A DNA stretch of 64,000 nucleotides from an uncultured Pseudomonadales bacterium (GTDB taxonomy: Bacteria; Patescibacteriota; Microgenomatia; UBA1400; PJMF01): positions 2,514-66,513 of the forward strand of contig CAZSJW010000001.1 in the NCBI GenBank assembly GCA_964607285.1, read 5' to 3'. Position 1 is the first letter of the stretch. Each line of letters starts with the position of its first letter. This document shows positions 1 to 64,000 of this stretch, piece after piece. Made by a program: the position numbers and the translations under genes. Below the pieces are notes generated by a model. That model had not been told where the DNA came from and made no database searches. It saw only the letters and a program-made list of their open reading frames with translations.

Positions 1-639
1 TCTGAAGTCAAAGAGTTTGAAGAGAAAGTTATCCAGATCTCCCGCGTTTCTAAAAAAACCAAGGGTGGAAACAAAGTTGGGTTTTCAGTTCTCATGGTTG
101 TTGGTGACAAAAAAGGCAATGTAGGCGTTGGCCTTGGAAAAGCACAAGATGTACTTTCAGCAATCAAAAAAGGCATTAAGAAAGCCAAAAAGAAGCTAAT
201 TGCAGTGCCGCTAGATGGTACCACCATTCCTTTCAGAGTAGATGTCAAAAAAGGTGCTGGCCGAGTACTTCTGATGCCTGCTCCAAAAGGTTCAGGTGTT
301 ATTGCGGGTGGACCTGTCAGAGCAGTCGTTGAGGCGGCTGGAGTGCGAGATATTTCGAGTAAAATTCTTGGTTCTTCCAATCAAGCATCTAGCGTGTATG
401 CCACATTTGAAGCGCTGAAACAAATTCGCACTATTGTGGAGATGAAAGGTCTAAAACTCAAATCTATTGCCGAAATTGAGGCTGAAGAAGCCAAGGTTGT
501 GCAAGAATTGCAAGAAAAAGCAAAAATGAAGTCTGAAGTGAAACAGGTTGAAGCAGTGAAGAGTGCAGCGGTTGCAAAACCAGCACCTAAAAAATCACTC
601 AACAAAAAAGGAGCTGTTCCAAAAGCAGCTGCTAAGTAA
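1..639 (+). CDS. rpsE: 30S ribosomal protein S5, 5' end off-window; carries a ~55-aa Lys/Ala/Glu-rich C-terminal tail
   Basis: Frame 1 is open from base 1 (SEVKEFEEKVIQISRVSKKTKGGN...), upstream of tracked ORF 94..639. S5 hallmarks GVGLGKAQDV..AIKKG and GSGVIAGGPVRAVVEAAGVRDI. Lies directly upstream of rplO-secY. Confidence 0.95.
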   Translation, partial: SEVKEFEEKVIQISRVSKKTKGGNKVGFSVLMVVGDKKGNVGVGLGKAQDVLSAIKKGIKKAKKKLIAVPLDGTTIPFRVDVKKGAGRVLLMPAPKGSGVIAGGPVRAVVEAAGVRDISSKILGSSNQASSVYATFEALKQIRTIVEMKGLKLKSIAEIEAEEAKVVQELQEKAKMKSEVKQVEAVKSAAVAKPAPKKSLNKKGAVPKAAAK

Positions 640-650
640 GGATACAACTC

Positions 651-1091
651 ATGTCAATTTTATCTAAACTATTTTCTACCACAACCAGAACTATGAAACG
701 ACGTGGTCGCGGAATTGGTTCAGGCAAAGGTGGACATACATCTGGCAGAGGTCAAAAAGGACAAAAATCCCGACAAGGTGCAAATGTGCCACTGTGGTTC
801 GAGGGTGGACAGTTGCCATTGATCAAACGCCTCCCTATGCTTCGTGGTAAGGGATTATTGAAACCACTAAACAAAACAGTGGAAGTTACACTATCTGAGT
901 TGAATGCACTCAATCTAGAAGAAGTTACCGTGGATAGTCTAAAACTCGCGCGGGTTATCGACAAACGTGCAAAAAACGCTAAAATCATTGCTACTGGTTC
1001 TTTGACAAGAGCAGTGAAAGTTACTGGCCTTCGTTCATCTGCTAAAGCAAAAGCAGCGATAGAACAAGCAGGTGGCTCTATACAAGACTGA
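651..1091 (+). CDS. rplO: 50S ribosomal protein L15
   Basis: Gly/Arg/Lys-rich N-terminus RRGRGIGSGKGGHTSGRGQKGQKSR typical of L15. Position between S5 and SecY. Ends in TGA. Confidence 0.95.
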   Translation: MSILSKLFSTTTRTMKRRGRGIGSGKGGHTSGRGQKGQKSRQGANVPLWFEGGQLPLIKRLPMLRGKGLLKPLNKTVEVTLSELNALNLEEVTVDSLKLARVIDKRAKNAKIIATGSLTRAVKVTGLRSSAKAKAAIEQAGGSIQD

Positions 1092-1127
1092 TAGTACAAA
1101 GCTCAAGGCACTACCTAAGGCTACAGA

Positions 1128-2411
1128 GTGAACAGAATTACAAACCTGTTTAAAACAGTGTTGAAGACGCGCGAACTGCGAAATAAACTGCTATTTACAG
1201 CGGCCATTTTTTTCATATTCCGATTATTTGCACATATCCCAGTCCCGTCTGTAGATGTTCTGCAACTGAGATCATTTCTCCAAGGTAGTCAGTTTTTAAG
1301 TCTACTCAATGTATTTTCAGGTGGTACGCTTCAAAACTTTTCAATTGTAGCTGTGGGGATAAACCCATACATTACCGCCACTATCGTTATGCAGCTTGCG
1401 GCGATGGTCATCCCAAGTCTCAAAGAGATGCAGAAAGATGGTGAAGCTGGCCGAGAGCGTGTCAATCAGTTCTCAAGACTTCTGTCTGTTCCACTGGCTG
1501 TTGGGCAGAGTATTTCTGTGTTAGTGTTGCTACGTTCTCAAGGTTTACTCCTAACCAGTGATCCACTATCAATTGTTGCAATGATATTTAGTTTAGTAGC
1601 GGGAGCTATGATACTCACTTGGCTTGGAGAGCTAGTTTCTCAATATGGTTTGGGAAATGGTATCTCAATGATTTTGCTAGGTGGTATTTTGAGCCAGATC
1701 CCTCAAGCATTTGCACAGATAGCACTAGTTTCCAGCAGTGATCAATTTTTAGTTCTGGCCACGTTTGCCATACTCTTTTTGCTTATCATCGCTATGGTTG
1801 TTTTTATGAACGAGGCTATTAGAAAAGTGACAATACAGTATGCACAGCGGCAGCGTGGGAGTCAGGTCTATGGTGGTCAGCAGACTCACTTGCCTATTAA
1901 GGTAAACGTAGCAGGCGTGATGCCAATAATTTTTGCTGTGTCTATTATGCTAGTACCGTCCTTTATAGCTCGGCTGTTAGTTGCGTCTGGTCAGGATTCT
2001 ATGATCAAGTTTGGTCAGGAATTGACTGTAGCCTTTTCGCAAACTTCTTTGTTATACATCGCAACCTATTTTGTCATTGTTTTTGGCTTCACCTTTTTCT
2101 CAGCACTACTGTTTTTCAATGCAGAAGATATCTCTAAAGAACTCAAGAAGTCGGGTGCGTTCTTGCCAGGGATTCGCCCCGGTGGTGCAACTAAGAAATT
2201 TCTTGAATACATAGTGACACGAGTCACTGTGGCAGGTGCATTGTTTCTGGGTGTGATAGCTGTTATGCCATCACTAGCACAACGATTTACAGACATTGGT
2301 TCATTAGCCGTAAGCGGTACAAGCGTATTAATTGTTGTTTCGGTCATTCTTGAAACCGCCAAGCAGATCGAAAGTATGTTGGTCGAACAAAATTACGATA
2401 AATATCTCTAG
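1128..2411 (+). CDS. secY: Preprotein translocase subunit SecY
   Basis: GTG start, 427 aa, about 10 hydrophobic segments. SecY-like stretches GINPYITATIVMQL and GLGNGISMIL. Canonical position after rplO. Confidence 0.95.
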   Translation: MNRITNLFKTVLKTRELRNKLLFTAAIFFIFRLFAHIPVPSVDVLQLRSFLQGSQFLSLLNVFSGGTLQNFSIVAVGINPYITATIVMQLAAMVIPSLKEMQKDGEAGRERVNQFSRLLSVPLAVGQSISVLVLLRSQGLLLTSDPLSIVAMIFSLVAGAMILTWLGELVSQYGLGNGISMILLGGILSQIPQAFAQIALVSSSDQFLVLATFAILFLLIIAMVVFMNEAIRKVTIQYAQRQRGSQVYGGQQTHLPIKVNVAGVMPIIFAVSIMLVPSFIARLLVASGQDSMIKFGQELTVAFSQTSLLYIATYFVIVFGFTFFSALLFFNAEDISKELKKSGAFLPGIRPGGATKKFLEYIVTRVTVAGALFLGVIAVMPSLAQRFTDIGSLAVSGTSVLIVVSVILETAKQIESMLVEQNYDKYL

Positions 2412-2453
2412 TGGCAGTCATAGAGCGGCGAGAGTCGCTACTCAAGGAGTTAT

Positions 2454-2990
2454 ATGAAACTCGTTCTTATCGGTATTCAGGGTGCAGGCAAGTCAACTCA
2501 AGGTAGCCTGCTTTCCGAAAAATACAACATTCCCTATCTTTCATCTGGTCACATCTTTCGTGAGATGGCAAAGGAGAAAACAAAGTTAGGTCGTTGGCTC
2601 AAAGAAACACTAAATTCAGGTGCACTAGTACCTGATGACACCACGTTAGAAGTTGTGCTTACCTATTTGGAGAAGCCTGAGTACGCAGGAGGCTATATTT
2701 TGGATGGTTTTCCTAGGACTGTCCCCCAAGCAGAGGCATTTAATGGTAGCATTGAAAAAGTTGTACTTATTGATGTCTCAGACAAAGAGGCCCTTTGGCG
2801 AATAGCGGGAAGAATTAGTGATCGTGAAGACGAAACACTACAGGCTATCCGAAATAGAATTGAGCTATTTCATGAAATGACTGAGCCAGTCGTCAAGTAC
2901 TACGAAAAAATTGGCAAACTTGCACGCATCAATGGTGAGCAAGAAGTAGATGGTGTGTTTGCTGATATCTGCAAATCTCTAGAAAAATAG
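2454..2990 (+). CDS. adk: Adenylate kinase (short-LID form, no Cys4 zinc knuckle)
   Basis: SD AAGGAG upstream. P-loop GIQGAGKST, SSGHIFR, ILDGFPRT motifs. Canonical secY-adk-map order. Confidence 0.9.
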   Translation: MKLVLIGIQGAGKSTQGSLLSEKYNIPYLSSGHIFREMAKEKTKLGRWLKETLNSGALVPDDTTLEVVLTYLEKPEYAGGYILDGFPRTVPQAEAFNGSIEKVVLIDVSDKEALWRIAGRISDREDETLQAIRNRIELFHEMTEPVVKYYEKIGKLARINGEQEVDGVFADICKSLEK

Positions 2991-3003
2991 GTCCAACAGA
3001 AGT

Positions 3004-3747
3004 ATGACTGACTCTGACACACAAAGAATTGCAGCCATGCGTGAAGGTGGTAAGCGTCTCGGTGTGGTCAAACATAGTCTAGAAGAGTTTACCCAGATTG
3101 GCATGTCTTTTGAGGAAATCGAGGCCGAAGCGCAGCGACTCATAGCTGAGGCTGGAGCTGTTCCAAACTTTTCACTTGTCCCTGGGTACCACTGGGCGAC
3201 ATGTATCATGCGAAATGATGAGCTTTGCCATGGAATACCAAAGGGCAAAACTGTGCGCGATAGTGACGTAGTCACTATCGATGTTGGTCTTTTGCATGAG
3301 GGATTCAATCTTGACACAACCACCACATTTATCGTGGGAAGTGCTGACAAAACTACTGCATCATTTGTAGCTAGAGGCAGAGAGATACTGGACGCAGCAA
3401 TTTTTCAGGCTGTGCTTGGGAACTCTGTCTATGATATTAGCAAGGAGATGGAGCGAGGACTGAATCGGTATGACTATGGAGTGGTATACCAACTCACAGG
3501 TCATGGCATTGGCACTCAGTTGCACATGGAGCCTAGCGTCCCTGTTTTTGCAGATTCATCTAGCAAAAAGCACAAACTTTTCCTAGGTCAGACACTAGCT
3601 ATAGAGGTAATGTACACTGCAGGTTCGCCAGAGTTGGTTGAGGATTCAGACGGTTGGACATATAGAACAAAAGATGGCTCACTTAGCGGCATGTTTGAGG
3701 AGACTGTGCTGGTCACAAAGGATGGGCCAGAAGTTTTGACAAAATAG
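3004..3747 (+). CDS. map: Methionine aminopeptidase type I
   Basis: 247 aa. MetAP-like blocks VVTIDVG, TGHGIGTQLHMEP, LAIEVMYT, FEETVLVT. Follows adk. Confidence 0.9.
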   Translation: MTDSDTQRIAAMREGGKRLGVVKHSLEEFTQIGMSFEEIEAEAQRLIAEAGAVPNFSLVPGYHWATCIMRNDELCHGIPKGKTVRDSDVVTIDVGLLHEGFNLDTTTTFIVGSADKTTASFVARGREILDAAIFQAVLGNSVYDISKEMERGLNRYDYGVVYQLTGHGIGTQLHMEPSVPVFADSSSKKHKLFLGQTLAIEVMYTAGSPELVEDSDGWTYRTKDGSLSGMFEETVLVTKDGPEVLTK

Positions 3748-3758
3748 GGTATACTACC

Positions 3759-4139
3759 TTGCAATTCACACATGAAGAGAATATGAATATGAACACGGAA
3801 CGCCTAGCTCGTTTTGAATTACCACAACCCCCAAGAGACGAGTGGGTTGCTAGACAGTATGTTAAGTACGGTCTTGGTGTTGATCCGTCACTTGAGAGAA
3901 TTGAGCCAGTTGCTACTGAGCTTCTAGCAAATCTAAGTACAGTATTGATTGGTGCAGAACTTGTACTTGGCAGACGAGTGGATGGTGACGTAAAGAAAGA
4001 GCCTGAGGTGTTGCCTTTACTTTTTGCTCGTGGACTTACTGGAAGAGAACGGTTTGGTTTGCTTTTGATGCTAAGAAGTATTGAAGAAGCAATTGCAGCA
4101 AAGCCTGAGACACAAGTTGACAATGGTACTGAAGAATAA
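3759..4139 (+). CDS. Hypothetical acidic protein inserted between map and infA
   Basis: 126-aa ORF with ordinary composition. The overlapping antisense ORF 3713..4192 is Ser-rich and looks like a shadow frame. No recognisable motif. The start could instead be one of the internal ATGs (MNMNTERL...). Confidence 0.5.
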   Translation: MQFTHEENMNMNTERLARFELPQPPRDEWVARQYVKYGLGVDPSLERIEPVATELLANLSTVLIGAELVLGRRVDGDVKKEPEVLPLLFARGLTGRERFGLLLMLRSIEEAIAAKPETQVDNGTEE

Positions 4140-4229
4140 GTTGTTTTTTTTTGATCAAGCTTCATTTTCGGAATAGAACCTACGCTTCTCACTTTTTCAG
4201 TTCATTTGCTAGCAGTAGTATGCAAAATA

Positions 4230-4238
4230 TGGTATAAT
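4230..4238 (+). promoter_or_regulatory. Extended -10 promoter element TGGTATAAT upstream of infA
   Basis: TG-n-TATAAT at 4230..4238, 9 nt before the infA ATG at 4248. Preceded by a T-rich run after the previous ORF. Confidence 0.4.
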
Positions 4239-4247
4239 ATAGGGTCT

Positions 4248-4577
4248 ATGGGTAAAGTCCAAGACCACAAGCGCTCGGCAAAAGCTAAGCGTCAAGTGGA
4301 CAACACCAGCCAGAAATCAGACCGCGATGATCGCTTCGAGGTCGAAGGTGTGGTGGAGGAGTGTTTGCCCAACACCATGTTCCGAGTCAAGATCACCGAC
4401 TCGACAGTCGAGCAAATGAAAGATCGTGTGCTCCTGGGTACATTAGTAGGCAAGATGCGGTTGTTTCGCATCCGAGTCATGCCTGGTGATCAAGTCAGAG
4501 GTTATGTATCTAAATATGACCTCAATAAGTGTAAAATTACCTTTAGATCAACGAAAAGTGGCTCGCAGTCAATTTAG
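4248..4577 (+). CDS. infA: Translation initiation factor IF-1 with ~25-aa basic N-terminal extension
   Basis: S1-like core LPNTMFRV...GKMR..RIRV.PGD.V...YDL.K..I.FR. ATG at 4248 is preferred over the tracked TTG at 4206, which would place the TATAAT box inside the CDS. Confidence 0.85.
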   Translation: MGKVQDHKRSAKAKRQVDNTSQKSDRDDRFEVEGVVEECLPNTMFRVKITDSTVEQMKDRVLLGTLVGKMRLFRIRVMPGDQVRGYVSKYDLNKCKITFRSTKSGSQSI

Positions 4578-4652
4578 TACTTTGCAATTTACCAGATCTG
4601 AGGTATATTTCACTTCTGTCCAAATCCCGCACGGAGCGGAAAGAAAACAATC

Positions 4653-4766
4653 ATGAAAGTAAGATCGTCAGTCAAAAAAATGTGCATTCACTGCAAAATG
4701 ATTAAACGCAGAGGTGTCTTGCGCGTTATTTGCCAAGACCCTAAGCATAAGCAACGTCAAGGATAA
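4653..4766 (+). CDS. rpmJ: 50S ribosomal protein L36 (too short to appear in the supplied ORF track)
   Basis: Hand translation gives [37 protein letters not shown], then TAA. CxxC...C...H zinc-ribbon pattern. Canonical slot between infA and rpsM. Confidence 0.9.
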
Positions 4767-4769
4767 CCT

Positions 4770-5180
4770 ATGCCTCGTATAGTTGGTGTCGACATTCCAG
4801 AACAAAAAAAAGTGTTTTACGCACTGCAGTCTATATTTGGTGTTGGTCCAAAGATTGCAGCAGATATCATTCGTGAGACTCAGATCAATGGTGATAAGCG
4901 CGCTCGTGAGTTGACGACAGATGAAGTAAACCGTATTCAAAGAGTGATTGAGAAGTTTTTAGTTGAAGGTGATCTTCGCCGTGATATTAATGATACTATT
5001 GATCGTTTGAAACGCATTCGCTCATACCGAGGTATGCGCCATGTAGCGCACTTACCAGCTCGTGGACAGAGAACTCGTTCTAACGGACGCACTGCCCGAG
5101 GTGGTGGCCGCCGCAGAACAGTTGGAGCTATGACAAAGGAAATGGCAGCAAAGCTTGACGCAGCCAAGACTACTAAGTAA
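4770..5180 (+). CDS. rpsM: 30S ribosomal protein S13
   Basis: MPRIVGVDIP..K.V..AL..I.GVG start and Arg-rich C-terminus GQRTRSNGRTARGG. Confidence 0.95.
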   Translation: MPRIVGVDIPEQKKVFYALQSIFGVGPKIAADIIRETQINGDKRARELTTDEVNRIQRVIEKFLVEGDLRRDINDTIDRLKRIRSYRGMRHVAHLPARGQRTRSNGRTARGGGRRRTVGAMTKEMAAKLDAAKTTK

Positions 5181-5190
5181 GAAACATCGT

Positions 5191-5589
5191 ATGGCACAAC
5201 AACGCAATAACACCGCACCACAGAAAAAGAATACTCGACTTGTATCTCGAGGCAGATTGTACGTTACCGCTACATTCAACAGTACACTTGCTAGTGTCAC
5301 CGATGAGCAGGGAAATGTACTTTGCTGGTCAACTGCAGGTGAGTCAGGATTTTCTGGTTCTAGAAAATCTACTCCGTATGCAGCAACAATCACTGTGGAG
5401 AACGCAATCAACAAAGCAAAAGCGTATGGTATGAGTCAGATGGACGTGTTCATTAAAGGTCCAGGTCCTGGACGTGATGTTACTCTACGAGTACTTCGCG
5501 CTCAAGGCATGAGAGTGACTATGATCGCAGACATGACTCCAAACCCACACAATGGTACACGGCCACGCAAGGCAAAGCATAACAAGTAA
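5191..5589 (+). CDS. rpsK: 30S ribosomal protein S11
   Basis: ATG at 5191 lies just after the rpsM stop; the tracked TTG at 5155 overlaps rpsM. S11 blocks GRLYVTATFNSTLASVTDEQGN and FSGSRKSTPYAA. Confidence 0.93.
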   Translation: MAQQRNNTAPQKKNTRLVSRGRLYVTATFNSTLASVTDEQGNVLCWSTAGESGFSGSRKSTPYAATITVENAINKAKAYGMSQMDVFIKGPGPGRDVTLRVLRAQGMRVTMIADMTPNPHNGTRPRKAKHNK

Positions 5590-5603
5590 GTAAGTGAGAA
5601 TAT

Positions 5604-6209
5604 ATGGCACGTTATACAGGACCAAAAAATAGATTAGCTCGCAAAGTGGGTGAAGACTTAGGACTTAAGTCAAACGCGCTTAAAGTTACGCGTCGTCTTA
5701 CTGTCGGCCCTGGTCAACATGGAGCAGCGAATCGCCGCAAGGTTTCTGACTACGGTGTGCAGCTTAAAGAAAAGCAAAAACTAAAGTACTTATATGGAAT
5801 CTTGGAGAAACAGCTTCGTCGTTTGTACGACAAGGCTACAAGTAATCCTACTGCAACTGGTGCAGCTCTCTTGAGTTTGCTTGAGAGAAGACTAGATAAT
5901 GTAGTGTATCGTCTTGGTTGGGCACCAACTCGTGCCTCTGCTAGACAGCTTGTCAACCACGGTCATGTGTTGGTAAATGGCAAGAAACTCGACATTTCTT
6001 CGTATCGAGTGCAGGTCAATGATGTCGTTTCACTCAAAGACTCTGGTTCAAAGATACCAGCAGTAGCAGACAGAATTAAAGATGAGTCTGCCTTACCAGG
6101 TTGGTTGGAGCGAAAGCACACGGTTGGAAAGATAAGTCGTTTACCTGAGAGAACTGACGTAACTGAAGTAATAACAGAACAATTAGTAGTAGAGTATTAC
6201 AGTCGATAG
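5604..6209 (+). CDS. rpsD: 30S ribosomal protein S4
   Basis: MARYTGPKNRLARKVG start, S4 domain RLDNVVYRLGWAPTRASARQLVNHGHVLVNG. Confidence 0.95.
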   Translation: MARYTGPKNRLARKVGEDLGLKSNALKVTRRLTVGPGQHGAANRRKVSDYGVQLKEKQKLKYLYGILEKQLRRLYDKATSNPTATGAALLSLLERRLDNVVYRLGWAPTRASARQLVNHGHVLVNGKKLDISSYRVQVNDVVSLKDSGSKIPAVADRIKDESALPGWLERKHTVGKISRLPERTDVTEVITEQLVVEYYSR

Positions 6210-6268
6210 ACTGAATCTGGAAACGGATTTTCCCGCCACCATGGGAAGAGATGAAACAAGGAGAATAT

Positions 6269-7216
6269 ATGGCACTAAATCTAGCACAATACCCAGGAAT
6301 GAACCCTTCATTCCAAATTACCAGTTCCTCTGCAACAGCCAGTAAGGCAAGCATTGCTTTAGAGCCGTTGGAGCAGGGATATGGTCATACGCTCGGCAAC
6401 GCTCTTCGACGGGTGATGTTAAGTTCATTACCAGGAAGTGCTCTTACTGTAGCTAGAATTGCAGGCGCAGATCATCAATTCTCAACAATTGCGGGAATGA
6501 CTGAAGACATATTGGAGCTTACCCTCAACTTAAAGCTAGTTCGCATCAAAGCAACCTCAGCAGCTGAGACGGGCACAATGCGTCTTACCGTAAAAGGACC
6601 CGCAACAGTTACAGCAGCTGACATTGAACCAACAGCTGGTTTCGAAGTAGTAAACGGTGAACAACACATAGCAACCTTGGCAAAAGGAGCTACTTTGGAC
6701 ATAGAGTTAGCAATTGAGTCTGGTGTCGGGTACTCAACAGCAAATGAGCGAGAGTCCGCAGGAATTGGAGAAATAGTACTAGATGCACTGTACTCACCAG
6801 TAGTAAAAGTTTCTTACCAAGTTGAAGCAACTCGTGTGGGCCGAAGAACTGACTACGATAAGCTAGTTCTTGATGTCCAGACTGACGGAAGCATTACTCC
6901 TCTTGAAGCAGTTCAGCAAGCAGCAATGATACTAGTTCGCCAGTTCGACCAAGTAGTTGAACCTGCACTAGTTGAAGAGCCAAAAATGGAAGTTGCACTC
7001 TCCCCAGAGGAAGCTGAAGTGCTTCGTCTGACTGTAGAGGAACTTGACTTACCAACTCGTATTGCAAACGCATTGCGAAAAGGTGGCTTCAAGACTGTTG
7101 GTGACTTAGTTGGTGTTCCTAGAAACACAGTCGCTAAAGTAAAAAACCTCGGTGGCAAAAGTGTAGTTGTGATTGAAGAAGCACTTGCTAAGAAAGGTGT
7201 TGAGCTAGGTAGTTAA
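6269..7216 (+). CDS. rpoA: DNA-directed RNA polymerase subunit alpha
   Basis: SD AAGGAG precedes the ATG at 6269. N-terminal domain LEPLEQGYGHTLGNALRRVMLSSLPG. C-terminal-domain helix-hairpin-helix LDLPTRIANALRKGGFKTVGDL. Confidence 0.93.
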   Translation: MALNLAQYPGMNPSFQITSSSATASKASIALEPLEQGYGHTLGNALRRVMLSSLPGSALTVARIAGADHQFSTIAGMTEDILELTLNLKLVRIKATSAAETGTMRLTVKGPATVTAADIEPTAGFEVVNGEQHIATLAKGATLDIELAIESGVGYSTANERESAGIGEIVLDALYSPVVKVSYQVEATRVGRRTDYDKLVLDVQTDGSITPLEAVQQAAMILVRQFDQVVEPALVEEPKMEVALSPEEAEVLRLTVEELDLPTRIANALRKGGFKTVGDLVGVPRNTVAKVKNLGGKSVVVIEEALAKKGVELGS

Positions 7217-7249
7217 GCTACAGCCAACCATTAGGAAAGAAAAAATTGT

Positions 7250-7702
7250 ATGAGACACAGAGTTAAAGTAAACAAGTTTAACCGTGACACCAAGCACAGA
7301 GAGTCTCTTTTCAAGAATCTCGTACGCTCTTTGGTGGAGCATGGTTCGATTACAACCACTGAACCAAAAGCAAAAGAAGTTAAACGTTTGGCTGATCGTT
7401 TGATAGGTAAAGCCAAAACAGATTCAGTACATATGCGTAGACAACTGCACGAGATATTCGGCAAGCGTGATGTGGTAAACACACTAGTGGACAGAATTGC
7501 TCCATTGTTTACGGATAGAGTGTCTGGTTTCACTACTTTGACTGCCGCAGGCACTCGCAGAGGTGATAATACACGAATGGTAGAGATTTCGCTGGTACTC
7601 AAACCCGAAGTTGCAGGGTTGAAAAATCCTTCACCATCGGTGGCAGCAGAAGTCAAGAAAGTGACTGCGAAACCAGCAGCGAAGTCAGTCAAGAAAGCCT
7701 AA
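7250..7702 (+). CDS. rplQ: 50S ribosomal protein L17 with Lys/Ala/Pro-rich C-terminal tail
   Basis: MRHRVKVNKFNRDTKHRESLFKNLVRSLVEHGSITTT is a canonical L17 N-terminus. Follows rpoA. Confidence 0.93.
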   Translation: MRHRVKVNKFNRDTKHRESLFKNLVRSLVEHGSITTTEPKAKEVKRLADRLIGKAKTDSVHMRRQLHEIFGKRDVVNTLVDRIAPLFTDRVSGFTTLTAAGTRRGDNTRMVEISLVLKPEVAGLKNPSPSVAAEVKKVTAKPAAKSVKKA

Positions 7703-7705
7703 ATA

Positions 7706-8149
7706 ATGCAAAAAACATACATGCAAAAAACAGCTGATGTGACCCGAGGATGGCACTTAGTTGATGCCGAGGATAAAATCCTAGGTGTGGTGGCTACAGA
7801 GATTGCTGTCAAGCTGATGGGTAAAGACAAAAAAGAGTACACACCACATATTGAGAGTGGTGACTATGTAGTTGTGATCAATGCTGCCAAAGTAGCAGTA
7901 ACAGGCAAAAAACGTGATCATAAAATGTATTACCGTCACTCTAACTACCCTGGTGGTTTGCGAGAAAAGACATTTGCTCAGCTCATAGAAACAAAGCCCG
8001 AGGACATTATCACCTTGGCAGTAAAAAATATGTTACCAAAAAACCGACTTCGTGATCCTCGTTTAGCTCGACTCAAAGTCTATGCTGACGACTCACACAA
8101 GCATCAAAGTCAACTCGGTGGTACTACCGAAGCAAGTACAAGCAAGTAA
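7706..8149 (+). CDS. rplM: 50S ribosomal protein L13
   Basis: W.LVDAEDKILG..AT.IA..L.GK.K..YTPH block. The start could be the second ATG at 7721. Confidence 0.93.
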   Translation: MQKTYMQKTADVTRGWHLVDAEDKILGVVATEIAVKLMGKDKKEYTPHIESGDYVVVINAAKVAVTGKKRDHKMYYRHSNYPGGLREKTFAQLIETKPEDIITLAVKNMLPKNRLRDPRLARLKVYADDSHKHQSQLGGTTEASTSK

Positions 8150-8169
8150 GTTACGCGAAACGAGATAGT

Positions 8170-8685
8170 ATGGCACTCAAGCTTAGTAAGAAAAACACTA
8201 AAGTTCAAAAAGTTGTAAAAAAAGCTACACCAGTAGCGCAAAAATCAACTCGTAGTTCTGGCGCAGTTCGCTCGCAGGTCACGCTCCCAACTGGCCAATA
8301 TACTGAGGGTGTAGGTCGCCGAAAGGTAGCAACTGCTCGTGTTCGTATTTACGAGGGTATGGGTGATTTTGTAGTCAATGGCCGTGTGGTGGGTGAGTAC
8401 TTTGCAACTGTTCCTTCTGCTACTCTTCGATATCTCCAAGCATTTGAAGTAACTGGTACCAAAGGCAAGTTTGCAGTTAGTGCAAAAGTGTCAGGCTCAG
8501 GTCCCTCAGCTCAATTGGATGCAGTCGTACATGGCTTATCTCGTGCGTTAGTAAAGTTCAATGGTGAATACCGTGGTTTGCTTAAAACAGCAGGCCTTCT
8601 GACTCGTGATGACCGCATGAAAGAGACTCGAAAAATCGGTATGGGTGGTAAAGCTCGCCGAAAACGACAGTCACCAAAGCGATAA
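8170..8685 (+). CDS. rpsI: 30S ribosomal protein S9 with ~40-aa basic N-terminal extension
   Basis: GVGRRKVATARVRI core and C-terminal RKIGMGGKARRKRQSPKR. Classical rplM-rpsI pair. Confidence 0.93.
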   Translation: MALKLSKKNTKVQKVVKKATPVAQKSTRSSGAVRSQVTLPTGQYTEGVGRRKVATARVRIYEGMGDFVVNGRVVGEYFATVPSATLRYLQAFEVTGTKGKFAVSAKVSGSGPSAQLDAVVHGLSRALVKFNGEYRGLLKTAGLLTRDDRMKETRKIGMGGKARRKRQSPKR

Positions 8686-8726
8686 GCTGAATTTATTTTT
8701 ACTTCGATTTTTTTCTTTGGGTCTTG

Positions 8727-9101
8727 CTAACTATTTTTTGTGGGGCTATTTGCATTTTTATAATAATTTGCCAGAAGCGTGAGTGTTGTTATGGTCGCTG
8801 ATGAAAGTGATAAAACAATACTATCTACAGACATCTGCGCTTCCATCAGCCCAGCCGTATGTAGTAAAAAAGTGATGAGCACAATAGCTAATTCTGGAGC
8901 AGTTGCTAACAGTATATTCAGTATCTCTTTGAGTATAGGTAATGGGTCGGTTGTTTTTTCAGAGGCATCCAGCAATTCCTGAACTAGAACTCCTTTTAAT
9001 AAACCAACAAGCATTGCAACAGAAATGGGAAGTTCAGTTAGGGCGGAAGTAGTTTGTTCTGAGGATTGAGTAAGTACTTCTGCAAGTAATGTAGACTGCA
9101 T
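8727..9101 (-). CDS. Hypothetical protein (weakly supported)
   Basis: 124-aa ORF downstream of the ABC array. No obvious SD and no recognised motif. Confidence 0.35.
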   Translation of the reverse strand: MQSTLLAEVLTQSSEQTTSALTELPISVAMLVGLLKGVLVQELLDASEKTTDPLPILKEILNILLATAPELAIVLITFLLHTAGLMEAQMSVDSIVLSLSSATITTLTLLANYYKNANSPTKNS

Positions 9102-9135
9102 GTTTGTTCGTCAATGAGCTATTTTCCAGAGTATA

Positions 9136-9936
9136 TCATCCCCCTGCCCCACTGTATTGTCTCAGAGCAAGTTTCCAAATAATCAAACTAAGACCTAGAA
9201 GTCCAATTCCCGCTAGTACGGTGCCAGCTATTGTGTATACATGGATTGAACCAAGTAGCACAGTTGTTGGAATAGTCACCATAAGTCCCACAGGCATAAC
9301 AAAGTACAGTATAGACCTGAGTGGCTCTTGATACACTGTGACTGGAAACTGTCCAAGCCTGATCAAGTCTCTGTATAACCAAATAACACCATCCACATCA
9401 ACAATAATGATGCCTGCTGCCATAACAAGAATATGCATTCCCAGCGCGATTAGATAGCCATTTGCCAAAAGTAACAGATACCACAAGATGCCGGAGAGTG
9501 ACAGGACAATGTCTAGCTTACTTACGATCCAGAGCGAAACTCCAACAACTGGTAGTAAGAAAAGTGCATCGTTAATATCAGGATGACCCATGAGTGCTCG
9601 AAACAAAGGGCTGATGGGTTTGCTCAGGTAGCTATCAAACCGTCCATCTCGGATTAGCGGGGAAAACATGTAGACACCACGAAATAACACCGCTGTGCTC
9701 ACATCTAAAAATTGATACGTGAGGAAGAATACTACAACTTGATCTGGGCTGTATCCTGCCATGCCTGCTTCTGATTTCCTCAGTACAAATAAAAACACTA
9801 GCATCATACAGAAGCGAACCGTTTTGCCAAAGAAAAATAAAGCGTTCGTCCAAGGAGATATAAATGTTTGTTGGAGTGCGTTGGAAGCAGTTGTGAACCA
9901 AATAAGCCAGTAGGTTTTTAGTCTCCGTAAAGTCAT
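9136..9936 (-). CDS. ABC-2-type transporter permease, type-B paralog 3
   Basis: About 6 TM segments. Mid-protein motif RDGRFDSYLSKPISP is shared with 11801..12592 and 13393..14193. C-terminal tail RQYSGAGG. ATG at 9936, 1 nt after the upstream stop, aligns best with the paralog N-termini; the tracked start is 9957. Confidence 0.8.
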   Translation of the reverse strand: MTLRRLKTYWLIWFTTASNALQQTFISPWTNALFFFGKTVRFCMMLVFLFVLRKSEAGMAGYSPDQVVVFFLTYQFLDVSTAVLFRGVYMFSPLIRDGRFDSYLSKPISPLFRALMGHPDINDALFLLPVVGVSLWIVSKLDIVLSLSGILWYLLLLANGYLIALGMHILVMAAGIIIVDVDGVIWLYRDLIRLGQFPVTVYQEPLRSILYFVMPVGLMVTIPTTVLLGSIHVYTIAGTVLAGIGLLGLSLIIWKLALRQYSGAGG

Positions 9937-9937
9937 G

Positions 9938-10729
9938 TTATTGTCCTGCAGCCGCATACTGCTTCATACCACGTCGCCATACGGTACGGATGACTATGGT
10001 GCCTATACAGAGCCAAGCTACAAAAATCACTGTATGTTGGAGCAGTGTGCTTGTGTCTAATTTTCCTAAGAAAAGCTGAGTTTGCACGAATGACAGGTAG
10101 GGCAAAGGAGTGAGAAACAGAATTGTTTGAATAGCTTCAGGTAAAATATCTAGAGGAAATAACTTCCCTGCGGTAAAATCAAGCATAATAAAGAATAGGA
10201 ATCGTGGTGCCCACGTTTCTGGACTCCAAAAGCCAATTGAGCCGAGAAGGGAAAGGATAATACCGTTTAAGTACACCGCACCTAGTGTCCAGAAACCAAA
10301 CAAGAGCAGTGTACTGCCCGAAGGTAGATGCAACGATGGAGTGAACATTGACCATAATAGTACAGACTCAGCAACTAAAAATAAGAAATTTTTAAGTTTG
10401 TCTGCAACCTCTTGGATAAAAAAATACCCAAATATACTCATAGGGCGAATTAGAATAATACTTAACCCTCCAGAATAGATAAACTCTGACATACCATGCA
10501 AACTGCTACTGAGTACAACACTTTGCAGGAGAGAGATAAGAAAAATGTATGTTATGGCACTCTCTTGTGTGTATCCTGCCACAGTAGTATCATTTCCAAG
10601 CAACAATGACCACACCGTGAGTGCCATGAATGTAGCCATGAAATTGCGAAATCGCCATAAGAGAACACTGGTGCGATACACAAAACCATTTTGCCAAGTA
10701 GTTGAGAAAAGTTGCAGGTACTTTTTCAT
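9938..10729 (-). CDS. ABC-2-type transporter permease, type-A paralog 3
   Basis: Multi-TM. Motifs GYTQESAITY and SGGLSIILIRPMS are shared with 12595..13377 and 14197..15036. Tail KQYAAAGQ. Confidence 0.8.
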   Translation of the reverse strand: MKKYLQLFSTTWQNGFVYRTSVLLWRFRNFMATFMALTVWSLLLGNDTTVAGYTQESAITYIFLISLLQSVVLSSSLHGMSEFIYSGGLSIILIRPMSIFGYFFIQEVADKLKNFLFLVAESVLLWSMFTPSLHLPSGSTLLLFGFWTLGAVYLNGIILSLLGSIGFWSPETWAPRFLFFIMLDFTAGKLFPLDILPEAIQTILFLTPLPYLSFVQTQLFLGKLDTSTLLQHTVIFVAWLCIGTIVIRTVWRRGMKQYAAAGQ

Positions 10730-10736
10730 TGGCTAC

Positions 10737-11759
10737 TTAGTTTGATTTTGGTTTTTTCGTGCTTTGTTTTTCAAACACCTCACGAATGATTGCTTCAATT
10801 GGTGGTTCCTCAATGTTCACGTCTTGCACTGGTAATTTATTGAGAATTTGCGCAGCAACTTTGGTGGCAGTTGCTCGGGGAACTAGAATGGTTGCCGTAT
10901 ATGCAGATCCATCTTCACTATGTTCTTTGACTTCACCAAACTGTTTGAGAGCAGAGCGAGTTACGGGTTCTGAAAAAGTAAACGACAAAATCTTATTCCG
11001 TGCAAAAGTATCGATGATTTTTTGCAGCTCACCATCAAATATTTTCTGACCACGGTCAATAATGATAGCGCGTTTGCACAGTTCTTTGACGTCTCCCATG
11101 TAGTGGCTGGTCAGGATAATTGTTGATCCAAACTCTTTGTTATACTGTTTTATAAAGTCTCGTAAGGTTTTTTGCATTACCACATCAAGTCCAATGGTTG
11201 GTTCATCCAAAAATAATACTTGTGGGTTATGGAGTAGTGCAGCTATAAGTTCACATTTCATACGTTGGCCTAAAGACAGTTTCCTCACTTGCACATCTAG
11301 AATTTCTGAAACATCTAGAAGGTCAACTAACGTACTCAGTGTTTTTTTGAACTGAGCCTCTGGTATCTCATAAATTGCTTTGTTGAGCAAAAATGTCTCC
11401 ATGGCGGGCAAGTCCCACCATAGTTGATTTTTTTGACCCATCACTAGTGCAAATTGTTTTTGAAATTCTGGTTTGCGATCCCAGGGGTTGTAGCCGAGTA
11501 CATTGACTGAACCTTCAGTCGGATACAGCAAGCCCGAAAGCATTTTGAGTGTTGTAGTTTTTCCCGCACCATTTTGGCCAATGAAACCAACAACTTCACC
11601 AGGTTGAATAGTGAAACTAACATCATCTACCGCTTTGACTTCGTGATACTCTCTATGCCAGAGCGACTTGAATGAACCAAGCAAGCCTGCTTCTTTATGA
11701 TAAACCTTGAAATATTTTTTGAGGTTTTGGATGGAGATGATGGGCGGTGTGTCTGACAT
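10737..11759 (-). CDS. ABC transporter ATP-binding protein (the only NBD in the cluster)
   Basis: Walker A GQNGAGKTT, signature LSLGQRMK, Walker B VLFLDEPTIGLD, H-loop TSHYM. About 100-aa C-terminal extra domain. Confidence 0.92.
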   Translation of the reverse strand: MSDTPPIISIQNLKKYFKVYHKEAGLLGSFKSLWHREYHEVKAVDDVSFTIQPGEVVGFIGQNGAGKTTTLKMLSGLLYPTEGSVNVLGYNPWDRKPEFQKQFALVMGQKNQLWWDLPAMETFLLNKAIYEIPEAQFKKTLSTLVDLLDVSEILDVQVRKLSLGQRMKCELIAALLHNPQVLFLDEPTIGLDVVMQKTLRDFIKQYNKEFGSTIILTSHYMGDVKELCKRAIIIDRGQKIFDGELQKIIDTFARNKILSFTFSEPVTRSALKQFGEVKEHSEDGSAYTATILVPRATATKVAAQILNKLPVQDVNIEEPPIEAIIREVFEKQSTKKPKSN

Positions 11760-11800
11760 ATGAGCTTCCTTGGATATATTGTACAGGATGTGCTAGTGTA

Positions 11801-12592
11801 TTAGGAGCTTACAGATGTATACGCTCTCAGCGCATACTTCCAGGCATATCGATGTAAGACATAAAAAATACAAAGTAAGACACACTCATAGAATACTAGC
11901 TGCCATGGTCTGTGTCCTAGCAGGAACAAGGTGGGGACATAGCCTAAGAATGCTACTGGGACGATAGCAATCAGCACGAACTGGAGTGATCCAGGAAAAA
12001 TGGAAATGGGATACTGTCCTGAGTCACTTGTTTTATCAAACAGTTCTAAAATCTGCTCAGCTCGAGTCATAACAAAGCCGAGTGTGGCGTACGTTGTCAA
12101 TGCAAAGTAGTGTACGAGCAAGCCTAACGAGACGACACAAAGTGCCAGCAGACTATTGGTGAGGCTGAGTTGCTCATGGACTTGTGATGCTTGATGTAGA
12201 AACAGTGCAATACAGAGGCCAAGCAGAGGAAGTTGGGTAAGGTCAGGTTTGCCCCAGGCTATGAAAAAAATAGGAGAAATTGGTTTGGTAAGATACTGGT
12301 CAACAACACCATGTCTGATTCCATCCCACAAGAATGATCGTAGGGCAACTATGTAGAGAATAAAGGCTATTGTGTACATGATGAAACACACACTGAGCAG
12401 CAGGGTGGACTCAGTCCGATTCCAGCTACCAAGTTCAGGTGCACGTTGGTACGCAAGTTGTTGCACCATGAATAACACGCCCATGTAGGCGGGCCCGTGT
12501 AGGAAGTGCACAAATGTATTCAGACGAAACGCAAGCAACACTTGCAGTCTTGTGAGAAATAACAGGTAATAAATATTGAGGTATCTCATCAT
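11801..12592 (-). CDS. ABC-2-type transporter permease, type-B paralog 2
   Basis: Multi-TM. Motif HGVVDQYLTKPISP. Tail RAYTSVSS. Confidence 0.8.
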   Translation of the reverse strand: MMRYLNIYYLLFLTRLQVLLAFRLNTFVHFLHGPAYMGVLFMVQQLAYQRAPELGSWNRTESTLLLSVCFIMYTIAFILYIVALRSFLWDGIRHGVVDQYLTKPISPIFFIAWGKPDLTQLPLLGLCIALFLHQASQVHEQLSLTNSLLALCVVSLGLLVHYFALTTYATLGFVMTRAEQILELFDKTSDSGQYPISIFPGSLQFVLIAIVPVAFLGYVPTLFLLGHRPWQLVFYECVLLCIFYVLHRYAWKYALRAYTSVSS

Positions 12593-12594
12593 AT

Positions 12595-13377
12595 CTAGAT
12601 TCCAGTTCCCTCATATTCCTGTATGCCCATACGCCAAAGCCATTGATTTCCAATATGCAGTACCACACCCCAGAGTGCTAGGGTACACAGACCGATAAGA
12701 CTTTCCTGTACAGTCAGTGCTCCTTGCAGGAGCCGTATTGGTGTTGAGGCTAAATGGGGGAAGGGTGTGAGAATAAGTATAGATTGTGCCCATTCAGGGA
12801 AGTAGTCAAAGGGTAGTAATAGCCCAGATAAAAAACGAAACAACACCGTCAAACCCCAGCGGACTGCAAAAATTTCAGTAAACCAAAATGCGCACACACT
12901 GATACTGCTGAGCAGTAAAAATGATACATAAAAAATAAGTGGAATATAGAGACTAAATAGTGCAAGTTGCAGTGACTCGGCATGAAATGAAAAACCAAAC
13001 ATATAAGCAAGGGGAACAAATGAAACAGCCTTCAACAGTGTGGCCAGCCCTGACTCGGCACCGATTTTGACCACATAAAACCAGTGTGGTGAAATTGGTT
13101 TAACTAAAAAACGAGATAAACCACCCTGCTTGATGTCTACTTCAATTTCATACGGGTGAAAGTTGCTGAGTGTGTAGAGAATTGCTGCACCAACAAAGTA
13201 GGTGATTGTTTCTGCTCTTGTGTAGCTGGCTGCAGGATTTGACTGCTCTACCGCCAACCATACCAGTGCAGTGAAGACAATCATGAGACTGTACTTTATC
13301 GTACTTAGCAGAAAATTAACCCGATACTCTAATGTATCTTGGATGGCAATTTTGGTAATCAAACCGTACACAGACAT
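12595..13377 (-). CDS. ABC-2-type transporter permease, type-A paralog 2
   Basis: Multi-TM. Motifs SYTRAETITY and QGGLSRFLVKPISP. Tail QEYEGTGI. Confidence 0.8.
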   Translation of the reverse strand: MSVYGLITKIAIQDTLEYRVNFLLSTIKYSLMIVFTALVWLAVEQSNPAASYTRAETITYFVGAAILYTLSNFHPYEIEVDIKQGGLSRFLVKPISPHWFYVVKIGAESGLATLLKAVSFVPLAYMFGFSFHAESLQLALFSLYIPLIFYVSFLLLSSISVCAFWFTEIFAVRWGLTVLFRFLSGLLLPFDYFPEWAQSILILTPFPHLASTPIRLLQGALTVQESLIGLCTLALWGVVLHIGNQWLWRMGIQEYEGTGI

Positions 13378-13392
13378 ACCAGGTATTGTAAA

Positions 13393-14193
13393 CTAACTCC
13401 CAGCACCCGCGTAGCGCAAGACGGAGTAGTGAAAAAATGTTCGTGCAGCAACAGTACTTACAATAGCAAAGGCCATAAAGTAGAGTAGCCAGTTGAGTTC
13501 CCATCTCCCAAGCAAGACTTCTGCGGGTATAGAACTCAGTAATCCAAATGGGAGTATTACAGTGAAGAGAAGTGCGCCCATTCCTTGATAGATACCACGA
13601 GGAACTTGAAACACTCTGCGTAGTCCTGGAATAATGTCGTTTATATTGTTGAGTCGCTCTACATAAAATGCCATTGTGGAAATTGCAAACCAAGTGTTGT
13701 AAATAATCAGCAGGCTGCATCCTAGTAGTGCAGTGTATGCTGCAATCGTTAGAAGACTTATAGGTACTCCAACTTTTTGTACACTCCACCACAAAATGCC
13801 CGCACCAATAATGAGTCGTGAGATCTGGGAATAGTTATTATCATGAATAGCCAGTAATAGTTGTGGATCCACAGGACGCAGTAAGAAGAGGTCAAAACTG
13901 CCATCAAATATGGATTGCGTGTACACACGCATTATTCTGTTAAAGAACGACCAGGTGAAGGAGTCTAGAATTGTGAATGTTGCTAACAGCACATATAACT
14001 CTGCGGTGTTCCACCCTGCAATAGTACCGTTGACTCGTAGCAGCAAGGCAAAAAAGAAAAAGTTGAACAGTGTCCATAGTATTGAAATAAAGGACCAAAA
14101 ATAAAAATTTGCTCTGTACTCAAACAGCAGCATCAGCCTGAGAGCGCGGAACTTCCAGAACAAATACCAGTAATAACTTACTCGGTTTTGCAT
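13393..14193 (-). CDS. ABC-2-type transporter permease, type-B paralog 1
   Basis: Multi-TM. Motif FDGSFDLFLLRPVDP. Tail LRYAGAGS. Confidence 0.8.
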   Translation of the reverse strand: MQNRVSYYWYLFWKFRALRLMLLFEYRANFYFWSFISILWTLFNFFFFALLLRVNGTIAGWNTAELYVLLATFTILDSFTWSFFNRIMRVYTQSIFDGSFDLFLLRPVDPQLLLAIHDNNYSQISRLIIGAGILWWSVQKVGVPISLLTIAAYTALLGCSLLIIYNTWFAISTMAFYVERLNNINDIIPGLRRVFQVPRGIYQGMGALLFTVILPFGLLSSIPAEVLLGRWELNWLLYFMAFAIVSTVAARTFFHYSVLRYAGAGS

Positions 14194-14196
14194 GGG

Positions 14197-15036
14197 TTAT
14201 CCTCCAGATGAAGCGTACTTGCGTACCCCGCTGCGCCAAAGTGCATCCACAGCAACCCCGAGTACCACCATTGTTGCTGCCAACATGAAAAGATCGCTAG
14301 ATTCAAGCACATATCTTCCTTGCAAGACACCTATGGGCACTGCATATAAAAACTTAAACGGGAGGAGGTTCGTGATTGTTCGCAGCCAATCAGGGAGAAA
14401 CTCCAAAGGCATGAGGGTGCCGCTGAGTATGGTGATACCTAGGAGTTTGAAGTGTTCCAGGCCTTGCGCCCCTTCAAACCAAAACGTTAGAAACGTGATC
14501 AGAATGCCAATGGCAAGTTGCATGAGGTATGCCACAAAAACAAGTGCTAGGAAACGGGCGAGAGTAATTAGTGAGATGGGTGGCAATGTAGTTCCTACTA
14601 CTTCTGCTGACCAATATATGAAAATAGAAAAAACTGGCAGAAACATACTGGCGTATAAAAGCTTACCGACTGTCTCACCCAAAACAATATCAGTCAGGTA
14701 GTAGTATGGCTTGGTGAAAAATCGATCAATTTGTCCCAAGCGAATTTCATCAGACCGCCAACCTTCAAAATGCACCTCAGTGAGGTTTGAGAGCAAGGCA
14801 CTGACTAGATAGTACGTGGTGATATCCGCTAACGTGTATCCATTAATGCTATTTTGGTCAGCATACAATTCCTGCCAGATGAGAAACAGGATAGCAAATG
14901 GCAAAAAACTCATGACAATCCAAATGGCCATTTCAGTGCGAAAAACCAAGACACGAGATATTTTGAAACGGACAATATGCAGATATCGCCAGATAGAGGC
15001 TAGAAAGCTGTGCTGAAGCGTACCAATGGCATGCAT
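14197..15036 (-). CDS. ABC-2-type transporter permease, type-A paralog 1
   Basis: Multi-TM. Motifs GYTLADITTY and LGQIDRFFTKPYY. Tail RKYASSGG. First gene of the seven-gene co-directional array. Confidence 0.8.
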   Translation of the reverse strand: MHAIGTLQHSFLASIWRYLHIVRFKISRVLVFRTEMAIWIVMSFLPFAILFLIWQELYADQNSINGYTLADITTYYLVSALLSNLTEVHFEGWRSDEIRLGQIDRFFTKPYYYLTDIVLGETVGKLLYASMFLPVFSIFIYWSAEVVGTTLPPISLITLARFLALVFVAYLMQLAIGILITFLTFWFEGAQGLEHFKLLGITILSGTLMPLEFLPDWLRTITNLLPFKFLYAVPIGVLQGRYVLESSDLFMLAATMVVLGVAVDALWRSGVRKYASSGG

Positions 15037-15040
15037 GGAG

Positions 15041-15316
15041 TTACCATACAGCTTTGCGAAGAGGTTTACCAGCTTTGAAGTTGACTACACGATGAGCTTT
15101 GATAACTTGGCGTTTCTTTTCATCACCAAATGGGACAACTTCTTTGTCATCGACTTCACCAACATACAGAGTGCCAAAGCCTGAGAGCACTACTTTCTCT
15201 CCTTTTTTGAGGGTTCTAGTCATTTCTTCGATTAAGGCATCTATTGCCTCTTCTGCAGCTCGCTTAGTGAGATGAGCTTTTTTTGCGACGATAGCGACCA
15301 ATTGTGATCTTGTCAT
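15041..15316 (-). CDS. hup: HU/IHF-family DNA-binding protein
   Basis: 91 aa. MTRSQLVAIVAKKAHLTKRAAEEAIDALIEEM..L..GEKV.L.GFG and a C-terminal beta-arm ...V.FKAGK.L. Contains a small insertion in the arm region. Confidence 0.85.
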   Translation of the reverse strand: MTRSQLVAIVAKKAHLTKRAAEEAIDALIEEMTRTLKKGEKVVLSGFGTLYVGEVDDKEVVPFGDEKKRQVIKAHRVVNFKAGKPLRKAVW

Positions 15317-15416
15317 AGGTGTCCTTTCAGATGCAGTACTAGTTTGAACTATTTGTTAGGTAGAGTACACAGTCTAATATATTAGCCTGCTAAGTCAAGT
15401 AGAAGATGTAGTGCTA

Positions 15417-15800
15417 CTAGAGATACTTGTATCGCCACAATAAAGCGAGGCTGGCACCGAGTGTGTCGTAGCATATGTCACGGGCTGTGGCTGTCCTGCC
15501 AGGTACAAGTGATTGATGGTACTCATCTGAGACAGCGTATACCATGGTCAGTAAAAATGGAATGAGCCATGCAGCGTGTGTTGTAGCATTTGGGTTTGTG
15601 AGGCGATGTGCTCTATGCAGCAAAAGGTATAAGACAGCATACACACCTACATGAGCCATTTTCTTAAAGAAAAACTCATAATTGGATGCTTGAAATGACG
15701 GTAAGGCTTGCTGGGAGGAGAGGAAAAAAATCAATCCTGCCCAACAAACAGGAGGTGCGTAGGCGATAGCCCATTGAAATGTTTGTTGTGCTAGTTTCAT
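15417..15800 (-). CDS. VanZ-like membrane protein
   Basis: 127 aa, 4 TM segments. Motifs K..H...Y and SDEYHQSLVPGRTATARDICYDTLGA are typical of the VanZ family. Confidence 0.7.
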   Translation of the reverse strand: MKLAQQTFQWAIAYAPPVCWAGLIFFLSSQQALPSFQASNYEFFFKKMAHVGVYAVLYLLLHRAHRLTNPNATTHAAWLIPFLLTMVYAVSDEYHQSLVPGRTATARDICYDTLGASLALLWRYKYL

Positions 15801-16969
15801 GTCGGGTACTTTGGAGGCTGTGTATATAGTACAGTTGCACCACCCATCAGCAAAAATCCACTACCCAGTATAGCACCCAGAACTGCACCTTGTGGGATAT
15901 TCCTTTGTCTATATTCTAGAGTTCGCATAGGTTCTGTATGTGCAGAGGTGGTACTTTCTGTGTACTGTTTGAAAAGTATGGGTAGTGCAAGTGGAGGCTT
16001 TTTTTTCTTTGCAGGGGAAAGTAAGGTTCCAGGTGTTGCGGTTGGTGAAGCTTCTATCGTATGAGTGGAAAGTGAGGGGCTGGGGGAGGGAACTGTTGGG
16101 CTTGCAGCTAGAATTGTAGTTTCTGTCTGCCATTCACCTTCGATCAGTAGCAATGGTTCTCCAATGGTGCATGACGTGTACTTCGCTGAGGCAAGCACGA
16201 CGCCTGAACTAGACAGCACGAATACAGTGTCTCCAGTATTATTGAGCATATCTGCAGTCCACTTGATTGAGCTTTCGGCAAGTGGTGGAAGTGACCCTGT
16301 AGTTTGTCTTTGGTTTTGTTGTTCATCTGTGATACGTATTGTGCTGAGATCAAGTATGGTTGTTCCTGTGTTGGTGATGGTGACGTACTCATCTGTATCT
16401 GTTGCAGGGCAAGGGAAAAGCTCGGATATAGAGATTTTTGCTGGTGACGCCGTAGGTGACGGTGTGGGTAGTAGTATAGGACTTGCACTGGGACTTGATG
16501 TCGGTTGCGGTGTTGGTTCACTCAGCATACTTAGGTATGTGCCAGGACTTGGTTCGCTGATTTGCCAAGTGTTTACTGTTCTGGCCCAACTTTTGGCTTG
16601 TTCACTTGCTGAGTAGCTAAATGAATCTGTGATGTCTATTGCAGGTGTGCGCAAGGTGACCCCATCTGCTGCGTTATTCAATTTTGGGTTTTCAAAGGTG
16701 AATACTTTTGTTTCTCCAGGGTTGAGTGTTATATGCAAGGTGAGTAGCAAACTGGGCGAGCTCAGTTCATCCCAGAGTTCCCAATTGGTTAGGTCTATTG
16801 CTTCTGCATCGGGGTTATGGAGCTCGATCCATTCAGGCTCACCACTTGCTGGGTTTGGATGTAGTTCAGTAATGAGGACAGAGGAAAAAACGGGTTTCGC
16901 TCCTGCTACCAAAGCCCAAGTGTAGAACAGGCAAGTCAACATGAAAAACCGAGATACAAACATCTTCAT
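15797..16969 (-). CDS. Surface protein with two lamin-tail-domain (LTD) repeats, Pro/Ser/Thr linkers and a C-terminal TM anchor
   Basis: Signal peptide. LTD1 begins VLITELHPNPASGEPEWIELHNP, LTD2 begins ISISELFPCPATDTDEYVTITNTG. PTPQPTSSPSASP linkers. C-terminal hydrophobic segment GAVLGAILGSGFLLMGGATVLY. Confidence 0.75.
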   Translation of the reverse strand: MKMFVSRFFMLTCLFYTWALVAGAKPVFSSVLITELHPNPASGEPEWIELHNPDAEAIDLTNWELWDELSSPSLLLTLHITLNPGETKVFTFENPKLNNAADGVTLRTPAIDITDSFSYSASEQAKSWARTVNTWQISEPSPGTYLSMLSEPTPQPTSSPSASPILLPTPSPTASPAKISISELFPCPATDTDEYVTITNTGTTILDLSTIRITDEQQNQRQTTGSLPPLAESSIKWTADMLNNTGDTVFVLSSSGVVLASAKYTSCTIGEPLLLIEGEWQTETTILAASPTVPSPSPSLSTHTIEASPTATPGTLLSPAKKKKPPLALPILFKQYTESTTSAHTEPMRTLEYRQRNIPQGAVLGAILGSGFLLMGGATVLYTQPPKYPT

Positions 16970-17021
16970 GTTGTATCACTTGAAACCTACATAACCCGTA
17001 GCTTTTTATGAGCAGAGTGAA

Positions 17022-20000
17022 CTAGGTTGCAGGTGAATTACTCTTAGGTGTTTTTTGTCTTTGTAGTAGCCCTGTGGCAACTAAAAAACTGCAGACTAAC
17101 AGTATCCAGATACCAATAAAGAGTAGTATTTGTGCATCGTGAATAACTATAATTGTAGTTACCCCCTCAGGTATGAACCATCCCTGTGCCCAATTATTGA
17201 CTGTAACTTCTGCTTTGATCTGCTGATGCTTGAGTACGCTTTGGAGAGCACTCCATACAGAAGTACCATCCCAGACATAGGCTCGCCAGCCAGGGTTCCT
17301 TGACTCATTGAGTGACATCACTCCATTTTCACCGTTCAGTTCAACCCAGTATGTACCAGTTCCCCAGCGTTTTATGGTGTTTACTGCCAGATTAGTGCTA
17401 TATAGCTGAGTATTTTTTGGGATAAGGGCAACTTGTGATAACCATTCAAACGAGGCAGGCATGGGTTGTATGGAGATCGCGTTCAACTCGTTTTGTGCTA
17501 GTTCTGTTCCGTACGATCTATTTTCAAAGTGCAGACTGTATTGAGAGATAGCCTGGTTTTTCCAATCAGGCACAGTTACCCACATATCAAACTCTTTGGA
17601 AGTCATAACGTGCTCAAAATCAACGCGGTTAGTGGCTAAGTTCTCCAAGTAGGCACGAATGTTTCGACCTGCATGATTTTTACCTGTAATGCGCAGCAGT
17701 GCAGGCGTTTGATTATTTGCGTGTGGAATGATGAAGCTATCACAGCCCGTTGCGCCACCACTGTTTTCATACAGCACAGAGTTGGCAGTCATAGTTTTAT
17801 TGCGAGAACCCCTATCAAACTCTGTACATGATGCAAACTTTGTTATGTGCAGTGAATCTAGTAAGTTACTGCTAGCAATGGTTGTAAGCACTAAAGTGGG
17901 TTGGTCTTGATCAAGGCGAACACTGGTGGTGGGGAGTTGTAGTTCATTCCAGATTGCAGAAGGTATAGTGGCAGTGTGTAAGTCACTGGACTCAATCAGG
18001 ATATGGGTAGCAGAGGGAGTTGCGATAGCTGTATCGAAGTAGTTGATGGTGATTTCCTCACCGTAGCGCAGCCCAGTTAGCGACACCGCTTGCTCTGAGT
18101 TTGCTTTAAGTTCTATCACTTGCCCGTTTAATTCAATAGTAAGTGCCTCAGGTGAAACAGCAAGTGGAACAGCTACGGATGGGAGTGTCGGGAACTCGAT
18201 ACTGGTATCTCCAGCTAAGACGCGCAGTGGTGTACTGAATGCTATCTTGAGCTCGGCATCTGAGTAAGCCAGTTTTGCAGTTTGGCTAAGATATTGGCCT
18301 TGAGTCAGCGGTGGGAAAGTGAGTTCGTACTGGCCTGAAAGCGTTTCGTGTGCCACAAACGAAGGCCCATTGGATGTGTTTGTGATAGGAATACTCTCTT
18401 GCTGCAAGTTAGCAAAAGGGTAGATGGTGTGTGGGATAGTCTCATCTGCCGTAATGGTATCAGTAGTGAGGAGAGTGCTGGGATCAAATCTAGAGTACAG
18501 AGAGTTTGCAGTGGTGTACGTAGCAGATTGCACCGCACTGACGGGTGCCACGGCAACAGATTTGTTTTGGTACAGGGAAATGCTTCCCAGCGTTCCCACT
18601 TTTTCAACACCAGGTAGCATAGCCAACATGGCTTGCAGTTCTGCCACAAAGAACACCTCTTTATTCGTGTTTGGCAAATATACTGAATCGTCCAGTAGTA
18701 CATGTGCAATGTTGTATTTCTGTAGCAATCTATCTAACTGATCTACATCCTGGTTGTACACCGCTCGCTGCATTTCCAATCGGTAGGTTTCATTAAAGGG
18801 ACTCCAGACGTCAAACGAACGCCCGAGAATAGGCTGATGCATGCCGTACCAGAGAAACCCAGAGCCTGTGTACCCTCTGTGTTCCATCCAACTGTGCATA
18901 TCCCAGCCTGTATAGGTGTAGATGGGAAACACAGCAACTCTCCCATATCTGGGCCGCTTGGCAAAGTACTCCATGACCTCTGTATACTCCTCAGGCAACT
19001 TGACTCGTGCTCCTTGATACAGGAAGTGGCCCTGCATACTTGGCCAGGATAACCAAAGTACGCAGAGTACGCACACTATGCCCGTTGTGTTGCGAGCTCG
19101 CGCTATTGTCTGTTGGGTAAGTCGCCTGGAGAAAAGTTCAAACAGCCCCGATATGCCTACCGCTGCCCAGAGTGATAGAAAAAGACTAGCAGACATAGAA
19201 AGCTTAGAGTAGGGAATTCTAAAGGCTTGATTAAGAATGGGTACAAAGCGAATGGCATCTGAAACATAGGTGAGAGGCCAAGTATCTGTGAGAAGTAGCA
19301 CGAAGGTACAAACAGCCGCGATTGCCAGCCCTGTGGCGGTGGCACTTCTCTTGCTGAGTCGAACTGCTCCCCACCCAACTCCCCATAGGCTGAGCAGGGC
19401 TATACTGTACCCAATCATGCGCACTACGGGTGACTCGAGGTGCTGCTTCCATGGAGTTAAAATTAATTCAAGAGGGCTGCCACTGTCAAATCTAGCTTGG
19501 TCATATGAGTCAAATAAGAACCCTTCAAGCAGAGACACCTCGGCTAAGTTGCCAGTAGCTCTTGTGGTGTAAATAAACTCTGTGGTGGTAATTTGATTAA
19601 GCTTTGCAAACAAGTAGTGATCACCTTGGGTGGCGGTGAAATAGGCAACGGGAGCCAGCCAGTAGGCGTTAGTGGCAAGTACTATCAATACCGCTAAAAG
19701 GCTGGTACGTACGGTCTCCCATCGTTTGGGGTGTATGAAGAACGCTGTACTGGCAGCACAACCTAAAAATAGCCCGTACGTGATAAAGAGTGGCGGAATA
19801 AAGCCAATAATGGAAAGGTAAAGATTGAGTAGGAAGAACACCACGAGTTTCCTGGTGGTTCGGTTTTCCAGTAATCCTACGAAACTCCAGAGTACCCATG
19901 GGAGCACTCCGTACATGACCGCAAAGGGCTCGAGTGCCACGTAAAATGTTTGAACAGTGCCTGGATGAAGTAAGTACAGCAGCGCGCCGATTGTCGCGGC

Positions 20001-20408
20001 CCAGGATTTAGTGTTCTGTTTGAGATTCAGCTGTTCTAGTGTTTGCGCAGTGAGGACGTATGCTCCAAGCACTCCGACTAGCAGCATGAGGTACATAAAT
20101 GCGTAGCGCAGGTACTGCAAAGGTATAAATAAACCAAGCACAGCTTGTGTTACAGCATGAAATAGTTGCGCAGAGTACCCATGCCCGCCAAGTAGTCCCA
20201 GTCCTTGGAAGCTTTGCCAGGCACCAGTTATTGAACGCTCAATGTTGAGTGCAGGGTTAAACTCACTGGCCATAGTATCCCAGCTGAGAAACCAGGTACC
20301 AAGTTCAGTATTAGTTAGGACAATTGCCAACCAGGCAACAAACACTACAACCACGCCCAAGTGTTTACTGAGCAAAGACTGGAATGAGCTTTTTAAGCCG
20401 TGCCACAT
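17022..20408 (-). CDS. 1128-aa polytopic membrane protein with a large extracytoplasmic region and C-terminal TM; GT-C-like glycosyltransferase candidate
   Basis: About 12 or more hydrophobic segments in the first ~480 aa, a long soluble region, and a final TM LLFIGIWILLVCSFLVATGLL. The architecture resembles large GT-C / DUF3367-type enzymes. Family assignment is not verified. Confidence 0.6.
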   Translation of the reverse strand: MWHGLKSSFQSLLSKHLGVVVVFVAWLAIVLTNTELGTWFLSWDTMASEFNPALNIERSITGAWQSFQGLGLLGGHGYSAQLFHAVTQAVLGLFIPLQYLRYAFMYLMLLVGVLGAYVLTAQTLEQLNLKQNTKSWAATIGALLYLLHPGTVQTFYVALEPFAVMYGVLPWVLWSFVGLLENRTTRKLVVFFLLNLYLSIIGFIPPLFITYGLFLGCAASTAFFIHPKRWETVRTSLLAVLIVLATNAYWLAPVAYFTATQGDHYLFAKLNQITTTEFIYTTRATGNLAEVSLLEGFLFDSYDQARFDSGSPLELILTPWKQHLESPVVRMIGYSIALLSLWGVGWGAVRLSKRSATATGLAIAAVCTFVLLLTDTWPLTYVSDAIRFVPILNQAFRIPYSKLSMSASLFLSLWAAVGISGLFELFSRRLTQQTIARARNTTGIVCVLCVLWLSWPSMQGHFLYQGARVKLPEEYTEVMEYFAKRPRYGRVAVFPIYTYTGWDMHSWMEHRGYTGSGFLWYGMHQPILGRSFDVWSPFNETYRLEMQRAVYNQDVDQLDRLLQKYNIAHVLLDDSVYLPNTNKEVFFVAELQAMLAMLPGVEKVGTLGSISLYQNKSVAVAPVSAVQSATYTTANSLYSRFDPSTLLTTDTITADETIPHTIYPFANLQQESIPITNTSNGPSFVAHETLSGQYELTFPPLTQGQYLSQTAKLAYSDAELKIAFSTPLRVLAGDTSIEFPTLPSVAVPLAVSPEALTIELNGQVIELKANSEQAVSLTGLRYGEEITINYFDTAIATPSATHILIESSDLHTATIPSAIWNELQLPTTSVRLDQDQPTLVLTTIASSNLLDSLHITKFASCTEFDRGSRNKTMTANSVLYENSGGATGCDSFIIPHANNQTPALLRITGKNHAGRNIRAYLENLATNRVDFEHVMTSKEFDMWVTVPDWKNQAISQYSLHFENRSYGTELAQNELNAISIQPMPASFEWLSQVALIPKNTQLYSTNLAVNTIKRWGTGTYWVELNGENGVMSLNESRNPGWRAYVWDGTSVWSALQSVLKHQQIKAEVTVNNWAQGWFIPEGVTTIIVIHDAQILLFIGIWILLVCSFLVATGLLQRQKTPKSNSPAT

Positions 20409-21720
20409 ACTGCCATTCTAGAGTGTTTCTGAGCGGGTTGGAAGTGTAGATGGTAGTGAGCTCTTCTTGCAGGCGCACTTCTGGTGATCGTTGCACAGCG
20501 AGGTCTTTAGCAAGGGCAGCAATTTTTCTGCGTACAGAAACTTTACCCAGTAGTCTGAGGTGCTCTACGAACGAGCGTTTGTTTCGCTTAAAGACCAACT
20601 TGTCTGTAGAGATTGCGTGTTTGGCTAGCAGCTCTTGGATATCACCACTCTGTAAATATGCACCTAAGTCTTTGGAAAGTATGAAGGGTACGCCGTAGGC
20701 AATACCTTCACCCCAGGATGCAGATGCACCAAGGATGCCACGGTATGGTAGTACTGCCATATCTGCAACAGCAAAGTAACGGCTGAGCTCTGCATCAGGA
20801 ATGAAGCCAGTCAGACGAATGTTTTTAGAGTGCACTGCAGCCTGACTGAGTGAGCGGTAGAACTGCTCATAGTGGGTTTTTCCCGTTTGGGATGGGGCTT
20901 TTCCCCCTGCCAAAATAAGATGCAGTTCTGCATCCCCCAACTGATCTGCAGCAATATCTCGAACTGCATTCACCAGCCAATCAACACCTTTGTATCGAGT
21001 CATGAAGCCGAAACAGACTAAGACTAAATCATTTGGTTTGAAACCCATTCTGGCTCTCCAGTAGCGGCGGCCCTTTAGATTTTTTGGGTACACCCAGAGA
21101 GGTGATACAACTAATTTTTGTTGTGCTACATATGGGGAGAGACGTTGGCGCATGCTGTCATCTAGACAAATAATTTGATCAAGACACATACCGAGTACTC
21201 GGTAGTACCAAGGCAAAAGTTTGGTTAGTGCCTGCATAGTTTTGCCAGTCTGCGAACGACCCAAGTGGCGAGCTAGAAAGCCAAAATTTGTGATCACATT
21301 ATGTGCAAAGTAACTGAGGAAGTATCCTGCACTTCTCAGAGCAAGATAAAAAGGAAGGGCAGCGGCCATCTGCAGCATGTTTCCACTGGTGTAAAACTCA
21401 GAGTGGATATGTAAATGTTTTGCTTTATTGAATAGTCTCAATGCTTGGGAGATCTGAAGGTACATTTTAGGAGACGCTGAAAAAACTGGCAGCACTAAGA
21501 CTCTGCCTCGCTCCAGAAGCTGTGGTTTGCGGTCATATTCCTGCTGAACTAAAACCACAAATCGCTGTTTTGTGCTGCGAGCGACAGTGCCAACAGTTTG
21601 CTGGGTGTACTTTGCTACACCATGATATGAGTGGGCAATGTTCTGGTAGGGGTACTTGGAAAGCACCAAGATCGTATCTGGCGAGTTGAATCGCGAAATG
21701 ATCTGTTTTGATAGTTTCAT
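20365..21720 (-). CDS. GT-B fold glycosyltransferase (family 1/4-like)
   Basis: C-terminal nucleotide-sugar-binding style block GFIPDAELSRYFAVADMAVLPYRGILGASASWGEGIAYGVPFILS. 44-nt overlap with the downstream membrane-protein gene. Confidence 0.7.
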   Translation of the reverse strand: MKLSKQIISRFNSPDTILVLSKYPYQNIAHSYHGVAKYTQQTVGTVARSTKQRFVVLVQQEYDRKPQLLERGRVLVLPVFSASPKMYLQISQALRLFNKAKHLHIHSEFYTSGNMLQMAAALPFYLALRSAGYFLSYFAHNVITNFGFLARHLGRSQTGKTMQALTKLLPWYYRVLGMCLDQIICLDDSMRQRLSPYVAQQKLVVSPLWVYPKNLKGRRYWRARMGFKPNDLVLVCFGFMTRYKGVDWLVNAVRDIAADQLGDAELHLILAGGKAPSQTGKTHYEQFYRSLSQAAVHSKNIRLTGFIPDAELSRYFAVADMAVLPYRGILGASASWGEGIAYGVPFILSKDLGAYLQSGDIQELLAKHAISTDKLVFKRNKRSFVEHLRLLGKVSVRRKIAALAKDLAVQRSPEVRLQEELTTIYTSNPLRNTLEWQYVARLKKLIPVFAQ

Positions 21721-21782
21721 GAAGACCTATAATATAACAAAATGGGGGAAAAGTCAAGGAAATTGGCTTGAAATGACTAGCT

Positions 21783-23432
21783 TCAGTCGTCTAACGAATA
21801 TGCTGCGAAAACATCTGTATAGACTGGTGATAGGTTGCCTTTAGGGTCGACAATCCAGAAGCCTCTACATTGATTTGCCTCTGGTTCAGGAACGGAGCAT
21901 TCGTTATCGAGGAGCTGCCAGTAGAAAACAAATGCCGCATGTGCTGCAAGAGCAGCAGCTGTGGCCTCTCTAACTAACTTTTTTGCGTCCTCGGGTGTGT
22001 AAGAACCTGGTCCATGAGGGACGCCTAGTTCACTGATAAACACCTTGGAGTGAGGAAAAGTTACTTGCAAGTACTCGAATGCACGGCTGAAGGCAGTTAA
22101 TCCCGCCTCAAGAATGGTGTCATAAGCAGAGTATCCGATATAGTCTGGTGTAAAGTCGAGTTGTGGAATAACTGCAGTGGCTGCTCTAACCTTCTCATAC
22201 CGAGCATCTTGCACACGGTTCACCTCAACTGAATGAGTAAGTTGTAACTGGGTGTTTGGATTCTGTGACTTGGCATCAGCGATAGCACGATGAATTGTGT
22301 TGAGATACTTGATGGCATTAGCGACTGCAAGCTCTGAAGCATCAAGCTCTCTTGCTGCCCAACCACCCTGAGCCTCAAGCATGTGCCAATCAAGTTCGTT
22401 AGGCGTCTGGATAATTATTTCTTTATCTAGATGACCATAGTTTCTTAGTAAATGTGAGACGAAGTCAAAAAACTCATTGTATGTGGACTGTAATTGCTGT
22501 TCAGTCAGGGGCTGATGAGAAATATTCCAAGCTGTGGCTGATTCTGGTAGTCCTGCTTCGGTAGTCACTACTAGGTGTTTTAGTTGGGGATGTTGGAATA
22601 CCCAGCCGAACTCAGAGGACTGAGCTACATCGAGAATAGTAACGCGCTCTGGGTCACTTGGACAAAAGCCAGTGAATTGATACACCCCATGTGGGTAGCG
22701 CGTCTTGTCAGGATGAGTGCCACAAATTACTCTGGGAGAAATTTCAACCTCTAGGGAAGAAAAGCCAAGCTGTGTAGCCATTTCTACCCCATCTGCGAGA
22801 AACTCTCTGCCAGTTTGTGGGTAAAGACCTGCAATGTGTGATACACCGATGCGCTCGTCTAGGTGCACAAGCTGTGGCTGAACTTCGCGAGTAAACTCGG
22901 CATCTGGTGAGTTGGTAGTTGGTGTTGCTTCGGGATCATGTGCGGTTGCAGGAGTGACTTGAGGTATGGGGGCACCTTCCTTCTTGCGCAGGCAAGCACT
23001 CAGTCCTAATAGCAGCATGCTAACGGTACAGGCAGATGTTTGTGTCAGGAAACGGCGTCTGGAGCGAGCCAGGAGCTTTTTGCGTTCTAAGATTTTTTGT
23101 TGCAGGGTAAGGCGATGTTGAATGGTGAGCAACATACTCCGTTCTACGGGTGTGTACTTTTTGGTTGCTTGGTTTGCAGAGTAAAGCTGCTCTTGAAGGT
23201 AAGATTGCAACAGTTCAAGTACCGAATAGTATTGATCTTTGTTAGCACTCGCGAGCCCGTCGGGAGTGATTGGCAAAAGTTGCTTGGCGCAGTTTATGAC
23301 ATCGGGAAATGAGAGCTTGCCGCTGGAAAGTTTTTGTAAGCTTTGGGGTAAGGTGTTGTTTTTAGCCGTTTCGGGGTGAGGCAGCTCTCGAGGCTGTTGG
23401 ACTGATTGTTCGGTATTTGTATAAAGAACCAT
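21783..23432 (-). CDS. Clan GH-A (GH5-like) glycoside hydrolase candidate with internal Tat-like/lipobox segment
   Basis: Beta-strand + NE (IIIQTPNELDW) and beta-strand + E (KVFISELGVPHG) about 125 aa apart, as for the acid/base and nucleophile of (beta/alpha)8 GH-A enzymes. SRRRFL followed by LLLGLSAC at residues 124-147. Alternative start ATG at 23135. Confidence 0.55.
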   Translation of the reverse strand: MVLYTNTEQSVQQPRELPHPETAKNNTLPQSLQKLSSGKLSFPDVINCAKQLLPITPDGLASANKDQYYSVLELLQSYLQEQLYSANQATKKYTPVERSMLLTIQHRLTLQQKILERKKLLARSRRRFLTQTSACTVSMLLLGLSACLRKKEGAPIPQVTPATAHDPEATPTTNSPDAEFTREVQPQLVHLDERIGVSHIAGLYPQTGREFLADGVEMATQLGFSSLEVEISPRVICGTHPDKTRYPHGVYQFTGFCPSDPERVTILDVAQSSEFGWVFQHPQLKHLVVTTEAGLPESATAWNISHQPLTEQQLQSTYNEFFDFVSHLLRNYGHLDKEIIIQTPNELDWHMLEAQGGWAARELDASELAVANAIKYLNTIHRAIADAKSQNPNTQLQLTHSVEVNRVQDARYEKVRAATAVIPQLDFTPDYIGYSAYDTILEAGLTAFSRAFEYLQVTFPHSKVFISELGVPHGPGSYTPEDAKKLVREATAAALAAHAAFVFYWQLLDNECSVPEPEANQCRGFWIVDPKGNLSPVYTDVFAAYSLDD

Positions 23433-23508
23433 GGTGTGGCTGATTATACGGTAAGGTAGTGGGTGTTTGCTGGGTTAGTTTGGTGCATGGAAGAGACTGA
23501 CTTGATAC

Positions 23509-23538
23509 AAAAAGCCCCTCTTGGGGGAGGGGCTTTTC
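23509..23538 (-). terminator. Intrinsic terminator downstream of 23563..24132
   Basis: Stem AGCCCCTC/GAGGGGCT flanked by an A-run on + (a U-run on the - strand). Confidence 0.7.
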
Positions 23539-23562
23539 GATGATTGTTGGTTTTGGGTGGGG

Positions 23563-24132
23563 TTAGGAGGACGGCTCGAACCAGAAGGTGGCACCTGTGT
23601 CCCACCCTCTCGCATAGTAGTCGTTGTAAGCCAGTTGCCAGCTAGGGTGAGTGTTTAGCTCACCTCCAACATCCACAACATGGTTTCCGCTGACATTCGG
23701 ACACGGATTTTCGTTCGGAATTTCTGAGTGAGGAGGCACTGGCCAAGCCACGCCACCTGTGCAGTATCCCGCGGGGGGTTGCATGGGGCCTGAAAACAGT
23801 ATCGGGAGAAAAATCACATTTGTGCCTCCCTGCATAGGCTCGAACCAGAAGGTGGCACCTGTGTCCCACCCTCTCGCATAGTAGTCGTTGTAAGCCAGTT
23901 GCCAGCTAGGGTGAGTGTTTAGCTCACCTCCAACATCCACAACATGGTTTCCGCTGACATTCGGACACGGATTTTCGTTCGGAATTTCTGAGTGAGGAGG
24001 CACTGGCCAAGCCACGCCACCTGTGCAGTATCCCGCGGGGGGGGTCACTGTTCCGCCCTGCCCATGCACAACAAGGGCAGTCAGCAGTGAAAAGAAAAAA
24101 ACAAGCATAGTCATTGTCAACTTGCGTTCCAT
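23563..24132 (-). CDS. Secreted protein consisting of a perfectly duplicated ~69-aa module
   Basis: Signal peptide MTMLVFFFSLLTALVVHG. The module PPAGYCTGGVAWPVPPHSEIPNENPCPNVSGNHVVDVGGELNTHPSWQLAYNDYYARGWDTGATFWFEP occurs twice. SD GGAGG upstream. Looks GC-richer than its surroundings. Confidence 0.85.
   Translation of the reverse strand: MERKLTMTMLVFFFSLLTALVVHGQGGTVTPPAGYCTGGVAWPVPPHSEIPNENPCPNVSGNHVVDVGGELNTHPSWQLAYNDYYARGWDTGATFWFEPMQGGTNVIFLPILFSGPMQPPAGYCTGGVAWPVPPHSEIPNENPCPNVSGNHVVDVGGELNTHPSWQLAYNDYYARGWDTGATFWFEPSS
23573..24042. repeat. Tandem direct repeat, period 264 bp, with 206 bp identical in both copies
   Basis: 23573..23778 is identical base for base to 23837..24042 (compared by eye). 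The copies end in G6 (23773..23778) and G8 (24037..24044) runs. Confidence 0.9.
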
Positions 24133-24417
24133 TCGTATCTACCTCCACTTACACCAGCCATCCCAATCCCCGAAGTGGGGCGGGTAGGCGTGGCGATCGA
24201 GCACTTTTCCAGAGAAAAGAACCCCATCACCACGCCCGAGGCGTGCGTTTGCGGGAGGTGCAACCATAGGAACGAGCCATAGGCAGCACAACTAATTCGA
24301 GTCGCAATATACCACTTGTTAACGAACAATCATCGAGAACTGGAGCGGAATGGTTCAGCAGGCAGCAATTGCCTGGAAACAGTCACGCGCCAGGGTGCCA
24401 ATCACTTGGCAGCGTGT

Positions 24418-24446
24418 ATTATACCCCTATAGACTTATAACGTCAA
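24418..24446 (-). promoter_or_regulatory. Sigma70-type promoter TTGACG-17-TATAAT driving the 23563..24132 gene through a ~280-nt leader
   Basis: On the - strand: TTGACG (24446..24441), 17-nt spacer, TATAAT (24423..24418). Confidence 0.6.
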
Positions 24447-24469
24447 TATTATAGGTTCATACATGCAGT

Positions 24470-24498
24470 TTGACTCCAGGCTAAATATGATGTAAAAT
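24470..24498 (+). promoter_or_regulatory. Sigma70-type promoter TTGACT-17-TAAAAT for 24528..24791
   Basis: TTGACT at 24470..24475, 17-nt spacer, TAAAAT at 24493..24498. SD GGAG about 7 nt before the ATG. Confidence 0.5.
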
Positions 24499-24527
24499 AA
24501 CCAAATAAGTATTGAAATGGAGATTAT

Positions 24528-24791
24528 ATGAAAATTGAAACTATGTCCACACCACTCGCTGCTTTATTTGTAGCTGTAGCTATCGCTGCAACCGCAGGTT
24601 TAGCTTACACTGCTGCTCAACAGCAGATGCGAAACCAAGCTGTGGAGAGTTGTTTCCGCGCTGGTATGGTGGAGTCTGTCCGCGAAGGCGAAGGAGAGAC
24701 TAAAGAGCTAAAAATCACTGAGCCAGTTCGTGAAATCTACACATACTGCTTGCAAGACAAGGGGTATACCTCTGTCATTCAGGGTAAGTAG
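24528..24791 (+). CDS. Small membrane-anchored/secreted protein
   Basis: 87 aa. N-terminal hydrophobic segment PLAALFVAVAIAATAGLAY, two Cys, own promoter and SD. Confidence 0.65.
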   Translation: MKIETMSTPLAALFVAVAIAATAGLAYTAAQQQMRNQAVESCFRAGMVESVREGEGETKELKITEPVREIYTYCLQDKGYTSVIQGK

Positions 24792-25708
24792 GTATCCCTG
24801 GGATCTAAAGTCGGATCAGTTTTTTCTAACACCACACTGAAGGGTGATGTCCCGCTGTAGTGTTTTGCGTCCATCATGGCGTATGCTTCTAGTTCGTACC
24901 CAGTAGTTAGATCCATAATTTGCTCGTACAGGGTATTAAATTTGCCTCGGAGGTATCTTAGTGGTAAAGCTAGAACCAAACTGATTGAGATTGCCCCTAA
25001 AGCCGAGGGGTTTGTAAGTGCTTGCTCAGCGATGGCAAAACCTGAGATAAATGCAGCTCCCGTGAAAGCCGCAAAGGTTTTGAGACGAAACTCTAAAATT
25101 CTACGATGAGCCTGTTTCATTTCTTTTGTTGGCCCTTTGACCCTTTGTATTAGATGTTGCCGTTCATGTCTCCACATTGCATCGAGAAGTTGTCGGAAAT
25201 ATTGGGGTTTATATTCCTCTGGTAAGTTTCTAGGAAAAAATAGTCGGTGTGTATGAGGCGTCCCTTTGGTAAACAGTGAATACAGAGATAGAATGTCAAA
25301 CTGCATTTTTGGTTCTGTTAGTAGCAACCGGTGATTCAATTTATCAACTTGATCTGCTGCAGACATTAGTATTGGTACGTCCAACTTTAGAATCTGGTTT
25401 GCGTGTTCAGTATCATTGGACATCACACCAGCTTTAATGCTGCGCACTAGCTCGGATTGATTTGTTTGGCTGCTAATGATCGGTACAAAGGTGTCCGAAA
25501 TCCGTTCCGCTTCAGCCTCTGATAGACCTTGTCGAATTGCTTCTGCTTTGAGGTCTGCTCTCATGCGTGCAGTATCGATTCTGATAATTGCATGTGCTTC
25601 GGAAATCTGTATACCAATCTCGTATACTCGATCCTTCAGGAGCTCAGTCACTTGCTTTTCAGAGATGTGTCGTTGTGTTGAGCCCTCACTTGGATTTTTT
25701 TCTGACAT
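24779..25708 (-). CDS. HExxH-motif membrane protein (intact paralog)
   Basis: 309 aa. Soluble N-domain, conserved LDAMWRHERQHL (HExxH), two hydrophobic segments, then ELEAYAMMDAKHY. Paralogous over its full length to 25748..26724. Confidence 0.8.
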   Translation of the reverse strand: MSEKNPSEGSTQRHISEKQVTELLKDRVYEIGIQISEAHAIIRIDTARMRADLKAEAIRQGLSEAEAERISDTFVPIISSQTNQSELVRSIKAGVMSNDTEHANQILKLDVPILMSAADQVDKLNHRLLLTEPKMQFDILSLYSLFTKGTPHTHRLFFPRNLPEEYKPQYFRQLLDAMWRHERQHLIQRVKGPTKEMKQAHRRILEFRLKTFAAFTGAAFISGFAIAEQALTNPSALGAISISLVLALPLRYLRGKFNTLYEQIMDLTTGYELEAYAMMDAKHYSGTSPFSVVLEKTDPTLDPRDTYLP

Positions 25709-25747
25709 ACTACAATGAGTATACAGGAAACCGTGGTAGTTAGAACT

Positions 25748-26724
25748 TTAACTAAAGTATTTTTTGTGAGGATCCATGTTCGGATCAGCTTTTTCAAGCC
25801 GAACAGTGAATGGTGAGTTGGCTCTGTGGTGTTCTGCAGTCATCATGGCGTAGGCCTCAATTTCTTCGTTACTTAGCAAGTTTAGCGCTCTGTCACTAAT
25901 CATACTCACAAGTATGCTAACTGGCATAGCTAGTCCAATTGAGACGTTTACACTTGGAGGTAGCTGAAGATTCAGCAAAGACAATCCAGTAGAAGCCCAA
26001 GAAAGAAACAAAGCACCTTTAAAGACGGAGCGCATTAGGTTAGCAATTTTACGATGTCTAATATGTGAATCTGTGATTCCCTTATCCTTCTCTGGCTTTA
26101 AGTATTGCACTAAATGCTCACGCTCGTGTCGCCACATCGCATCCAGTGCTTGCTTGATGTACTGAGTTTTCATTTCTGGAGGCAGCGTATCTTTGGGAAA
26201 AACCACACGAACAGAACTTAGTGCATGTTTGCTAAATAAGGAGTGTATGCTGATGATATCAGGACTTACTTTAGCCGAGCGTAGTTGAAATCGATGATTG
26301 AAACGAGTCTCTTTTCAAATGTTTCGAGTATCCCTTCCCAGTCAAATCCGAGCATTGAGCCAAGCTCAGCAACTTTTCTTACGAATGTCCCTTGGTCTTG
26401 CTCATTTTTTCCAGGTCTTCGTCTTTGATTAAAAAGTACAATATTGTCTCTACCAATTATTGGGAAAAAAAGTTTTGCTGCTAGTTCTGCCCTGGGCTCA
26501 GAAACCCCTTGCTGTATAGCATACTCGTAGAGATCCTGGCGCATCTTACCTGTATCTACTGAAATAGTTGCGATGTCATCATCAAAGGGTTGGATAAGCT
26601 CATACACTTGATCTTCACCCAGTTCCAGTAGTTCCTCATCTGTGATTTCCTGAGGTCTGACAGGAGCGATATCTAAAGTATTTGGATGTAAAGTATCTGT
26701 AGAATGTGTCTCATCGTAGTTCAT
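25748..26724 (-). pseudogene. Frameshifted paralog of 24779..25708 (tracked as two ORFs, 26266..26724 and 25748..26206)
   Basis: The N-ORF aligns to the N-half of the intact paralog and the C-ORF to the C-half (LDAMWRHEREHL, EIEAYAMMTAEHH). C-frame homology continues upstream of its ATG (NHRFQLRSAKVSPDIISIHSLF vs NHRLLLTEPKMQFDILSLYSLF). The frames switch near GAAAAG (26311..26316). Confidence 0.7.
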
Positions 26725-26841
26725 AGTTGTTTATCCCTATTGTTTGGGAACTATCCAGATACCAGCGTAGCATACGCAACAGAGCTTGAGAAGCCAACAC
26801 TGACTTGCGGAAACGGTGATAAATCAGCATACTGTGAGCAG

Positions 26842-28986
26842 ATGCCCAAATCAGTTCCACAGTTGCTCAGGAAATCACTTAGTTCCCTATTGTTTCACTT
26901 GCCTGTGATTGTGTTGGGCATGTTTTTAGCAGCGTGGTTTACATTCCCTGCTATCACCCAACTGCGAACACACTTCATCGGTGATGGTGGAGATAACTAC
27001 CAGTACGCAGGTTTTCAGTACCTAGTAGCTACTAACATCGATTCTGGCAAGTGGCCGTATGCTGCTTTGCAGAGTTGGTACTATCCAAATGGTTTTGAGT
27101 TTGCTCGTGGGTATGACAGTGTTTTGTCTACACTGGGTGGTGGGTTGTTGGTTTTGTTGACTAGGGATTTAGCCTATAGCTATAACTTAAGCATCCTCTT
27201 CTCCTTCCTTTTCAATTTTTTAGCAGCATACGCGCTGTATTGGAATCTGAGCCGCTCTCGGATGTGGGCAAGTGTGGGTGCGGTGCTGTTTGGTTTCTCG
27301 TTTTATGCACTCGCACGGGCGGGGGGGCATGCGAACTTGTTGCTGATTGGTGGGTTTCCCTTATTCCTTTTGAGTCTGCTGCAGTTGCTACGTAAACAAG
27401 AGTGGCGAGCGGTGCTTCTGTTGGGTTTGGCTAGTATTTTGCTAGTGTTTAGTTCTTTACAGTACGCGCTAATGGCAGTGGCAAGTTTATTGATCGGTAT
27501 ACCACTGGTTGCATTAGTGTATCCAGAAGCAATGGGGGCAGTGCTGTTCAAAAAAATACCAGCTGCGTTTTTGCAGTTAGCGGTCGTAGGATTGTTTGTG
27601 TGTGTGGTGGCTGCACCATTTGTTTGGCCATTTATCCATGCATATCAGGCACAGGATTTTTATCAGCGAGGCGAGTTCGACTTTAGTCCTCGTATGGTGG
27701 ATTTATTGCTGCCAAACCCATATTTTCCTGTTCCCTTGAGTTCGCTATTACCAGTTGTTCCTGGTACGGTGGGGATTGAACAGACGATTGCGCTTGGACC
27801 TGTATTTTTTGTGTTGATTGTTTTTTTGCTGTGGAGGTTTCGCAGGCAGCATGTAGTGGGCTTAGCGGGTTTGGTGCTCACGGTATTTGGCATTTTGGCA
27901 CTAGGCACGCGTAACCCTGAGACAGGCATCATCTTGCCTTACCACTTGCTGAGTTCGGTCTTCCCATTTTCGGCAATTCCTGAGGCTGGTCGGTTTGTGG
28001 TGGTTATGAATGTTGTAGGTGGGGCATTGATTGCATCATATGGCAAGAAGATTTTTCGAGGGCGGGCAGCTCGTGTGTCACTTGGGATGTTTGTCTTAGT
28101 TTTGCTCATTCTTGAACGGTCAAGTTGGGGCAAGTTCTTTCAGCTGCCAGTACCGAGTTTGGGGTTAGCGCAAGCAGTGCAGGCACAACCAGGTGCTGCA
28201 GTCTTGGAGCTGCCACTGTTTGAGCAGCGACAAAGTGTCTCACCTGTGTACTTCCACAAAGCTACCCTCACTGGAGAACCGCACTGGCTGGCGCATACTC
28301 CCCAGGCTATGGCTTTTTTGCAGGGTAATCCTGCGCTGGCGGGGTTGACGTGTTTTGATCGCACGCATTTGACAGGGACGGTGCCAGGGCAAGGTTTGAG
28401 CATTAGCACAGAGGAGCGCGCAGCCTTTTTCAAGTACCTCAAAACTGCAGGTGTTCAAACTGTGGTGATCCGCAGGGATGGAACGCTGTACTGGGATATG
28501 TGTCGTGAAACACTTGCACGGATTGATCAACTTTTCCCACAGTATCTTACTGCTGAAATCACTGCGCAGGGAGCACAGTCAGAGACGCAGATGTTTTGGA
28601 GTGGAGAGGCGTTCACTGGTGGGCTGTACTTCCCAAGTAGTGGAGCTTTAACTATTCATGGCTTTTCCTATATGCCCTATGATGAGCAACCAGAATTGAG
28701 GATTGATGGTCAACAGGTGTCTGCTGAGCAGTGGAGCTATGAAGTTTCAACGCATGAGAGCGGGGAGCGAATGGTCTTTGTTCGTACAGGCGCAGCTGGT
28801 GAGCGACACCAGGTATCTGCTGGAGCTACGCTGGAAACGACTATTGCTAAAACGCCGCAACACCGGGGGGTGCTGACACTTTGGTACACGTATGAGCCAG
28901 TGGGTGCTGAAGAGCTACAGCTACAGGATGGAGTAGTTACAAAAGTGTATGAGGAGTCGGCTGTGGAGGTGTGGCGGATTGAGTGA
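26842..28986 (+). CDS. 714-aa polytopic membrane protein, GT-C/YfhO-like candidate
   Basis: ATG at 26842 preferred, because the tracked start 26704 overlaps the divergent gene. At least 12 hydrophobic segments followed by a ~230-aa soluble C-terminal region. Family not verified. Confidence 0.7.
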   Translation: MPKSVPQLLRKSLSSLLFHLPVIVLGMFLAAWFTFPAITQLRTHFIGDGGDNYQYAGFQYLVATNIDSGKWPYAALQSWYYPNGFEFARGYDSVLSTLGGGLLVLLTRDLAYSYNLSILFSFLFNFLAAYALYWNLSRSRMWASVGAVLFGFSFYALARAGGHANLLLIGGFPLFLLSLLQLLRKQEWRAVLLLGLASILLVFSSLQYALMAVASLLIGIPLVALVYPEAMGAVLFKKIPAAFLQLAVVGLFVCVVAAPFVWPFIHAYQAQDFYQRGEFDFSPRMVDLLLPNPYFPVPLSSLLPVVPGTVGIEQTIALGPVFFVLIVFLLWRFRRQHVVGLAGLVLTVFGILALGTRNPETGIILPYHLLSSVFPFSAIPEAGRFVVVMNVVGGALIASYGKKIFRGRAARVSLGMFVLVLLILERSSWGKFFQLPVPSLGLAQAVQAQPGAAVLELPLFEQRQSVSPVYFHKATLTGEPHWLAHTPQAMAFLQGNPALAGLTCFDRTHLTGTVPGQGLSISTEERAAFFKYLKTAGVQTVVIRRDGTLYWDMCRETLARIDQLFPQYLTAEITAQGAQSETQMFWSGEAFTGGLYFPSSGALTIHGFSYMPYDEQPELRIDGQQVSAEQWSYEVSTHESGERMVFVRTGAAGERHQVSAGATLETTIAKTPQHRGVLTLWYTYEPVGAEELQLQDGVVTKVYEESAVEVWRIE

Positions 28987-29033
28987 GTGTGGTAGTATGT
29001 GATGAGTATAGTGTTTTGTGTAAAGGAGCAGAT

Positions 29034-29261
29034 ATGAACCAGTATAAGGAAATGTATTCAGCAACAATGCAGCGGCATGCTAATATGGTACTCAATGACT
29101 GGCTGATGAACCCAGAAACTCCGTTGGAGAAAATTCAAGAAGAAGAAGGTCAAATTAAATTAGCAATAGCCCGTGTTGAAAGAGGGGAAGTGACTTCTGA
29201 GCACAAAGTTGAGGAGTTGAAGCAGCGGTATACTGCTGTTTTGGGGGTGAATTGGAGTTAG
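29034..29261 (+). CDS. Small hypothetical protein
   Basis: 75 aa from the ATG at 29034, with SD AAAGGAG. The tracked upstream GTG extension overlaps the previous gene. Confidence 0.5.
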   Translation: MNQYKEMYSATMQRHANMVLNDWLMNPETPLEKIQEEEGQIKLAIARVERGEVTSEHKVEELKQRYTAVLGVNWS

Positions 29262-29314
29262 CTTTATTGTGTAGACTTGTGTGGCTTTAGCACTCATAGA
29301 TCAGAAATCGTAAC

Positions 29315-29397
29315 AAAAAACCCCCTCATCATTGCTGATGAGGGGGGCTAAACTACGGCTTCTACTGGTGTAGCGAGTGAGCCAGAACTACGAACTT
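29315..29397 (-). ncRNA. Candidate ~83-nt small RNA with its own promoter and intrinsic terminator
   Basis: On the - strand: TTGTCA (29431..29426), 16-nt spacer, TATAAT (29409..29404). About 50 nt of unique sequence follows, then an 11-bp GC-rich hairpin (29347..29321) and U6 (29320..29315). No ORF. Family unknown. Confidence 0.45.
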
Positions 29398-29525
29398 CTT
29401 AAAATTATACTAAATTTCTATTGCCTGACAATTAGTGAATTCCAGGCTCTAGTCAGTTGTGGAGGCGACCCCGCCATGGCGGGGCAAGCCAGAGTTCGTA
29501 GTTCTGGCTCTACACCGGTAGCGCC
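29357..29525. repeat. Long imperfect inverted repeat (arms ~39 and ~32 nt, 98-nt spacer)
   Basis: Left arm 29357..29395 (GGCTTCTACTGGTGTAGCGAGTGAGCCAGAACTACGAAC) pairs with right arm 29494..29525 (GTTCGTAGTTCTGGCTCTACACCGGTAGCGCC). The core of 17 bp is perfect. Confidence 0.85.
29404..29431 (-). promoter_or_regulatory. Sigma70-type promoter TTGTCA-16-TATAAT inside the loop of the 29357..29525 inverted repeat
   Basis: Read directly from the reverse complement of 29404..29431. Confidence 0.5.
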
Positions 29526-29904
29526 CCCACAGCTGACAGGTGTAGTGTATTTTCTGATCTTTACGCAAACTGTAGCGTTCTTGTTGCAGCAAGTGCTTTT
29601 GTGGCATGCACTGGTGTTTGATCTGTTGCAAACTTTTGGGTTTTCAACTTGGTGGTGATGTTATTACGCGGTTGTAGCAGAGCAGTTTAGCTTACTGGAA
29701 ATTGAAGGGTTGGTTGATAAAACAGTTTAACTAGCGTATGAGCGTTGTAGTTCATTTCAGCTATGATGGACATTTTGTGGTGTGGTGAGAATGTTGAGGA
29801 TTGGGATAAGATTAATAGTGGGTGTATTGGCAAAAAGGGGATTGTGGTGGAGGAAGTAAAGAAAAAGTTGAGATTGTAGAGGTTTTTGAGCATGATGAGG
29901 CAAT

Positions 29905-29934
29905 AAAAAGCCCGTCTTGGGGACGGGCTTTTCA
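29905..29934 (-). terminator. Intrinsic terminator downstream of 29951..30604
   Basis: Stem AGCCCGTC/GACGGGCT with a U-run on the - strand. Near-identical in design and sequence to the terminator at 23509..23538. Confidence 0.7.
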
Positions 29935-29950
29935 GTGAGTGTTATGGGGG

Positions 29951-30604
29951 CTACGGTGAGGAAAACAAAGCAATCTTGGTCACGAATTCCTGAAACCAGG
30001 TAGCACAAAGTACATTTCGCGACAAAGCTTGTTCAGCGTATGTCACACAATAACTTGTGCGTTGCTCTGATGTCAGGAGTTGCTCGGCTCGCTGGAATGC
30101 CCATGCGAGGTGTTCTGGCGTGATATAGGACTGGTGCGGGTTCAATCCCGCAGTAGCCAATCCATTCACACTTTCACACTGCACAACGAGGGGGTGACCC
30201 AGGGCCACGTTCCCCTCGTCTAATTTCCAAACGCTTCCGTTGACCCATCCCGTTCGGTCGGCCATAGCATCAACTTCTGCGCGTCCGTTGGCTTGGCACG
30301 CGCTGTGTGCATTTGCTGGGTTGGTCGAGCCGCCCCAGGGGCCGATAACCAGGACAGTGGCGTTTTCCAGGCATTGCCAATTGTCCTTGGTAGATGTGGT
30401 TACACCCGCTCCAGACTCGTTTGTACCCTGGTAAACCAGGGCGTCTTGACCTGTACAAACGCGTTCGGTAAACACCCCAGGTGTTCCTGGGGCGGGGTCA
30501 GGAGACCCCGATTGCGCCTGTGCGGCTGGCGCGACCGGTCCAAGCAGGACAACGGCTAAAATGGCACCCAAAATGAGGCCAAGGACGATTTGATAGCGCT
30601 TCAT
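29951..30604 (-). CDS. Secreted Cys-containing protein (217 aa)
   Basis: ATG at 30604 is preceded by AAGGAG. Signal peptide MKRYQIVLGLILGAILAVVLLGPVAPAAQA. Multiple Cys. Looks GC-richer than neighbours. The tracked 270-aa ORF has an unlikely N-extension. Confidence 0.8.
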   Translation of the reverse strand: MKRYQIVLGLILGAILAVVLLGPVAPAAQAQSGSPDPAPGTPGVFTERVCTGQDALVYQGTNESGAGVTTSTKDNWQCLENATVLVIGPWGGSTNPANAHSACQANGRAEVDAMADRTGWVNGSVWKLDEGNVALGHPLVVQCESVNGLATAGLNPHQSYITPEHLAWAFQRAEQLLTSEQRTSYCVTYAEQALSRNVLCATWFQEFVTKIALFSSP

Positions 30605-31289
30605 CGTTTTAAACTCCTTACTAGCGCAAACGTTAAATGACCTTTTCGTAGTCATCACGCCTATGCCTCTTTGCCATTTCTGGCAAGTCTGACATAGGAC
30701 CCTGCGCCCAAAGCACCTCGCTCGCTGCAACAAACTTGCAGACGGAACAAAGCCTTTAGCCACACGATCCTATGCCAAACATAGAGACAGTACGCTTTGA
30801 GGAGCACTGTATTTGGTAGCCGATGTGGTTTCCCACATCTTATTCCCACTTTTTAAAGAACAATCACTGGGCAAGGGTTGATGGTAGTCGAACGGCACAC
30901 GAGGTGACGCTCGAGCAGCTATCTAGCTTGCTCTTATCAGCAGTTATGCGAACAATCATTTGGCAGCAATTGCCAATGGTTTTTCGCGGTGAACCACTGG
31001 TATCAAGAAGAAACTTCTTGACACGTGTTTCAGTCCAAACTGGGGGGAGAGAAAGAAAGGGTGGACGGAAACAACTGTCAATAAGTCTGAGAGTCATGTC
31101 GTGCGTGGCCGCAACGTAAGTGCCATCAGGGGTGAAATTGATTCGAGCGATGGCAGAGCTCGAAGCTACATAAGGCATACGTATTACTAGATAGTACTAT
31201 AGCACAATTGGGCAGTGGTGTCAATGTTATGGGACTTTATCTTGTAGAGAATTTTTGTTAGAAAGAGAGTACTTTCTTCGGACACATAC

Positions 31290-32951
31290 ATGCAGTATCA
31301 TAGCTTTATGACAAACTTTGAATGGGAACCTGAGTGGGAAGATGAGGTGGAGCCAACACCTCCTGTTGTAATGACAAAACGACAGTTTTTACTGGATGCA
31401 GTCAGAACTGCAGCAGCAGTGGGTCTAGGTGCTGCTTTTGGTTACCCACTTGGCAGGTATGGGACTACTTCTCAAACGGAGCATCCAGACGCATCGGTAC
31501 CCCCTGTGGCTCAGGTTGATGCTCGTTTACAATCCTCATATCCTGAAACATATAGTTCGTACAAAGAGTATAGCTTTACCCCTCCAGAGAATATGCGGGC
31601 AGTGGCTGGCAATGGCAATTACGCACAGGAGGTGCAGCGCCGAGATCAGACGAACACGAGTGACAAGGGTATGTTTGACTCTGAACTGTTGAATACCCCA
31701 GATGGAGTGCCACATCAGCGCATTTTTTGCGAAGCCAAAAATAGAAAGACGGGGGAAGTAGAACGAGTACTTGTGTTGGATACTGATTGGTTCAGGGGTT
31801 TTCCTATCAGCATACAAAGAGCAAAGGTCTCACCAGACGGACGACTCATGCTGTTTTGGGGGACGCGGACCCTTGCAAGTATTGGTGGTGTGGATACAGT
31901 ACTACCAATACTAGAACCTAGTTCAAGTGATGATACACAGACACAAATCTGTATTGCCATGAAAATTTCTGATGCCCCTGCGCATACTCCTAAATTTACA
32001 ATACTAGGCAGTGATGCTACATATGCGTTTGACTCTCAGGGAGTGATTCATTCGCTAGAGACGACTCAATCATACACCATTGGTTTCTTTGGTGTACCAG
32101 AGCATAGAAATGAAGTAATACCAGCATTTTGTAAGCGGACAGCGCGAGATACTGTTTCTGGGTATTACGATCTTCAGTCTGAAGCGGGGACTACTTTTAC
32201 ATCAAAAGTTCAATTTGCTGAATCATTACTGCAGTCTACTCTGGGAGTTAGCAGTGAGTACAAGTTTGTTGGAGTGAGTACCCAGGTACCCCCAAGGCGA
32301 TTTTATGATCAACGGTTTGCAGTTTCGCCTGATGGGCTCGTTCTTGCAGTGAACACGAGGTCAGTCTTTTTCTTCGACCAGCAAACAGCAAGTTCAAAGT
32401 CGTCAGTGTCTTGTATTAGAAATTTGGGGTCAACTGGGAGCAATTCTGACTTTACCGTTGTGACAGCTTTCGATTACCCTGAAATTTTTGATCTTCGGGG
32501 AGCTGTCCAAGCGCAGGATGTTGAGTTGGTTGGAGTCCTTCCTGATGGAAAGTTTGTAGTTGCGTATGCGGTACAGAGACCGCTAGATGCTATGTACATG
32601 GGCACTGAAGTTCGCGCTTTAGGTGTTGTTACGCCTGTCCCTGTATGGGAACATCCCAATGGGTATACATTATCCTTAATTGTAATAGAAGGTGAAGTAG
32701 ATGCTGTGGTGCAGAAGGCTGGACATTTTGCTTTGACGCTTCGCAGTGGTGAAGTGGCACAGTTTCCAGAGAGTGCACTACAATCAGCACTAAAACCTGG
32801 ATCAATGTATTCGTTACACCCAGAAAAGGGTCCTAGTGCTCTGAAAAAAATTGGATACTTAGGTCTGGTCTTGCCCAGTTCTCCCAGTGAGGAAATGGCT
32901 CCCCCTGTTCCTAGACCTGCACCCAGGCGTTACTGGGAATCAGTAACATAG
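31290..32951 (+). CDS. Exported protein with PD40/beta-propeller-like SPDG repeats
   Basis: MTKRQFLLDAVRTAAAVGLGAAFG (Tat-like KR variant; alternative start 31371). Repeats VSPDGRLMLF, VSPDGLVLAV, LPDGKFVVAY. Confidence 0.75.
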   Translation: MQYHSFMTNFEWEPEWEDEVEPTPPVVMTKRQFLLDAVRTAAAVGLGAAFGYPLGRYGTTSQTEHPDASVPPVAQVDARLQSSYPETYSSYKEYSFTPPENMRAVAGNGNYAQEVQRRDQTNTSDKGMFDSELLNTPDGVPHQRIFCEAKNRKTGEVERVLVLDTDWFRGFPISIQRAKVSPDGRLMLFWGTRTLASIGGVDTVLPILEPSSSDDTQTQICIAMKISDAPAHTPKFTILGSDATYAFDSQGVIHSLETTQSYTIGFFGVPEHRNEVIPAFCKRTARDTVSGYYDLQSEAGTTFTSKVQFAESLLQSTLGVSSEYKFVGVSTQVPPRRFYDQRFAVSPDGLVLAVNTRSVFFFDQQTASSKSSVSCIRNLGSTGSNSDFTVVTAFDYPEIFDLRGAVQAQDVELVGVLPDGKFVVAYAVQRPLDAMYMGTEVRALGVVTPVPVWEHPNGYTLSLIVIEGEVDAVVQKAGHFALTLRSGEVAQFPESALQSALKPGSMYSLHPEKGPSALKKIGYLGLVLPSSPSEEMAPPVPRPAPRRYWESVT

Positions 32952-32954
32952 CAG

Positions 32955-34391
32955 TTACTCTCTGGTTTCACTTGGTTTGATTAACACACTGCCACCAGCG
33001 GGCATGCCGCCTTGGGCGAGTCGGCAAAGTTTGAGAAACTCTTCTGGAGTTTTGGCATTTCGCAACTCAGATGTATGCTGTGATATGTAGGTAAGTTCTA
33101 GTGCTCGCTGATTTCGGTCAATGTTGTTGAGTGGATGAGAAGGAATTGTGAGCCCAAGTGCTTGCACGATTAATTTGAGTTCTTGAGGAGCGGTACGAAA
33201 ATCGTCCGAGAGTTCCTCATATTCTTGCCATCCAGCGTTCAGCTTGTTGGACAACAGTACTGTCTGCATAGCTTCATCTGCGGTCATGTAGAGTAATTTT
33301 CCTACAATTTTAGGATTATGAGAGTGTTCCACTATCTCTAGGCGAAGAAGTGTCCCATGCGGTTGCAGGGCGTTGTTGTCATGCAACAAGCTGACCGCAA
33401 ATGTGCACTGAGGTTGGGATACGTCATCGGCATCTACTTTGGGTAGTTGTACCACTAGTTCAAGATGGGGCGCATCCACAGGTGTAGCTAAGCTCTCATC
33501 CGCACTTTCTCGTACCAAAAGTTTTTGAGTGAGAAGTTCGCAAAAATGGGCAATAGCACTGAGTCGGTGATGTTCTGCCACCAGATCGTACCCCTTATGC
33601 CAAACTTCATAAATGTTTTGCTGCACTTGATCTAGATCTTTGAGCAGGTTGTGTTGCACGAGGTGGACATACAAGGCTAGAAAGTTTTGTAGAAGCTGGG
33701 GTTCGCCCAGTACAATATTGCTTAATCGGGCATTTGCCTCTTTGTTTGTAACCACAATACAGTCACTTTCCTCAATGCCTTCACCTACACGGATGGAGTA
33801 TCCATAGCCACCTGGTAATGGTTCAAGGTAGGGTTGCTGGAGTTTTGCGTGTTCTAGTTTGGTTGGATCAAGCAAGTACTCTGAGGGGTCCATAAACGGT
33901 GAGTTTCTGTCCCAATCTAACTGGGCAGCCTGCATGAGCTGTGTGTTGAATCGGCGGAGCAGCTTTGCGGGCGAGTACTCGCTAGGTACGTTGCCATATT
34001 GGTTGAGTGCGTGTTTTCTGATTTTTTGCTCATCGCTTTGTGTGAGCAAGTGCGCCAAGATTGTCTGCAACTGATCGGGTTTGCCAGTTCTATACAGATC
34101 AGTTGCTGTCACAAGGTCAACATACATCGTGTAGACCCAAGGGTTTTCTGGAACGGTGACTTCAGATACGAGAGCGATGAGTGCCTGAGGCATAATGGAA
34201 TCAGATAGTTGCAGCACCTCTGTGACCAAGGCTGTGTAGACCTCAGATAGTGGGTAGTTTCTCCAGCGAACGTTTGGGTACAAGATACGCAGTGGTACAG
34301 GTATGACTTGTCGTAGTTCAGTAATGAGTCTCTTGCTCTCTGCTTCGGCTATGCGGTGGAAGAGTCCTTCTGGATTGGTGGATGGGTGCAT
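32955..34391 (-). CDS. Hypothetical cytoplasmic protein (478 aa)
   Basis: Long uninterrupted ORF with ordinary composition and no recognised motif. Convergent with 31290..32951, with a 3-nt gap. Confidence 0.75.
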   Translation of the reverse strand: MHPSTNPEGLFHRIAEAESKRLITELRQVIPVPLRILYPNVRWRNYPLSEVYTALVTEVLQLSDSIMPQALIALVSEVTVPENPWVYTMYVDLVTATDLYRTGKPDQLQTILAHLLTQSDEQKIRKHALNQYGNVPSEYSPAKLLRRFNTQLMQAAQLDWDRNSPFMDPSEYLLDPTKLEHAKLQQPYLEPLPGGYGYSIRVGEGIEESDCIVVTNKEANARLSNIVLGEPQLLQNFLALYVHLVQHNLLKDLDQVQQNIYEVWHKGYDLVAEHHRLSAIAHFCELLTQKLLVRESADESLATPVDAPHLELVVQLPKVDADDVSQPQCTFAVSLLHDNNALQPHGTLLRLEIVEHSHNPKIVGKLLYMTADEAMQTVLLSNKLNAGWQEYEELSDDFRTAPQELKLIVQALGLTIPSHPLNNIDRNQRALELTYISQHTSELRNAKTPEEFLKLCRLAQGGMPAGGSVLIKPSETRE

Positions 34392-34411
34392 GTGTAAGAT
34401 TTGTTAAAACT

Positions 34412-34439
34412 AAACAACCTCCAAGAATGGAGGTTGTTT
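34412..34439 (-). terminator. Intrinsic terminator after 34460..34807
   Basis: Hairpin AAACAACCTCC/GGAGGTTGTTT with a 6-nt loop (AAGAAT), followed by a U-rich run on the - strand. Confidence 0.6.
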
Positions 34440-34459
34440 CATGTTCGTATCAGTAGTAC

Positions 34460-34807
34460 TTAACTCAGTGAGCGTTTTAGTAAAAACGCACCTGCACCAG
34501 AGCCGATGCTGAATACAGCAGCAGCTGAGGTTTGGAAATCGAGAGCTGTGTCCACAGGAGTGTGCTTTTTACCGAGGACTTGGCCTTGGCGGAAAGTAAC
34601 TTTCTGTTTCTGCTCTGCTGATTGCTCACCTTTTGCTTTACATTCGGTTGTCTGACCGTATGCGCCAACCTTACATTCGAGTTCGATAGTTTGGTTTAGC
34701 TTCTGCTCTTGCTCTACAGTGTTGTTTGTAGCCTGGGCTTGGGTGGCAAATCCAGACATCACTAGTGCAGCAGTTGCGATTGCAAATGAGAGTTTTAGTA
34801 TGTTCAT
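34460..34807 (-). CDS. Small secreted protein with C-terminal hydrophobic anchor-like tail
   Basis: ATG at 34807. Signal peptide MNILKLSFAIATAALVMSGFATQAQA. C-terminus AAAVFSIGSGAGAFLLKRSLS (hydrophobic segment plus basic residues). Confidence 0.7.
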   Translation of the reverse strand: MNILKLSFAIATAALVMSGFATQAQATNNTVEQEQKLNQTIELECKVGAYGQTTECKAKGEQSAEQKQKVTFRQGQVLGKKHTPVDTALDFQTSAAAVFSIGSGAGAFLLKRSLS

Positions 34808-34920
34808 AAACGATCCTTTTAGATCTACTTGTATCGAGTAGATGGGATTGTACCGCAAGAATGTCTTATTGTCAATAGTTATAGGGTGTTTTGTGCGGAA
34901 GCGTTACAGATGAGCGTTTA

Positions 34921-36153
34921 TTAGTAATTGACGTGCAAGTAGAAGGTGCTGATGTCTGAGTCTTTGTGCTTTACCTTGACGTATCTGAGTTGGCCTCCTC
35001 CACAAGAAATGCTACCGCGGAATAGCTCACCGTCCTTGACTGCCTTCACCGTGTAGTCTTGAGATTTGCTGGCCATGTCAATGCCCGTATGTGGAGCACC
35101 ACCATAAGCTCGGCGAACACGAGCATAGTACGTCATCCCGTACCCCTGGTTTATTTTTGCAGGATCACTGAGCGGCCACTCCCAGTCTCCGCCGAAACCG
35201 AACGCACCATCTGGGTCATTGTTCCAAGCCGCTGAAATTGGTTTTAGGTATCCTGCAGGGTTATAGTTTACGCCGCCGCGAACAACTTCAAAATGCAAAT
35301 GGGTGCCATTTGAACAAGTTGATGCTCCTACAATAATAGAAGCAATTTTATCTCCTTGGGAGACATTTCCTACTTTAGACTCACTTCCTTTTCCAGCAAT
35401 GATAGATTGGATAGCGTTTAACTCAGCTAAGGTTTTCTCAAGCTCTGCCTGGTACTTTGCTTCGTTGTTGCGGGTTTCGGTAAGAAGAAACTGCTGCTCT
35501 TGTTTTTGTTTCCCTAAGGCTCCGCGCTCCACTTCGAGTTTAGTTTGTTTAGTTTGTACTTCAGTTTGTTTCTTTTCTTTTAAGGCTTTTTGATCGTCAT
35601 ACTCTATGCGTTGGCTTTCAGCTTTACCCATGGCAAGTGCTGTTTGTTGACCCGCTTCTGTGACATACTTATACTGTGAGACTAGATGATTAAATGAACC
35701 TGAGGATGCTAATAAGACTAATGGGGTGGTTTGGGCAGTTTTGTACTGACTGCGAATGCGATCAATCAGCACAGTGCTTAGGCGGTCCAGCGAAACGTTG
35801 AGACCACTGATGCGAGTAGTGAGTTCACGAATTTCTCTCTCCAGTTGCTCAATTTCAGTTTCCAGCTGGTTGATTTCCAGTTGCTGGATAGTGATTTTAC
35901 CGTTGATGATACTAATGGTATTAGTGAGGGTAACCTTTTGTGTTCCTATTTCTTGCAGTTTTGATTGCAAGCAGCTTTTTTTATCATCAATACACCGTAA
36001 GTATTCATCTTCGACCTGCAGGTTTTTATCACAAGCTATGGTGCCACAATCGTCTGCAGCGTACAGGGGGGTAGTACGAATTTGGAAAATAATACCAGCG
36101 CAAACGCCAATAGCGACTATGGCTGTAAAAAATTTGAGAAAAGTAGTGTGCAT
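34921..36153 (-). CDS. Coiled-coil M23 (LytM-type) metallopeptidase with permuted motif order; EnvC/PcsB-like partner of FtsEX
   Basis: N-terminal TM/signal, ~200-aa heptad-rich region, then GTHLHFEV (HxH) about 70 aa before PHTGID (HxxxD), ending in FYLHVNY. ATG at 36153 preferred over the TTG at 36201. Confidence 0.85.
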   Translation of the reverse strand: MHTTFLKFFTAIVAIGVCAGIIFQIRTTPLYAADDCGTIACDKNLQVEDEYLRCIDDKKSCLQSKLQEIGTQKVTLTNTISIINGKITIQQLEINQLETEIEQLEREIRELTTRISGLNVSLDRLSTVLIDRIRSQYKTAQTTPLVLLASSGSFNHLVSQYKYVTEAGQQTALAMGKAESQRIEYDDQKALKEKKQTEVQTKQTKLEVERGALGKQKQEQQFLLTETRNNEAKYQAELEKTLAELNAIQSIIAGKGSESKVGNVSQGDKIASIIVGASTCSNGTHLHFEVVRGGVNYNPAGYLKPISAAWNNDPDGAFGFGGDWEWPLSDPAKINQGYGMTYYARVRRAYGGAPHTGIDMASKSQDYTVKAVKDGELFRGSISCGGGQLRYVKVKHKDSDISTFYLHVNY

Positions 36154-36216
36154 GCGACAAGCATTACAGTACCAGAAATATGCTGTTTTGTCAGTCCACA
36201 ACTTGAGGAAGTGTCG

Positions 36217-37083
36217 CTATCTGAGATATCTGCGTACTGCTACTAAGCCTGCAATGCCACCTAGTATCATGCCCGCCCCATTGCCAATGCCGATTTGTGT
36301 AGCCAGAAACAAGGGAGGAACAGGGAGTACTGTAATTTCACCCAAAAATTCTTGTATCCATGGTGAGGCATAGAGAAGCATGGTGTACATGAGAGTCCAC
36401 CCCACAAGAGAACCTAGTATGCCGTATAGCATCCCTTCCCACACGAATGGGCTTTGGACATATCCTTTGGTTGCACCAATAATTCTCATGATGGTGATGG
36501 CCCTTCGTTGATTGGCTGCTTTGATTGCAATCAATACCATGACTGTGAGAAAAGAAATAACAGCTAGCACGCCAACAATGGCGAGTCCAATCGCCCGTAT
36601 AGATGAGGTCCAGCGATTGAGTGCGTCCACTATGTCTTGTTGGTACACAACATCTTCAACACCAGGTGTTTTTTCTAGGTCAGCTTTTATTTGAGGCAGA
36701 TCGGCGATTTTCACGGCTGAAACTTCGATGCTGGCGGGCAAAATGTCTGCAGTTACCAGCTCAAGGAGCAGAGGATCGTCTTTATTTTCTGCTTTGTACA
36801 ACTCAAGTGCTTCTTCTTGAGTTACCACTGTTGTGTCCTTCACGTAAGGCTTTTCTTGCATGGATGTGGCAAGTGTTGTGATATCAGTATCAGGTGTTTT
36901 TAGTTCAAAAAAAGCAATGATTTGTGGTCTAGCTTCAAAATACTGCAAGACTACATGTCCCCCCGTTACTACCAGCGAAAAAATATAGGCCACAAAAAAA
37001 GTCAGTGAAACCATCATGATTGAAACTAATGCCTGGTACGGCGTACGACGCATTGTGGTCAGTGCAGTAGACAGTGATTTCAT
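36217..37083 (-). CDS. ftsX: Cell division permease-like protein FtsX
   Basis: 288 aa. TM1, large extracellular loop, three C-terminal TMs with RIIGATKGYVQSPFVWEG. ATGA overlap with ftsE. Confidence 0.9.
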   Translation of the reverse strand: MKSLSTALTTMRRTPYQALVSIMMVSLTFFVAYIFSLVVTGGHVVLQYFEARPQIIAFFELKTPDTDITTLATSMQEKPYVKDTTVVTQEEALELYKAENKDDPLLLELVTADILPASIEVSAVKIADLPQIKADLEKTPGVEDVVYQQDIVDALNRWTSSIRAIGLAIVGVLAVISFLTVMVLIAIKAANQRRAITIMRIIGATKGYVQSPFVWEGMLYGILGSLVGWTLMYTMLLYASPWIQEFLGEITVLPVPPLFLATQIGIGNGAGMILGGIAGLVAVRRYLR

Positions 37084-38066
37084 GCCAGCTCCTCGTCATC
37101 TAAGCTCTCTACTTTCACTGTAACAAGAGTACTTTTTTTATCGGGATTTTTATCAGTTGTCTGTTGTTTTTTGTTACTGGATTTTTCTTTTTCTTCGCCT
37201 GACTTTGATTCTTCTTCATGCTCTGCAGACTTCGTGATTTTTTCTTTGGAGTCTGTTGATTCGGATTTTTTGCTACCAAACCAACGTGCAAAGAAGCTAG
37301 GTTTTTTTTCTTTGCTTTCGATCACTTTGCTAGTATCAATCTCTTTTTTCTCTTCAGCCTGAATTAGTTTTTTATTATTGGGAGATTTTGGGGGTTCAGA
37401 TGTATGTGTATCTAGAGTAATTTTACCATCTTCCAGATTGATTCGCCGTTTGTCTGCAAACAATGAAATGATATGCGGGTCGTGTGTAGCAAAAAGAATG
37501 GTAGTACCAAGTTTATTTATGGTGTGTAATAAATGAGCGATGTTGGTGGCGGTATCTCTATCAAGATTGCCTGTTGGTTCATCGGCGCAAATAACAGTAG
37601 GTGCTATTGCCAACGCTCGGGCAATACTAATTCGCTGTGCTTCACCACCAGATAATTGGCGAGGGAACACTTCTGATTTTCCAGTGAGTTGCACCAGTTT
37701 AAGCAAATCTGTCACCCGTTCTTCTATCTCACTTTGTGGCTTACCTATGATGTAGAGGGGAAGCGCAATGTTTTCCCAAACATTGAGTTCAGGTAATAGT
37801 CGGTAGTCTTGAAAGACCACGCCAATTTTACGACGATGGTGGTGAATTTCACGCTCGCGAATATCGGAGAGTGCTTTACCCTGGAACTCGATAGCCCCAC
37901 TTGTGGGTTCATACTCCCTGGTGAGCAGTCTCATGAGTGTAGTTTTGCCACTACCTGAAGGGCCAGTTATGAACACCATTTCACCTGGTTCTATAGAAAA
38001 GGAAACGTCAAAAACACCAGTAGAGTCGGGCAAAAAGGCTTTTGTGACTGAGCTAAACGTTATCAT
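37080..38066 (-). CDS. ftsE: Cell division ATP-binding protein FtsE with ~100-aa Lys/Glu/Ser-rich C-terminal extension
   Basis: Walker [10 protein letters not shown], signature LSGGEAQR, Walker [13 protein letters not shown], then the low-complexity tail [15 protein letters not shown]...[12 protein letters not shown]. Confidence 0.9.
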
Positions 38067-38108
38067 ACGAGCAGGTGTTGATTTCGTTTATCGCTGAGGA
38101 TAAACAGT

Positions 38109-38702
38109 TTACTCTTCGGTTGGTGCTGTACCAGATGGGTTGACCACTTCTACCTTGCCCACATCCATGAGCCAGCCAACTTTTTGGCCTTTGAAAGTTT
38201 CTCCCCATACTTTTACATCCATGCCGACAAGCTTATCCAAGTCTGTTACTGATGAAGTAAGGTACACCGTTTGTGAGTCTCCACCTGGGCGTAAGAGTTT
38301 GTGTGAGCCTTCTCCCGACAATCCACCCGCTTCGAGGTATCCTTCAGCACTGTCTTTAAAGACTTCAGCAGTACTGCCAAACACATCACCAGCTTTGACA
38401 CTATCACCAGCTACTTTTTGCATGGGTGAAGGACCTGTATCTGTGTCTCCCCCACCTGAGCGTGAAGCCGAGAGCTTGTTAGCCCCGAAACCAGTGGCAA
38501 CTCCTGCCACAATGGCTAGGACAGTGAGAACAACTAGTGGTGCTTTGGAGGGTTTTGGCATATGTGCTTCTCTAAATGCAGGGTCAGAAGATTGTTTTGT
38601 AAGGTCATTAGTATCTGACATGTGGGCAAGTGAGTCAACCTGTGAATGTGTGCCTGCTGTGGCAGTATCTACTGGTGTGTTAGTGAGGGATAGTTTGTGC
38701 AT
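38109..38702 (-). CDS. Single-pass membrane protein, hypothetical
   Basis: ATG at 38702; the tracked start 38774 abuts the prfB stop. One TM PLVVLTVLAIVAGVATGFGA. Gly/Asp-rich ectodomain. Confidence 0.7.
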   Translation of the reverse strand: MHKLSLTNTPVDTATAGTHSQVDSLAHMSDTNDLTKQSSDPAFREAHMPKPSKAPLVVLTVLAIVAGVATGFGANKLSASRSGGGDTDTGPSPMQKVAGDSVKAGDVFGSTAEVFKDSAEGYLEAGGLSGEGSHKLLRPGGDSQTVYLTSSVTDLDKLVGMDVKVWGETFKGQKVGWLMDVGKVEVVNPSGTAPTEE

Positions 38703-38774
38703 AGCTAGTCTCCGATACTCAGCATCCAGTATAGCATGATGCTGTGTGAACTGTGAGGTCGCAAAATTACACAA

Positions 38775-39875
38775 TTATGGGATATGTTGTAGTTCAGCTT
38801 GAATAAAACCATCCAGATCTCCATCAAGTACAGCATCTGTGTCGGAGCTCTCATGTTCAGTGCGTGTGTCTTTTACCAAATGGTATGGATGGAGTACGTA
38901 GTTTCTGATTTGTGTGCCCCAGCTCGCGTTGGTGTGTTGTCCTTTTTCTTTGCTGAGCTCTGCCTGAACTCTTTGTTCTTCTAACTGGGCTAGTTTTGCT
39001 TTTAGTTTTTTTAGTGCTCGTTCTTTGTTTTGTACTTGGCTACGCTCTTCACGGCAGCGCACTGAAATACCTGTCGGAATGTGGGTGAGTTCTACGGCTG
39101 TATTAACTTTATTTACATTTTGCCCTCCAGCTCCACCTGCACGTGAGAACTGCCAAGACAGGTCACTTTCTTTTAGGTCCACATCGGGTATGTCATCTTC
39201 AACAAGAGGAAGTATTTCTACTAGTGCAAATGAAGTTTGGCGCAGACTATCTGCATTAAAAGGACTCAGTCGTACTAGCCTGTGCGTTCCCGTTTCTCTT
39301 CGCAGGTAGCCGTAGGCATACGGGACAGTAACTTCATACTCTGCGGCTTTTATGCCAGCTTCCTCGCCGCGAGACTCGGAGACAAATGTATATTTCCATC
39401 CTTTACGTTCGAAGTAGCGAACATACATACGCCTCAGCATGTCAGCCCAATCCATGGCCTCAGTACCACCTTGACCCGAGTGAATGGAGACTATGGCTCC
39501 GAAACTGTCAAACTTGCCCGATAAATATTGCTGCAGTTCTAAGCTTGCCAATCGTTTCTCTAGTCGTTTTAGTGCTATTTCAAGCTCTGTTTGCAATTCA
39601 GGTTGTTCATCACTGAGTTCTGCCTGTAGCTCAACAAATGCTTGTACATCAGCAATTAGTTTTTGTGCTTCGCGGTACTGGTTGAGCAGTTCTGTGTCTA
39701 CAGACAACTTGCGCATGTGTGCTTGTGCGTCGGGATTAGACCAAAAATCAGGGAGTAGGGTAGCTTGCTCTTGAGCTGCAATTGATTCTTCCAACGGTTT
39801 GACTAACTCTGGTGTGACTAGTCTTTCAAACTGATCTGTAAGTTTGGCAATTGTGTCGCGAACATCAGGACTCAT
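38775..39875 (-). CDS. prfB: Peptide chain release factor 2, uninterrupted ORF
   Basis: SPF tripeptide (RLSPFNADS) and GGQ ([10 protein letters not shown]). ATG at 39875 ([12 protein letters not shown]) is the likely start. No in-frame UGA frameshift site. Confidence 0.9.
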
Positions 39876-39986
39876 GGAAGCGATTGTAGCACGAGATGTA
39901 GGTAAAGACTGAGATTCAATTTGCTTATTTGTGTGTGTAAAGCTACAATCCACACCTGGAACAAATACATCATACTGCGAATAAAT

Positions 39987-40367
39987 ATGTCAAGTAATTT
40001 AATTGAATTAGGGAGCAACAAGACCGAACGGTTGTTTTACCGAGTTGTACATGAGACGGGTTTGGATGTACGTCTTTCAACTTCCATTCGTTCACCAATA
40101 CCAGTAGAAGATAAACATGGGGAAATTAAAAAAACTGTCACCACTCCCGATTTTATTGTCGAGGATACAGTATCGCAAAAATGGATGTATGTTGAAGTCA
40201 CACAGGGCAGCGGGTCGTGGAGCTCAAAAGCCGCGCAAGAAAGAGTTGTGCAAGCTGCAGGAGTAGAGAATTATATTCAATTGACAGGTAGGCAGATAGA
40301 GCAACTGGTGGCGGAAGAAAAGGCAGAGCTAAGAAAACTTCTAATTATCGCTTTTTTTAATTGGTGA
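39987..40367 (+). CDS. Small hypothetical protein (possible PD-(D/E)XK-like core, weak)
   Basis: 126 aa from the ATG at 39987. TPDFIVED...MYVEVTQG vaguely resembles a restriction-endonuclease-fold motif, but the Lys is replaced. Confidence 0.55.
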
Positions 40368-41991
40368 TTGTGATGGATGTATTGCTAGGTGAGGTTCCCG
40401 ACTGTGGGGTGAAGATAACTGGATACCTGGCAAGCTCGGTATTTTCTGTGTGCACCAAAAATCTAACAGTAGTACTAGTTTGTTCAGGTACTTGGACCAA
40501 CATTCCATATTCTGTGAGCTCAGTTCCCGCATAAGTGGTAACTGTACGGGTAGATTGTGGAGTGGTTGTTGTCCCATCTATCGATACGCTATCGAGTTCC
40601 CAACCTGGTAGCACAAACAGCCGTTGAAAATTGCTGTACACACTGTCTCTAACAGAACTCCCTGTTTGAAGTTGCACATCACTTGGAGTGTTATTGTTTT
40701 GGATTGTCAAATCTACTGTAATTTGTTGAGTATGTTTGGAGATGGTAATGGCTCTACTGATTTCTCTATTAGCTTTATTAATTCCAACATTCGATTCGAT
40801 TAAAAATATTGGATTAGTTTGTGGCACGGTAGTAAGTTCTCCAGTCATCTGTAGCTGCTGTAATGATTCTTGCAGCTGCGAATTACTTGCAAACACTTGA
40901 ATTTCACGCAGCACTACTGCAGATCGAAACACCTGTGCCAACTCTAGCAACTGTTGGTTTGATAACGAGGCAGCACGCAGTTGCACTTGGACGAGCAATT
41001 GTTCGAGCAGATGTTTTTTTTGTATGCTGCCCGCAAAGAACTCTGCTCTTTCTGAACGCAGTGCAGTTCCGATGTTGTCTGCACTTATTTCAGTGGCATA
41101 GTCTGGAAGTTTGATTGGTCCAAGTATGGACATACTGCGTTCTGCAAGTGTGAGGTTTATTGTGGCAACGGTGTGAATATTCAATCGATTTCCCAGAGCA
41201 AAAAACTGTAAAATGTGCTGTGCACTGGTTGGAAAGTCTGGATCCCAGTTGGCATCGGGTAGGCGCAATCCTCGATTGTCACTGAGGTACTCTTTGACTC
41301 CAGGTGGGGCTTCCAGGTATCCAGTAAACTGACCATCCGCATCGTAAATGTCTTCTACAACCCACTCAGACACCTGTGCATCTTTTAGCGTGATCAGTAC
41401 ATACGAACCCATAAAGCCACCAGTTGCTCTTAGCTCGTCAGTGTTTTGTAAGAGGAGAAGTACGTGTCCGTCTGTATCGATAAGTTGATTTATGGCAGCA
41501 AGCGTAGTGGAAACACTCTTCGCAGAGGTTGCTGCATCTGGATAAATGCGTTCAAGTGCCTGAAGTGTACGTGGGTTTTTTTCTAAATTATTGGTCAATG
41601 CTGTTGTGTGCTCTTCCAATTTTTTTAGTTGGTCTTTGACTGGTCTGAAATCTATAGTACCTGTTGTTTGTTGAGCAAATAGTGAAGGTAACTGAGTAGC
41701 AATTTGTGTTGAGTAAATGGCTATTTCTGGTATGAGTCTGAGTGGAGCAAGGACGAAGTTGTCGCCAAGAGCTTTAGGTGCAATCAATCTAGCAAATGGC
41801 AACAGATTTTGAGTAGCTGTATGGATTTTCGAAATGTTTCTCTCATCCACAGCTTGCTGTAGCTGCCAAAGTTGCAAGGTAATATACAGAAAAGCAACTA
41901 GTATGCATGCTAGTAAAACATGTGCGCCATGCTTTACAATTCGGCGCACATGTTGAGCATTATTTGAGTGTAATTGTTGTGATTGTGTCAC
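40357..41991 (-). CDS. DUF4012-like membrane-anchored protein
   Basis: N-terminal TM. Block NTDELRATGGFMGSYVLITLKDAQV matches my recollection of the DUF4012 signature (E.R.TGG..G.Y). Not verified by search. Confidence 0.6.
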   Translation of the reverse strand: MTQSQQLHSNNAQHVRRIVKHGAHVLLACILVAFLYITLQLWQLQQAVDERNISKIHTATQNLLPFARLIAPKALGDNFVLAPLRLIPEIAIYSTQIATQLPSLFAQQTTGTIDFRPVKDQLKKLEEHTTALTNNLEKNPRTLQALERIYPDAATSAKSVSTTLAAINQLIDTDGHVLLLLQNTDELRATGGFMGSYVLITLKDAQVSEWVVEDIYDADGQFTGYLEAPPGVKEYLSDNRGLRLPDANWDPDFPTSAQHILQFFALGNRLNIHTVATINLTLAERSMSILGPIKLPDYATEISADNIGTALRSERAEFFAGSIQKKHLLEQLLVQVQLRAASLSNQQLLELAQVFRSAVVLREIQVFASNSQLQESLQQLQMTGELTTVPQTNPIFLIESNVGINKANREISRAITISKHTQQITVDLTIQNNNTPSDVQLQTGSSVRDSVYSNFQRLFVLPGWELDSVSIDGTTTTPQSTRTVTTYAGTELTEYGMLVQVPEQTSTTVRFLVHTENTELARYPVIFTPQSGTSPSNTSITITN

Positions 41992-42622
41992 CGACAGTAA
42001 TGTTCTCTAACACGTCCATACCAGAAAGTACTTTACCAAATACCGCATGTTTGCCATCTAGCCACGGGGTTGCCTCGTACGTTATGAAAAACTGACTGCC
42101 ACCAGTGTTAGCACCTGCATTTGCCATAGATAGAATACCTGGACCATTGTGGGTAAGGGTAGGGTCAAACTCATCAGCAATTGTGTATCCTGGTCCGCCA
42201 CTGCCCCACATGCCTTGTTTTGTAGCATCTTTTGTCAGCGGATCGCCAACTTGGGCCATAAAATCTGGTATTACTCGGTGGAAAACAATGCCATTGTAGT
42301 ATTTTTCAGATACTAAATTAACAAAGTTGGCTGTGGTGAGGGGTGCTTTATCTCGATACAGCTCTACAGTGATGCTACCTTTGCTTGTTTCGATTACTGC
42401 TTCGGTAGCTGCTATCTCTTTAAAATCTGCAAGTGTTTTCTGTGTCGGCATAGTTGGTTCCTCTTGATTTGCTACTGGATTTGTACTGATTGTATTAGAT
42501 TTTTGAGTACCAAGATCCACGTCATCAGTCGTGGTTTGTGTGGGGAGACACGCACTGAGTACGAGTGAAGCTGTGATCAAGCTGATACCTACTACTAAGG
42601 AGGTTTGGGATCTACTGAGCAT
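41960..42622 (-). CDS. Cyclophilin-type peptidyl-prolyl isomerase, lipoprotein
   Basis: Lipobox LVLSAC. Cyclophilin blocks YNGIVFHRVIPDFMAQVGDP and GILSMANAGANTGGSQFFIT. Confidence 0.88.
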   Translation of the reverse strand: MLSRSQTSLVVGISLITASLVLSACLPTQTTTDDVDLGTQKSNTISTNPVANQEEPTMPTQKTLADFKEIAATEAVIETSKGSITVELYRDKAPLTTANFVNLVSEKYYNGIVFHRVIPDFMAQVGDPLTKDATKQGMWGSGGPGYTIADEFDPTLTHNGPGILSMANAGANTGGSQFFITYEATPWLDGKHAVFGKVLSGMDVLENITVGDTITTITLK

Positions 42623-42658
42623 AGGTCACCATGCTACAATAGATCGGAGGATTTCGCA

Positions 42659-43387
42659 ATGAGTTTGACGATCACTTTGTTACACGGTTGGGCGGTAAGT
42701 CCCGAGAATCAGTCCAAGTGGGTACAGTTTCGGGCATGTTTGAAGAGAAAAGGCTTTGATACGCGATTTTTACCAATACCTGGACTTTCTTCACCACTAG
42801 ATACAGCATGGGGTTTACAAGAATATGTACTCTGGTTGCATGCGCAACTTAAACACGGTAAAAAAACCATTTTGTTAGGCCATTCTTTCGGTGGACAAAT
42901 CGTATCACGCTTTGCAGCTTTGTATCCAGAAAAAGTATCCGCAGTTATTTTAATTGATAGCGCTGGAATTCGTGATAGATCTATTGCTGTGGTGATAAAG
43001 AGGAGCGTATTCAAATGTATAGCAACTCTAGGAAAGAAATTGACAAACTCGCCACAACTTCGACACATCATCTACAAATTAGCCCGAGAAAAAGATTACT
43101 TTGAAGCGTCACCAGTGTTGCGTAGGACCATGGCAGCGGTGCTTGCAGATGAAGTTACCTCAGATTTGCCAAAGATTTCGGCACCTACCTGTATCATATG
43201 GGGGGAACACGATCGAGTCACCCCTCCCAAATTGGCTTATCAATTCAACGCCCTCATCCCCAACTCGCAACTACACATCATAACAGGTGCTCGGCACTCT
43301 CCTCAGTTTTCACATCCTACAACTGTTGCTGAGTATATTGTTGCTTTCTTACAAGCTGAGTTTCTTGTGCCTGGAGGCAAATCATGA
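42659..43387 (+). CDS. Alpha/beta-fold hydrolase
   Basis: SD GGAGGA before the ATG at 42659. HG oxyanion LLHGW, nucleophile elbow GHSFGG, C-terminal GARHSP His. Confidence 0.8.
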   Translation: MSLTITLLHGWAVSPENQSKWVQFRACLKRKGFDTRFLPIPGLSSPLDTAWGLQEYVLWLHAQLKHGKKTILLGHSFGGQIVSRFAALYPEKVSAVILIDSAGIRDRSIAVVIKRSVFKCIATLGKKLTNSPQLRHIIYKLAREKDYFEASPVLRRTMAAVLADEVTSDLPKISAPTCIIWGEHDRVTPPKLAYQFNALIPNSQLHIITGARHSPQFSHPTTVAEYIVAFLQAEFLVPGGKS

Positions 43388-44886
43388 ACTGGTTTGTCAT
43401 ATGTATCGCTACTATCTATGGTATTTCGGCTCTAGTCCGTTTGGTGCGGTGGGTGGCAATTTTACAGCAAAAGGAGTATAGATTTGATAGAGTTCGAGTT
43501 TTTTTATTGTCATCTGAAGGCAATGCAGAATTTCTACGCTTGCTTCCCTCAACTTCAGACTTTTCCAGGACAGGATTCAAGCGTCCAAAGTTGACGCAAA
43601 GAGCCATAGTCTCTGCCTTGCTCAGCTTTGGAGAGTTATTGACTCTAATTTTCACTCCAATTATTTGGTACCTCAGACTGGAGTACGTCGATTCAGTTGG
43701 TGCAATTTTGTTGCTAAGTATCTGGTTACTATTTATTTTAGTGAGTATTCCTTTGCTAGTATTATTGACTGCAGTGCCGACAAGTTTGGTTGCTCAGTAT
43801 CAGACTATGGTCATGTGCCGTTCAGCTGCCAAGCTACTGGACTTTCATACACCTTTAGTGATCGGAATAACAGGGAGTTATGGCAAATCGTCGACAAAAC
43901 AGCTACTAGCTCATGTGTTGAGCAAAAAGTACCGTGTTTTTGCCACACCTCGCTCATTTAATACTCGCTACTCTGTAGCACAAAGTATTGTCATAGGCTA
44001 TAGGGGTGAGGAAATTGTCATTCTAGAGTATGGAGCGTATGGTCCAGGTGAAATTCGCAAACTGGTATCTGACTTACCAGCAAACTGGGCAGTTATTACT
44101 GGCTTTGCACCACAACATTTGGGACTGTTTGGATCAGAGGATGCAATCCTGAGGGCGAAAGCCGAACTACTTGAAGCGTTACCGCCCGATGGTAAGGCAT
44201 TTGTAAATGGTGATGATAGTGGTGTGCAGAGAATTGTTTCTGTAGCTACTATTGAGCCATCTGTGCCTGTTTTGGAGTTTTCGGTTTATTCTGTTCCTGC
44301 TCTCAAGAAGACAAAGCTTTCAAGTAATGGTTCACTGGAGATTCCATATACAGGAAAGCTTATTACAACGAACTTAGTAGGTAAGCATTATGTACAAACT
44401 ATTGCAGGTGTTTGGGCTATTGCTGCTGAGCTAGGTATGAGTGAAAAAAGCATACTTTCTCAACTCAAAAGTTTTGTTCCCACCGATACATTTATGCAAA
44501 GGTATGTGACAAGAAATGCAGTAACAATTCTCGATGATGGTGGTACTAGTAATCCTAGAGGGTTTGCTGCAGCACTAGAAGTTCTGGAGCAACTGGAGTT
44601 CGCTCAAAAAATTCTCATAACTCCAGGCATTGTGGATTTAGGGAATCAGTCCAATTCCATTCATCTAGAACTTGCTAAGCAGGCATGGAGTGTGGGGGTG
44701 AGTGAGGTCTTGTATGTTGGTGAGAATGGCAAAGGCGAGTTTAGTACTGTTTTTAGTCCAAACAGAGTTTTATCTGAACGCTCAGCTGTGCAAACTGCAC
44801 TGACTACAATGCCATCGGGGTCGGTACTGTTGATTGAAGGTAGATTACCTGGCTGGTGTGAGGATATACTCAAACAGCTACTATGA
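43384..44886 (+). CDS. Mur-ligase-family (MurF-like) protein with ~145-aa N-terminal membrane domain
   Basis: 3-4 hydrophobic segments, then ATP site GITGSYGKSSTKQLLAHVL, EYGAYGPGEI, AVITGFAPQHLGLFGSEDAILRAKAELLEALPPDGKAFVNGDD. ATGA overlap with the upstream gene. Confidence 0.8.
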   Translation: MNWFVICIATIYGISALVRLVRWVAILQQKEYRFDRVRVFLLSSEGNAEFLRLLPSTSDFSRTGFKRPKLTQRAIVSALLSFGELLTLIFTPIIWYLRLEYVDSVGAILLLSIWLLFILVSIPLLVLLTAVPTSLVAQYQTMVMCRSAAKLLDFHTPLVIGITGSYGKSSTKQLLAHVLSKKYRVFATPRSFNTRYSVAQSIVIGYRGEEIVILEYGAYGPGEIRKLVSDLPANWAVITGFAPQHLGLFGSEDAILRAKAELLEALPPDGKAFVNGDDSGVQRIVSVATIEPSVPVLEFSVYSVPALKKTKLSSNGSLEIPYTGKLITTNLVGKHYVQTIAGVWAIAAELGMSEKSILSQLKSFVPTDTFMQRYVTRNAVTILDDGGTSNPRGFAAALEVLEQLEFAQKILITPGIVDLGNQSNSIHLELAKQAWSVGVSEVLYVGENGKGEFSTVFSPNRVLSERSAVQTALTTMPSGSVLLIEGRLPGWCEDILKQLL

Positions 44887-46157
44887 AACCGATATTCCTA
44901 AGTTTGGGTTCAAACTATTCACTTTCATATGCGTACACTGCGTTACTGCAACTAGTTCGCCCTAACCTGGCAGCACTCGCGCAAGCTGGTCGTGAAATCG
45001 AACAGCTCTTTGGTGGTCGCCCAGTATTTTACTACAAGGGCCGTGATGCTATTGAGCAGGCACTTCTAGCAATTCAACGAAAGCACACTCAAAAACTTAC
45101 AGTCTTTACTCAGGCAGCTAGTTGTTATGCAATTGAGGAAGCGATTACAAGAGCAGGAGCGCAACCAGTCTATGTGGATGTTGGCAAGCACAAGTTGAAC
45201 ATGACAGTAAAAACTTTGGAAGCCACCTATGTGCAGAGTGGTAGACCAAGGAATGCAGTCGTCATAGTGCAACACTTGTTGGGTTATCCTGCAGATATGG
45301 TTAGGCTACAAGAGTGGTGTCAGCAAAACTCTGTGCTTTTAATCGAAGATGTAGCGCAATCGTTTGGTGCACTGTCTAGTGAAAGTGCAATGGTTGGAAC
45401 ATATGGAGATGTTGTTGTTGGTTCATTTGGCCGTGATAAAGTGCTTGATTGTGTCAATGGAGGATTTACATTAGTGCGCAATCAAAAGTGTTCACCTCAA
45501 AGTAAAGAGCTTAAGAACCTTGTGAGTTCACGTCAGTTGTTTCTTAATTTACTGTATCCCGTTGTAACAGTATTAATCAGGAATTTGTATGGTTTTTTTG
45601 GCCTTGGAAGAGTGATCTTTTATATTGCTAAGCAAGTAGGTGTGCTTCGCTCTCCTATTCCATCACCGTTGCCAGTGAGCAGTGCCTTACCTGCGGAGTT
45701 TGGTCAGTTACTGAAAAATCAGATGAGTGATTTGTCCGCACAACTTGCACATCGCAGACAGATTGCACAAATGTACTTCTCACAACTGTCAGCATGGATT
45801 TCGGTACTGCATATTTCGGAGCGCATGTTGACAAAAGCAGCTTGTTTACGGGTCCCAGTGTTTGTTCCAGATGTTCACGCATTCATTCTTTTTTTGAGAT
45901 CCCACAATATTCATGGTAGTGATAGATGGTATAGGTCTGCTGTAGATATGGGCACATTTTCATTTCCCACTGTGTATCAGGCAGGAAGTTGTCCAAATGC
46001 TGAGTTTCTGACTAAGCATCTTTGTAATTTGCCAACACACAGAGCGATCAGTGTGGCTCAGGCTGAGGAATTGGCGCGTCTCACGAGATCATTCTTAAGC
46101 AGACCAGAAGTGCTTCTTTGGTATAAAGAAGCGTTGCAACAGGATATAGCACTATGA
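44883..46157 (+). CDS. DegT/DnrJ/EryC1/StrS-like PLP-dependent enzyme
   Basis: LIEDVAQSFGA and GSFGRDKVL (putative PLP Lys) blocks. Overlaps both neighbours by 4 nt. Confidence 0.65.
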   Translation: MKPIFLSLGSNYSLSYAYTALLQLVRPNLAALAQAGREIEQLFGGRPVFYYKGRDAIEQALLAIQRKHTQKLTVFTQAASCYAIEEAITRAGAQPVYVDVGKHKLNMTVKTLEATYVQSGRPRNAVVIVQHLLGYPADMVRLQEWCQQNSVLLIEDVAQSFGALSSESAMVGTYGDVVVGSFGRDKVLDCVNGGFTLVRNQKCSPQSKELKNLVSSRQLFLNLLYPVVTVLIRNLYGFFGLGRVIFYIAKQVGVLRSPIPSPLPVSSALPAEFGQLLKNQMSDLSAQLAHRRQIAQMYFSQLSAWISVLHISERMLTKAACLRVPVFVPDVHAFILFLRSHNIHGSDRWYRSAVDMGTFSFPTVYQAGSCPNAEFLTKHLCNLPTHRAISVAQAEELARLTRSFLSRPEVLLWYKEALQQDIAL

Positions 46158-47188
46158 CACCCACTGGACTAATTGTTGCCTTAGAAACTTCTCAAGATGT
46201 ATGGGAACAAGCAGTATCTCTCTTTCCAGAGGCAAATTTTTTGCAATCTTGGAACTGGGGTGTATTTGAAGAACGCTTAGGCAAACAAGTGTTTCGATTG
46301 AAAGTCACCCACGATGGTGTCTTTGTTGGATTATGCCAAGCGGTATATGAGCCTGCTCGACGTGGCTCGTATTTGGCGGTTGCAGGTGGACCACTTTGTG
46401 ATTGGGTACAATCCCCCCAAGTACTTGCAGAAATGATTTCAGAGTTGAAGCGGATAGGTAGGGAGTTGGGATGCGTTTTCATCAGACTACGTCCACAACA
46501 AATTAACTCGCCAGCAATTGTAGCTGTCGCAGAGCGTTTAGGTTTACACAAAGCACCTATGCATCTTACGGCTGATCTGACACTGCAGCTGGATTTGACT
46601 CAGACTCTCGAAGAAATACTGAGTGCAATGCGTAAAAATACTCGCGCAGCTATTAGAAAAGCAGAGAGTATGGGAATAACTGTAAACCAAACTATGGACC
46701 CTGCTGCAATTCATAATTTTTACACTGAGCAAGTACAAGTAGCTCGCCGACACAGGTTTGTACCCTTTACAGAAAAATTTCTCACAGAACAGTTCTCAGC
46801 GTTTGCACAAGATCATCAGGTAGCATTATTTCAGTCATATAGCGGTGCAGATCAGCTAGCTGCCGCGTTTGTTATATTTTACAACGGGGAAGCGGTGTAT
46901 CACTACGGTGTTTCAACCGAAGCAAATGCTAAGTTGCCTGGGAGTTATGCCTGCCAATGGGCGGCAATCCAAGAAGCAAAGCTGCGTGGATGTACGCGCT
47001 ATAACTTTTGGGGAATTGCTCCTGAAGAAGAAAGACAACATCGATTTGCAGGTGTTTCATTATTTAAGCGGGGTTTTGGCGGCCAGGAAGTAGCTTACTT
47101 ACCAGCAAGGGACATAGCACTGTCGTGGAAATACCAGGGTACGTATTGGTTTGAGAGAGTTCGCAGCAAGCTGAGGAAACTTGACTAA
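46154..47188 (+). CDS. FemAB/MurM-family peptidoglycan aminoacyltransferase-like protein
   Basis: FLQSWNWGVFEERLG, MRKNTRAAIRKAE, YHYGVSTE, QWAAIQEAKLRGCTRYNFWGI resemble FemX/MurM family blocks. Confidence 0.75.
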   Translation: MTPTGLIVALETSQDVWEQAVSLFPEANFLQSWNWGVFEERLGKQVFRLKVTHDGVFVGLCQAVYEPARRGSYLAVAGGPLCDWVQSPQVLAEMISELKRIGRELGCVFIRLRPQQINSPAIVAVAERLGLHKAPMHLTADLTLQLDLTQTLEEILSAMRKNTRAAIRKAESMGITVNQTMDPAAIHNFYTEQVQVARRHRFVPFTEKFLTEQFSAFAQDHQVALFQSYSGADQLAAAFVIFYNGEAVYHYGVSTEANAKLPGSYACQWAAIQEAKLRGCTRYNFWGIAPEEERQHRFAGVSLFKRGFGGQEVAYLPARDIALSWKYQGTYWFERVRSKLRKLD

Positions 47189-48592
47189 TTACATTCTCTC
47201 TATAGCATAGGTTTCTAAATACTTCATGAAAATTGCTGGTGAGTCTTCCAGGAAAAACTGTTGGAATTCTTGATATGTTTCAGTCCGTTCTTGTTGATTG
47301 AAGCTCTGCCTACCTTTTTCTAACAGATTGTCTATACGAATGTTTTTATAGCCCGTAAAATTTGTGCTCTGTTCAGAATGCCACAGAGCGTATTGATCTG
47401 GATCAGAAGGTGATTCTTGGCCAACAAGCAAGACCTCAAATGAGCTAACGTCAGGAAAACTCGCAATTCGCACTTGAACGGCTATGTCCAAATTGCCGCA
47501 ATCCGCCTTATTTTCTACTTTTGAGTCAGATTGACACGTAGTGACTGCCTTATCTCCGATTGCTTCCCACTGTGTTTTTATAGCCTCTGCCTGGGCTGCG
47601 AAGAGGGTCGTGGTAGTGAGTTCAAATTGCAATGGTTTTCCTGGAATTGGGTCCATCAGACGTTCAACTGCCCGATCAGGATCTTTGTCATAAGATTTTA
47701 TACTTTCTAAGTACGCCCAGGAGTCCACACTGATTGGTCCCAATGCTCGAACATCACTAGCGGGCTTATCCAGCGCATAGGCTAATCCTTGTCTAATATT
47801 TTTTTGAAATTGTGAGTTTCTAATGTTGAAAAAAACTGCTAGATATCGGTCTGTGTGGAGGGTTGGGGTAACAGAAACAGTAGGCCACTGAAAGATATCA
47901 TGTTTTCTCTGTAAGTCAGGAATTGCATCAATCTCTCCCATTTTAAATGCGGTAACAGCATCTTCTTCTGTCAGGTAAAAGCGGTATATGTGTCTTGTGT
48001 CAGGACCGTCTATTGTGATTTGTTTTAATTTTGTGCCTTGCGTACTGTAGTTGGTAATTTTATTTTCGCCTAAGCCAACTTTATTTTGCCTGGTGAAAAA
48101 CCAAAATCGTGGTTCTGAAACTGTGCGAAACACTGGCTGAGACACCAAAGTTGGAAATGGTGCGTATGCGTCTGGTAGTTTGAAAACAATGTCATTCGGA
48201 GTGAGAATTGTTTCAACGTCCTTGAAAGCGTACTGTAAATCAGAGGGTTCCAGTGGTTTTCCATCATTCCAAAACAGGTTCTGTTTGAGCACAAAGCGAT
48301 ATGTTTTTCCATCATTTTCTACTGTCCACCGCTCTGCAAGTGCAGGAACTGTGGAGCCATCAGGTTCAATAGTAGTTAGCCCAACACTGAGTCGATTTGT
48401 AATGACACTTGGCAATGTGTCCAAGGTATATTCACCAACTATGCCGATATACTTGCGCTGACCTTTTTCTAGATTTGAAACAAATGCGGGCAGGAATAAT
48501 GAAAAAAGAACAATTGCGCTAACAAGCGATAGAGTAAAAACTAAACCATGTTTTTTTATGTAAGCAGTAAGATACCAATAAAATTTACGCAT
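47189..48592 (-). CDS. ABC transporter substrate-binding protein, family 5 (peptide/nickel type), TM-anchored
   Basis: 467 aa, N-terminal TM. SBP_bac_5-like blocks ALAERWTVENDGKTYRFVLK and FTGYKNIRIDNLLEKGR. No cognate permease or ATPase nearby. Confidence 0.75.
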   Translation of the reverse strand: MRKFYWYLTAYIKKHGLVFTLSLVSAIVLFSLFLPAFVSNLEKGQRKYIGIVGEYTLDTLPSVITNRLSVGLTTIEPDGSTVPALAERWTVENDGKTYRFVLKQNLFWNDGKPLEPSDLQYAFKDVETILTPNDIVFKLPDAYAPFPTLVSQPVFRTVSEPRFWFFTRQNKVGLGENKITNYSTQGTKLKQITIDGPDTRHIYRFYLTEEDAVTAFKMGEIDAIPDLQRKHDIFQWPTVSVTPTLHTDRYLAVFFNIRNSQFQKNIRQGLAYALDKPASDVRALGPISVDSWAYLESIKSYDKDPDRAVERLMDPIPGKPLQFELTTTTLFAAQAEAIKTQWEAIGDKAVTTCQSDSKVENKADCGNLDIAVQVRIASFPDVSSFEVLLVGQESPSDPDQYALWHSEQSTNFTGYKNIRIDNLLEKGRQSFNQQERTETYQEFQQFFLEDSPAIFMKYLETYAIERM

Positions 48593-48624
48593 GATTACTC
48601 ACAAGTATAGTGCCAGCAATATGC

Positions 48625-48840
48625 TTAAAGCACTAATAAGCCAACTGAAGTCAAAGTAAACAAAAACACGCTTGCTATAGTTAGGTAGAACACAATTTTC
48701 TCTAATCCTCTTCGGGTGTGATAGGTTTCTCCACCACCGCCCGCACCAACTCCAAATCCACCGCCTTGAGACTGCAATAGAATAGTTGTGATGATAGAGA
48801 CTGCTAGTACAATGTGAACGATTAGTAATGCTGTATGCAT
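48625..48840 (-). CDS. secG: Preprotein translocase subunit SecG
   Basis: 71 aa, two TMs. LLQSQGGGFG Gly-rich loop typical of SecG. Confidence 0.85.
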   Translation of the reverse strand: MHTALLIVHIVLAVSIITTILLQSQGGGFGVGAGGGGETYHTRRGLEKIVFYLTIASVFLFTLTSVGLLVL

Positions 48841-48877
48841 AGTGTCATTTTATCATGAGCTGCGCCAGGTGAGCTAC

Positions 48878-50503
48878 CTAGTTTGCTACCTCTTGATTTC
48901 TAGTCTCACGAATGACTGTTACCGTAACTGTGCCTGGATAAGTCATTTTTTCCTTGATTTCATCACGGATTTTCAAGCTTAGTACTTTGACGTCATCATC
49001 TTTGGATTTTTCAGCTTCCAGAAGTACACGGACCTCTCTTCCTGCTTGGATTGCATATGCTTGTTTCACACTCTCGTACTTTGTAGCAATTTCTTCTAAC
49101 TGTTGCAGGCGTTTTACGTACTCATCATAGTTTTCATATCTTGCACCTGGCCTGGCACCTGAAATTGCGTCTGCAATGTATACAACCATTTGTTCTGGTC
49201 CAGTAAATGGCTCGTCTTCATGGTGCTGAGCGATACAGTCAATAACGGGCTGTGGAATATTGAAACGTTTGGCAATTTTTACCCCAAGTTCAACGTGACT
49301 ACCTTCTGCCTCATCTGACACCTTACCAATGTCATGGAGCAAGCAGCCAAGTTTGACGGTATTGACGTTTAGTTTAAGCTCACTAGCAAGTTTCATACCG
49401 ATCTTAGTTTCTTCTAGGGTATGTGCAATTAAATTTTGACCGTATGAAAAACGATATTTAAACTTACCGAGCATGCGCATGAGATCGACAGGTAGGTTGT
49501 AGACACCAACTTCATGACACAGTTTTTTGCCTTCCTCCATCATGACTTTACCAAGCTCCGATTCGACTTTTGCAACCACTTCTTCTATACGTGTAGGTTG
49601 AATTCGACCGTCTTTGACTAATCTCTCGAGTGAAATACGAGCAATTTCTCTGCGAACGGGATCAAAACATGAGAGACGGACCTCTGTGGGAGACATATCC
49701 AGATCAACATCTACACCCGTGCGATGTTCAAAAGCATTGATATTTCGACCAGATTTACCAATAATCTTACCTTTAGTATCCTCGGATGGCAGTGTGACCA
49801 CAGATACGGTGTACTCAGGGACATAGTCATTAGCACCATGTTTCATTGCATCTACAATTATGTCTTGGACTTTTTCAGCAGCTTCGGCTTTAGCTTCTTC
49901 TTCCTTTTGGCGAATGAACTGCGCCATCTCTTTGCTTAAGTTTTGCTCTAGGTTATCAAGGAGTAGCTGTTTGGCTTCATCCTTTGTGAATCCTGACACT
50001 TCCTCAAGTTTGTCGAGTGACTTTTGTTTAATTTCTTCAAGTTGTGCGCGGAGATCCCGAGCTTTTTCTCTTTCGGCATCTAGTGCTCTCTCTCGCTCAT
50101 CCATTTGGTTGAGGCGCTGATCAATCTTGTCGATTTTTGTCTCTAGGGAATTCTGTTGTGTTTCAAGTTGTCTGGTGAGCTCTCTTGTTTCACGCTCAGC
50201 TTTGCTGCGAATTGCCAATGCCTCAGCTTTAGCCTCTACAACAATTTCACGAGCTTTTGCTTGTGCTTCTTGTTCTTGTTTTTCTAACTTCTCTTGAGCG
50301 ATTTTTAGTTGCTGAAGTTGTTGTTGTGTGCGTCTTTTGTCTTTTTCAGGTCTGTGCTTACCTGCGTGTTTGGTTGGTTGTGCAGGTATTGGGGTAGCAC
50401 CAGGCTGTTTGGGGCGAACTACTCCTTGTACAACGGGTTTGGCACTGGTTCTTTTTGCAGGCTGCTGGCCAAATAAGTTTGATAAGTTGCTAAATAATGA
50501 CAT
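48878..50503 (-). CDS. rny: Ribonuclease Y (KH + HD domains) lacking an N-terminal TM helix
   Basis: ATG at 50503 with SD AGGAG. Coiled coil, KH GKIIGKSGRNI, HD LLHDIGK...HH, C-terminus GTVTVTVIRETR. Confidence 0.9.
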   Translation of the reverse strand: MSLFSNLSNLFGQQPAKRTSAKPVVQGVVRPKQPGATPIPAQPTKHAGKHRPEKDKRRTQQQLQQLKIAQEKLEKQEQEAQAKAREIVVEAKAEALAIRSKAERETRELTRQLETQQNSLETKIDKIDQRLNQMDERERALDAEREKARDLRAQLEEIKQKSLDKLEEVSGFTKDEAKQLLLDNLEQNLSKEMAQFIRQKEEEAKAEAAEKVQDIIVDAMKHGANDYVPEYTVSVVTLPSEDTKGKIIGKSGRNINAFEHRTGVDVDLDMSPTEVRLSCFDPVRREIARISLERLVKDGRIQPTRIEEVVAKVESELGKVMMEEGKKLCHEVGVYNLPVDLMRMLGKFKYRFSYGQNLIAHTLEETKIGMKLASELKLNVNTVKLGCLLHDIGKVSDEAEGSHVELGVKIAKRFNIPQPVIDCIAQHHEDEPFTGPEQMVVYIADAISGARPGARYENYDEYVKRLQQLEEIATKYESVKQAYAIQAGREVRVLLEAEKSKDDDVKVLSLKIRDEIKEKMTYPGTVTVTVIRETRNQEVAN

Positions 50504-50808
50504 GGTTCTCCTAACAGTGCTAACTTTGTATATACGAACACAAAGTAAAAACACAGCATTGACTATAAGCTGTCCAATTGGTACGAGAGGAGAAGTGTGC
50601 GCGGTATGCTACGTTTTCGGTAGTTCTCGCACATGGAGACTAACGAATTACGTGCGTAGCAAAAAATGAATAATATGTGTGCTACTGGTACGAGTCATAG
50701 TTTTTATATACTTGTATGTACGCTTGTTCGTTTTGTCTGGCCCTCCTCAAGAAAGCCATTCAGACATTGTCCACATTGTACTCGCTAAAGCTAGAAACGT
50801 CAATGTGA

Positions 50809-51879
50809 TTACACTTTGATTTGGTTTGTAGCTTTTACTGCGTCCCAGATCTGTTTTTGGATTTTCTTCAGAACATCTGTGTGTTCAGTTAGATATGCTT
50901 TTGTTGCTTCTCTACCTTGAGCCATGACTTCACCTTCGTACTTGTAGAAACTGCCACTTTTTTGGATGATGTTGTGCTGGCTACCGATATCTACAATGTC
51001 TCCAGTGAGTGAGATGCCATTGTCATCCATGTCAAACTCGGCCTCTTGGAATGGTGGTGCAACTTTGTTTTTCTTGACTTTGACTTTATGGCGACTACCT
51101 ACAATTTTGTCACCTTCCTGGATGTTGCCAATTTTTCTGACATCTAGGCGTTGTGAGGCATAAAACTTGAGAGCGTTACCCCCTGTGGTGGTTTCGGGAT
51201 TGCCAAACATAACACCAATTTTGTGGCGAATTTGGTTGGTGAAGATGACCAAAGTTTTTGTTCGGTTGATGGCGGCTGTAAGTTTTCGCATAGCCTGGGA
51301 CATAAGTCTAGCTTGGACACCCATTTGTGCATCGCCCATGTCACCTTCAATTTCTGATTTTGGCACTAGGGCTGCGACTGAGTCTATAACTACGATATCC
51401 ACTCCACCTGACCTTATGAGGGTTTCAGCTATTTCTAGCGCCTGTTCGCCGTAGTCAGGTTGAGAGATGAGGAGTTCCTCTAGTTTGACACCAATTTTGT
51501 GCGCGCGTTGTGGATCCAGTGCGTGTTCTACATCTACAAACGCTGCCACACCACCTTCTTTTTGGACATTTGCAATAGCGTGTAAGCAGAGTGTGGTTTT
51601 GCCTGATGCCTCTGGGCCATAAATCTCAATAATACGACCTTTTGGATAACCACCAACTCCTAGTGCAAGATCGATCGCAAGCGATCCACTTTGAATGACA
51701 GGCATAGATGCCATGTTTTTGAGTGACTCACCCATGCGCATGATTGAGCCTTTGCCGAAATCTTTTTCAATTTGCTGCATAGCAATATTCACTGCTTGTA
51801 GTCGGGCTGATTTCTCTGAATTTGGAGCACTGGCCTCTGGTGCAGTTGTTTTTTGATTTGGCTTTGCGGTTGCTATCAT
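50809..51879 (-). CDS. recA: Recombinase RecA
   Basis: ATG at 51879 with [21 protein letters not shown], Walker [49 protein letters not shown]. Confidence 0.95.
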
Positions 51880-52096
51880 ATGATGACCTCTTGCACTAAT
51901 TTGTACGAATATGTGACCATGTCTGGCTGTACAATACAGGATCGAACCAGCATCTGACAAGTGTCAGGTTTTGGGTTTTCTTCTCACTCTGTATTGCCAG
52001 AGTCTGCTGTGTACCTTGCGTATCACTGAGGGTATAATAGGGCTCGTTCCTGACAAAAACTGTAGAGTTTTCGAGGCAGTTTAGTGAGAAACAAAT

Positions 52097-52170
52097 CGGG
52101 GAGTAGTTCAGATGGCTAGAATGCTCGCATGGGGTGCGAGTGGTCGCAGGTTCGAGTCCTGTCTCCCCGA
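52097..52170 (+). tRNA. tRNA-Pro (anticodon GGG)
   Basis: Hand-folded cloverleaf. Acceptor CGGGGAG/CTCCCCG, D-arm with GG, anticodon stem CTCGC/GCGAG, loop AT-GGG-GT, 5-nt variable loop, T-arm GCAGG-TTCGAGT-CCTGT, discriminator A. CCA not encoded. Confidence 0.9.
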
Positions 52171-53831
52171 CATTCAAGGACAGAGGGTAGTTTTGCAATG
52201 GTTTCGAACTTAGGATTCCATTGGTGAGTCAATACTTTTTTGTCCTTTATAGTGAAGTTCAAAAAGACCATTCGAATGATACTGTCTGTTGCTAGGTGAT
52301 TATCGCTTGTTTTCAGAGTAGAAACGATGTTTTTGATAAAGTTCGAAAAGTCTGTGTAAGACATCACTTTTTCTTTGAGTAAAGATTGAGCATCAACTCG
52401 CTGGCTCTTTACCTGTGCCAGTTTAGCTTCTAATTGCTCGATTTCATCCCTGGCTTGGAGTATTTTTTCTCTTGCTACCTTGATTGACTTGTCATCACCC
52501 TCAAGTCTCACCACGATAAGCTGTTGGTCTGAAATAATTGTTTCCAGGTCGTTTATTTGTTTGGAAATAGAGCGTTGGTCGCTTTCCAACTCTTTGGCAG
52601 AGCTAACTAATTGGCGTTTGGCATCTGCCACGTACTGGTTGTAGGCTTTTTCGTCTATACCGATGCCACCTGCTAATACCTCATAAACATACTCAAAAAT
52701 AACTTTTGCCCTGATTTCTCGTAAACCCTTCACCTTGTGAGAATAACAACCGCCAGTGGAACACTTTATTCGTAGATAAGTGATAAGTGACTCTGGTTTA
52801 TTTTTATTGAGATATGTTGTCATCAGGTTACCGCAGTACCCACACACCACCATCTGGTCTAGCAGTGGAGTTGCTTTGTCCTGAGCCTTCTTATAGCCCC
52901 TTTTACCGTCCAGAATGTTTCGCAAGCGTAAGTAGTCCAGATATGACATCGCAGGTGTAAATAAGTGGTCGAACTTAGTCAGGTCAACCATATTTTTTCC
53001 ATACACGTAGTAGCCAGTATAGGAGGGGTCGAGAAACATTGCTGAGACGAGTTGTTTCGTCATCCTGGTTTTTTCGCCATTTTGACTGTAGTTGTTTTCA
53101 TTGAGGTACGATGCAATCACATCTTGTGATTTGCCTTCGATACCCATCTGAAACGCTTGCTGGATGAGTTCAAAGTTTTTCCCATCTTTACGTTGGCGTT
53201 TATTGATTACTTTGTAACCTCGCAGAGCCTTGTTGCCGATGGCTTTGCCTTCACCGATAATGTTTTCATTGCCTCTTGAAACGTTTATGGAGAGGTTATC
53301 ACTGTAGGCTTTGGCGAGTAGAAACTGTAAGCCAAGGGTCATCAGTCCATTCGGGTCACGCTGAAAAGAAAACTGTGGAAACTTGAGGTCTTTGATAATA
53401 CCTCGGTCGATTAGGTCAATAATCTCACCTGCATCCTTCATATTTCTCCCAAGGCGGTCTGGATGCCAGCAGATGATAGCGTTATACGATTTCTTAGACT
53501 TGATTTCGTCCATCATTTCTTCAAATACCTCACGGTTAGCCGATTTTCGGGCTGATTTTTCTTCCTTGAGAACATCTACCACCTTCAAACCCTCACGCTT
53601 GGCTAGAGCTTTACTGTCTTTGATTTGGTCTGGAATGGAGCGTTCTTGACGTTCTACTTGCTTGCCATCTTGGTTTTTCTTTTTACCCTTAGTAGATTTA
53701 CGAGCGTAAATGACATACACAGGTGGCTTGTCATCAGGGAGTGGTTTTCCCGCCTTTTCTAAGCGGTCAAAAACGATGCTTTGAGCTATTTCAAAGACTT
53801 GCTGTTTATATTCTGCATTGGTGTCTGGCAT
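52116..53831 (-). CDS. Large serine recombinase (phage-integrase type)
   Basis: N-terminal resolvase domain VIYARKSTKG...SIPDQ...DRLGRN. Recombinase domain. Zn-ribbon CGYCGN...KCSTGGC. Coiled coil. The last ~18 codons run antisense through the 3' part of tRNA-Pro. Confidence 0.88.
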   Translation of the reverse strand: MPDTNAEYKQQVFEIAQSIVFDRLEKAGKPLPDDKPPVYVIYARKSTKGKKKNQDGKQVERQERSIPDQIKDSKALAKREGLKVVDVLKEEKSARKSANREVFEEMMDEIKSKKSYNAIICWHPDRLGRNMKDAGEIIDLIDRGIIKDLKFPQFSFQRDPNGLMTLGLQFLLAKAYSDNLSINVSRGNENIIGEGKAIGNKALRGYKVINKRQRKDGKNFELIQQAFQMGIEGKSQDVIASYLNENNYSQNGEKTRMTKQLVSAMFLDPSYTGYYVYGKNMVDLTKFDHLFTPAMSYLDYLRLRNILDGKRGYKKAQDKATPLLDQMVVCGYCGNLMTTYLNKNKPESLITYLRIKCSTGGCYSHKVKGLREIRAKVIFEYVYEVLAGGIGIDEKAYNQYVADAKRQLVSSAKELESDQRSISKQINDLETIISDQQLIVVRLEGDDKSIKVAREKILQARDEIEQLEAKLAQVKSQRVDAQSLLKEKVMSYTDFSNFIKNIVSTLKTSDNHLATDSIIRMVFLNFTIKDKKVLTHQWNPKFETIAKLPSVLECRGDRTRTCDHSHPMRAF

Positions 53832-53881
53832 TATTTTTATCTCTTGAGTTATCTACCAGTATTATAGCTTTAGATACAAAA

Positions 53882-53904
53882 AGAGCCGAGGGTGAGTCGG
53901 CTCT
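53882..53904. terminator. Hairpin AGAGCCGA-N7-TCGGCTCT just upstream of the recombinase gene
   Basis: 8-bp perfect stem flanked by an A-run on the left and a T-rich run on the right. Could terminate in either direction. Confidence 0.4.
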
Positions 53905-54269
53905 TTACTTTGCTGTGTTCTAGCCTTTAGGATTTACTTGTCATTGACAGCAACCTTTTGTTTGACGCCTGGCTAAGCTTCATCTCTAAATCTGCATTTT
54001 GTTGCCAGTTTGTGCGGTCTTCAAAATTGATTGGCGCTAAAAGCTTATCAGAATATGCCTTAGCTTCTGGAGTTCTAACACCATCAACCACTGGCTCTTG
54101 ACCTGTTTCTTCAAAATATAATTGGTCTGCTCCAGAGGAAGGTTTTGATGACTTTGATCAAGCGGCTGCTCATTATCATTCTGTTGGGAACTTTATTGTT
54201 GTATTTGTTAATAGTTTCGATGACACGGATGTAGACTCATATGTTGCTTGCACAAGACTTCGACACGAA

Positions 54270-54863
54270 ATGAACCATGCGGGAAGCGTAGTTAAGCATC
54301 GAGCATATCCTAACGACCAGGGAGGGAAAGACTATAAACAGTATAGGGTTGGAGCGAGAATTGACCCAAAAGAACAGGGTGGTGCAGTACTTGGTCTGGT
54401 CTTTGATGAAGGACACCATTCGGTTGAGGATAAGCTTGACTCATTCTCATTTTCTAAATACAGAGGAATGGATCAATTTCTATCTGGCTTACCTGATTTG
54501 AATGAGGTCTTTCCAGGAGCTGATACTAAACTGAGAGGATTATTTTTAGATGCACTTATACGGAGCGAGGTAAGCCCTGATCAGATGCTCATAAGCTATC
54601 GCACAGTACACAGAGATGGTACTGCTTTTCATTTGCTAGATTATGCTGAAAGGTACACCGATTACGAAAAACTAATGGTGAAACTGTATACTAGCAATCC
54701 CAAACTGTACCAGTTAGCCGTGGACTGTATATATGGAGACAATATGATTGCTTTTGCCAAGGAGATCGATACAACATTTGGATCAGGTTATTTTCGAAGA
54801 TTAATGGAAGCAAAGGACAGACAAGCCGCCATCAAATTGTATGAAGAATTGGACACACTATGA
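54270..54863 (+). CDS. Hypothetical protein; annotated ATG sits inside an HEMNH (HExxH) motif
   Basis: 197-aa ORF. The same frame is open back to 54102 (..SYVACTRLRHEMNHAG..) without any ATG/GTG/TTG. Confidence 0.55.
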   Translation: MNHAGSVVKHRAYPNDQGGKDYKQYRVGARIDPKEQGGAVLGLVFDEGHHSVEDKLDSFSFSKYRGMDQFLSGLPDLNEVFPGADTKLRGLFLDALIRSEVSPDQMLISYRTVHRDGTAFHLLDYAERYTDYEKLMVKLYTSNPKLYQLAVDCIYGDNMIAFAKEIDTTFGSGYFRRLMEAKDRQAAIKLYEELDTL

Positions 54864-54972
54864 ACAAAAGTGAAGTACTAGCAATCAGCACAAGTTCCAA
54901 AATGGGTAATCAGATGGGTTCTATCGTGCTAAAATTAAACAGCAAAGATGCTAAATGCAGATCAGGTGATGT

Positions 54973-56376
54973 ATGGAAATTGCACAATTTCTTTTAGGTC
55001 ATGAGCAGGGTGGGAATGAAGAGATCTTCTTAAACAAGGTTGCAGCCATAACTGGCATTAAGCCTTTGAAACTCTCAGACAACCCTGCCTGGCTCGCCGA
55101 TACGTTTAAACAGTACTCCGATCGACTTAAGTGGAGAAAAAATAGAAATACTGATCACCAGTATATTCATGATGAAGGAATGCATCCTTGTGCATTTAGT
55201 CCTGTTTTGCCTAATAGTTTGTTGCGATCACATACTTTTGCAATTACGGAGCAAATGATAGCGTTTGTGGAAGTGTTTGAGGCGTATGTGCAAAGAGTAC
55301 CAACTATCACTGAACTAGAAATCATTGGACTGCTTAGCACTAAGGATACTGTTCAGTCAAAATTTTCCAACACAGCAATAAATGCCATAAATGCTTTGTA
55401 CTATTCGCTCCCCGATTCTTTTTCTGAAGAGAGTGGTTTGGCTTCAATGTTTACTAACAATCGAATCATTAATCGGGCAATAGGATCCTTTATTGATACG
55501 CATGTATCGGGTAATGCACTCAGCATTGGTGAGATTTGCTCTGGTCGAAGAGCTGCCAAGTGGACCGAGATTGCAAGTAAACTGCCCAATAAATCAGTCA
55601 GTATTCATCTTTCAGATTTTGTTGCACCAACACTTCCTGACCTTACGCAGGAATCTAATGTCACAGCAGTTACCTCTGAGCAGTATTCGCTTTTGGATGA
55701 ACTACCATTTTTACCTGACAGTGAAAAAAGAGATGTGCATTTAGCTACATATGGGTTTGATAGTGTTTGGTCAGAGCATGACGCTCGTTATCATAAACAG
55801 AATGGCAAATGGTATCGTGAATTTAGTAGAGTTAAGGTACTTGATACGCACCCGCGAAAAGACCAAATGATAGCAGCTCTGAGGACTGGTACTGCATTTC
55901 CTGGAATGCAACTATCTGATTTTGGCAGTGTGTTTGTTGAATCTGGCATAGAAGAGGTGGACATGAGTATGGAAGCTAATGGGTCGATAATTGCTGATGA
56001 ACTAGAAGACAGCTCACGAATTGAGCTAAGCTACCCTGGTGGTATGATCCATCACATACAGGCAGCATTTCAGCGGCAGCTTAAACAAGATGGTATCTTT
56101 ATCATTGGTGACACTGCAGCTATCAGCAATGGTGAGAGGTTTTCGACTAAACAAAGCTATGTGAGTGGCGTTGCAGCACGGTATAAAAGGGAAGACTATC
56201 TATTGGCAAAAAGAATCCTCGATGAATTTGGGTTCACTGCTGATATATATCCCCTCAATGATTTTGTGACTGGGGTGCTCGGTGAGGGCTGGAAATCAGA
56301 GGCAACTACAAATGAACATGATCTAATTACAGAATCACTCACTAGTGTAATAATGGTAGTGAAAAAAAAGAGTTAG
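54973..56376 (+). CDS. Hypothetical 467-aa protein (weak resemblance to class I SAM-methyltransferase fold)
   Basis: Long ORF. LSIGEICSGRRAAKW and IFIIGDTA loosely resemble methyltransferase motif I and post-I strands. Not verified. Confidence 0.6.
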   Translation: MEIAQFLLGHEQGGNEEIFLNKVAAITGIKPLKLSDNPAWLADTFKQYSDRLKWRKNRNTDHQYIHDEGMHPCAFSPVLPNSLLRSHTFAITEQMIAFVEVFEAYVQRVPTITELEIIGLLSTKDTVQSKFSNTAINAINALYYSLPDSFSEESGLASMFTNNRIINRAIGSFIDTHVSGNALSIGEICSGRRAAKWTEIASKLPNKSVSIHLSDFVAPTLPDLTQESNVTAVTSEQYSLLDELPFLPDSEKRDVHLATYGFDSVWSEHDARYHKQNGKWYREFSRVKVLDTHPRKDQMIAALRTGTAFPGMQLSDFGSVFVESGIEEVDMSMEANGSIIADELEDSSRIELSYPGGMIHHIQAAFQRQLKQDGIFIIGDTAAISNGERFSTKQSYVSGVAARYKREDYLLAKRILDEFGFTADIYPLNDFVTGVLGEGWKSEATTNEHDLITESLTSVIMVVKKKS

Positions 56377-56380
56377 CTAG

Positions 56381-56653
56381 TTAGTCTCGGAGCTCAAAAA
56401 AAAGGCCGTTGATAGTGAGACCGTTGGGATGCACTTGCAGAGTCCCTTTGTTGCCAGATCCAATCTGTTTTGTTCCGACAGATCCATTCTTTTCACCTCC
56501 ACAAAAAATGCTGCCCCCATACGGTAAGTGTTTCTTCAACTCTTTATCTATAATCTTTTGCTCTTCGTACTGCTTTTTATCTTCATTCCAGACGAATACC
56601 TTACTGCGTCCTCCAAACACTATCTCAGCAATTCTGGAACCAAGTTCTCCCAT
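56381..56653 (-). CDS. Hypothetical 90-aa protein
   Basis: ORF preceded by AAGGA and TATAGT/TATACT-like boxes. Convergent with 54973..56376, with a 4-nt gap. Confidence 0.5.
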   Translation of the reverse strand: MGELGSRIAEIVFGGRSKVFVWNEDKKQYEEQKIIDKELKKHLPYGGSIFCGGEKNGSVGTKQIGSGNKGTLQVHPNGLTINGLFFELRD

Positions 56654-56834
56654 ATGTATCCTTTAGTATACTATACTACTTACCACTCTTGCAGCACAAT
56701 AATTTCACAAGCAAAAAGTGGTGATTGTATACTCACATGAAATGGACAACTACCACTGCTCATTATGATTAAAGAAATACTTTTTGACATGTATGGGGTG
56801 ATTATTGATATCAGAAACTGATACAATCAAGACA

Positions 56835-57407
56835 ATGCAAGTAAGTAAGCTCAAGCCATGGCAAGTAGTTAGCACGAAGGTAGTCCACACAACTCCTTGG
56901 ATTGAAGTCGTTGAAGATCTTTGTAAAATTGATGCTACTTCTCTGACCTATACATATACTCGCAGAGTAGATGAAGGACCTTTGATTATTGCTGAGGCTG
57001 AGGATAACAAGATTTGGTTGGTTCGGCAGTATAGGCATGCTATCAAAAAAATTATATGGCAGTTTCCTGTAGAAGGAAAACTAGTTGCGGAATCCTGGGA
57101 AGCGGCTGCACAGCGAGGACTTGAGGAAGAACTTGGTTTACACGCTGACAGATTGGTAGAGTTGGGGACATTTTACCCAGACCCTGGTGGTTTGGAGCAA
57201 AAGTATAAGGCCTTTGTTGCTACAGGCCTGCATCCATCAACTGCTCAACACAGCGACCCTAACTTAGACGAAGTTGAACAGCTAGAGGCAGGTTGCTTTT
57301 CTTTGCAAGAAGTTGAGCAGCTGATAACTGAGGGAGAAATCTGTGATAACTGGACACTGTCGGGATTATTTTTGTATCGGCGATACCGTCATTCGCTAGG
57401 ATTGTGA
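56835..57407 (+). CDS. NUDIX hydrolase (ADP-ribose pyrophosphatase-like)
   Basis: Nudix box GKLVAESWEAAAQRGLEEELGL (G-x5-E-x7-REuxEExGu). ATG at 56835, or the tracked TTG at 56805. Confidence 0.85.
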   Translation: MQVSKLKPWQVVSTKVVHTTPWIEVVEDLCKIDATSLTYTYTRRVDEGPLIIAEAEDNKIWLVRQYRHAIKKIIWQFPVEGKLVAESWEAAAQRGLEEELGLHADRLVELGTFYPDPGGLEQKYKAFVATGLHPSTAQHSDPNLDEVEQLEAGCFSLQEVEQLITEGEICDNWTLSGLFLYRRYRHSLGL

Positions 57408-57413
57408 GTCACT

Positions 57414-57686
57414 ATGAAACCAATCGTTACAAGACCTGGTAGTTTTGGATCGAGAAAAGCTTCAGTGCCACGCCCGTCTTTCGGCCAAGCTCGTGCCGAC
57501 CAGATGCAGCAAAGAATGGACAAAGCATTCAAGGAACGAAGAACTTTGGCAGCAGCACAAATAGGCGCGCAGCAGACTAACAACGAGCCTTTACAACAAG
57601 CACTCGCTGTAAAGGAACGAATGACAGAGCATAAAATTGATCGACTGGTTGCAGAAATGCCAATATCGGGCAAATCAGAAGACTAA
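57414..57686 (+). CDS. Hypothetical 90-aa protein
   Basis: ORF starts 6 nt after the NUDIX stop. Gln/Ala-rich, no motif recognised. Confidence 0.5.
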   Translation: MKPIVTRPGSFGSRKASVPRPSFGQARADQMQQRMDKAFKERRTLAAAQIGAQQTNNEPLQQALAVKERMTEHKIDRLVAEMPISGKSED

Positions 57687-57742
57687 CATACCCTGTTTTC
57701 TCCAAATGTGCATCGTCACACCAATGGTATACTGGTGAACGT

Positions 57743-58909
57743 ATGTCAGATCAAACTATAAATTGTCCAAAATGTTCGACCGCAATCCCCCTGTCTCAAG
57801 CACTCACGGCACAGCTGGAGTCTCAGTTTGCAAAGCGGTTTGATGAGCAGTTAGTTACTGAAAAACGCAAGCTGTGGGCTCAAGCTATGCAGGCTGCTGA
57901 AAAAAAAGAACTAACGAGCAGAAAGGAGTTGGAAGAGCAACTTAAAGAAAAAGCTCAAAAATTGGAAGCAGCAGAAAAAGCTGAGCTGGAACTCAGAAAA
58001 AAATCGCGTGATATTGAGGAGCGAGAGCGAACATTTGATCTGGAACTGCAGCGAAAGCTTGATGCGGAGCGGACGCAATTGATCTCTAAAGCAAAACAAG
58101 AGGAAGCTACAGAGTTTACCAAAAAACTGATGGAGAAAGATACACAACTTGATAGCATGAAGAAGACAATCGAGGACCTCAAACGTAAGAGTGAGCAGGG
58201 ATCAATGCAAGTGCAGGGTGAGTCACTCGAACAGACATTGAAAGACCTTCTTAAAAATACCTTTCCTGCTGATGAAGTGTCTGATGTACCCACTGGAATA
58301 ACTGGTGCAGATTTAGTGCAACAGGTGCAAGGTAGGGTGGGTGCAAAAGTGGGCACAATTCTTTGGGAGTCCAAAAACACTAAAGCATTTAGTGAAGGTT
58401 GGTTGACAAAGCTAAAACAGGATCAGGGCAAAGTGAATGCTGAGATTGCAGTATTAGTTACGCAAGTCCTGCCGCCAGAAATTGCACCGTTTGGTGTAAA
58501 AAATGGAGTGTGGATAGTGGATGTGCAACATGCTGTACCAGTGGCAAGTATTTTGCGTATGCAGCTGATTGAGTTATTTAAGTTGGCTCGTTCCGTTGAA
58601 GGTCAAGATGAAAAGATGACTCAGTTGTACGGGTACTTAACTGGTCCACAGTTTAAAAATCGTGTTGAGAACATGGTAATTGCCTTCATGTCTATGCAAC
58701 AAGATTTAGCTGCAGAAAAGCGTGCATACCAGAAGCTTTGGGGAAAACGGGAAAAAGAACTGGAAAAATTGCTTGCACACACAGTGGGCATGTATGGTGA
58801 TTTTCAAGGAATTGTCGGTGGCTCACTGCCCACCATTCAGCAACTTGAACTTGCTTCTACTGATATGGACAGTGATCAACCGAGTTTACTTGGTAACGGA
58901 GAACTATAG
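57743..58909 (+). CDS. DUF2130-like protein: Zn-ribbon + coiled coil + PD-(D/E)XK-type nuclease core
   Basis: N-terminal INCPKCST. ~150-aa Lys/Glu coiled coil. C-terminal GADLVQQV...GTILWESKNTKAFSEGWLTKLKQDQ (D...ExK). Confidence 0.75.
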   Translation: MSDQTINCPKCSTAIPLSQALTAQLESQFAKRFDEQLVTEKRKLWAQAMQAAEKKELTSRKELEEQLKEKAQKLEAAEKAELELRKKSRDIEERERTFDLELQRKLDAERTQLISKAKQEEATEFTKKLMEKDTQLDSMKKTIEDLKRKSEQGSMQVQGESLEQTLKDLLKNTFPADEVSDVPTGITGADLVQQVQGRVGAKVGTILWESKNTKAFSEGWLTKLKQDQGKVNAEIAVLVTQVLPPEIAPFGVKNGVWIVDVQHAVPVASILRMQLIELFKLARSVEGQDEKMTQLYGYLTGPQFKNRVENMVIAFMSMQQDLAAEKRAYQKLWGKREKELEKLLAHTVGMYGDFQGIVGGSLPTIQQLELASTDMDSDQPSLLGNGEL

Positions 58910-58912
58910 CTG

Positions 58913-61900
58913 ATGTCAAGTAACTTTGCAGCAGAGTATGCCCGTCTCAATGCACAACAGCGGAAAGCTGTGGACACCTTAGAAGGTCCAGTCATGGTGA
59001 TAGCTGGCCCAGGTACTGGAAAGACCCAAGTACTGGCAATGCGAATTGGTCAGTTACTCAAGAAAACTGACATAGAGCCGCGAAACATTTTAGCTTTAAC
59101 GTTCACCGATGCTGCAGCTACGACAATGCGACATCGTTTAGCAACACACATTGGTTCAGCAGCATACAGCGTGCAGATTGCCACGTTCCACTCTTTTTGT
59201 AGCCAGGTGATCGCTGATCACCCCGAGTCATTTCCCTTTGAGCGAGACAGCTTACCACTAACAGAGCTTGAGAGATATGAACTGATAGGTGAGATTTTGA
59301 CAACTGAGCCACTGGAAGAGCTTCGTCCATTGAATAGACCATTGTTCTACAGTAAAGACTGTTTGCGGGCAATTTCTCAATTAAAACGTGAGTATGTATC
59401 TCCTGATGCACTTCGTTCAATGGTTGTTGCCGATCTTGATTTACTAGAACAAGGAATTCCAAAAGCAACAGTTGCACAGCGGCGAATTATTGAAAAACGA
59501 CTAAAAAAGCAGGAAGAACTTGCTCATGTATTTTCAAAGTATGAGGAGCGATTGCGGTCTGCACATAAAATTGATTTTGATGACATGATTAGCTTTGTTG
59601 TCACTGGATTTAAAAATGACCCAATGTTACTGCAGGAGTATCAGGAGCTGATTCACTATATTCTCGTTGATGAGTACCAAGACACAAATTCAGCACAGAA
59701 CGAGATAGTATCTTTGCTTGGTTCATATTGGGGTGAGCAGGCTAATGTATTTGTGGTTGGTGATCCTCATCAGTCAATCTTTCGGTTTCAGGGCGCGTCA
59801 ATGGAAAATATGTTTAGGTTTGCGGTCCAGTACCCAACTGCTGCAGTCGTGACACTGACTGACGGGTACCGTTGTGGGCAGCATATGTATAGTGCTGCAC
59901 ATGCGTTGGTTGCAGCTCAGGATTTACCAATGCCTTTTGAGCTTCAGCCGGGAGTCGCACAGGTACTTACTGATTCACTCTCAACACAGTTGCGCTCACA
60001 GGCAGCAAATCCAGGTATGGTTCGTTCTGTGCAGTTACCGACAAGCACAGCAGAGCAACTCTACATAGGGGAACAAATACAGCAACTTCACTCTGATGGT
60101 GTTCCACTATCACAGATAGCTGTTCTATACAGAACCAATGCAGAAGGCTTAGAGTTAGAGAACGTTCTTGGATCACTTGGTGTTCGCTATCAAATTGAGC
60201 GTGGCTCAAATGCTCTAGAAGTTCCGTTGATTACCCAGATTCTCAGCCTAATTTCTATGCTTTTTCATTTGCGCTCTGCACAAGATAGTGAGGCTTTTAC
60301 TGTGATGTGTTTTGACTGGATTGCAGTAGATAGATTGGCTGTGTATAAACTCACCCGTCAAGCTGCGATTGCTGGCAGATCACTTGTTTCTTTAGCGGAA
60401 CTTTCATGGGATGAGTTTCAATTACAACAAGCACAAGTGGATGTGGCTGAGCACCTTTCTGAAGCAGAGCATAGTTCGGTACACAGTTTAGTTGAGCAGT
60501 GGATTAGGTGGATCACAACTGAGCCAAGCATCCCATTTTCTCATTGGTTTAGTTTGGTACTTGAGCAAACGTCATTGATAGATTGGATTGTTGCCAGACC
60601 ACAGTCGCAAGAACTATTGAACGCTGTGCAAGGCATTTTTTCGCTCATACAAGATTCGGTAGCAAACGATCATTCGTTCAATTTAGGTGACTTCATTGCT
60701 ATGATTGACACTATGCAGGAGCACGGCATCGCAGTTCGTCAGGAAGATGTGCGTACGACAGCAGAAGCTGTGACTCTAAGCACTGCGCATAGTGCCAAGG
60801 GTAAACAGTGGCAGCATGTTTTTATATACAACTGTATTGACTCACATTGGGGAGGATCGAGAAGTGTAGATAAGTTGCCCCTACCAGAGCACATACTCAA
60901 ATATAGCGCTGTTGCAGACAAGTTAGCACAAGCCGAGGCAGATGATAGACGGTTGTTGTATGTTGCTATGACTCGTGCACGTAAGACATTGACCATCACT
61001 TATCCTGCGTTTGTCGTTTCACAAGGCAAACAGAAACCACAGTTGCCAAGTCGTTTTCTATCCCCTTTAGAAGACTATATTCAGTGTGTTTCAAACAAAG
61101 ATGTTACAGAATTTGGTGAAGCTGCTGAAGCAACAATACCTAAATTGCTTTTACCAAATCCAGCTATGTCCACTGCAGAGTCTATAGAAGCTGAACGCAG
61201 CTTTTTCTCGTATCTGGTCAGTACGTTCTCACTGTCTGTTTCAGCACTTAACCATTACTTAGCAGATCCCAAGCAGTTTAGGGATCAGGATTTGCTGCGC
61301 GTGCCTAGCATAAAAGATGCCTATTTTTCGTATGGTTCGGCTATGCACAAAGCCCTAGAACTTTGGCAGCGGCCGAAACTTTCAGGTGGTTTGCCAGCCT
61401 CCTTGCCAGTGGTCATGCAAGAATTTGATCGGGCTTTGGCAAAGGAAGTACTAACTGCTGATGAGTTTACTCGCAGACAAAAAAAGGGTCATCAAGTTTT
61501 GAGTGAATACCTTTCCCATGAAGAGGGTGCCCTTAGCCATGTGTTTAGTATTGAGCGGCGGTTTGGCTCGTTGCGTTCACCCGTATACCTGGATGATATA
61601 CCACTGAAAGGTCGAATTGATCGGATGGACTGGATTGACCAGCAAGCAAGTTTAGTAAGGGTTGTAGATTACAAAACGGGCAAACCAAAAACTGTTGGTC
61701 AAATCATGGCAACTGTAGAGTCGGTAGAACTATCTGAACGAGAGCGGTCATTGCCAGAAACAATTAGAGGCCCGATGATCCGTCAGTTGGTTTTCTATAA
61801 GTTACTTGCAAATTTGGATCCTAGTTTTCAGGGGACAGTCACCCATGGAAGGTTTATTTTTGTTGAACCAAACAAAAGCACTAGGACGCCATTCGTGGTT

Positions 61901-62005
61901 CGTGAGTTTGAGATCACAGACCAAGCTGTTGCCGATCTTAGCGCATTGATAAAAACTATCATGACTGAAGTGAGACAACTAGTTTTTTTAGACAAGGCAT
62001 CCTGA
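58913..62005 (+). CDS. UvrD/PcrA-type SF1 helicase fused to a C-terminal RecB-family PD-(D/E)XK nuclease
   Basis: Walker A AGPGTGKTQVL, ILVDEYQDTN, VGDPHQSIFRFQGA, TAHSAKGKQWQHVF, YVAMTRARKTL. C-terminal GRIDRMDW...VRVVDYKTGKP. Confidence 0.9.
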   Translation: MSSNFAAEYARLNAQQRKAVDTLEGPVMVIAGPGTGKTQVLAMRIGQLLKKTDIEPRNILALTFTDAAATTMRHRLATHIGSAAYSVQIATFHSFCSQVIADHPESFPFERDSLPLTELERYELIGEILTTEPLEELRPLNRPLFYSKDCLRAISQLKREYVSPDALRSMVVADLDLLEQGIPKATVAQRRIIEKRLKKQEELAHVFSKYEERLRSAHKIDFDDMISFVVTGFKNDPMLLQEYQELIHYILVDEYQDTNSAQNEIVSLLGSYWGEQANVFVVGDPHQSIFRFQGASMENMFRFAVQYPTAAVVTLTDGYRCGQHMYSAAHALVAAQDLPMPFELQPGVAQVLTDSLSTQLRSQAANPGMVRSVQLPTSTAEQLYIGEQIQQLHSDGVPLSQIAVLYRTNAEGLELENVLGSLGVRYQIERGSNALEVPLITQILSLISMLFHLRSAQDSEAFTVMCFDWIAVDRLAVYKLTRQAAIAGRSLVSLAELSWDEFQLQQAQVDVAEHLSEAEHSSVHSLVEQWIRWITTEPSIPFSHWFSLVLEQTSLIDWIVARPQSQELLNAVQGIFSLIQDSVANDHSFNLGDFIAMIDTMQEHGIAVRQEDVRTTAEAVTLSTAHSAKGKQWQHVFIYNCIDSHWGGSRSVDKLPLPEHILKYSAVADKLAQAEADDRRLLYVAMTRARKTLTITYPAFVVSQGKQKPQLPSRFLSPLEDYIQCVSNKDVTEFGEAAEATIPKLLLPNPAMSTAESIEAERSFFSYLVSTFSLSVSALNHYLADPKQFRDQDLLRVPSIKDAYFSYGSAMHKALELWQRPKLSGGLPASLPVVMQEFDRALAKEVLTADEFTRRQKKGHQVLSEYLSHEEGALSHVFSIERRFGSLRSPVYLDDIPLKGRIDRMDWIDQQASLVRVVDYKTGKPKTVGQIMATVESVELSERERSLPETIRGPMIRQLVFYKLLANLDPSFQGTVTHGRFIFVEPNKSTRTPFVVREFEITDQAVADLSALIKTIMTEVRQLVFLDKAS

Positions 62006-62006
62006 C

Positions 62007-63290
62007 ATGCTAGAACTAGACAAACTGCCTCTCAGAGATAAAAAAGTGCTTCGAGACACTATGGAGTTTTTTTTTGTTGAAAACACGGATGTTGTTGCAG
62101 CTATTTTACATGAGTTTTCACTTGCGGATGATGGGTTGGCTGAGTTTAGTGCTAAAGTGGAAGCTTTAGCTCGAAAATTGGTGTTGCTGTTAGGTTCTGA
62201 GCCGCAAGCAATCAAAACAGTTGAGTTTTTGCTTGCGCGAGACCTGAACCTTAGTGATTCAAGGCGAATTATTCTGTACTCCTTTCTGCTATTTTTTACA
62301 GGTGACGTACAGGAGGAAGACTTACCAAGTAGTACTGAAAATATCAACCAGGAATTTGATAAGAAACTATGGTTGTCAGGTTTTTTATCACAGAACAGTC
62401 AATTATCAGTGGCTGAGGTGCGAGTGGTGGAAGCATTTATTGAACATAGAGTAACTGTGAAGGTAATTAATGGAGTCAATGTATTACTGGTTACTGATGA
62501 TCATTCAAACTATGAGACTACGCAAAGAAATGAAAGTGCTTCTCAAGCAGTTGAAATTATACTTGGATCCCAAAACACAAGTGGGGTGCTTGTTGAATAT
62601 TTTCCTCAGGAGTTGAAAGAGAATGCAAGTAAGAATGTGCTTGTAAGAAATGCACTTAAAGGAATGCGTTCAGGTACCTTTGGGGCATTTTTAAAGAAAT
62701 ACCATGATTCTAGGTTTGAGAGTGCTGTTCCATATTTGGACCATGCTAATGCTGTAGGTAAACCAGTGTGGGTCGCTGACACAGCGAATAAAATTACTCA
62801 TGAATTGGCTGAAGTCCCTCTTTTGTACTCGTGGTGGGTTAGTGTTGCAGTGGTCGCATTAGCAGGGTGTCTATCACTGGCTCCATCGTCTCAGGAAATG
62901 CTAGAGGTTGAGAAGCTGCTTGAATTGCTTTCTGTGGCAAGTTCCGCAGCTGGGTATCTAGAACTTTTTTTTAAACCACTGTTTTTCAAATTGGATGACA
63001 TGATGCCCTGGTTTGAAGCTGTTTTTCTACAAGCAGATGATGCGCGACGCATTAGAGTAGCAAGAGCTATTGGTGTCTTGACAGCAGATCAGCAAGTTGG
63101 CTCTACGCTACTTGTGGTGTACCCCGATGCGCATTTGCGGCGAATACGTCACTATCTAGAGCATCCTGAGTTTGCTGCTTGGAAGGACAAAATATACAAA
63201 ACAGTTCTTTTCTGGTTAGATTATGAACTACGCACTTACAGATTCGATGCTCAACAAAACTTGTGGAACAAGAACACTCAAAAATTTTGA
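62007..63290 (+). CDS. Hypothetical 427-aa protein translationally coupled to the helicase-nuclease
   Basis: ATG 1 nt after the helicase stop. No recognised motif. One central hydrophobic stretch WWVSVAVVALAGCLSLA. Confidence 0.7.
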   Translation: MLELDKLPLRDKKVLRDTMEFFFVENTDVVAAILHEFSLADDGLAEFSAKVEALARKLVLLLGSEPQAIKTVEFLLARDLNLSDSRRIILYSFLLFFTGDVQEEDLPSSTENINQEFDKKLWLSGFLSQNSQLSVAEVRVVEAFIEHRVTVKVINGVNVLLVTDDHSNYETTQRNESASQAVEIILGSQNTSGVLVEYFPQELKENASKNVLVRNALKGMRSGTFGAFLKKYHDSRFESAVPYLDHANAVGKPVWVADTANKITHELAEVPLLYSWWVSVAVVALAGCLSLAPSSQEMLEVEKLLELLSVASSAAGYLELFFKPLFFKLDDMMPWFEAVFLQADDARRIRVARAIGVLTADQQVGSTLLVVYPDAHLRRIRHYLEHPEFAAWKDKIYKTVLFWLDYELRTYRFDAQQNLWNKNTQKF

Positions 63291-63302
63291 TAAGTAGCTT
63301 TA

Positions 63303-64000
63303 TTATTTCCATCGCTCTGTAGCAAAGTACACAGTGTCTTTGAACTCAGTCGAAACAGGGATACCTGTCCAGTGCGGATACCAGACTGCAAACGTGATTA
63401 AGATCAGAAGTACTAGTGCAACAGAAAGTTTACGCAGCTCAGGGTGTTTAAGCAAAACCCAACTCAAAATAATTGCCATGAGTGGTACAGCAGGGGCGTA
63501 GTGGTAGAAAAACATGATCCGAGGAGAGAGTTGCCAAGGTAGCCAGACGGCAAAGTAACTAGCAATCATCAGACCCATTGGTTGTATTGCTGAGTCCCGT
63601 ATGGCTCGTACTAATCGGGAAGCAGTGATTTGTTTTTTTTGCAACTTCTTTGTTACTTGTTTGAGAAGAGCTAGTGATGAAATTACCACTGCTGCTGCAC
63701 CTGCCCAAAATAGCATCGGATTGCCAAATGCATATATGTCTCCTCGCTTGCCATCTGCATACTGGACATGATACCAAGCTGGCCTCATGTTTGTTACCCA
63801 CTGCCATGGTCTTGACTGATACGGGTGTTCTGCTTTTAAATTTGTTTGGTACCAGTAGATTTGCTTGTGCATGTCAAAAAAATGCTGCAAATCTTTACCC
63901 TGCATGAACATGTGGCTGTAACTAAGTAGATACATTGTGAGAGGAATTATGGCCAAACAGAGAACTCTTGTGAGTATCCACTGCAGCCAGTATCCTGTTT
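63303..64000 (-). CDS. GT39/PMT-like phospholipid-carrier-dependent glycosyltransferase, C-terminal part (5' end off-window)
   Basis: The frame is open to the window edge. The EHPYQSRPWQWVTNMRPAWYH block is typical of PMT-family enzymes. C-terminal TMs. Confidence 0.75.
   Translation of the reverse strand, partial: TGYWLQWILTRVLCLAIIPLTMYLLSYSHMFMQGKDLQHFFDMHKQIYWYQTNLKAEHPYQSRPWQWVTNMRPAWYHVQYADGKRGDIYAFGNPMLFWAGAAAVVISSLALLKQVTKKLQKKQITASRLVRAIRDSAIQPMGLMIASYFAVWLPWQLSPRIMFFYHYAPAVPLMAIILSWVLLKHPELRKLSVALVLLILITFAVWYPHWTGIPVSTEFKDTVYFATERWK

Follow-up and report, generated by a model that had tools for sequence, protein, structure and literature searches.

Large serine integrases of phages and ICEs (phiC31, Bxb1, A118, SPbeta SprA and the staphylococcal CcrA/B) have the same domain order as the large serine recombinase (LSR) analysed here, namely a catalytic resolvase domain, a recombinase domain and a zinc ribbon with a coiled-coil insert. 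In both groups the two element ends have a short core in common and no long repeats. However, the phage and ICE integrases target protein-coding genes, whereas the family of this LSR targets the last bases of tRNA genes. Its attP lies inside the integrase ORF, so that integration exchanges the C-terminal tail of the integrase, and its elements span 3.5–6 kb and carry no phage or conjugation genes. The LSR scored 60.6 bits with the CcrA model, for which the cutoff is 700, and thus was not a Ccr.

P4-type tRNA islands and prophages likewise use the 3′ end of a tRNA gene as integration site, leave the tRNA intact and carry the integrase gene beside it. They differ in using a tyrosine instead of a serine recombinase and in their far-end repeat, which comprises tens of bp of the tRNA as against 5–7 bp in the present subclade (16 bp in locus L117). 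Moreover, the integrase ORF of the present family overlaps the tRNA.

In the SSV1-type integrases of archaea, attP is located within the int gene, which is split upon integration into a tRNA gene. The present family shares both the attP in the integrase ORF and the tRNA target, and in both cases integration thus alters the integrase gene product. The SSV integrases are tyrosine recombinases whose gene is left in two large pieces, both presumably inactive, whereas the present family swaps the last ~46 codons only and keeps all catalytic and DNA-binding domains when integrated. In mycobacteriophages such as BPs and Brujita, attP lies within the repressor gene, and integration removes a C-terminal degradation tag. 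As in the present family, this integration-dependent immunity involves an exchange of the C-terminus of a regulatory protein, which follows from the position of attP in the 3′ end of an ORF. There, the gene affected is a repressor, with a tyrosine recombinase as integrase; here, it is the integrase itself that is affected, and any function of either tail is putative.

Serine recombinases associated with integrative elements were described for 27 of 937 Prochlorococcus tycheposons and cryptic elements (10.1101/2020.12.28.424599) and for Paracoccus phage vB_PamS_Pami6, which has a predicted tRNA-Met site (PMC6536676). Neither an overlap of ORF and tRNA nor an attP within the ORF has been reported for them, and the passage on the LSR-bearing Prochlorococcus elements names no integration sites. 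Serine integrases that target tRNA genes are therefore rare, though they probably have precedents.

The recombinase gene and its overlap with tRNA-Pro(GGG)

The window, i.e., the whole 64-kb stretch of DNA analysed, contained a single tRNA gene according to ARAGORN, an intact tRNA-Pro(GGG) at 52097–52171 on the forward strand, which is the element target (attB side). It is a core gene divergent to recA, and this layout was kept in relatives L001–L004. The tRNA was 100% identical over 75 nt to those of L003 and L097, both without LSR. Flush against it and transcribed convergently was the LSR gene (52116–53831, reverse strand), encoding 571 aa in its integrated-state form. The earlier note had recognised a large serine recombinase of this length with its stop inside the tRNA, and ARAGORN, the ORF list and the domain matches all agreed (Pfam Resolvase, 6.7e-19, and Recombinase, 7.2e-09; PHROG family 95 integrase, 1.9e-50; NCBIfam). 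The gene was not degenerate: its ORF was intact, and the catalytic YARKST and DRLGR motifs and the four invariant cysteines were kept (alignment A2).

The TAG stop (52116–52118) fell in the D-arm of the tRNA. Residues C554–F571 corresponded to the reverse complement of tRNA-Pro, and translation of the identical tRNA of L003, which has no recombinase, gave the same 18 aa. The final 17–18 codons were therefore antisense to the tRNA, as the earlier note proposed, but the overlap, at 56 nt, was longer than the 3′ half it named and took up roughly three quarters of the tRNA. This overlap was not due to chance, since its geometry and reading frame were shared throughout the LSR family.

The LSR 5′ region (53832–53879, reverse strand) contained a TATAAT box at 53861–53866 that was kept in all five aligned LSR loci and may represent the LSR promoter. 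A generic promoter scan made no call in this region because a −35 box is absent. It was followed by a bidirectional terminator-like hairpin at 53880–53906 (GAGCCGA, 7 nt, TCGGCTC), detected on both strands by the terminator scan, with a folding energy of −15.9 kcal/mol (z = −4.85), which would insulate the LSR gene. The hairpin sequence was identical in L083 and L092, and the DNA homology of the window with these two loci stopped there.

Integration site, intact relatives and mobility

Comparison with the closest relative, L097, which has an empty site, placed the junction at CCGAC (52167–52171, forward strand), i.e., the final 3 nt of the acceptor stem followed by the discriminator A and a single C. 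In the empty site CCCCGACAT was followed by ATAAAAAAGC, and in the filled window by TCAAGGACAG. The same 5-bp core (GTCGG on the LSR strand) was directly repeated at both element ends in L081, L083 and L096, and as 7 bp (GTCGGGC) in L100. We infer that CCGAC is the crossover region, which bears out the earlier proposal of a recombination site within or beside the tRNA. The L097 contig stopped 117 nt past the tRNA, and the sole link between its flank and the window was a 12-mer at 54215 (E ~0.3, not significant). The element-side arm of attL (P′ arm; 52172–52215, reverse strand) lay inside the last LSR codons (..NPKFETIAKLPSVLE). It was near-identical in the window, L081, L083, L092 and L180 despite their differing tRNAs and flanks.

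The LSR element family was widespread in Patescibacteria/CPR and integrated at the very 3′ terminus of tRNA genes, leaving the tRNA undamaged. Most of 120 LSR homologues had a tRNA-antisense peptide as their C-terminus. Among 59 complete metagenome loci, the LSR stopped inside an antisense tRNA in 39, read through one in five and adjoined one in three; the tRNAs included those for Pro, Leu, Val, Tyr, Gly, Thr, Glu, Gln, Ser, Arg, Trp and Ile. The close homologues in L081, L083, L092 and L180, which were 87–93% identical to the window LSR, occupied the tRNA-Pro genes of three isoacceptors (CGG in L081, TGG in L083, GGG in L092 and L180).

The canonical element, defined from L081, L083, L096, L100, L103 and L180, was 3.5–6 kb long and bounded by a 5–7 bp repeat of the tRNA 3′ end (CCGAC). 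It contained a pair of conserved small genes along with a cargo slot of variable content, occupied by an Erm-like methyltransferase in some relatives and by a STAND-like NTPase in another. The left-end motif GTCGGCAGTCATTGACTACTTTCGAACTT was identical at 29/29 positions between L081 and L083 and matched at 25/29 in L096. The distal arm consisted of GTCGG, then CAGTCATTGACT.., and a tail exon of 46–49 aa, which continued the LSR reading frame across the core and closed with a conserved stop. In five independent relatives this exon was in frame and under purifying selection: its dN/dS was 0.25–0.46 in the LSR frame, while the other frames had stops and ratios of ~0.8–1.7. A distant homologue was present in L103.

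These features suggested how the family operates. In intact members, attP lies in the 3′-terminal part of the integrase ORF, and the far end of the element therefore encodes an alternative in-frame LSR tail. When the element is free and circular, its ORF would cross the core into the other element end and gain the conserved C-terminal tail of ~46 aa. After integration the tail exon is found at the far end (attR), and the ORF reads into the antisense strand of the tRNA as far as a stop codon in the T-loop or D-arm. It is this integrated configuration that the window LSR shows at tRNA-Pro(GGG). A search for the circular attP junction, as the earlier note had advised, found none for any family member in the JGI metagenomes or IMG/VR.

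The distribution of the LSR indicated a mobile element. L097, which has no LSR, shared 90.5% RecA identity with the window, whereas the more distant L092 and L180 (RecA 78.6 and 72%) had LSRs 89 and 88% identical to that of the window. In addition, L180 (GGG site) and L081 (CGG site) were 86% identical over 2.9 kb of DNA covering part of o129, the Erm-like gene and the LSR; the L180 contig begins inside o129. The recombinase was absent from L001–L004 and L097, so its locus is not core synteny. Together, these results supported the view that the recombinase serves as integrase to a mobile element targeting a tRNA gene.

The probable remnant and its right-hand neighbours

Intact relatives with LSRs 87–93% identical to that of the window shared a highly conserved far end (29-nt arm, 46-aa tail exon and two small genes). 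In the window, attL, the LSR with its putative promoter and the terminator hairpin were all that remained. Within its 64 kb, motif scans detected no distal 29-nt arm, tblastn found no copy of the two small genes or of the tail exons, an HMM search of all six frames likewise found no tail exon, and no attR was present. A second copy of the tRNA 3′ end was also absent (≤3 mismatches in 24 nt), in agreement with the earlier statement that no long direct repeat was seen to the right. Beyond the hairpin, an open frame at 53927–54100 (reverse strand, no Pfam match) was what remained of the 3′ part of a gene transcribed in the direction of the LSR, without start codon context. It ended 20 nt before the hairpin, a layout also seen in L083 (DUF4352, hairpin, LSR), and was probably left over from the cargo slot of the element.

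Against a remnant, the LSR ORF was intact, which is unexpected if the remnant is old; the truncation would have to be recent, or the gene kept for another reason.

The genes to the right began with a forward-strand frame at 54102–54863. The ORFs listed in the earlier note were all present, but its 197-aa ORF (54270–54863) was the distal part of a 5′-truncated member of a ~340-aa family, cut at ~54100. HMMER against 1.84 billion representatives gave 20 matches, with full-length members of 325–360 aa and a conserved, HExxH-like LRHEMxHAGS motif. The truncated ORF aligned to the full-length members from their residue ~95–113 (see also alignment A7). Homology began at 54105–54111, at residue ~92–100 of the homologues and after an in-frame stop at 54099–54101; the frame was open from 54102, and the ATG at 54270 was the methionine within the conserved HEMNH motif. 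The N-terminal ~100 aa of the family were found nowhere in the window. Downstream were a 45-aa ORF ATGA-coupled to this gene (54860–54997, forward; no family match), a 467-aa protein (o467; 54973–56376, forward) whose fold is that of a class I SAM-methyltransferase, with COG1565/NDUFAF7 (MidA) as the nearest match, a convergent 90-aa ORF (56381–56653, reverse; no match) and a NUDIX gene at 56805. The short ORFs before the NUDIX gene gave no HAD-like match, so the HAD-like stub once reported there was not recovered. PADLOC found no defence system in the four downstream ORFs, and nothing recognisable supported the idea of a defence or toxin–antitoxin-style cargo.

Our preferred reading, with a probability of about 0.6, is that 52172–~54100 is the stranded remnant of an LSR element whose distal arm was deleted. 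A single deletion would have removed the small genes, most of the cargo, the tail exon and attR, together with ~100 codons from the start of the neighbouring chromosomal gene, with a putative deletion or rearrangement junction at 54099–54108, where the element remnant ends and the truncated neighbour starts. It would have left an intact, stranded integrase. As the far end was lost, the neighbouring "cargo" genes were probably ordinary chromosome, and the ORFs at 54102–56653 would belong to a variable region of it. Homologues of o467 sat in contexts without any LSR, and o467 itself was probably a chromosomal accessory gene. With the distal arm missing and the first ORF truncated as well, the four ORFs could not be upheld as cargo. 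Neither proposed right boundary (~56760 or ~63300) was real. The helicase and o217 were syntenic with L001 and L003, relatives without LSR, and the helicase operon is therefore chromosomal.

The tRNA-to-helicase region was not conserved among L001–L004, and the ORFs at 54102–56653 could thus equally be leftover cargo of a truncated element, an internal deletion having clipped the HExxH-family gene and the distal arm having been lost separately. In favour of this, the ORFs are rare and orphan-like and lie in a variable region, GC was slightly low over 54500–55500, and o467 has a methyltransferase fold while methyltransferases are cargo in canonical elements. However, two independent losses are needed, whereas a single deletion accounts for the absent arm as well as the truncation of the gene, and homologues of these ORFs occurred in no family member seen, which makes this explanation unlikely.

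It is still less probable that the element is intact from the tRNA to ~56760, with four cargo ORFs and an attR unlike that of its relatives. The resulting 4.6 kb would fit the size range of intact relatives, L001–L004 lack these ORFs, and cargo varies among relatives. In the composition check advised in the earlier note, the LSR region alone stood out in tetranucleotide deviation (z = 2.1–2.2), which favours the stranded-remnant reading; the mild rise over 53000–56500 (z ~1.1–1.5, also for the ORFs right of the LSR, dropping to ≤0.8 by 55001–57000) favours an intact element. Against an intact element, the 29-nt arm is 100% kept between L081 and L083, yet its best window match in the right place and orientation reached 16/29. 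The window also lacked the tail exon under selection and the pair of conserved small genes, the first "cargo" gene lacked its first ~100 codons and a start codon, and relatives of o467 were found without LSR.

A larger or rearranged intact element, with attR and tail exon beyond the window owing, e.g., to inversion or further insertions, is quite improbable. In its favour, the intact LSR ORF shares 93% identity with its counterpart in an intact element, and only 11.8 kb separate the tRNA from the window end. However, the helicase and PMT-like gene (58913–63956) shared synteny with the region around tRNA-Pro and recA in L001 and L003, indicating that the chromosome resumes inside the window; all intact relatives measured 3.5–6 kb, and the truncated gene at 54100 marked a break directly beside the LSR module.

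A domesticated, non-mobile recombinase kept at tRNA-Pro for a host function such as antisense control of the tRNA is hardly credible: although its ORF is intact without attR and is transcribed convergently with the tRNA, close relatives carry it only patchily, identity is higher for the LSR than for RecA, and the same LSR type occupies three tRNA-Pro genes with full element ends.

The integrase and its overlap with tRNA genes

The only tRNA gene in the window, tRNA-Pro(GGG) (52097-52171, forward strand), overlapped the gene of a 571-aa large serine recombinase (LSR; 52116-53831, reverse strand). ARAGORN and the ORF list recovered both as the earlier note had described them, together with every other ORF that it named. 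The catalytic domain matched Pfam PF00239 (Resolvase; 6.7e-19, residues 40-196) and was followed by a Recombinase domain (PF07508; 7.2e-09, 36.3 bits versus a cutoff of 21.1). The zinc ribbon model PF13408 gave 18 bits, under its cutoff of 25.3; many of the LSR homologues carry PF13408, and C330, C333, C357 and C362 were invariant in 15 homologues. A coiled coil was assessed by visual inspection only. The motifs YARKS46T and H123-P-D-R126-L-G-R129-N were conserved or invariant across the homologues (alignment A2). The recombinase was not degenerate; its ORF was intact and its catalytic motifs and four cysteines were kept. It matched PHROG 95 'integrase' at 1.9e-50. An identity as CcrA of the SCCmec type was not supported, since NCBIfam NF047344 gave 60.6 bits versus an equivalog cutoff of 700. 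Exact-protein look-ups returned no index entry for this LSR or for a 467-aa ORF of the window (o467; 54973-56376, forward strand).

Residues C554-F571 of the LSR (CRGDRTRTCDHSHPMRAF) were the antisense translation of the tRNA, with the TAG stop in the D-arm. This overlap, which the earlier note had pointed out, was real and non-random, as it recurred in the family. The LSR homologues numbered in the hundreds, and the best 120 were taken (33-93% identity). The great majority of these 120 ended in GRGDRTRTxDLxxPxxA(L/R), or stopped at GRGDRT or GAEN. The peptide RTRT is encoded by AGG ACT CGA ACC, which is the T-arm GGTTCGAGTCC reverse-complemented, and the short tail forms arise when the T-loop supplies an in-frame TGA. 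At the DNA level, close homologues adjoined tRNA-Pro(CGG) in loci L081 and L082 and tRNA-Pro(TGG) in L083 and L084. Among 59 distant metagenome loci with a complete LSR 3' end, the antisense tRNA contained the LSR stop in 39; the frame read through in 5 more and stopped just upstream in 3 more, and at least 12 tRNA identities were involved. Across a wide variety of tRNA genes, the LSR clade inserts at the terminal bases, and the tRNAs stay whole. Comparison of the loci showed that the CCGAC end of tRNA genes is the chosen site and that insertion is non-disruptive.

The cognate amino acid of the tRNA sat at a fixed place in the LSR tail (52119-52171, reverse strand). The triplet was H-P-M in the window; the CGG site had V-P-N and the TGG site L-P-K, and other homologues had D, V, H or M at this place. 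Since the LSR ORF always overlaps the tRNA in one register, the anticodon, reverse-complemented, falls on a codon of the LSR and the tail bears the tRNA's own amino acid, which is Pro here. The tRNA identity could be read from the protein tail.

Empty and occupied sites in relatives

The flanking genes placed the host in the Patescibacteria/CPR, and the window RecA shared 83% identity with the RecA of a Paceibacterota MAG. In the four nearest species representatives (L001-L004; RecA 72-83%), tRNA-Pro(GGG) was divergent from recA in all cases and no LSR was present. Relaxed tblastn searches for LSR remnants in these four matched the tRNA antisense only and were rejected. Among relatives with a contig, the closest was L097 (GCA_020049755.1; RecA 90.5%, RNase Y 78%); it had an identical tRNA and also no LSR, so that the gene order was not core synteny in all relatives. 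Directly after the L097 tRNA came a terminator hairpin of its own (CCCCGACAT then ATAAAAAAGCTGGCATTAGCCAGTTTTTTT), and the window had CCCCGACAT then TCAAGGACAG instead. The comparison of this empty site with the filled window placed the junction at 52171-52173. The empty-site allele that the earlier note had proposed to look for was therefore found, and it defined the tRNA-side junction only. The window was also searched for the L097 flank downstream of the tRNA, as a marker of the right boundary; the only match was a 12-mer at 54215 with a frame-breaking extension, which had E ~0.3 and was treated as chance.

More distant relatives carried LSRs at the same site, namely L092 (RecA 78.6%, LSR 89%) and L180 (RecA ~72%, LSR 88%). 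The integrase was more conserved than RecA and its distribution was patchy, which indicated that it is horizontally mobile.

Six Logan contigs with an 89%-identical LSR all began at one identical base, 133 nt before the LSR ATG (position 1 of L092-L095). The contigs of the closest relatives (L097, L098, and L099) also broke at or just past tRNA-Pro. These shared breaks suggest strain-level heterogeneity at the tRNA-Pro locus in several samples.

Intact elements and the exchangeable integrase tail

The DNA homology between L081 and L096 started abruptly at GTCGGCAGTC(A/T)(T/G)TGACT.CTTT(C/T)GAACTT, which in L096 came directly after the stop of an ABC-transporter gene. The distal-arm motif GTCGGCAGTCNNTGACTNCTTTYGAACTT was sought by Hamming scan, and the same 29-mer was found in L083 (29/29 identical), 4.4 kb upstream of its LSR. 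The tRNA-side end in all three loci read CCTTGAAT, GTCGG and then the tRNA antisense. With GTCGG at both ends, the element in L081, L083, and L096 is bounded by a 5-bp direct repeat corresponding to the tRNA-terminal CCGAC. The end repeat of L100 (LSR 40% identical) was 7 bp. A short shared core flanking the element, as for serine integrases, was thus seen in L081, L083, L096, and L100, and the window had only the tRNA-side junction (attL). In a classical tRNA island, a tyrosine recombinase is accompanied by a distal repeat of tens of bp; the window, in contrast, had a serine recombinase and no repeat of the tRNA 3' end. Serine recombinases at tRNA genes are rare, yet probably not unprecedented.

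The intact elements measured ~3.5 kb (L081), ~3.6 kb (L096), ~3.7 kb (L100), ~3.9 kb (L103), and ~6.1 kb (L083). The samples with L081, L083, and L180 were ERR14173557, SRR2082580 and the source of GCA_020047555.1. The conserved content of the elements comprised two small genes (76-88 aa and 129-140 aa), a TATAAT box and the LSR, with a terminator hairpin in some copies. The two small genes are candidate recombination directionality factors by position only. The cargo slot of L081 (9038-9922), L096 (6139-7029), and L180 (191-1075; all reverse strand) held an Erm-like rRNA methyltransferase (152-157 bits on the broad Erm model versus a cutoff of 212), which may be a gene of the macrolide-resistance type in circulation among CPR bacteria. 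In L083, the cargo was an AAA_16/STAND-like 807-aa protein (5986-8409, reverse strand), an Xre regulator and a DUF4352 protein.

Two alternatives concerning the extent of these elements were rejected. Homology among the window, L081, L083, and L092 was limited to the hairpin, promoter and LSR, which was the basis for considering the LSR alone as the mobile unit. Both element ends were found in L081, L083, and L096, and L180 and L081 shared a segment that included cargo. L180 lay at a GGG site beside recA and L081 at a CGG site beside a PEGA-domain gene and mreB; they were 86% identical at the DNA level over 2.9 kb, and the L180 contig ended short of the distal arm. The 2.9 kb nearest the LSR, at the minimum, is therefore mobilised together from one tRNA-Pro isoacceptor to another. 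By this comparison, the LSR was shown to be horizontally mobile, with the LSR-plus-cargo segment co-transferred between the two sites. The other alternative was that the RrnaAD methyltransferase beside the LSR in L081 and L096 is the host ksgA, which would again leave an LSR-only element. Its score fell below both curated cutoffs (Erm and KsgA), its Erm-like score was the higher, and it travels with the element.

Longer tRNA-end repeats were sought in distant family members and were informative only for L117, L103, and L167. In L117 (6228, 11517), 16 nt of the tRNA-Pro(TGG) 3' end bounded ~5.3 kb, and the alternative in-frame tail had 9 codons. The end repeat of L167 (6838, 10585) included 9 nt of element-side sequence and may reflect tandem or nested insertions.

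When the right end was joined to the left end over the core, the LSR frame stayed open, as KLPSVLE-C-R followed by QSLTTFELAFDFIKQLVQLPQLEKDMRDYALLTQNQDGSRMFFVL and a stop. The predicted attP junction was CCTTGAAT GTCGG CAGTCATTGAC. In L081, L083, and L096 alike, the resulting extension was 46 aa long and ended at a common stop; the L096 extension itself contained no start codon. Its consensus was RQS.T.FEL.FDFIKQL...LLT.NQ.GS.M.FVL. Divergence of this tail exon was rich in synonymous changes in the LSR frame (dN/dS 0.28, 0.25, and 0.46 among L081, L083, and L096), and the other two frames had 2-4 stops and ratios of about 0.8-1.7. Homologous in-frame tails were recognisable in L100 (49 aa) and L103 (47 aa; LSR 34% identical). 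The open frame over the core implies that a free element would encode an integrase of ~600 aa, and an integrated element one of ~570 aa with a tRNA-derived tail. With attP inside the LSR ORF, the C-terminus of the enzyme depends on the integration state. Comparison of the element ends showed that the C-terminal tail is exchanged on integration. The circular attP junction pattern had 0 matches in JGI metagenomes, and the distal arm had 0 in IMG/VR, which held only distant LSR relatives (30-39% identity).

Recombination is inferred to cross over at one dinucleotide of the 5-bp core and to pass through a circular intermediate. Head-on tRNA transcription may damp the integrated LSR gene, the conserved small proteins may serve as directionality factors, and the long and short integrases may differ in function. 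We tentatively speculated that attP in the ORF acts as a sensor of state, a rather doubtful proposal in which the exchanged tail, possibly acting with the two conserved small proteins, would determine which way recombination runs or how stable the enzyme is. The free form would be the ~600-aa integrase with the conserved 46-aa tail. The integrated form would be the ~570-aa integrase with its tRNA-antisense tail, transcribed head-on against the tRNA. The tail swap would be a natural, cis-encoded counterpart of a recombination directionality factor. The window LSR would be an enzyme locked in the 'integrated state'. The nearest analogies to an attP inside the integrase ORF are the SSV1-type tyrosine integrases and the integration-dependent immunity of mycobacteriophages.

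No description of attP within the ORF of a serine integrase was found in the searchable literature. As far as that literature shows, this large clade of tRNA-end-specific serine integrases, with attP in their own ORF and carried on minimal CPR elements, had not been described before. The family context was the more interesting outcome than the window locus: the clade moves minimal elements of 3.5-6 kb among CPR bacteria, whose gene-exchange routes are poorly known, and attP in the ORF gives a testable hypothesis on how serine integrases sense their own state. Natural tRNA-specific integrases with defined sites could become genome-engineering tools. The intact-element loci L081, L083, L096, L100, and L103 are worth attention.

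The window copy as a probable remnant beside chromosome

Homology of the window to L081, L083, L092, and L180 ran from the tRNA junction only to 53869-53906 and comprised the LSR, its 5' region and a hairpin (53880-53906). From the hairpin to ~54100 lay the 3' part of a gene reading in the LSR direction, a layout like the DUF4352-hairpin-LSR order of L083. Motif scans found neither an attR arm nor the core plus arm anywhere in the 64-kb window, and the best correctly oriented match to the distal arm between the LSR and the helicase gene was 16/29. The conserved small element genes were absent from the window, and so was the tail exon (tblastn and profile HMM, all six frames, whole window). No inverted-repeat symmetry between the LSR end and its upstream region was found in the window. 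Tetranucleotide deviation, proposed earlier as a check for an island, was highest over the LSR gene (z = 2.1-2.2) and unremarkable to the right.

The intact element with two junctions that the earlier note had envisaged was not borne out; its integrase and its site at the tRNA stood, and its boundary and cargo were wrong or unsupported. The window copy is left over from a mobile element whose general kind is known, and the feature is best read as a stranded integrase beside ordinary, partly damaged chromosome. With attL intact and attR missing, excision by this integrase is predicted to be impossible. The result for the window is mostly a correction of an "island with novel cargo".

The damage was seen in the 197-aa ORF (o197; 54270-54863, forward strand), a member of a family of ~340-aa proteins in which the motif LRHEMxHAGS is conserved (HMMER, 1.84 billion representatives). 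Its frame was open from 54102 on the strand opposite the LSR and matched the family only from residue ~95-100 onward. There was an in-frame stop at 54099, the ATG within the motif had no start codon before it, and the N-terminal part was present nowhere else in the window. A single deletion from inside the element through attR into this adjoining gene would explain both the missing arm and the truncated gene. A single-sequence AF2 model of the truncated gene was uninformative (pLDDT 38). Only ~20 members of this family were present among 1.84 billion clusters, and Pfam has no model for it; its HE..HAGS motif, resembling the HExxH of metalloproteases, was invariant. The window copy (54102-54863, forward strand) was without its first ~100 codons.

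The alternative is that o197, o45 (54860-54997, forward strand), o467, and o90 (56381-56653, reverse strand) are surviving cargo of the element. Like the LSR, all four were absent from L001-L004, and o467 had only eight homologues in 5.8 billion proteins. Both recovered contexts of these homologues were without an LSR, and one had two tandem paralogues within an ordinary-looking operon. The four ORFs had no match in Pfam, NCBIfam, PHROGs or the defence finder PADLOC, which left the suggested defence or toxin-antitoxin role without a hit. We consider the cargo explanation improbable, and on parsimony it is less likely than flanking chromosome. Since the ORFs are best read as chromosome, they are not to be pursued as a defence system on present evidence. 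A confident COG1565/NDUFAF7-like SAM-methyltransferase fold was obtained for o467, with no sequence-family match. The tandem paralogues lay in L091 (7767-10626) between a glycosyltransferase and a TatD DNase.

An element reaching to the nuclease-helicase operon (~63300), the wider boundary once suggested, was not supported, because the helicase-nuclease and PMT-like genes (58913-63956) were syntenic with the LSR-free L001 and L003 and are thus chromosomal. The short ORFs at 56409-56826 had no similarity to HAD-like proteins, contrary to the HAD-like stub proposed before the NUDIX gene. The NUDIX ORF had a ~60-aa N-terminal extension without a match. The operon (57743-63290, forward strand) encoded a DUF2130 protein (388 aa), a 1030-aa helicase and a 427-aa protein without a match, and in PADLOC it gave generic GajB-like and weak LmuB-like matches only. 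The helicase was UvrD/PcrA-like with an AddB-like nuclease C-terminus, and it was also found near tRNA-Pro in L001 and L003.

Follow-up and report, generated by a model that had tools for sequence, protein, structure and literature searches.

We analyzed a 64-kb stretch of DNA (the window), in which three genes follow one another closely on the forward strand. Gene 1 (57743-58909) encodes a DUF2130 protein of 388 aa, gene 2 (58913-62005) a helicase-nuclease of 1030 aa, and gene 3 (62007-63290) a protein of 427 aa. The junction of genes 1 and 2 reads TAG-CTG-ATG, with a gap of 3 nt and a GGAG 9 nt 5' of the ATG; that of genes 2 and 3 reads TGA-C-ATG, with a gap of 1 nt. The ORF coordinates and the junction letters bear out the original prediction, made from the letters of the DNA, of three ORFs separated by 3 and 1 nt. 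Promoter and terminator scans yielded signals at background level only, and the Rfam search found tRNA only. Other genes of the window (SecY, RpoA, RF, a Mur ligase and RNase Y) are those of an ordinary chromosome. The host is a member of the CPR/Patescibacteria (Microgenomates-type), and the cluster is chromosomal.

Gene 1 matched Pfam DUF2130 (PF09903 / COG4487, E = 9e-65) with 219 bits against a gathering cut-off of 26.7, over profile positions 3-252 of 255. A coiled coil and a D..ExK core (ILWESKNTK) had been proposed for this protein, and both were upheld. Residues 20-165 (~145 aa) are 45% charged and lack Pro, which is consistent with a coiled coil, and D190 and E209-x-K211 were invariant among 25 homologues. 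These residues fit the PD-(D/E)XK signature D ... (D/E)-x-K. The superfamily assignment itself comes from earlier work, which placed DUF2130 and RmuC in the PD-(D/E)XK superfamily, with molecular function unknown (PMC3424549). The N-terminus holds a single conserved CPxC (C8, C11) and no further conserved Cys or His; the CPKC of the Zn-ribbon proposed earlier is thus present and conserved, but the four-ligand ribbon is incomplete, with one knuckle only. The C-terminus is an acidic tail whose final motif is of the [ST]L[FL] type. The suggested RmuC-like layout was correct in that RmuC (E. coli YigN, PF02646) shares with DUF2130 a coiled coil at the N-terminus and, after it, a PD-(D/E)XK nuclease domain, but no Pfam or significant profile match to RmuC accompanied it. 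Pfam RmuC did not match gene 1 at E <= 0.01, and comparison of DUF2130 with E. coli RmuC by hhalign gave a non-significant probability of 0.07, a weak test with a single sequence as template. Unlike RmuC, DUF2130 carries the N-terminal CPxC and the acidic tail with its terminal [ST]LF-type motif. The PDB search for DUF2130 returned coiled-coil noise only and no relative. The DUF2130/COG4487 family is widespread and occurs also in Firmicutes, rhizobial plasmids and cyanobacteria. DUF2130 genes stand alone on rhizobial conjugative plasmids, in Helicobacter prophages and in other phyla; in four loci of other CPR groups, DUF2130 adjoins a 659-aa DHH/DHHA1 (RecJ-like) ORF. In the literature on DUF2130, COG4487 and CPR recombination we found passing mentions and no functional work.

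The Pfam domains of gene 2 were UvrD-helicase (1e-67), UvrD_C (1e-20) and PDDEXK_1 (9e-18, residues 773-1020), giving an SF1A UvrD/PcrA-type motor (residues 1 to ~730) and a RecB-family PD-(D/E)XK nuclease (~770-1030). The helicase motifs are complete, with GPGTGKT, DEYQDTN and VAxTRxR conserved at a level of at least 95%, and the nuclease residues H812, D903, D919-Y-K921 and Q958..Y962 are intact and conserved. Both the Pfam domains and the catalytic residues confirm the UvrD/PcrA SF1 helicase with a C-terminal RecB-family nuclease that had been read from the sequence. The nuclease domain has zero Cys, and hence no Fe-S cysteine cluster. Thousands of CPR homologues of ~1000-1050 aa share this architecture. 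The best PDB matches were PcrA/UvrD (1e-51), AdnB (2e-32, motor only) and AddA (5e-16, 58 residues). Scores fell below the NCBIfam equivalog cut-offs for PcrA (294/911), Rep (256/951) and UvrD (226/1144), and likewise below those for AddA and RecB (addA_Gpos 113/708, recB 102/696).

Compared with known systems, gene 2 has the SF1A UvrD-like motor and following RecB-family nuclease (GxID...DYK...QxxxY) of AddA, AdnB and RecB, which are of similar length (~1000-1200 aa), and its recA neighbourhood adds to the likeness to AddAB, AdnAB and RecBCD. Unlike AddA and RecB, its core scores far better against PcrA/UvrD. PcrA, UvrD and Rep provide the best matches over residues 1 to ~725 and share all SF1A motifs, whereas they lack the ~260-aa nuclease domain. 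No second helicase-like or RecB-nuclease ORF that would represent an AddB/RexB, RecC+RecD or AdnA-type partner was present in the 64-kb window, and none was found in the related loci except L073. The absence of an AddB/RexB-like partner, remarked on earlier, therefore holds within this scope; gene 2 differs from AddAB, AdnAB and RecBCD in having neither a partner subunit in the window nor an Fe-S cluster. AddAB and AdnAB have two nuclease active sites, as does the operon of DUF2130 and the helicase-nuclease. In contrast to those systems, the operon has as its second nuclease the small coiled-coil protein DUF2130, which lacks a helicase-like scaffold and which many genomes do without at this locus.

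A conserved small ORF of 90 aa, overlooked in the original prediction, lies on the forward strand at 57414-57686, 56 nt before the DUF2130 gene. Its product is helical, with a basic N-terminus and an SFG-x-RA...ER motif, and it had no match in Pfam or PHROG searches. By tblastn, the ORF was found 5' of DUF2130 in close relatives with 37-61% identity; by jackhmmer, its family was located 5' of DUF2130 in 25 distinct loci, at a distance of <=250 nt in 23 of them. The family was not found at loci that have the helicase and lack DUF2130. The small ORFs that precede the helicase genes of two DUF2130-less loci (L090, L093) were considered as members and proved to encode unrelated membrane peptides. 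No gene is linked to DUF2130 more tightly than the small ORF.

Upstream of the small ORF, 6 nt before its start, ends a forward-strand gene (56805-57407) for a NudE-like NUDIX hydrolase (Pfam NUDIX 7.7e-10; NudE 1e-14, below the family cut-off). This gene is not conserved at the position, where the NUDIX gene of close relatives is a different one and is encoded on the other strand. Further upstream lies an integrase element (52097 to roughly 56700). It is inserted at a forward-strand tRNA-Pro(GGG) gene (52097-52171) and comprises a large serine integrase on the reverse strand (52116-53831; Resolvase, Recombinase and Zn_ribbon_recom domains; phrog_95 integrase) and three unknown cargo ORFs, also on the reverse strand (54270-54863, 54973-56376 and 56381-56653). 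The search for att repeats, which looked for direct repetition of the 3' end of tRNA-Pro, gave chance-level matches of 14-22 nt only; to our knowledge, an att direct repeat is not expected of serine integrases. In locus L008, the corresponding recA-side interval holds three different genes. The integrated element and the NUDIX neighbour predicted from the sequence are thus real, and the element at tRNA-Pro is an insertion separate from the conserved unit.

The gene order around the cluster is fixed as SBP-(SecG)-RNase Y-recA ... unit ... PMT-UbiA-GT4, and the recA-to-PMT slot persists among CPR genomes whose versions of these proteins share only 40-89% identity. The syntenic anchor recA (50809-51960, reverse strand) is divergent from the unit; its listed TTG start is probably too far upstream, homology beginning at about residue 37. 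At 14 related loci, a recA of 75-81% identity lies 0.5-3.5 kb upstream of DUF2130, and recA is also found upstream of the helicase-nuclease at L090 and L093. On the other side, the C-terminal part of a protein O-mannosyltransferase gene (PMT; 63303-63956, reverse strand; PMT_4TMC 1.2e-24) is convergent with gene 3, and this gene may continue to the end of the window. PMT directly follows the helicase-nuclease at L008-L014, L017, L020, L021, L023, L090 and L093. The slot between the two is otherwise variable, being occupied by a 118-aa ORF in L001 and an opposite-strand 240-aa ORF in L004.

We then counted adjacency of DUF2130 and helicase at an alignment offset of <2.5 kb (mostly <200 nt). A same-strand helicase-nuclease followed DUF2130 in 3/3 loci with at least 60% DUF2130 identity, in 12/19 at 50-60%, in 4/23 at 45-50% and in 0/20 at 40-45%. 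A presence check detected the cluster of DUF2130 and helicase-nuclease in 3/3 close relatives. The junction, a 3-nt gap in the window, is a 4-nt overlap in L005. At L018 and L022, recA, the small ORF and DUF2130 are retained and no UvrD-like gene lies within 8 kb, while the helicase-nuclease occupies the recA-to-PMT slot without DUF2130 at L090, L091 and L093. The association is therefore facultative, some genomes having only one of the two genes at the locus, be it DUF2130 or the helicase-nuclease. What is conserved is a unit of the 90-aa ORF, DUF2130 and the helicase-nuclease. Pairwise divergence of DUF2130 correlated with that of RecA (r = 0.94, 14 genomes, p = 0.0005), and that of the helicase with RecA (r = 0.78) and PMT (r = 0.75). 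DUF2130 was more conserved than its neighbours, with 86-89% identity where the helicase has 70% and a mean distance of 0.40 versus 0.53 for the helicase.

Gene 3 had no Pfam, NCBIfam, PADLOC or PHROG match, in agreement, at the sequence level, with the earlier statement that it has no recognisable domain. It is not an orphan, as 34 distant relatives were recovered (family n=35). Pfam searches with the 35 family members gave no match, including none to TraB/PrgY/GumN (PF01963) at E <= 1. A PDB profile search with gene 3 found nothing, hhalign against E. coli YbaP gave a probability of 0.2 (not significant), and an exact look-up in the contig index had no match. The single-sequence AF2 model was unusable (pLDDT 36), and an alignment-based model was used; Foldseek of the gene 3 model against PDB gave nothing significant. 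The predicted fold appears closest to TraB/ChaN and would be a divergent, TraB/ChaN-like one. Unlike the TraB/PrgY/GumN - ChaN - Tiki superfamily, gene 3 has an extra N-terminal helical region, unique to it, and a hydrophobic insert. This single hydrophobic segment of ~21 aa (267-290) suggests membrane association.

Relatives of gene 3 were found at 0/85 DUF2130 loci, and four relatives lay in unrelated contexts, one of them between ruvC and ruvA. A NUDIX(-)/small(+) gene pair beside one relative (L087) was compared with the pair upstream of DUF2130 and did not match it. Since gene 3 does not co-occur with the other two genes, an outcome that the original prediction itself had named as speaking against a three-gene system, the trio is not a conserved unit and that system is refuted. 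Gene 3, a strain-specific gene inserted between the helicase gene and PMT, lies outside the conserved unit. In this variable slot it would probably be co-transcribed, but it would not be a functional component.

Taken together, we interpret the cluster, with a probability of roughly 55%, as vertically inherited recombination and repair genes, comprising an AddA/AdnB-like helicase-nuclease without an AddB-type partner and, as facultative members, DUF2130 and the small ORF. The evidence favours a lineage-specific role in DNA-end processing, which had been offered as an alternative at the outset, over defence; the mechanism that we infer is as follows. The helicase-nuclease would be the anchored core gene, a PcrA/UvrD-like 3'-to-5' SF1A motor with its own RecB-type nuclease. 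Its most likely role, to judge by its domains and syntenic position, is that of AddA, AdnB or RecB, namely to unwind and cleave either DNA ends or substrates at stalled forks. The resulting single-stranded DNA would pass to RecA without the help of an AddB, RecC or AdnA-type partner. The 90-aa ORF and DUF2130 may form a two-gene unit that joined the helicase transcription unit, directly upstream, in one subclade. DUF2130 is probably dimeric and probably provides another nuclease activity or a structure-specific one, directed, for instance, at the strand that the helicase-nuclease leaves uncut. Against this interpretation, the link between DUF2130 and the helicase is not obligatory, as L018, L022 and the DUF2130 genes of plasmids and prophages demonstrate.

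The same observations can be read as two independent neighbours. DUF2130 and the helicase-nuclease would then both be core DNA-metabolism genes that act separately, and their adjacency would be inherited order. The helicase-nuclease would serve as the PcrA/UvrD equivalent (in nucleotide excision repair, mismatch repair, fork clearing and RecA-filament removal) and DUF2130 as an RmuC-like stand-alone nuclease. Gene order in small CPR genomes is generally sticky, and the proximity of recA may therefore carry little functional meaning. Moreover, since the helicase core resembles PcrA/UvrD more closely than AddA/RecB, the protein could be the PcrA/UvrD of the lineage with an added nuclease instead of an end-resection enzyme; PcrA, Rep and UvrD are its best full-length family matches. 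That some loci have one of the two genes and not the other, that DUF2130 stands alone in other phyla, plasmids and prophages, and that no helicase lies near DUF2130 at 40-45% identity are also as expected for separate functions. However, at 19 loci over 45-89% DUF2130 identity the two genes remain neighbours on one strand, with gaps or overlaps that are very short, and a fused RecB-type nuclease with an intact site is foreign to PcrA, UvrD and Rep. We consider independent action possible, though rather unlikely.

A bolder proposal is that the small protein, DUF2130 and the helicase-nuclease form an end-resection machine of two nucleases and one motor, which would replace AddAB, RecBCD or AdnAB in this CPR subclade. 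Its second nuclease would be a dimeric coiled-coil PD-(D/E)XK protein and not a dead-helicase scaffold like AddB. Two DUF2130 chains could be joined at their single N-terminal CPxC by a shared zinc ion, as in the Rad50 hook, and the [ST]LF tail could tether the protein to the sliding clamp or SSB. We regard the existence of such a machine as doubtful; if true, it would be the first function for the widespread DUF2130/COG4487 family.

We also weighed anti-phage or anti-plasmid defence, in which the helicase-nuclease and the second nuclease, with or without gene 3, would sense and degrade invading DNA in a manner like Gabija, Hachiman or Nhi. In favour of this reading, restriction of linear phage DNA is an established by-product of RecBCD/AddAB-type enzymes, some conjugative plasmids and prophages carry DUF2130, and the cluster is preceded by a serine-integrase element and a NUDIX gene. 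As in Gabija (GajA-GajB), a UvrD-family helicase adjoins a nuclease gene, and the PADLOC run, suggested with the original prediction, returned strong matches of the helicase to GajB-type UvrD models. These GajB matches reflect generic UvrD similarity, however. GajA was not among the six proteins scanned with PADLOC (54270-63290, both flanks of the helicase gene), and the locus, unlike Gabija, has no OLD/TOPRIM nuclease, has a helicase bearing its own RecB nuclease, and is fixed and vertically inherited. The PADLOC matches of DUF2130 were weak coiled-coil noise (LmuB/JetC, E 1e-5 or weaker), and gene 3 had none. Defence islands are patchy, variable in location and decoupled from host phylogeny, and the cluster is none of these. 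It keeps a fixed chromosomal place beside recA and PMT in genomes 40-89% identical, it diverges in step with RecA and PMT, and its DUF2130 is highly conserved, not fast-evolving. Among 2.9 million viral contigs, only 5 relatives were found, 0 with the helicase, and the integrase element is a separate tRNA-Pro insertion. The defence-island reading was thus not supported, and we judge a defence function very unlikely. Finally, gene 3 lies on the same strand 1 nt past the helicase stop codon with no terminator-like site predicted in between, and one relative sits between ruvC and ruvA, but we think it very improbable that this strain has recruited gene 3 to the helicase-nuclease as a true third subunit, for instance as a membrane anchor or a regulator, given that it is missing from 85/85 related loci (among them genomes whose DUF2130 is 86-89% identical), that its relatives have unrelated contexts, that the helicase-PMT slot is variable and that its predicted TraB/ChaN-like fold is one without a known nucleic-acid role.

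The tight spacing, the two nucleases, the helicase and the integrase resembled a defence island; comparative synteny instead points to core-genome equipment into which one unrelated gene has been wedged. With their very small genomes, the CPR/Patescibacteria account for a large part of bacterial diversity and have almost never been cultured. For the vertically inherited repair genes that we favour, a PcrA-like helicase that carries a RecB nuclease on the same chain and stays beside recA across the lineage is a concrete candidate for starting RecA-dependent repair in CPR bacteria, and its recurrent association with DUF2130/COG4487 in one operon is the first functional context in which that family can be tested.

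The DUF2130 gene (57743-58909, +) encodes a 388-aa protein that matched Pfam DUF2130 at E = 9e-65, in agreement with the original prediction. It is followed by the helicase-nuclease gene (58913-62005, +; 1030 aa) and gene 3 (62007-63290, +; 427 aa). At the first junction the sequence is TAG-CTG-ATG (a gap of 3 nt), with GGAG 9 nt before the ATG, and at the second it is TGA-C-ATG (a gap of 1 nt); the ORF listing and these sequences thus bore out the three closely spaced ORFs previously described. A 90-aa small ORF (57414-57686, +) between DUF2130 and the NUDIX gene had been overlooked; the NUDIX gene itself was recovered by domain search.

The window also encodes SecY, RpoA, a release factor, a Mur ligase, FemAB, RNase Y and RecA. 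Overall, its content is that of an ordinary CPR/Patescibacteria chromosome, and the closest homologues carry Woesebacteria or Pacebacteria labels. Many contigs among the homologous loci L006-L085 are titled 'uncultured Pseudomonadales' or 'Gammaproteobacteria'; their RecA, RNase Y, DUF2130 and protein O-mannosyltransferase (PMT) genes were closest to and syntenic with CPR, and these titles look wrong. The listed TTG start of the recA ORF (50809-51960, -) adds about 36 N-terminal residues unmatched in any relative, and translation probably begins at an ATG around residue 28-37. Five long ORFs encoding 478-1128 aa (17022-20408, -; 21783-23432, -; 26704-28986, +; 31290-32951, +; 32955-34391, -) had no Pfam match at E <= 1e-5, typical CPR dark matter, and a lamin-tail-domain protein is encoded at 15797-16969 (-).

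Conservation of DUF2130 was very high: the mean column identity was 54% among 25 CPR sequences, in which QGSxQxQG, D177, D181, D190 and W-E209-S-K211-N-T-K were invariant. These residues make up a PD-(D/E)XK signature, and DUF2130/COG4487 was placed in that superfamily, with function unknown, by Steczkiewicz et al. 2012 (PMC3424549). We found no functional study of DUF2130 in the literature and no related solved structure in the PDB. Residues 20-165 are 45% charged and contain no proline. The RmuC-like layout suggested for this protein was retained, but comparing its profile with E. coli RmuC gave no significant similarity; therefore, the term describes a layout and not demonstrated family membership. 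Similarly, the CPKC of the proposed Zn-ribbon is present and invariant as a single CPxC (C8-P-K-C11; 57764-57775) at the extreme N-terminus, before the long coiled coil. No other conserved Cys or His, hence no second pair, was found in the alignment, indicating that the N-terminus is not a complete ribbon. We speculate that two DUF2130 chains may share one zinc ion through CPxC, as in a Rad50 hook. In most homologues (P0002-P0121), an acidic variable linker leads to a C-terminal or nearly C-terminal [ST]L[FLW] motif (58850-58909; for example, ...DEPQSLF and ...EDETPTLF), reminiscent of linear motifs of the sliding-clamp-binding or SSB-tip type.

The helicase-nuclease contains UvrD-helicase, UvrD_C and C-terminal PDDEXK_1 domains in Pfam. 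Its complete set of SF1A motifs and its RecB-nuclease residues (H812, D903, D919-Y-K921 and Q958..Y962) were at least 95% conserved in 120 homologues, supporting the assignment as a UvrD/PcrA SF1 helicase with a C-terminal RecB-family nuclease. No cysteine cluster was found in these homologues. The best matches were PcrA/UvrD (1e-51), followed by the AdnB motor (2e-32) and, weakly, AddA; no NCBIfam equivalog cut-off was reached. Thousands of CPR proteins of about 1000-1050 aa share this architecture.

The association of the two genes was assessed in 65 species-representative loci with enough flank, with the helicase-nuclease gene scored downstream on the same strand. It was adjacent in 3/3 loci with DUF2130 at least 60% identical to that of the window, in 12/19 at 50-60%, in 4/23 at 45-50% and in 0/20 at 40-45%. 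The product of the small ORF is basic at its N-terminus, contains an SFG-x-RA motif and is helical in its C-terminal half. Its family precedes DUF2130 at 25 distinct loci, within 250 nt in 23 of them. The gene order was fixed: SBP-(SecG)-RNase Y-recA, (tRNA-Pro plus variable stretch), small ORF-DUF2130-helicase-nuclease, and convergent PMT-UbiA-GT4. recA lay 0.5-3.5 kb away in 14 loci, and PMT followed in 13. Furthermore, pairwise protein distances co-varied in 14 genomes for DUF2130 and RecA (r = 0.94, p = 0.0005), as they did for the helicase and RecA (r = 0.78, p = 0.0030), the helicase and PMT (r = 0.75, p = 0.0005), and DUF2130 and the helicase (r = 0.65-0.77, p = 0.0005-0.0065). Mean distances were 0.20 for RecA, 0.40 for DUF2130, 0.53 for the helicase and 0.51 for PMT. 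The fixed neighbourhood and the co-varying distances are signatures of vertically inherited core genes for both DUF2130 and the helicase-nuclease.

We favour, at a probability of roughly 55%, a reading in which the helicase-nuclease, DUF2130 and the small ORF act together in recombination or repair. Most likely, DNA ends or gaps are where the helicase-nuclease loads, and it moves 3'-to-5' in the manner of PcrA, UvrD, AddA or AdnB; its RecB-type nuclease would cut the tracked strand, thereby feeding RecA. DUF2130 probably dimerises as a coiled coil and has the small protein as its cofactor; in the co-operonic subclade, it would contribute a second nuclease. In four loci from more distant CPR genomes of Peribacteria, Peregrinibacteria and Gracilibacteria (L067, L068, L070 and L076), DUF2130 instead has a RecJ-sized DHH/DHHA1 ORF of 659 aa as its neighbour, which fits an end-processing theme. 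In L036, L040, L061 and L074, its neighbour is a DEAD-box/DbpA helicase.

The main rival, which we consider less likely, is that the two are core genes that act independently and are simply syntenic. It stays live because either gene can be present at the locus when the other is missing. In L090, L091 and L093, the slot between recA and PMT is likewise filled by a helicase-nuclease (42-44% identical), and DUF2130 is absent; conversely, the small ORF precedes DUF2130 where the helicase is absent (e.g. L018 and L022). The small ORF was not found at loci with the helicase but without DUF2130.

The defence island that had been proposed was not supported, and a defence function is improbable. PADLOC returned only generic GajB/UvrD matches for the helicase-nuclease, without GajA, and weak coiled-coil matches (LmuB and JetC) for DUF2130; gene 3 had none, and the locus is fixed. 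Domain and PHROGs searches did recover the serine-recombinase element expected upstream. The 3' end of its large serine integrase ORF (52116-53831, -; phrog_95) extends into tRNA-Pro(GGG) (52097-52171, +), and the interval 52097-56700 appears to hold an element integrated at this tRNA. The cargo ORFs (197, 467 and 90 aa) had no match in Pfam, NCBIfam, PADLOC or PHROGs, and L008 carries different genes in this interval. Integrase and cargo are an insertion separate from, and upstream of, the conserved unit. DUF2130 relatives were also found on 51 plasmids, mostly rhizobial conjugative, beside ParA, relaxase or DUF736, and on 7 Helicobacter heilmannii prophage records, never with a helicase partner. 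Among 2.9 million viral contigs, only 5 relatives turned up, all without the helicase. Thus, the DUF2130 family is not confined to chromosomes, but the DUF2130-helicase pair is. Solitary DUF2130 genes are exemplified by L094 (pMLa, Mesorhizobium japonicum), L096 (a Bradyrhizobium elkanii plasmid) and L095 (an H. heilmannii prophage record); their neighbours include toxin-antitoxin genes on the rhizobial plasmids and ParA in the prophage records.

That gene 3 is a true subunit is very improbable, since its family occurred at 0/85 DUF2130 loci and is absent from the closest relatives, so the three genes could not be upheld as one unit. Where DUF2130 is 86-89% identical, the small ORF, DUF2130 and helicase-nuclease are kept without gene 3, followed by a 118-aa ORF and then PMT, or by a 240-aa opposite-strand ORF. 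As previously noted, gene 3 has no recognisable domain (zero matches in Pfam, NCBIfam, PADLOC and PHROGs), and a word-indexed search matched only itself. Scanning 1.84 billion representatives exhaustively with HMMER yielded 34 relatives of 180-503 aa, aligned to residues ~135 to 427 at 25-37% identity and sharing the motifs DH, EYFxPEL, GKxVAVADIAN, EDARR and YPxAHxxR. The contexts of four relatives were unrelated. One relative, P0128 (L088, 3855-4871), is flanked by ruvC and ruvA and closely follows a PhD/PIN toxin-antitoxin pair, another instance of this family wedged into a DNA-repair operon.

The nearest known kind for the cooperative repair unit is the AddAB/AdnAB/RecBCD class, which shares the fused motor and RecB nuclease. 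Unlike that class, the 64-kb window has no AddB, RecC or AdnA partner, the helicase core is PcrA-like, there is no Fe-S cluster, and the second nuclease, DUF2130, comes from a different family. On present evidence, the association would not surprise a recombination specialist; it is nonetheless real, and it places DUF2130 in a context that can be tested.
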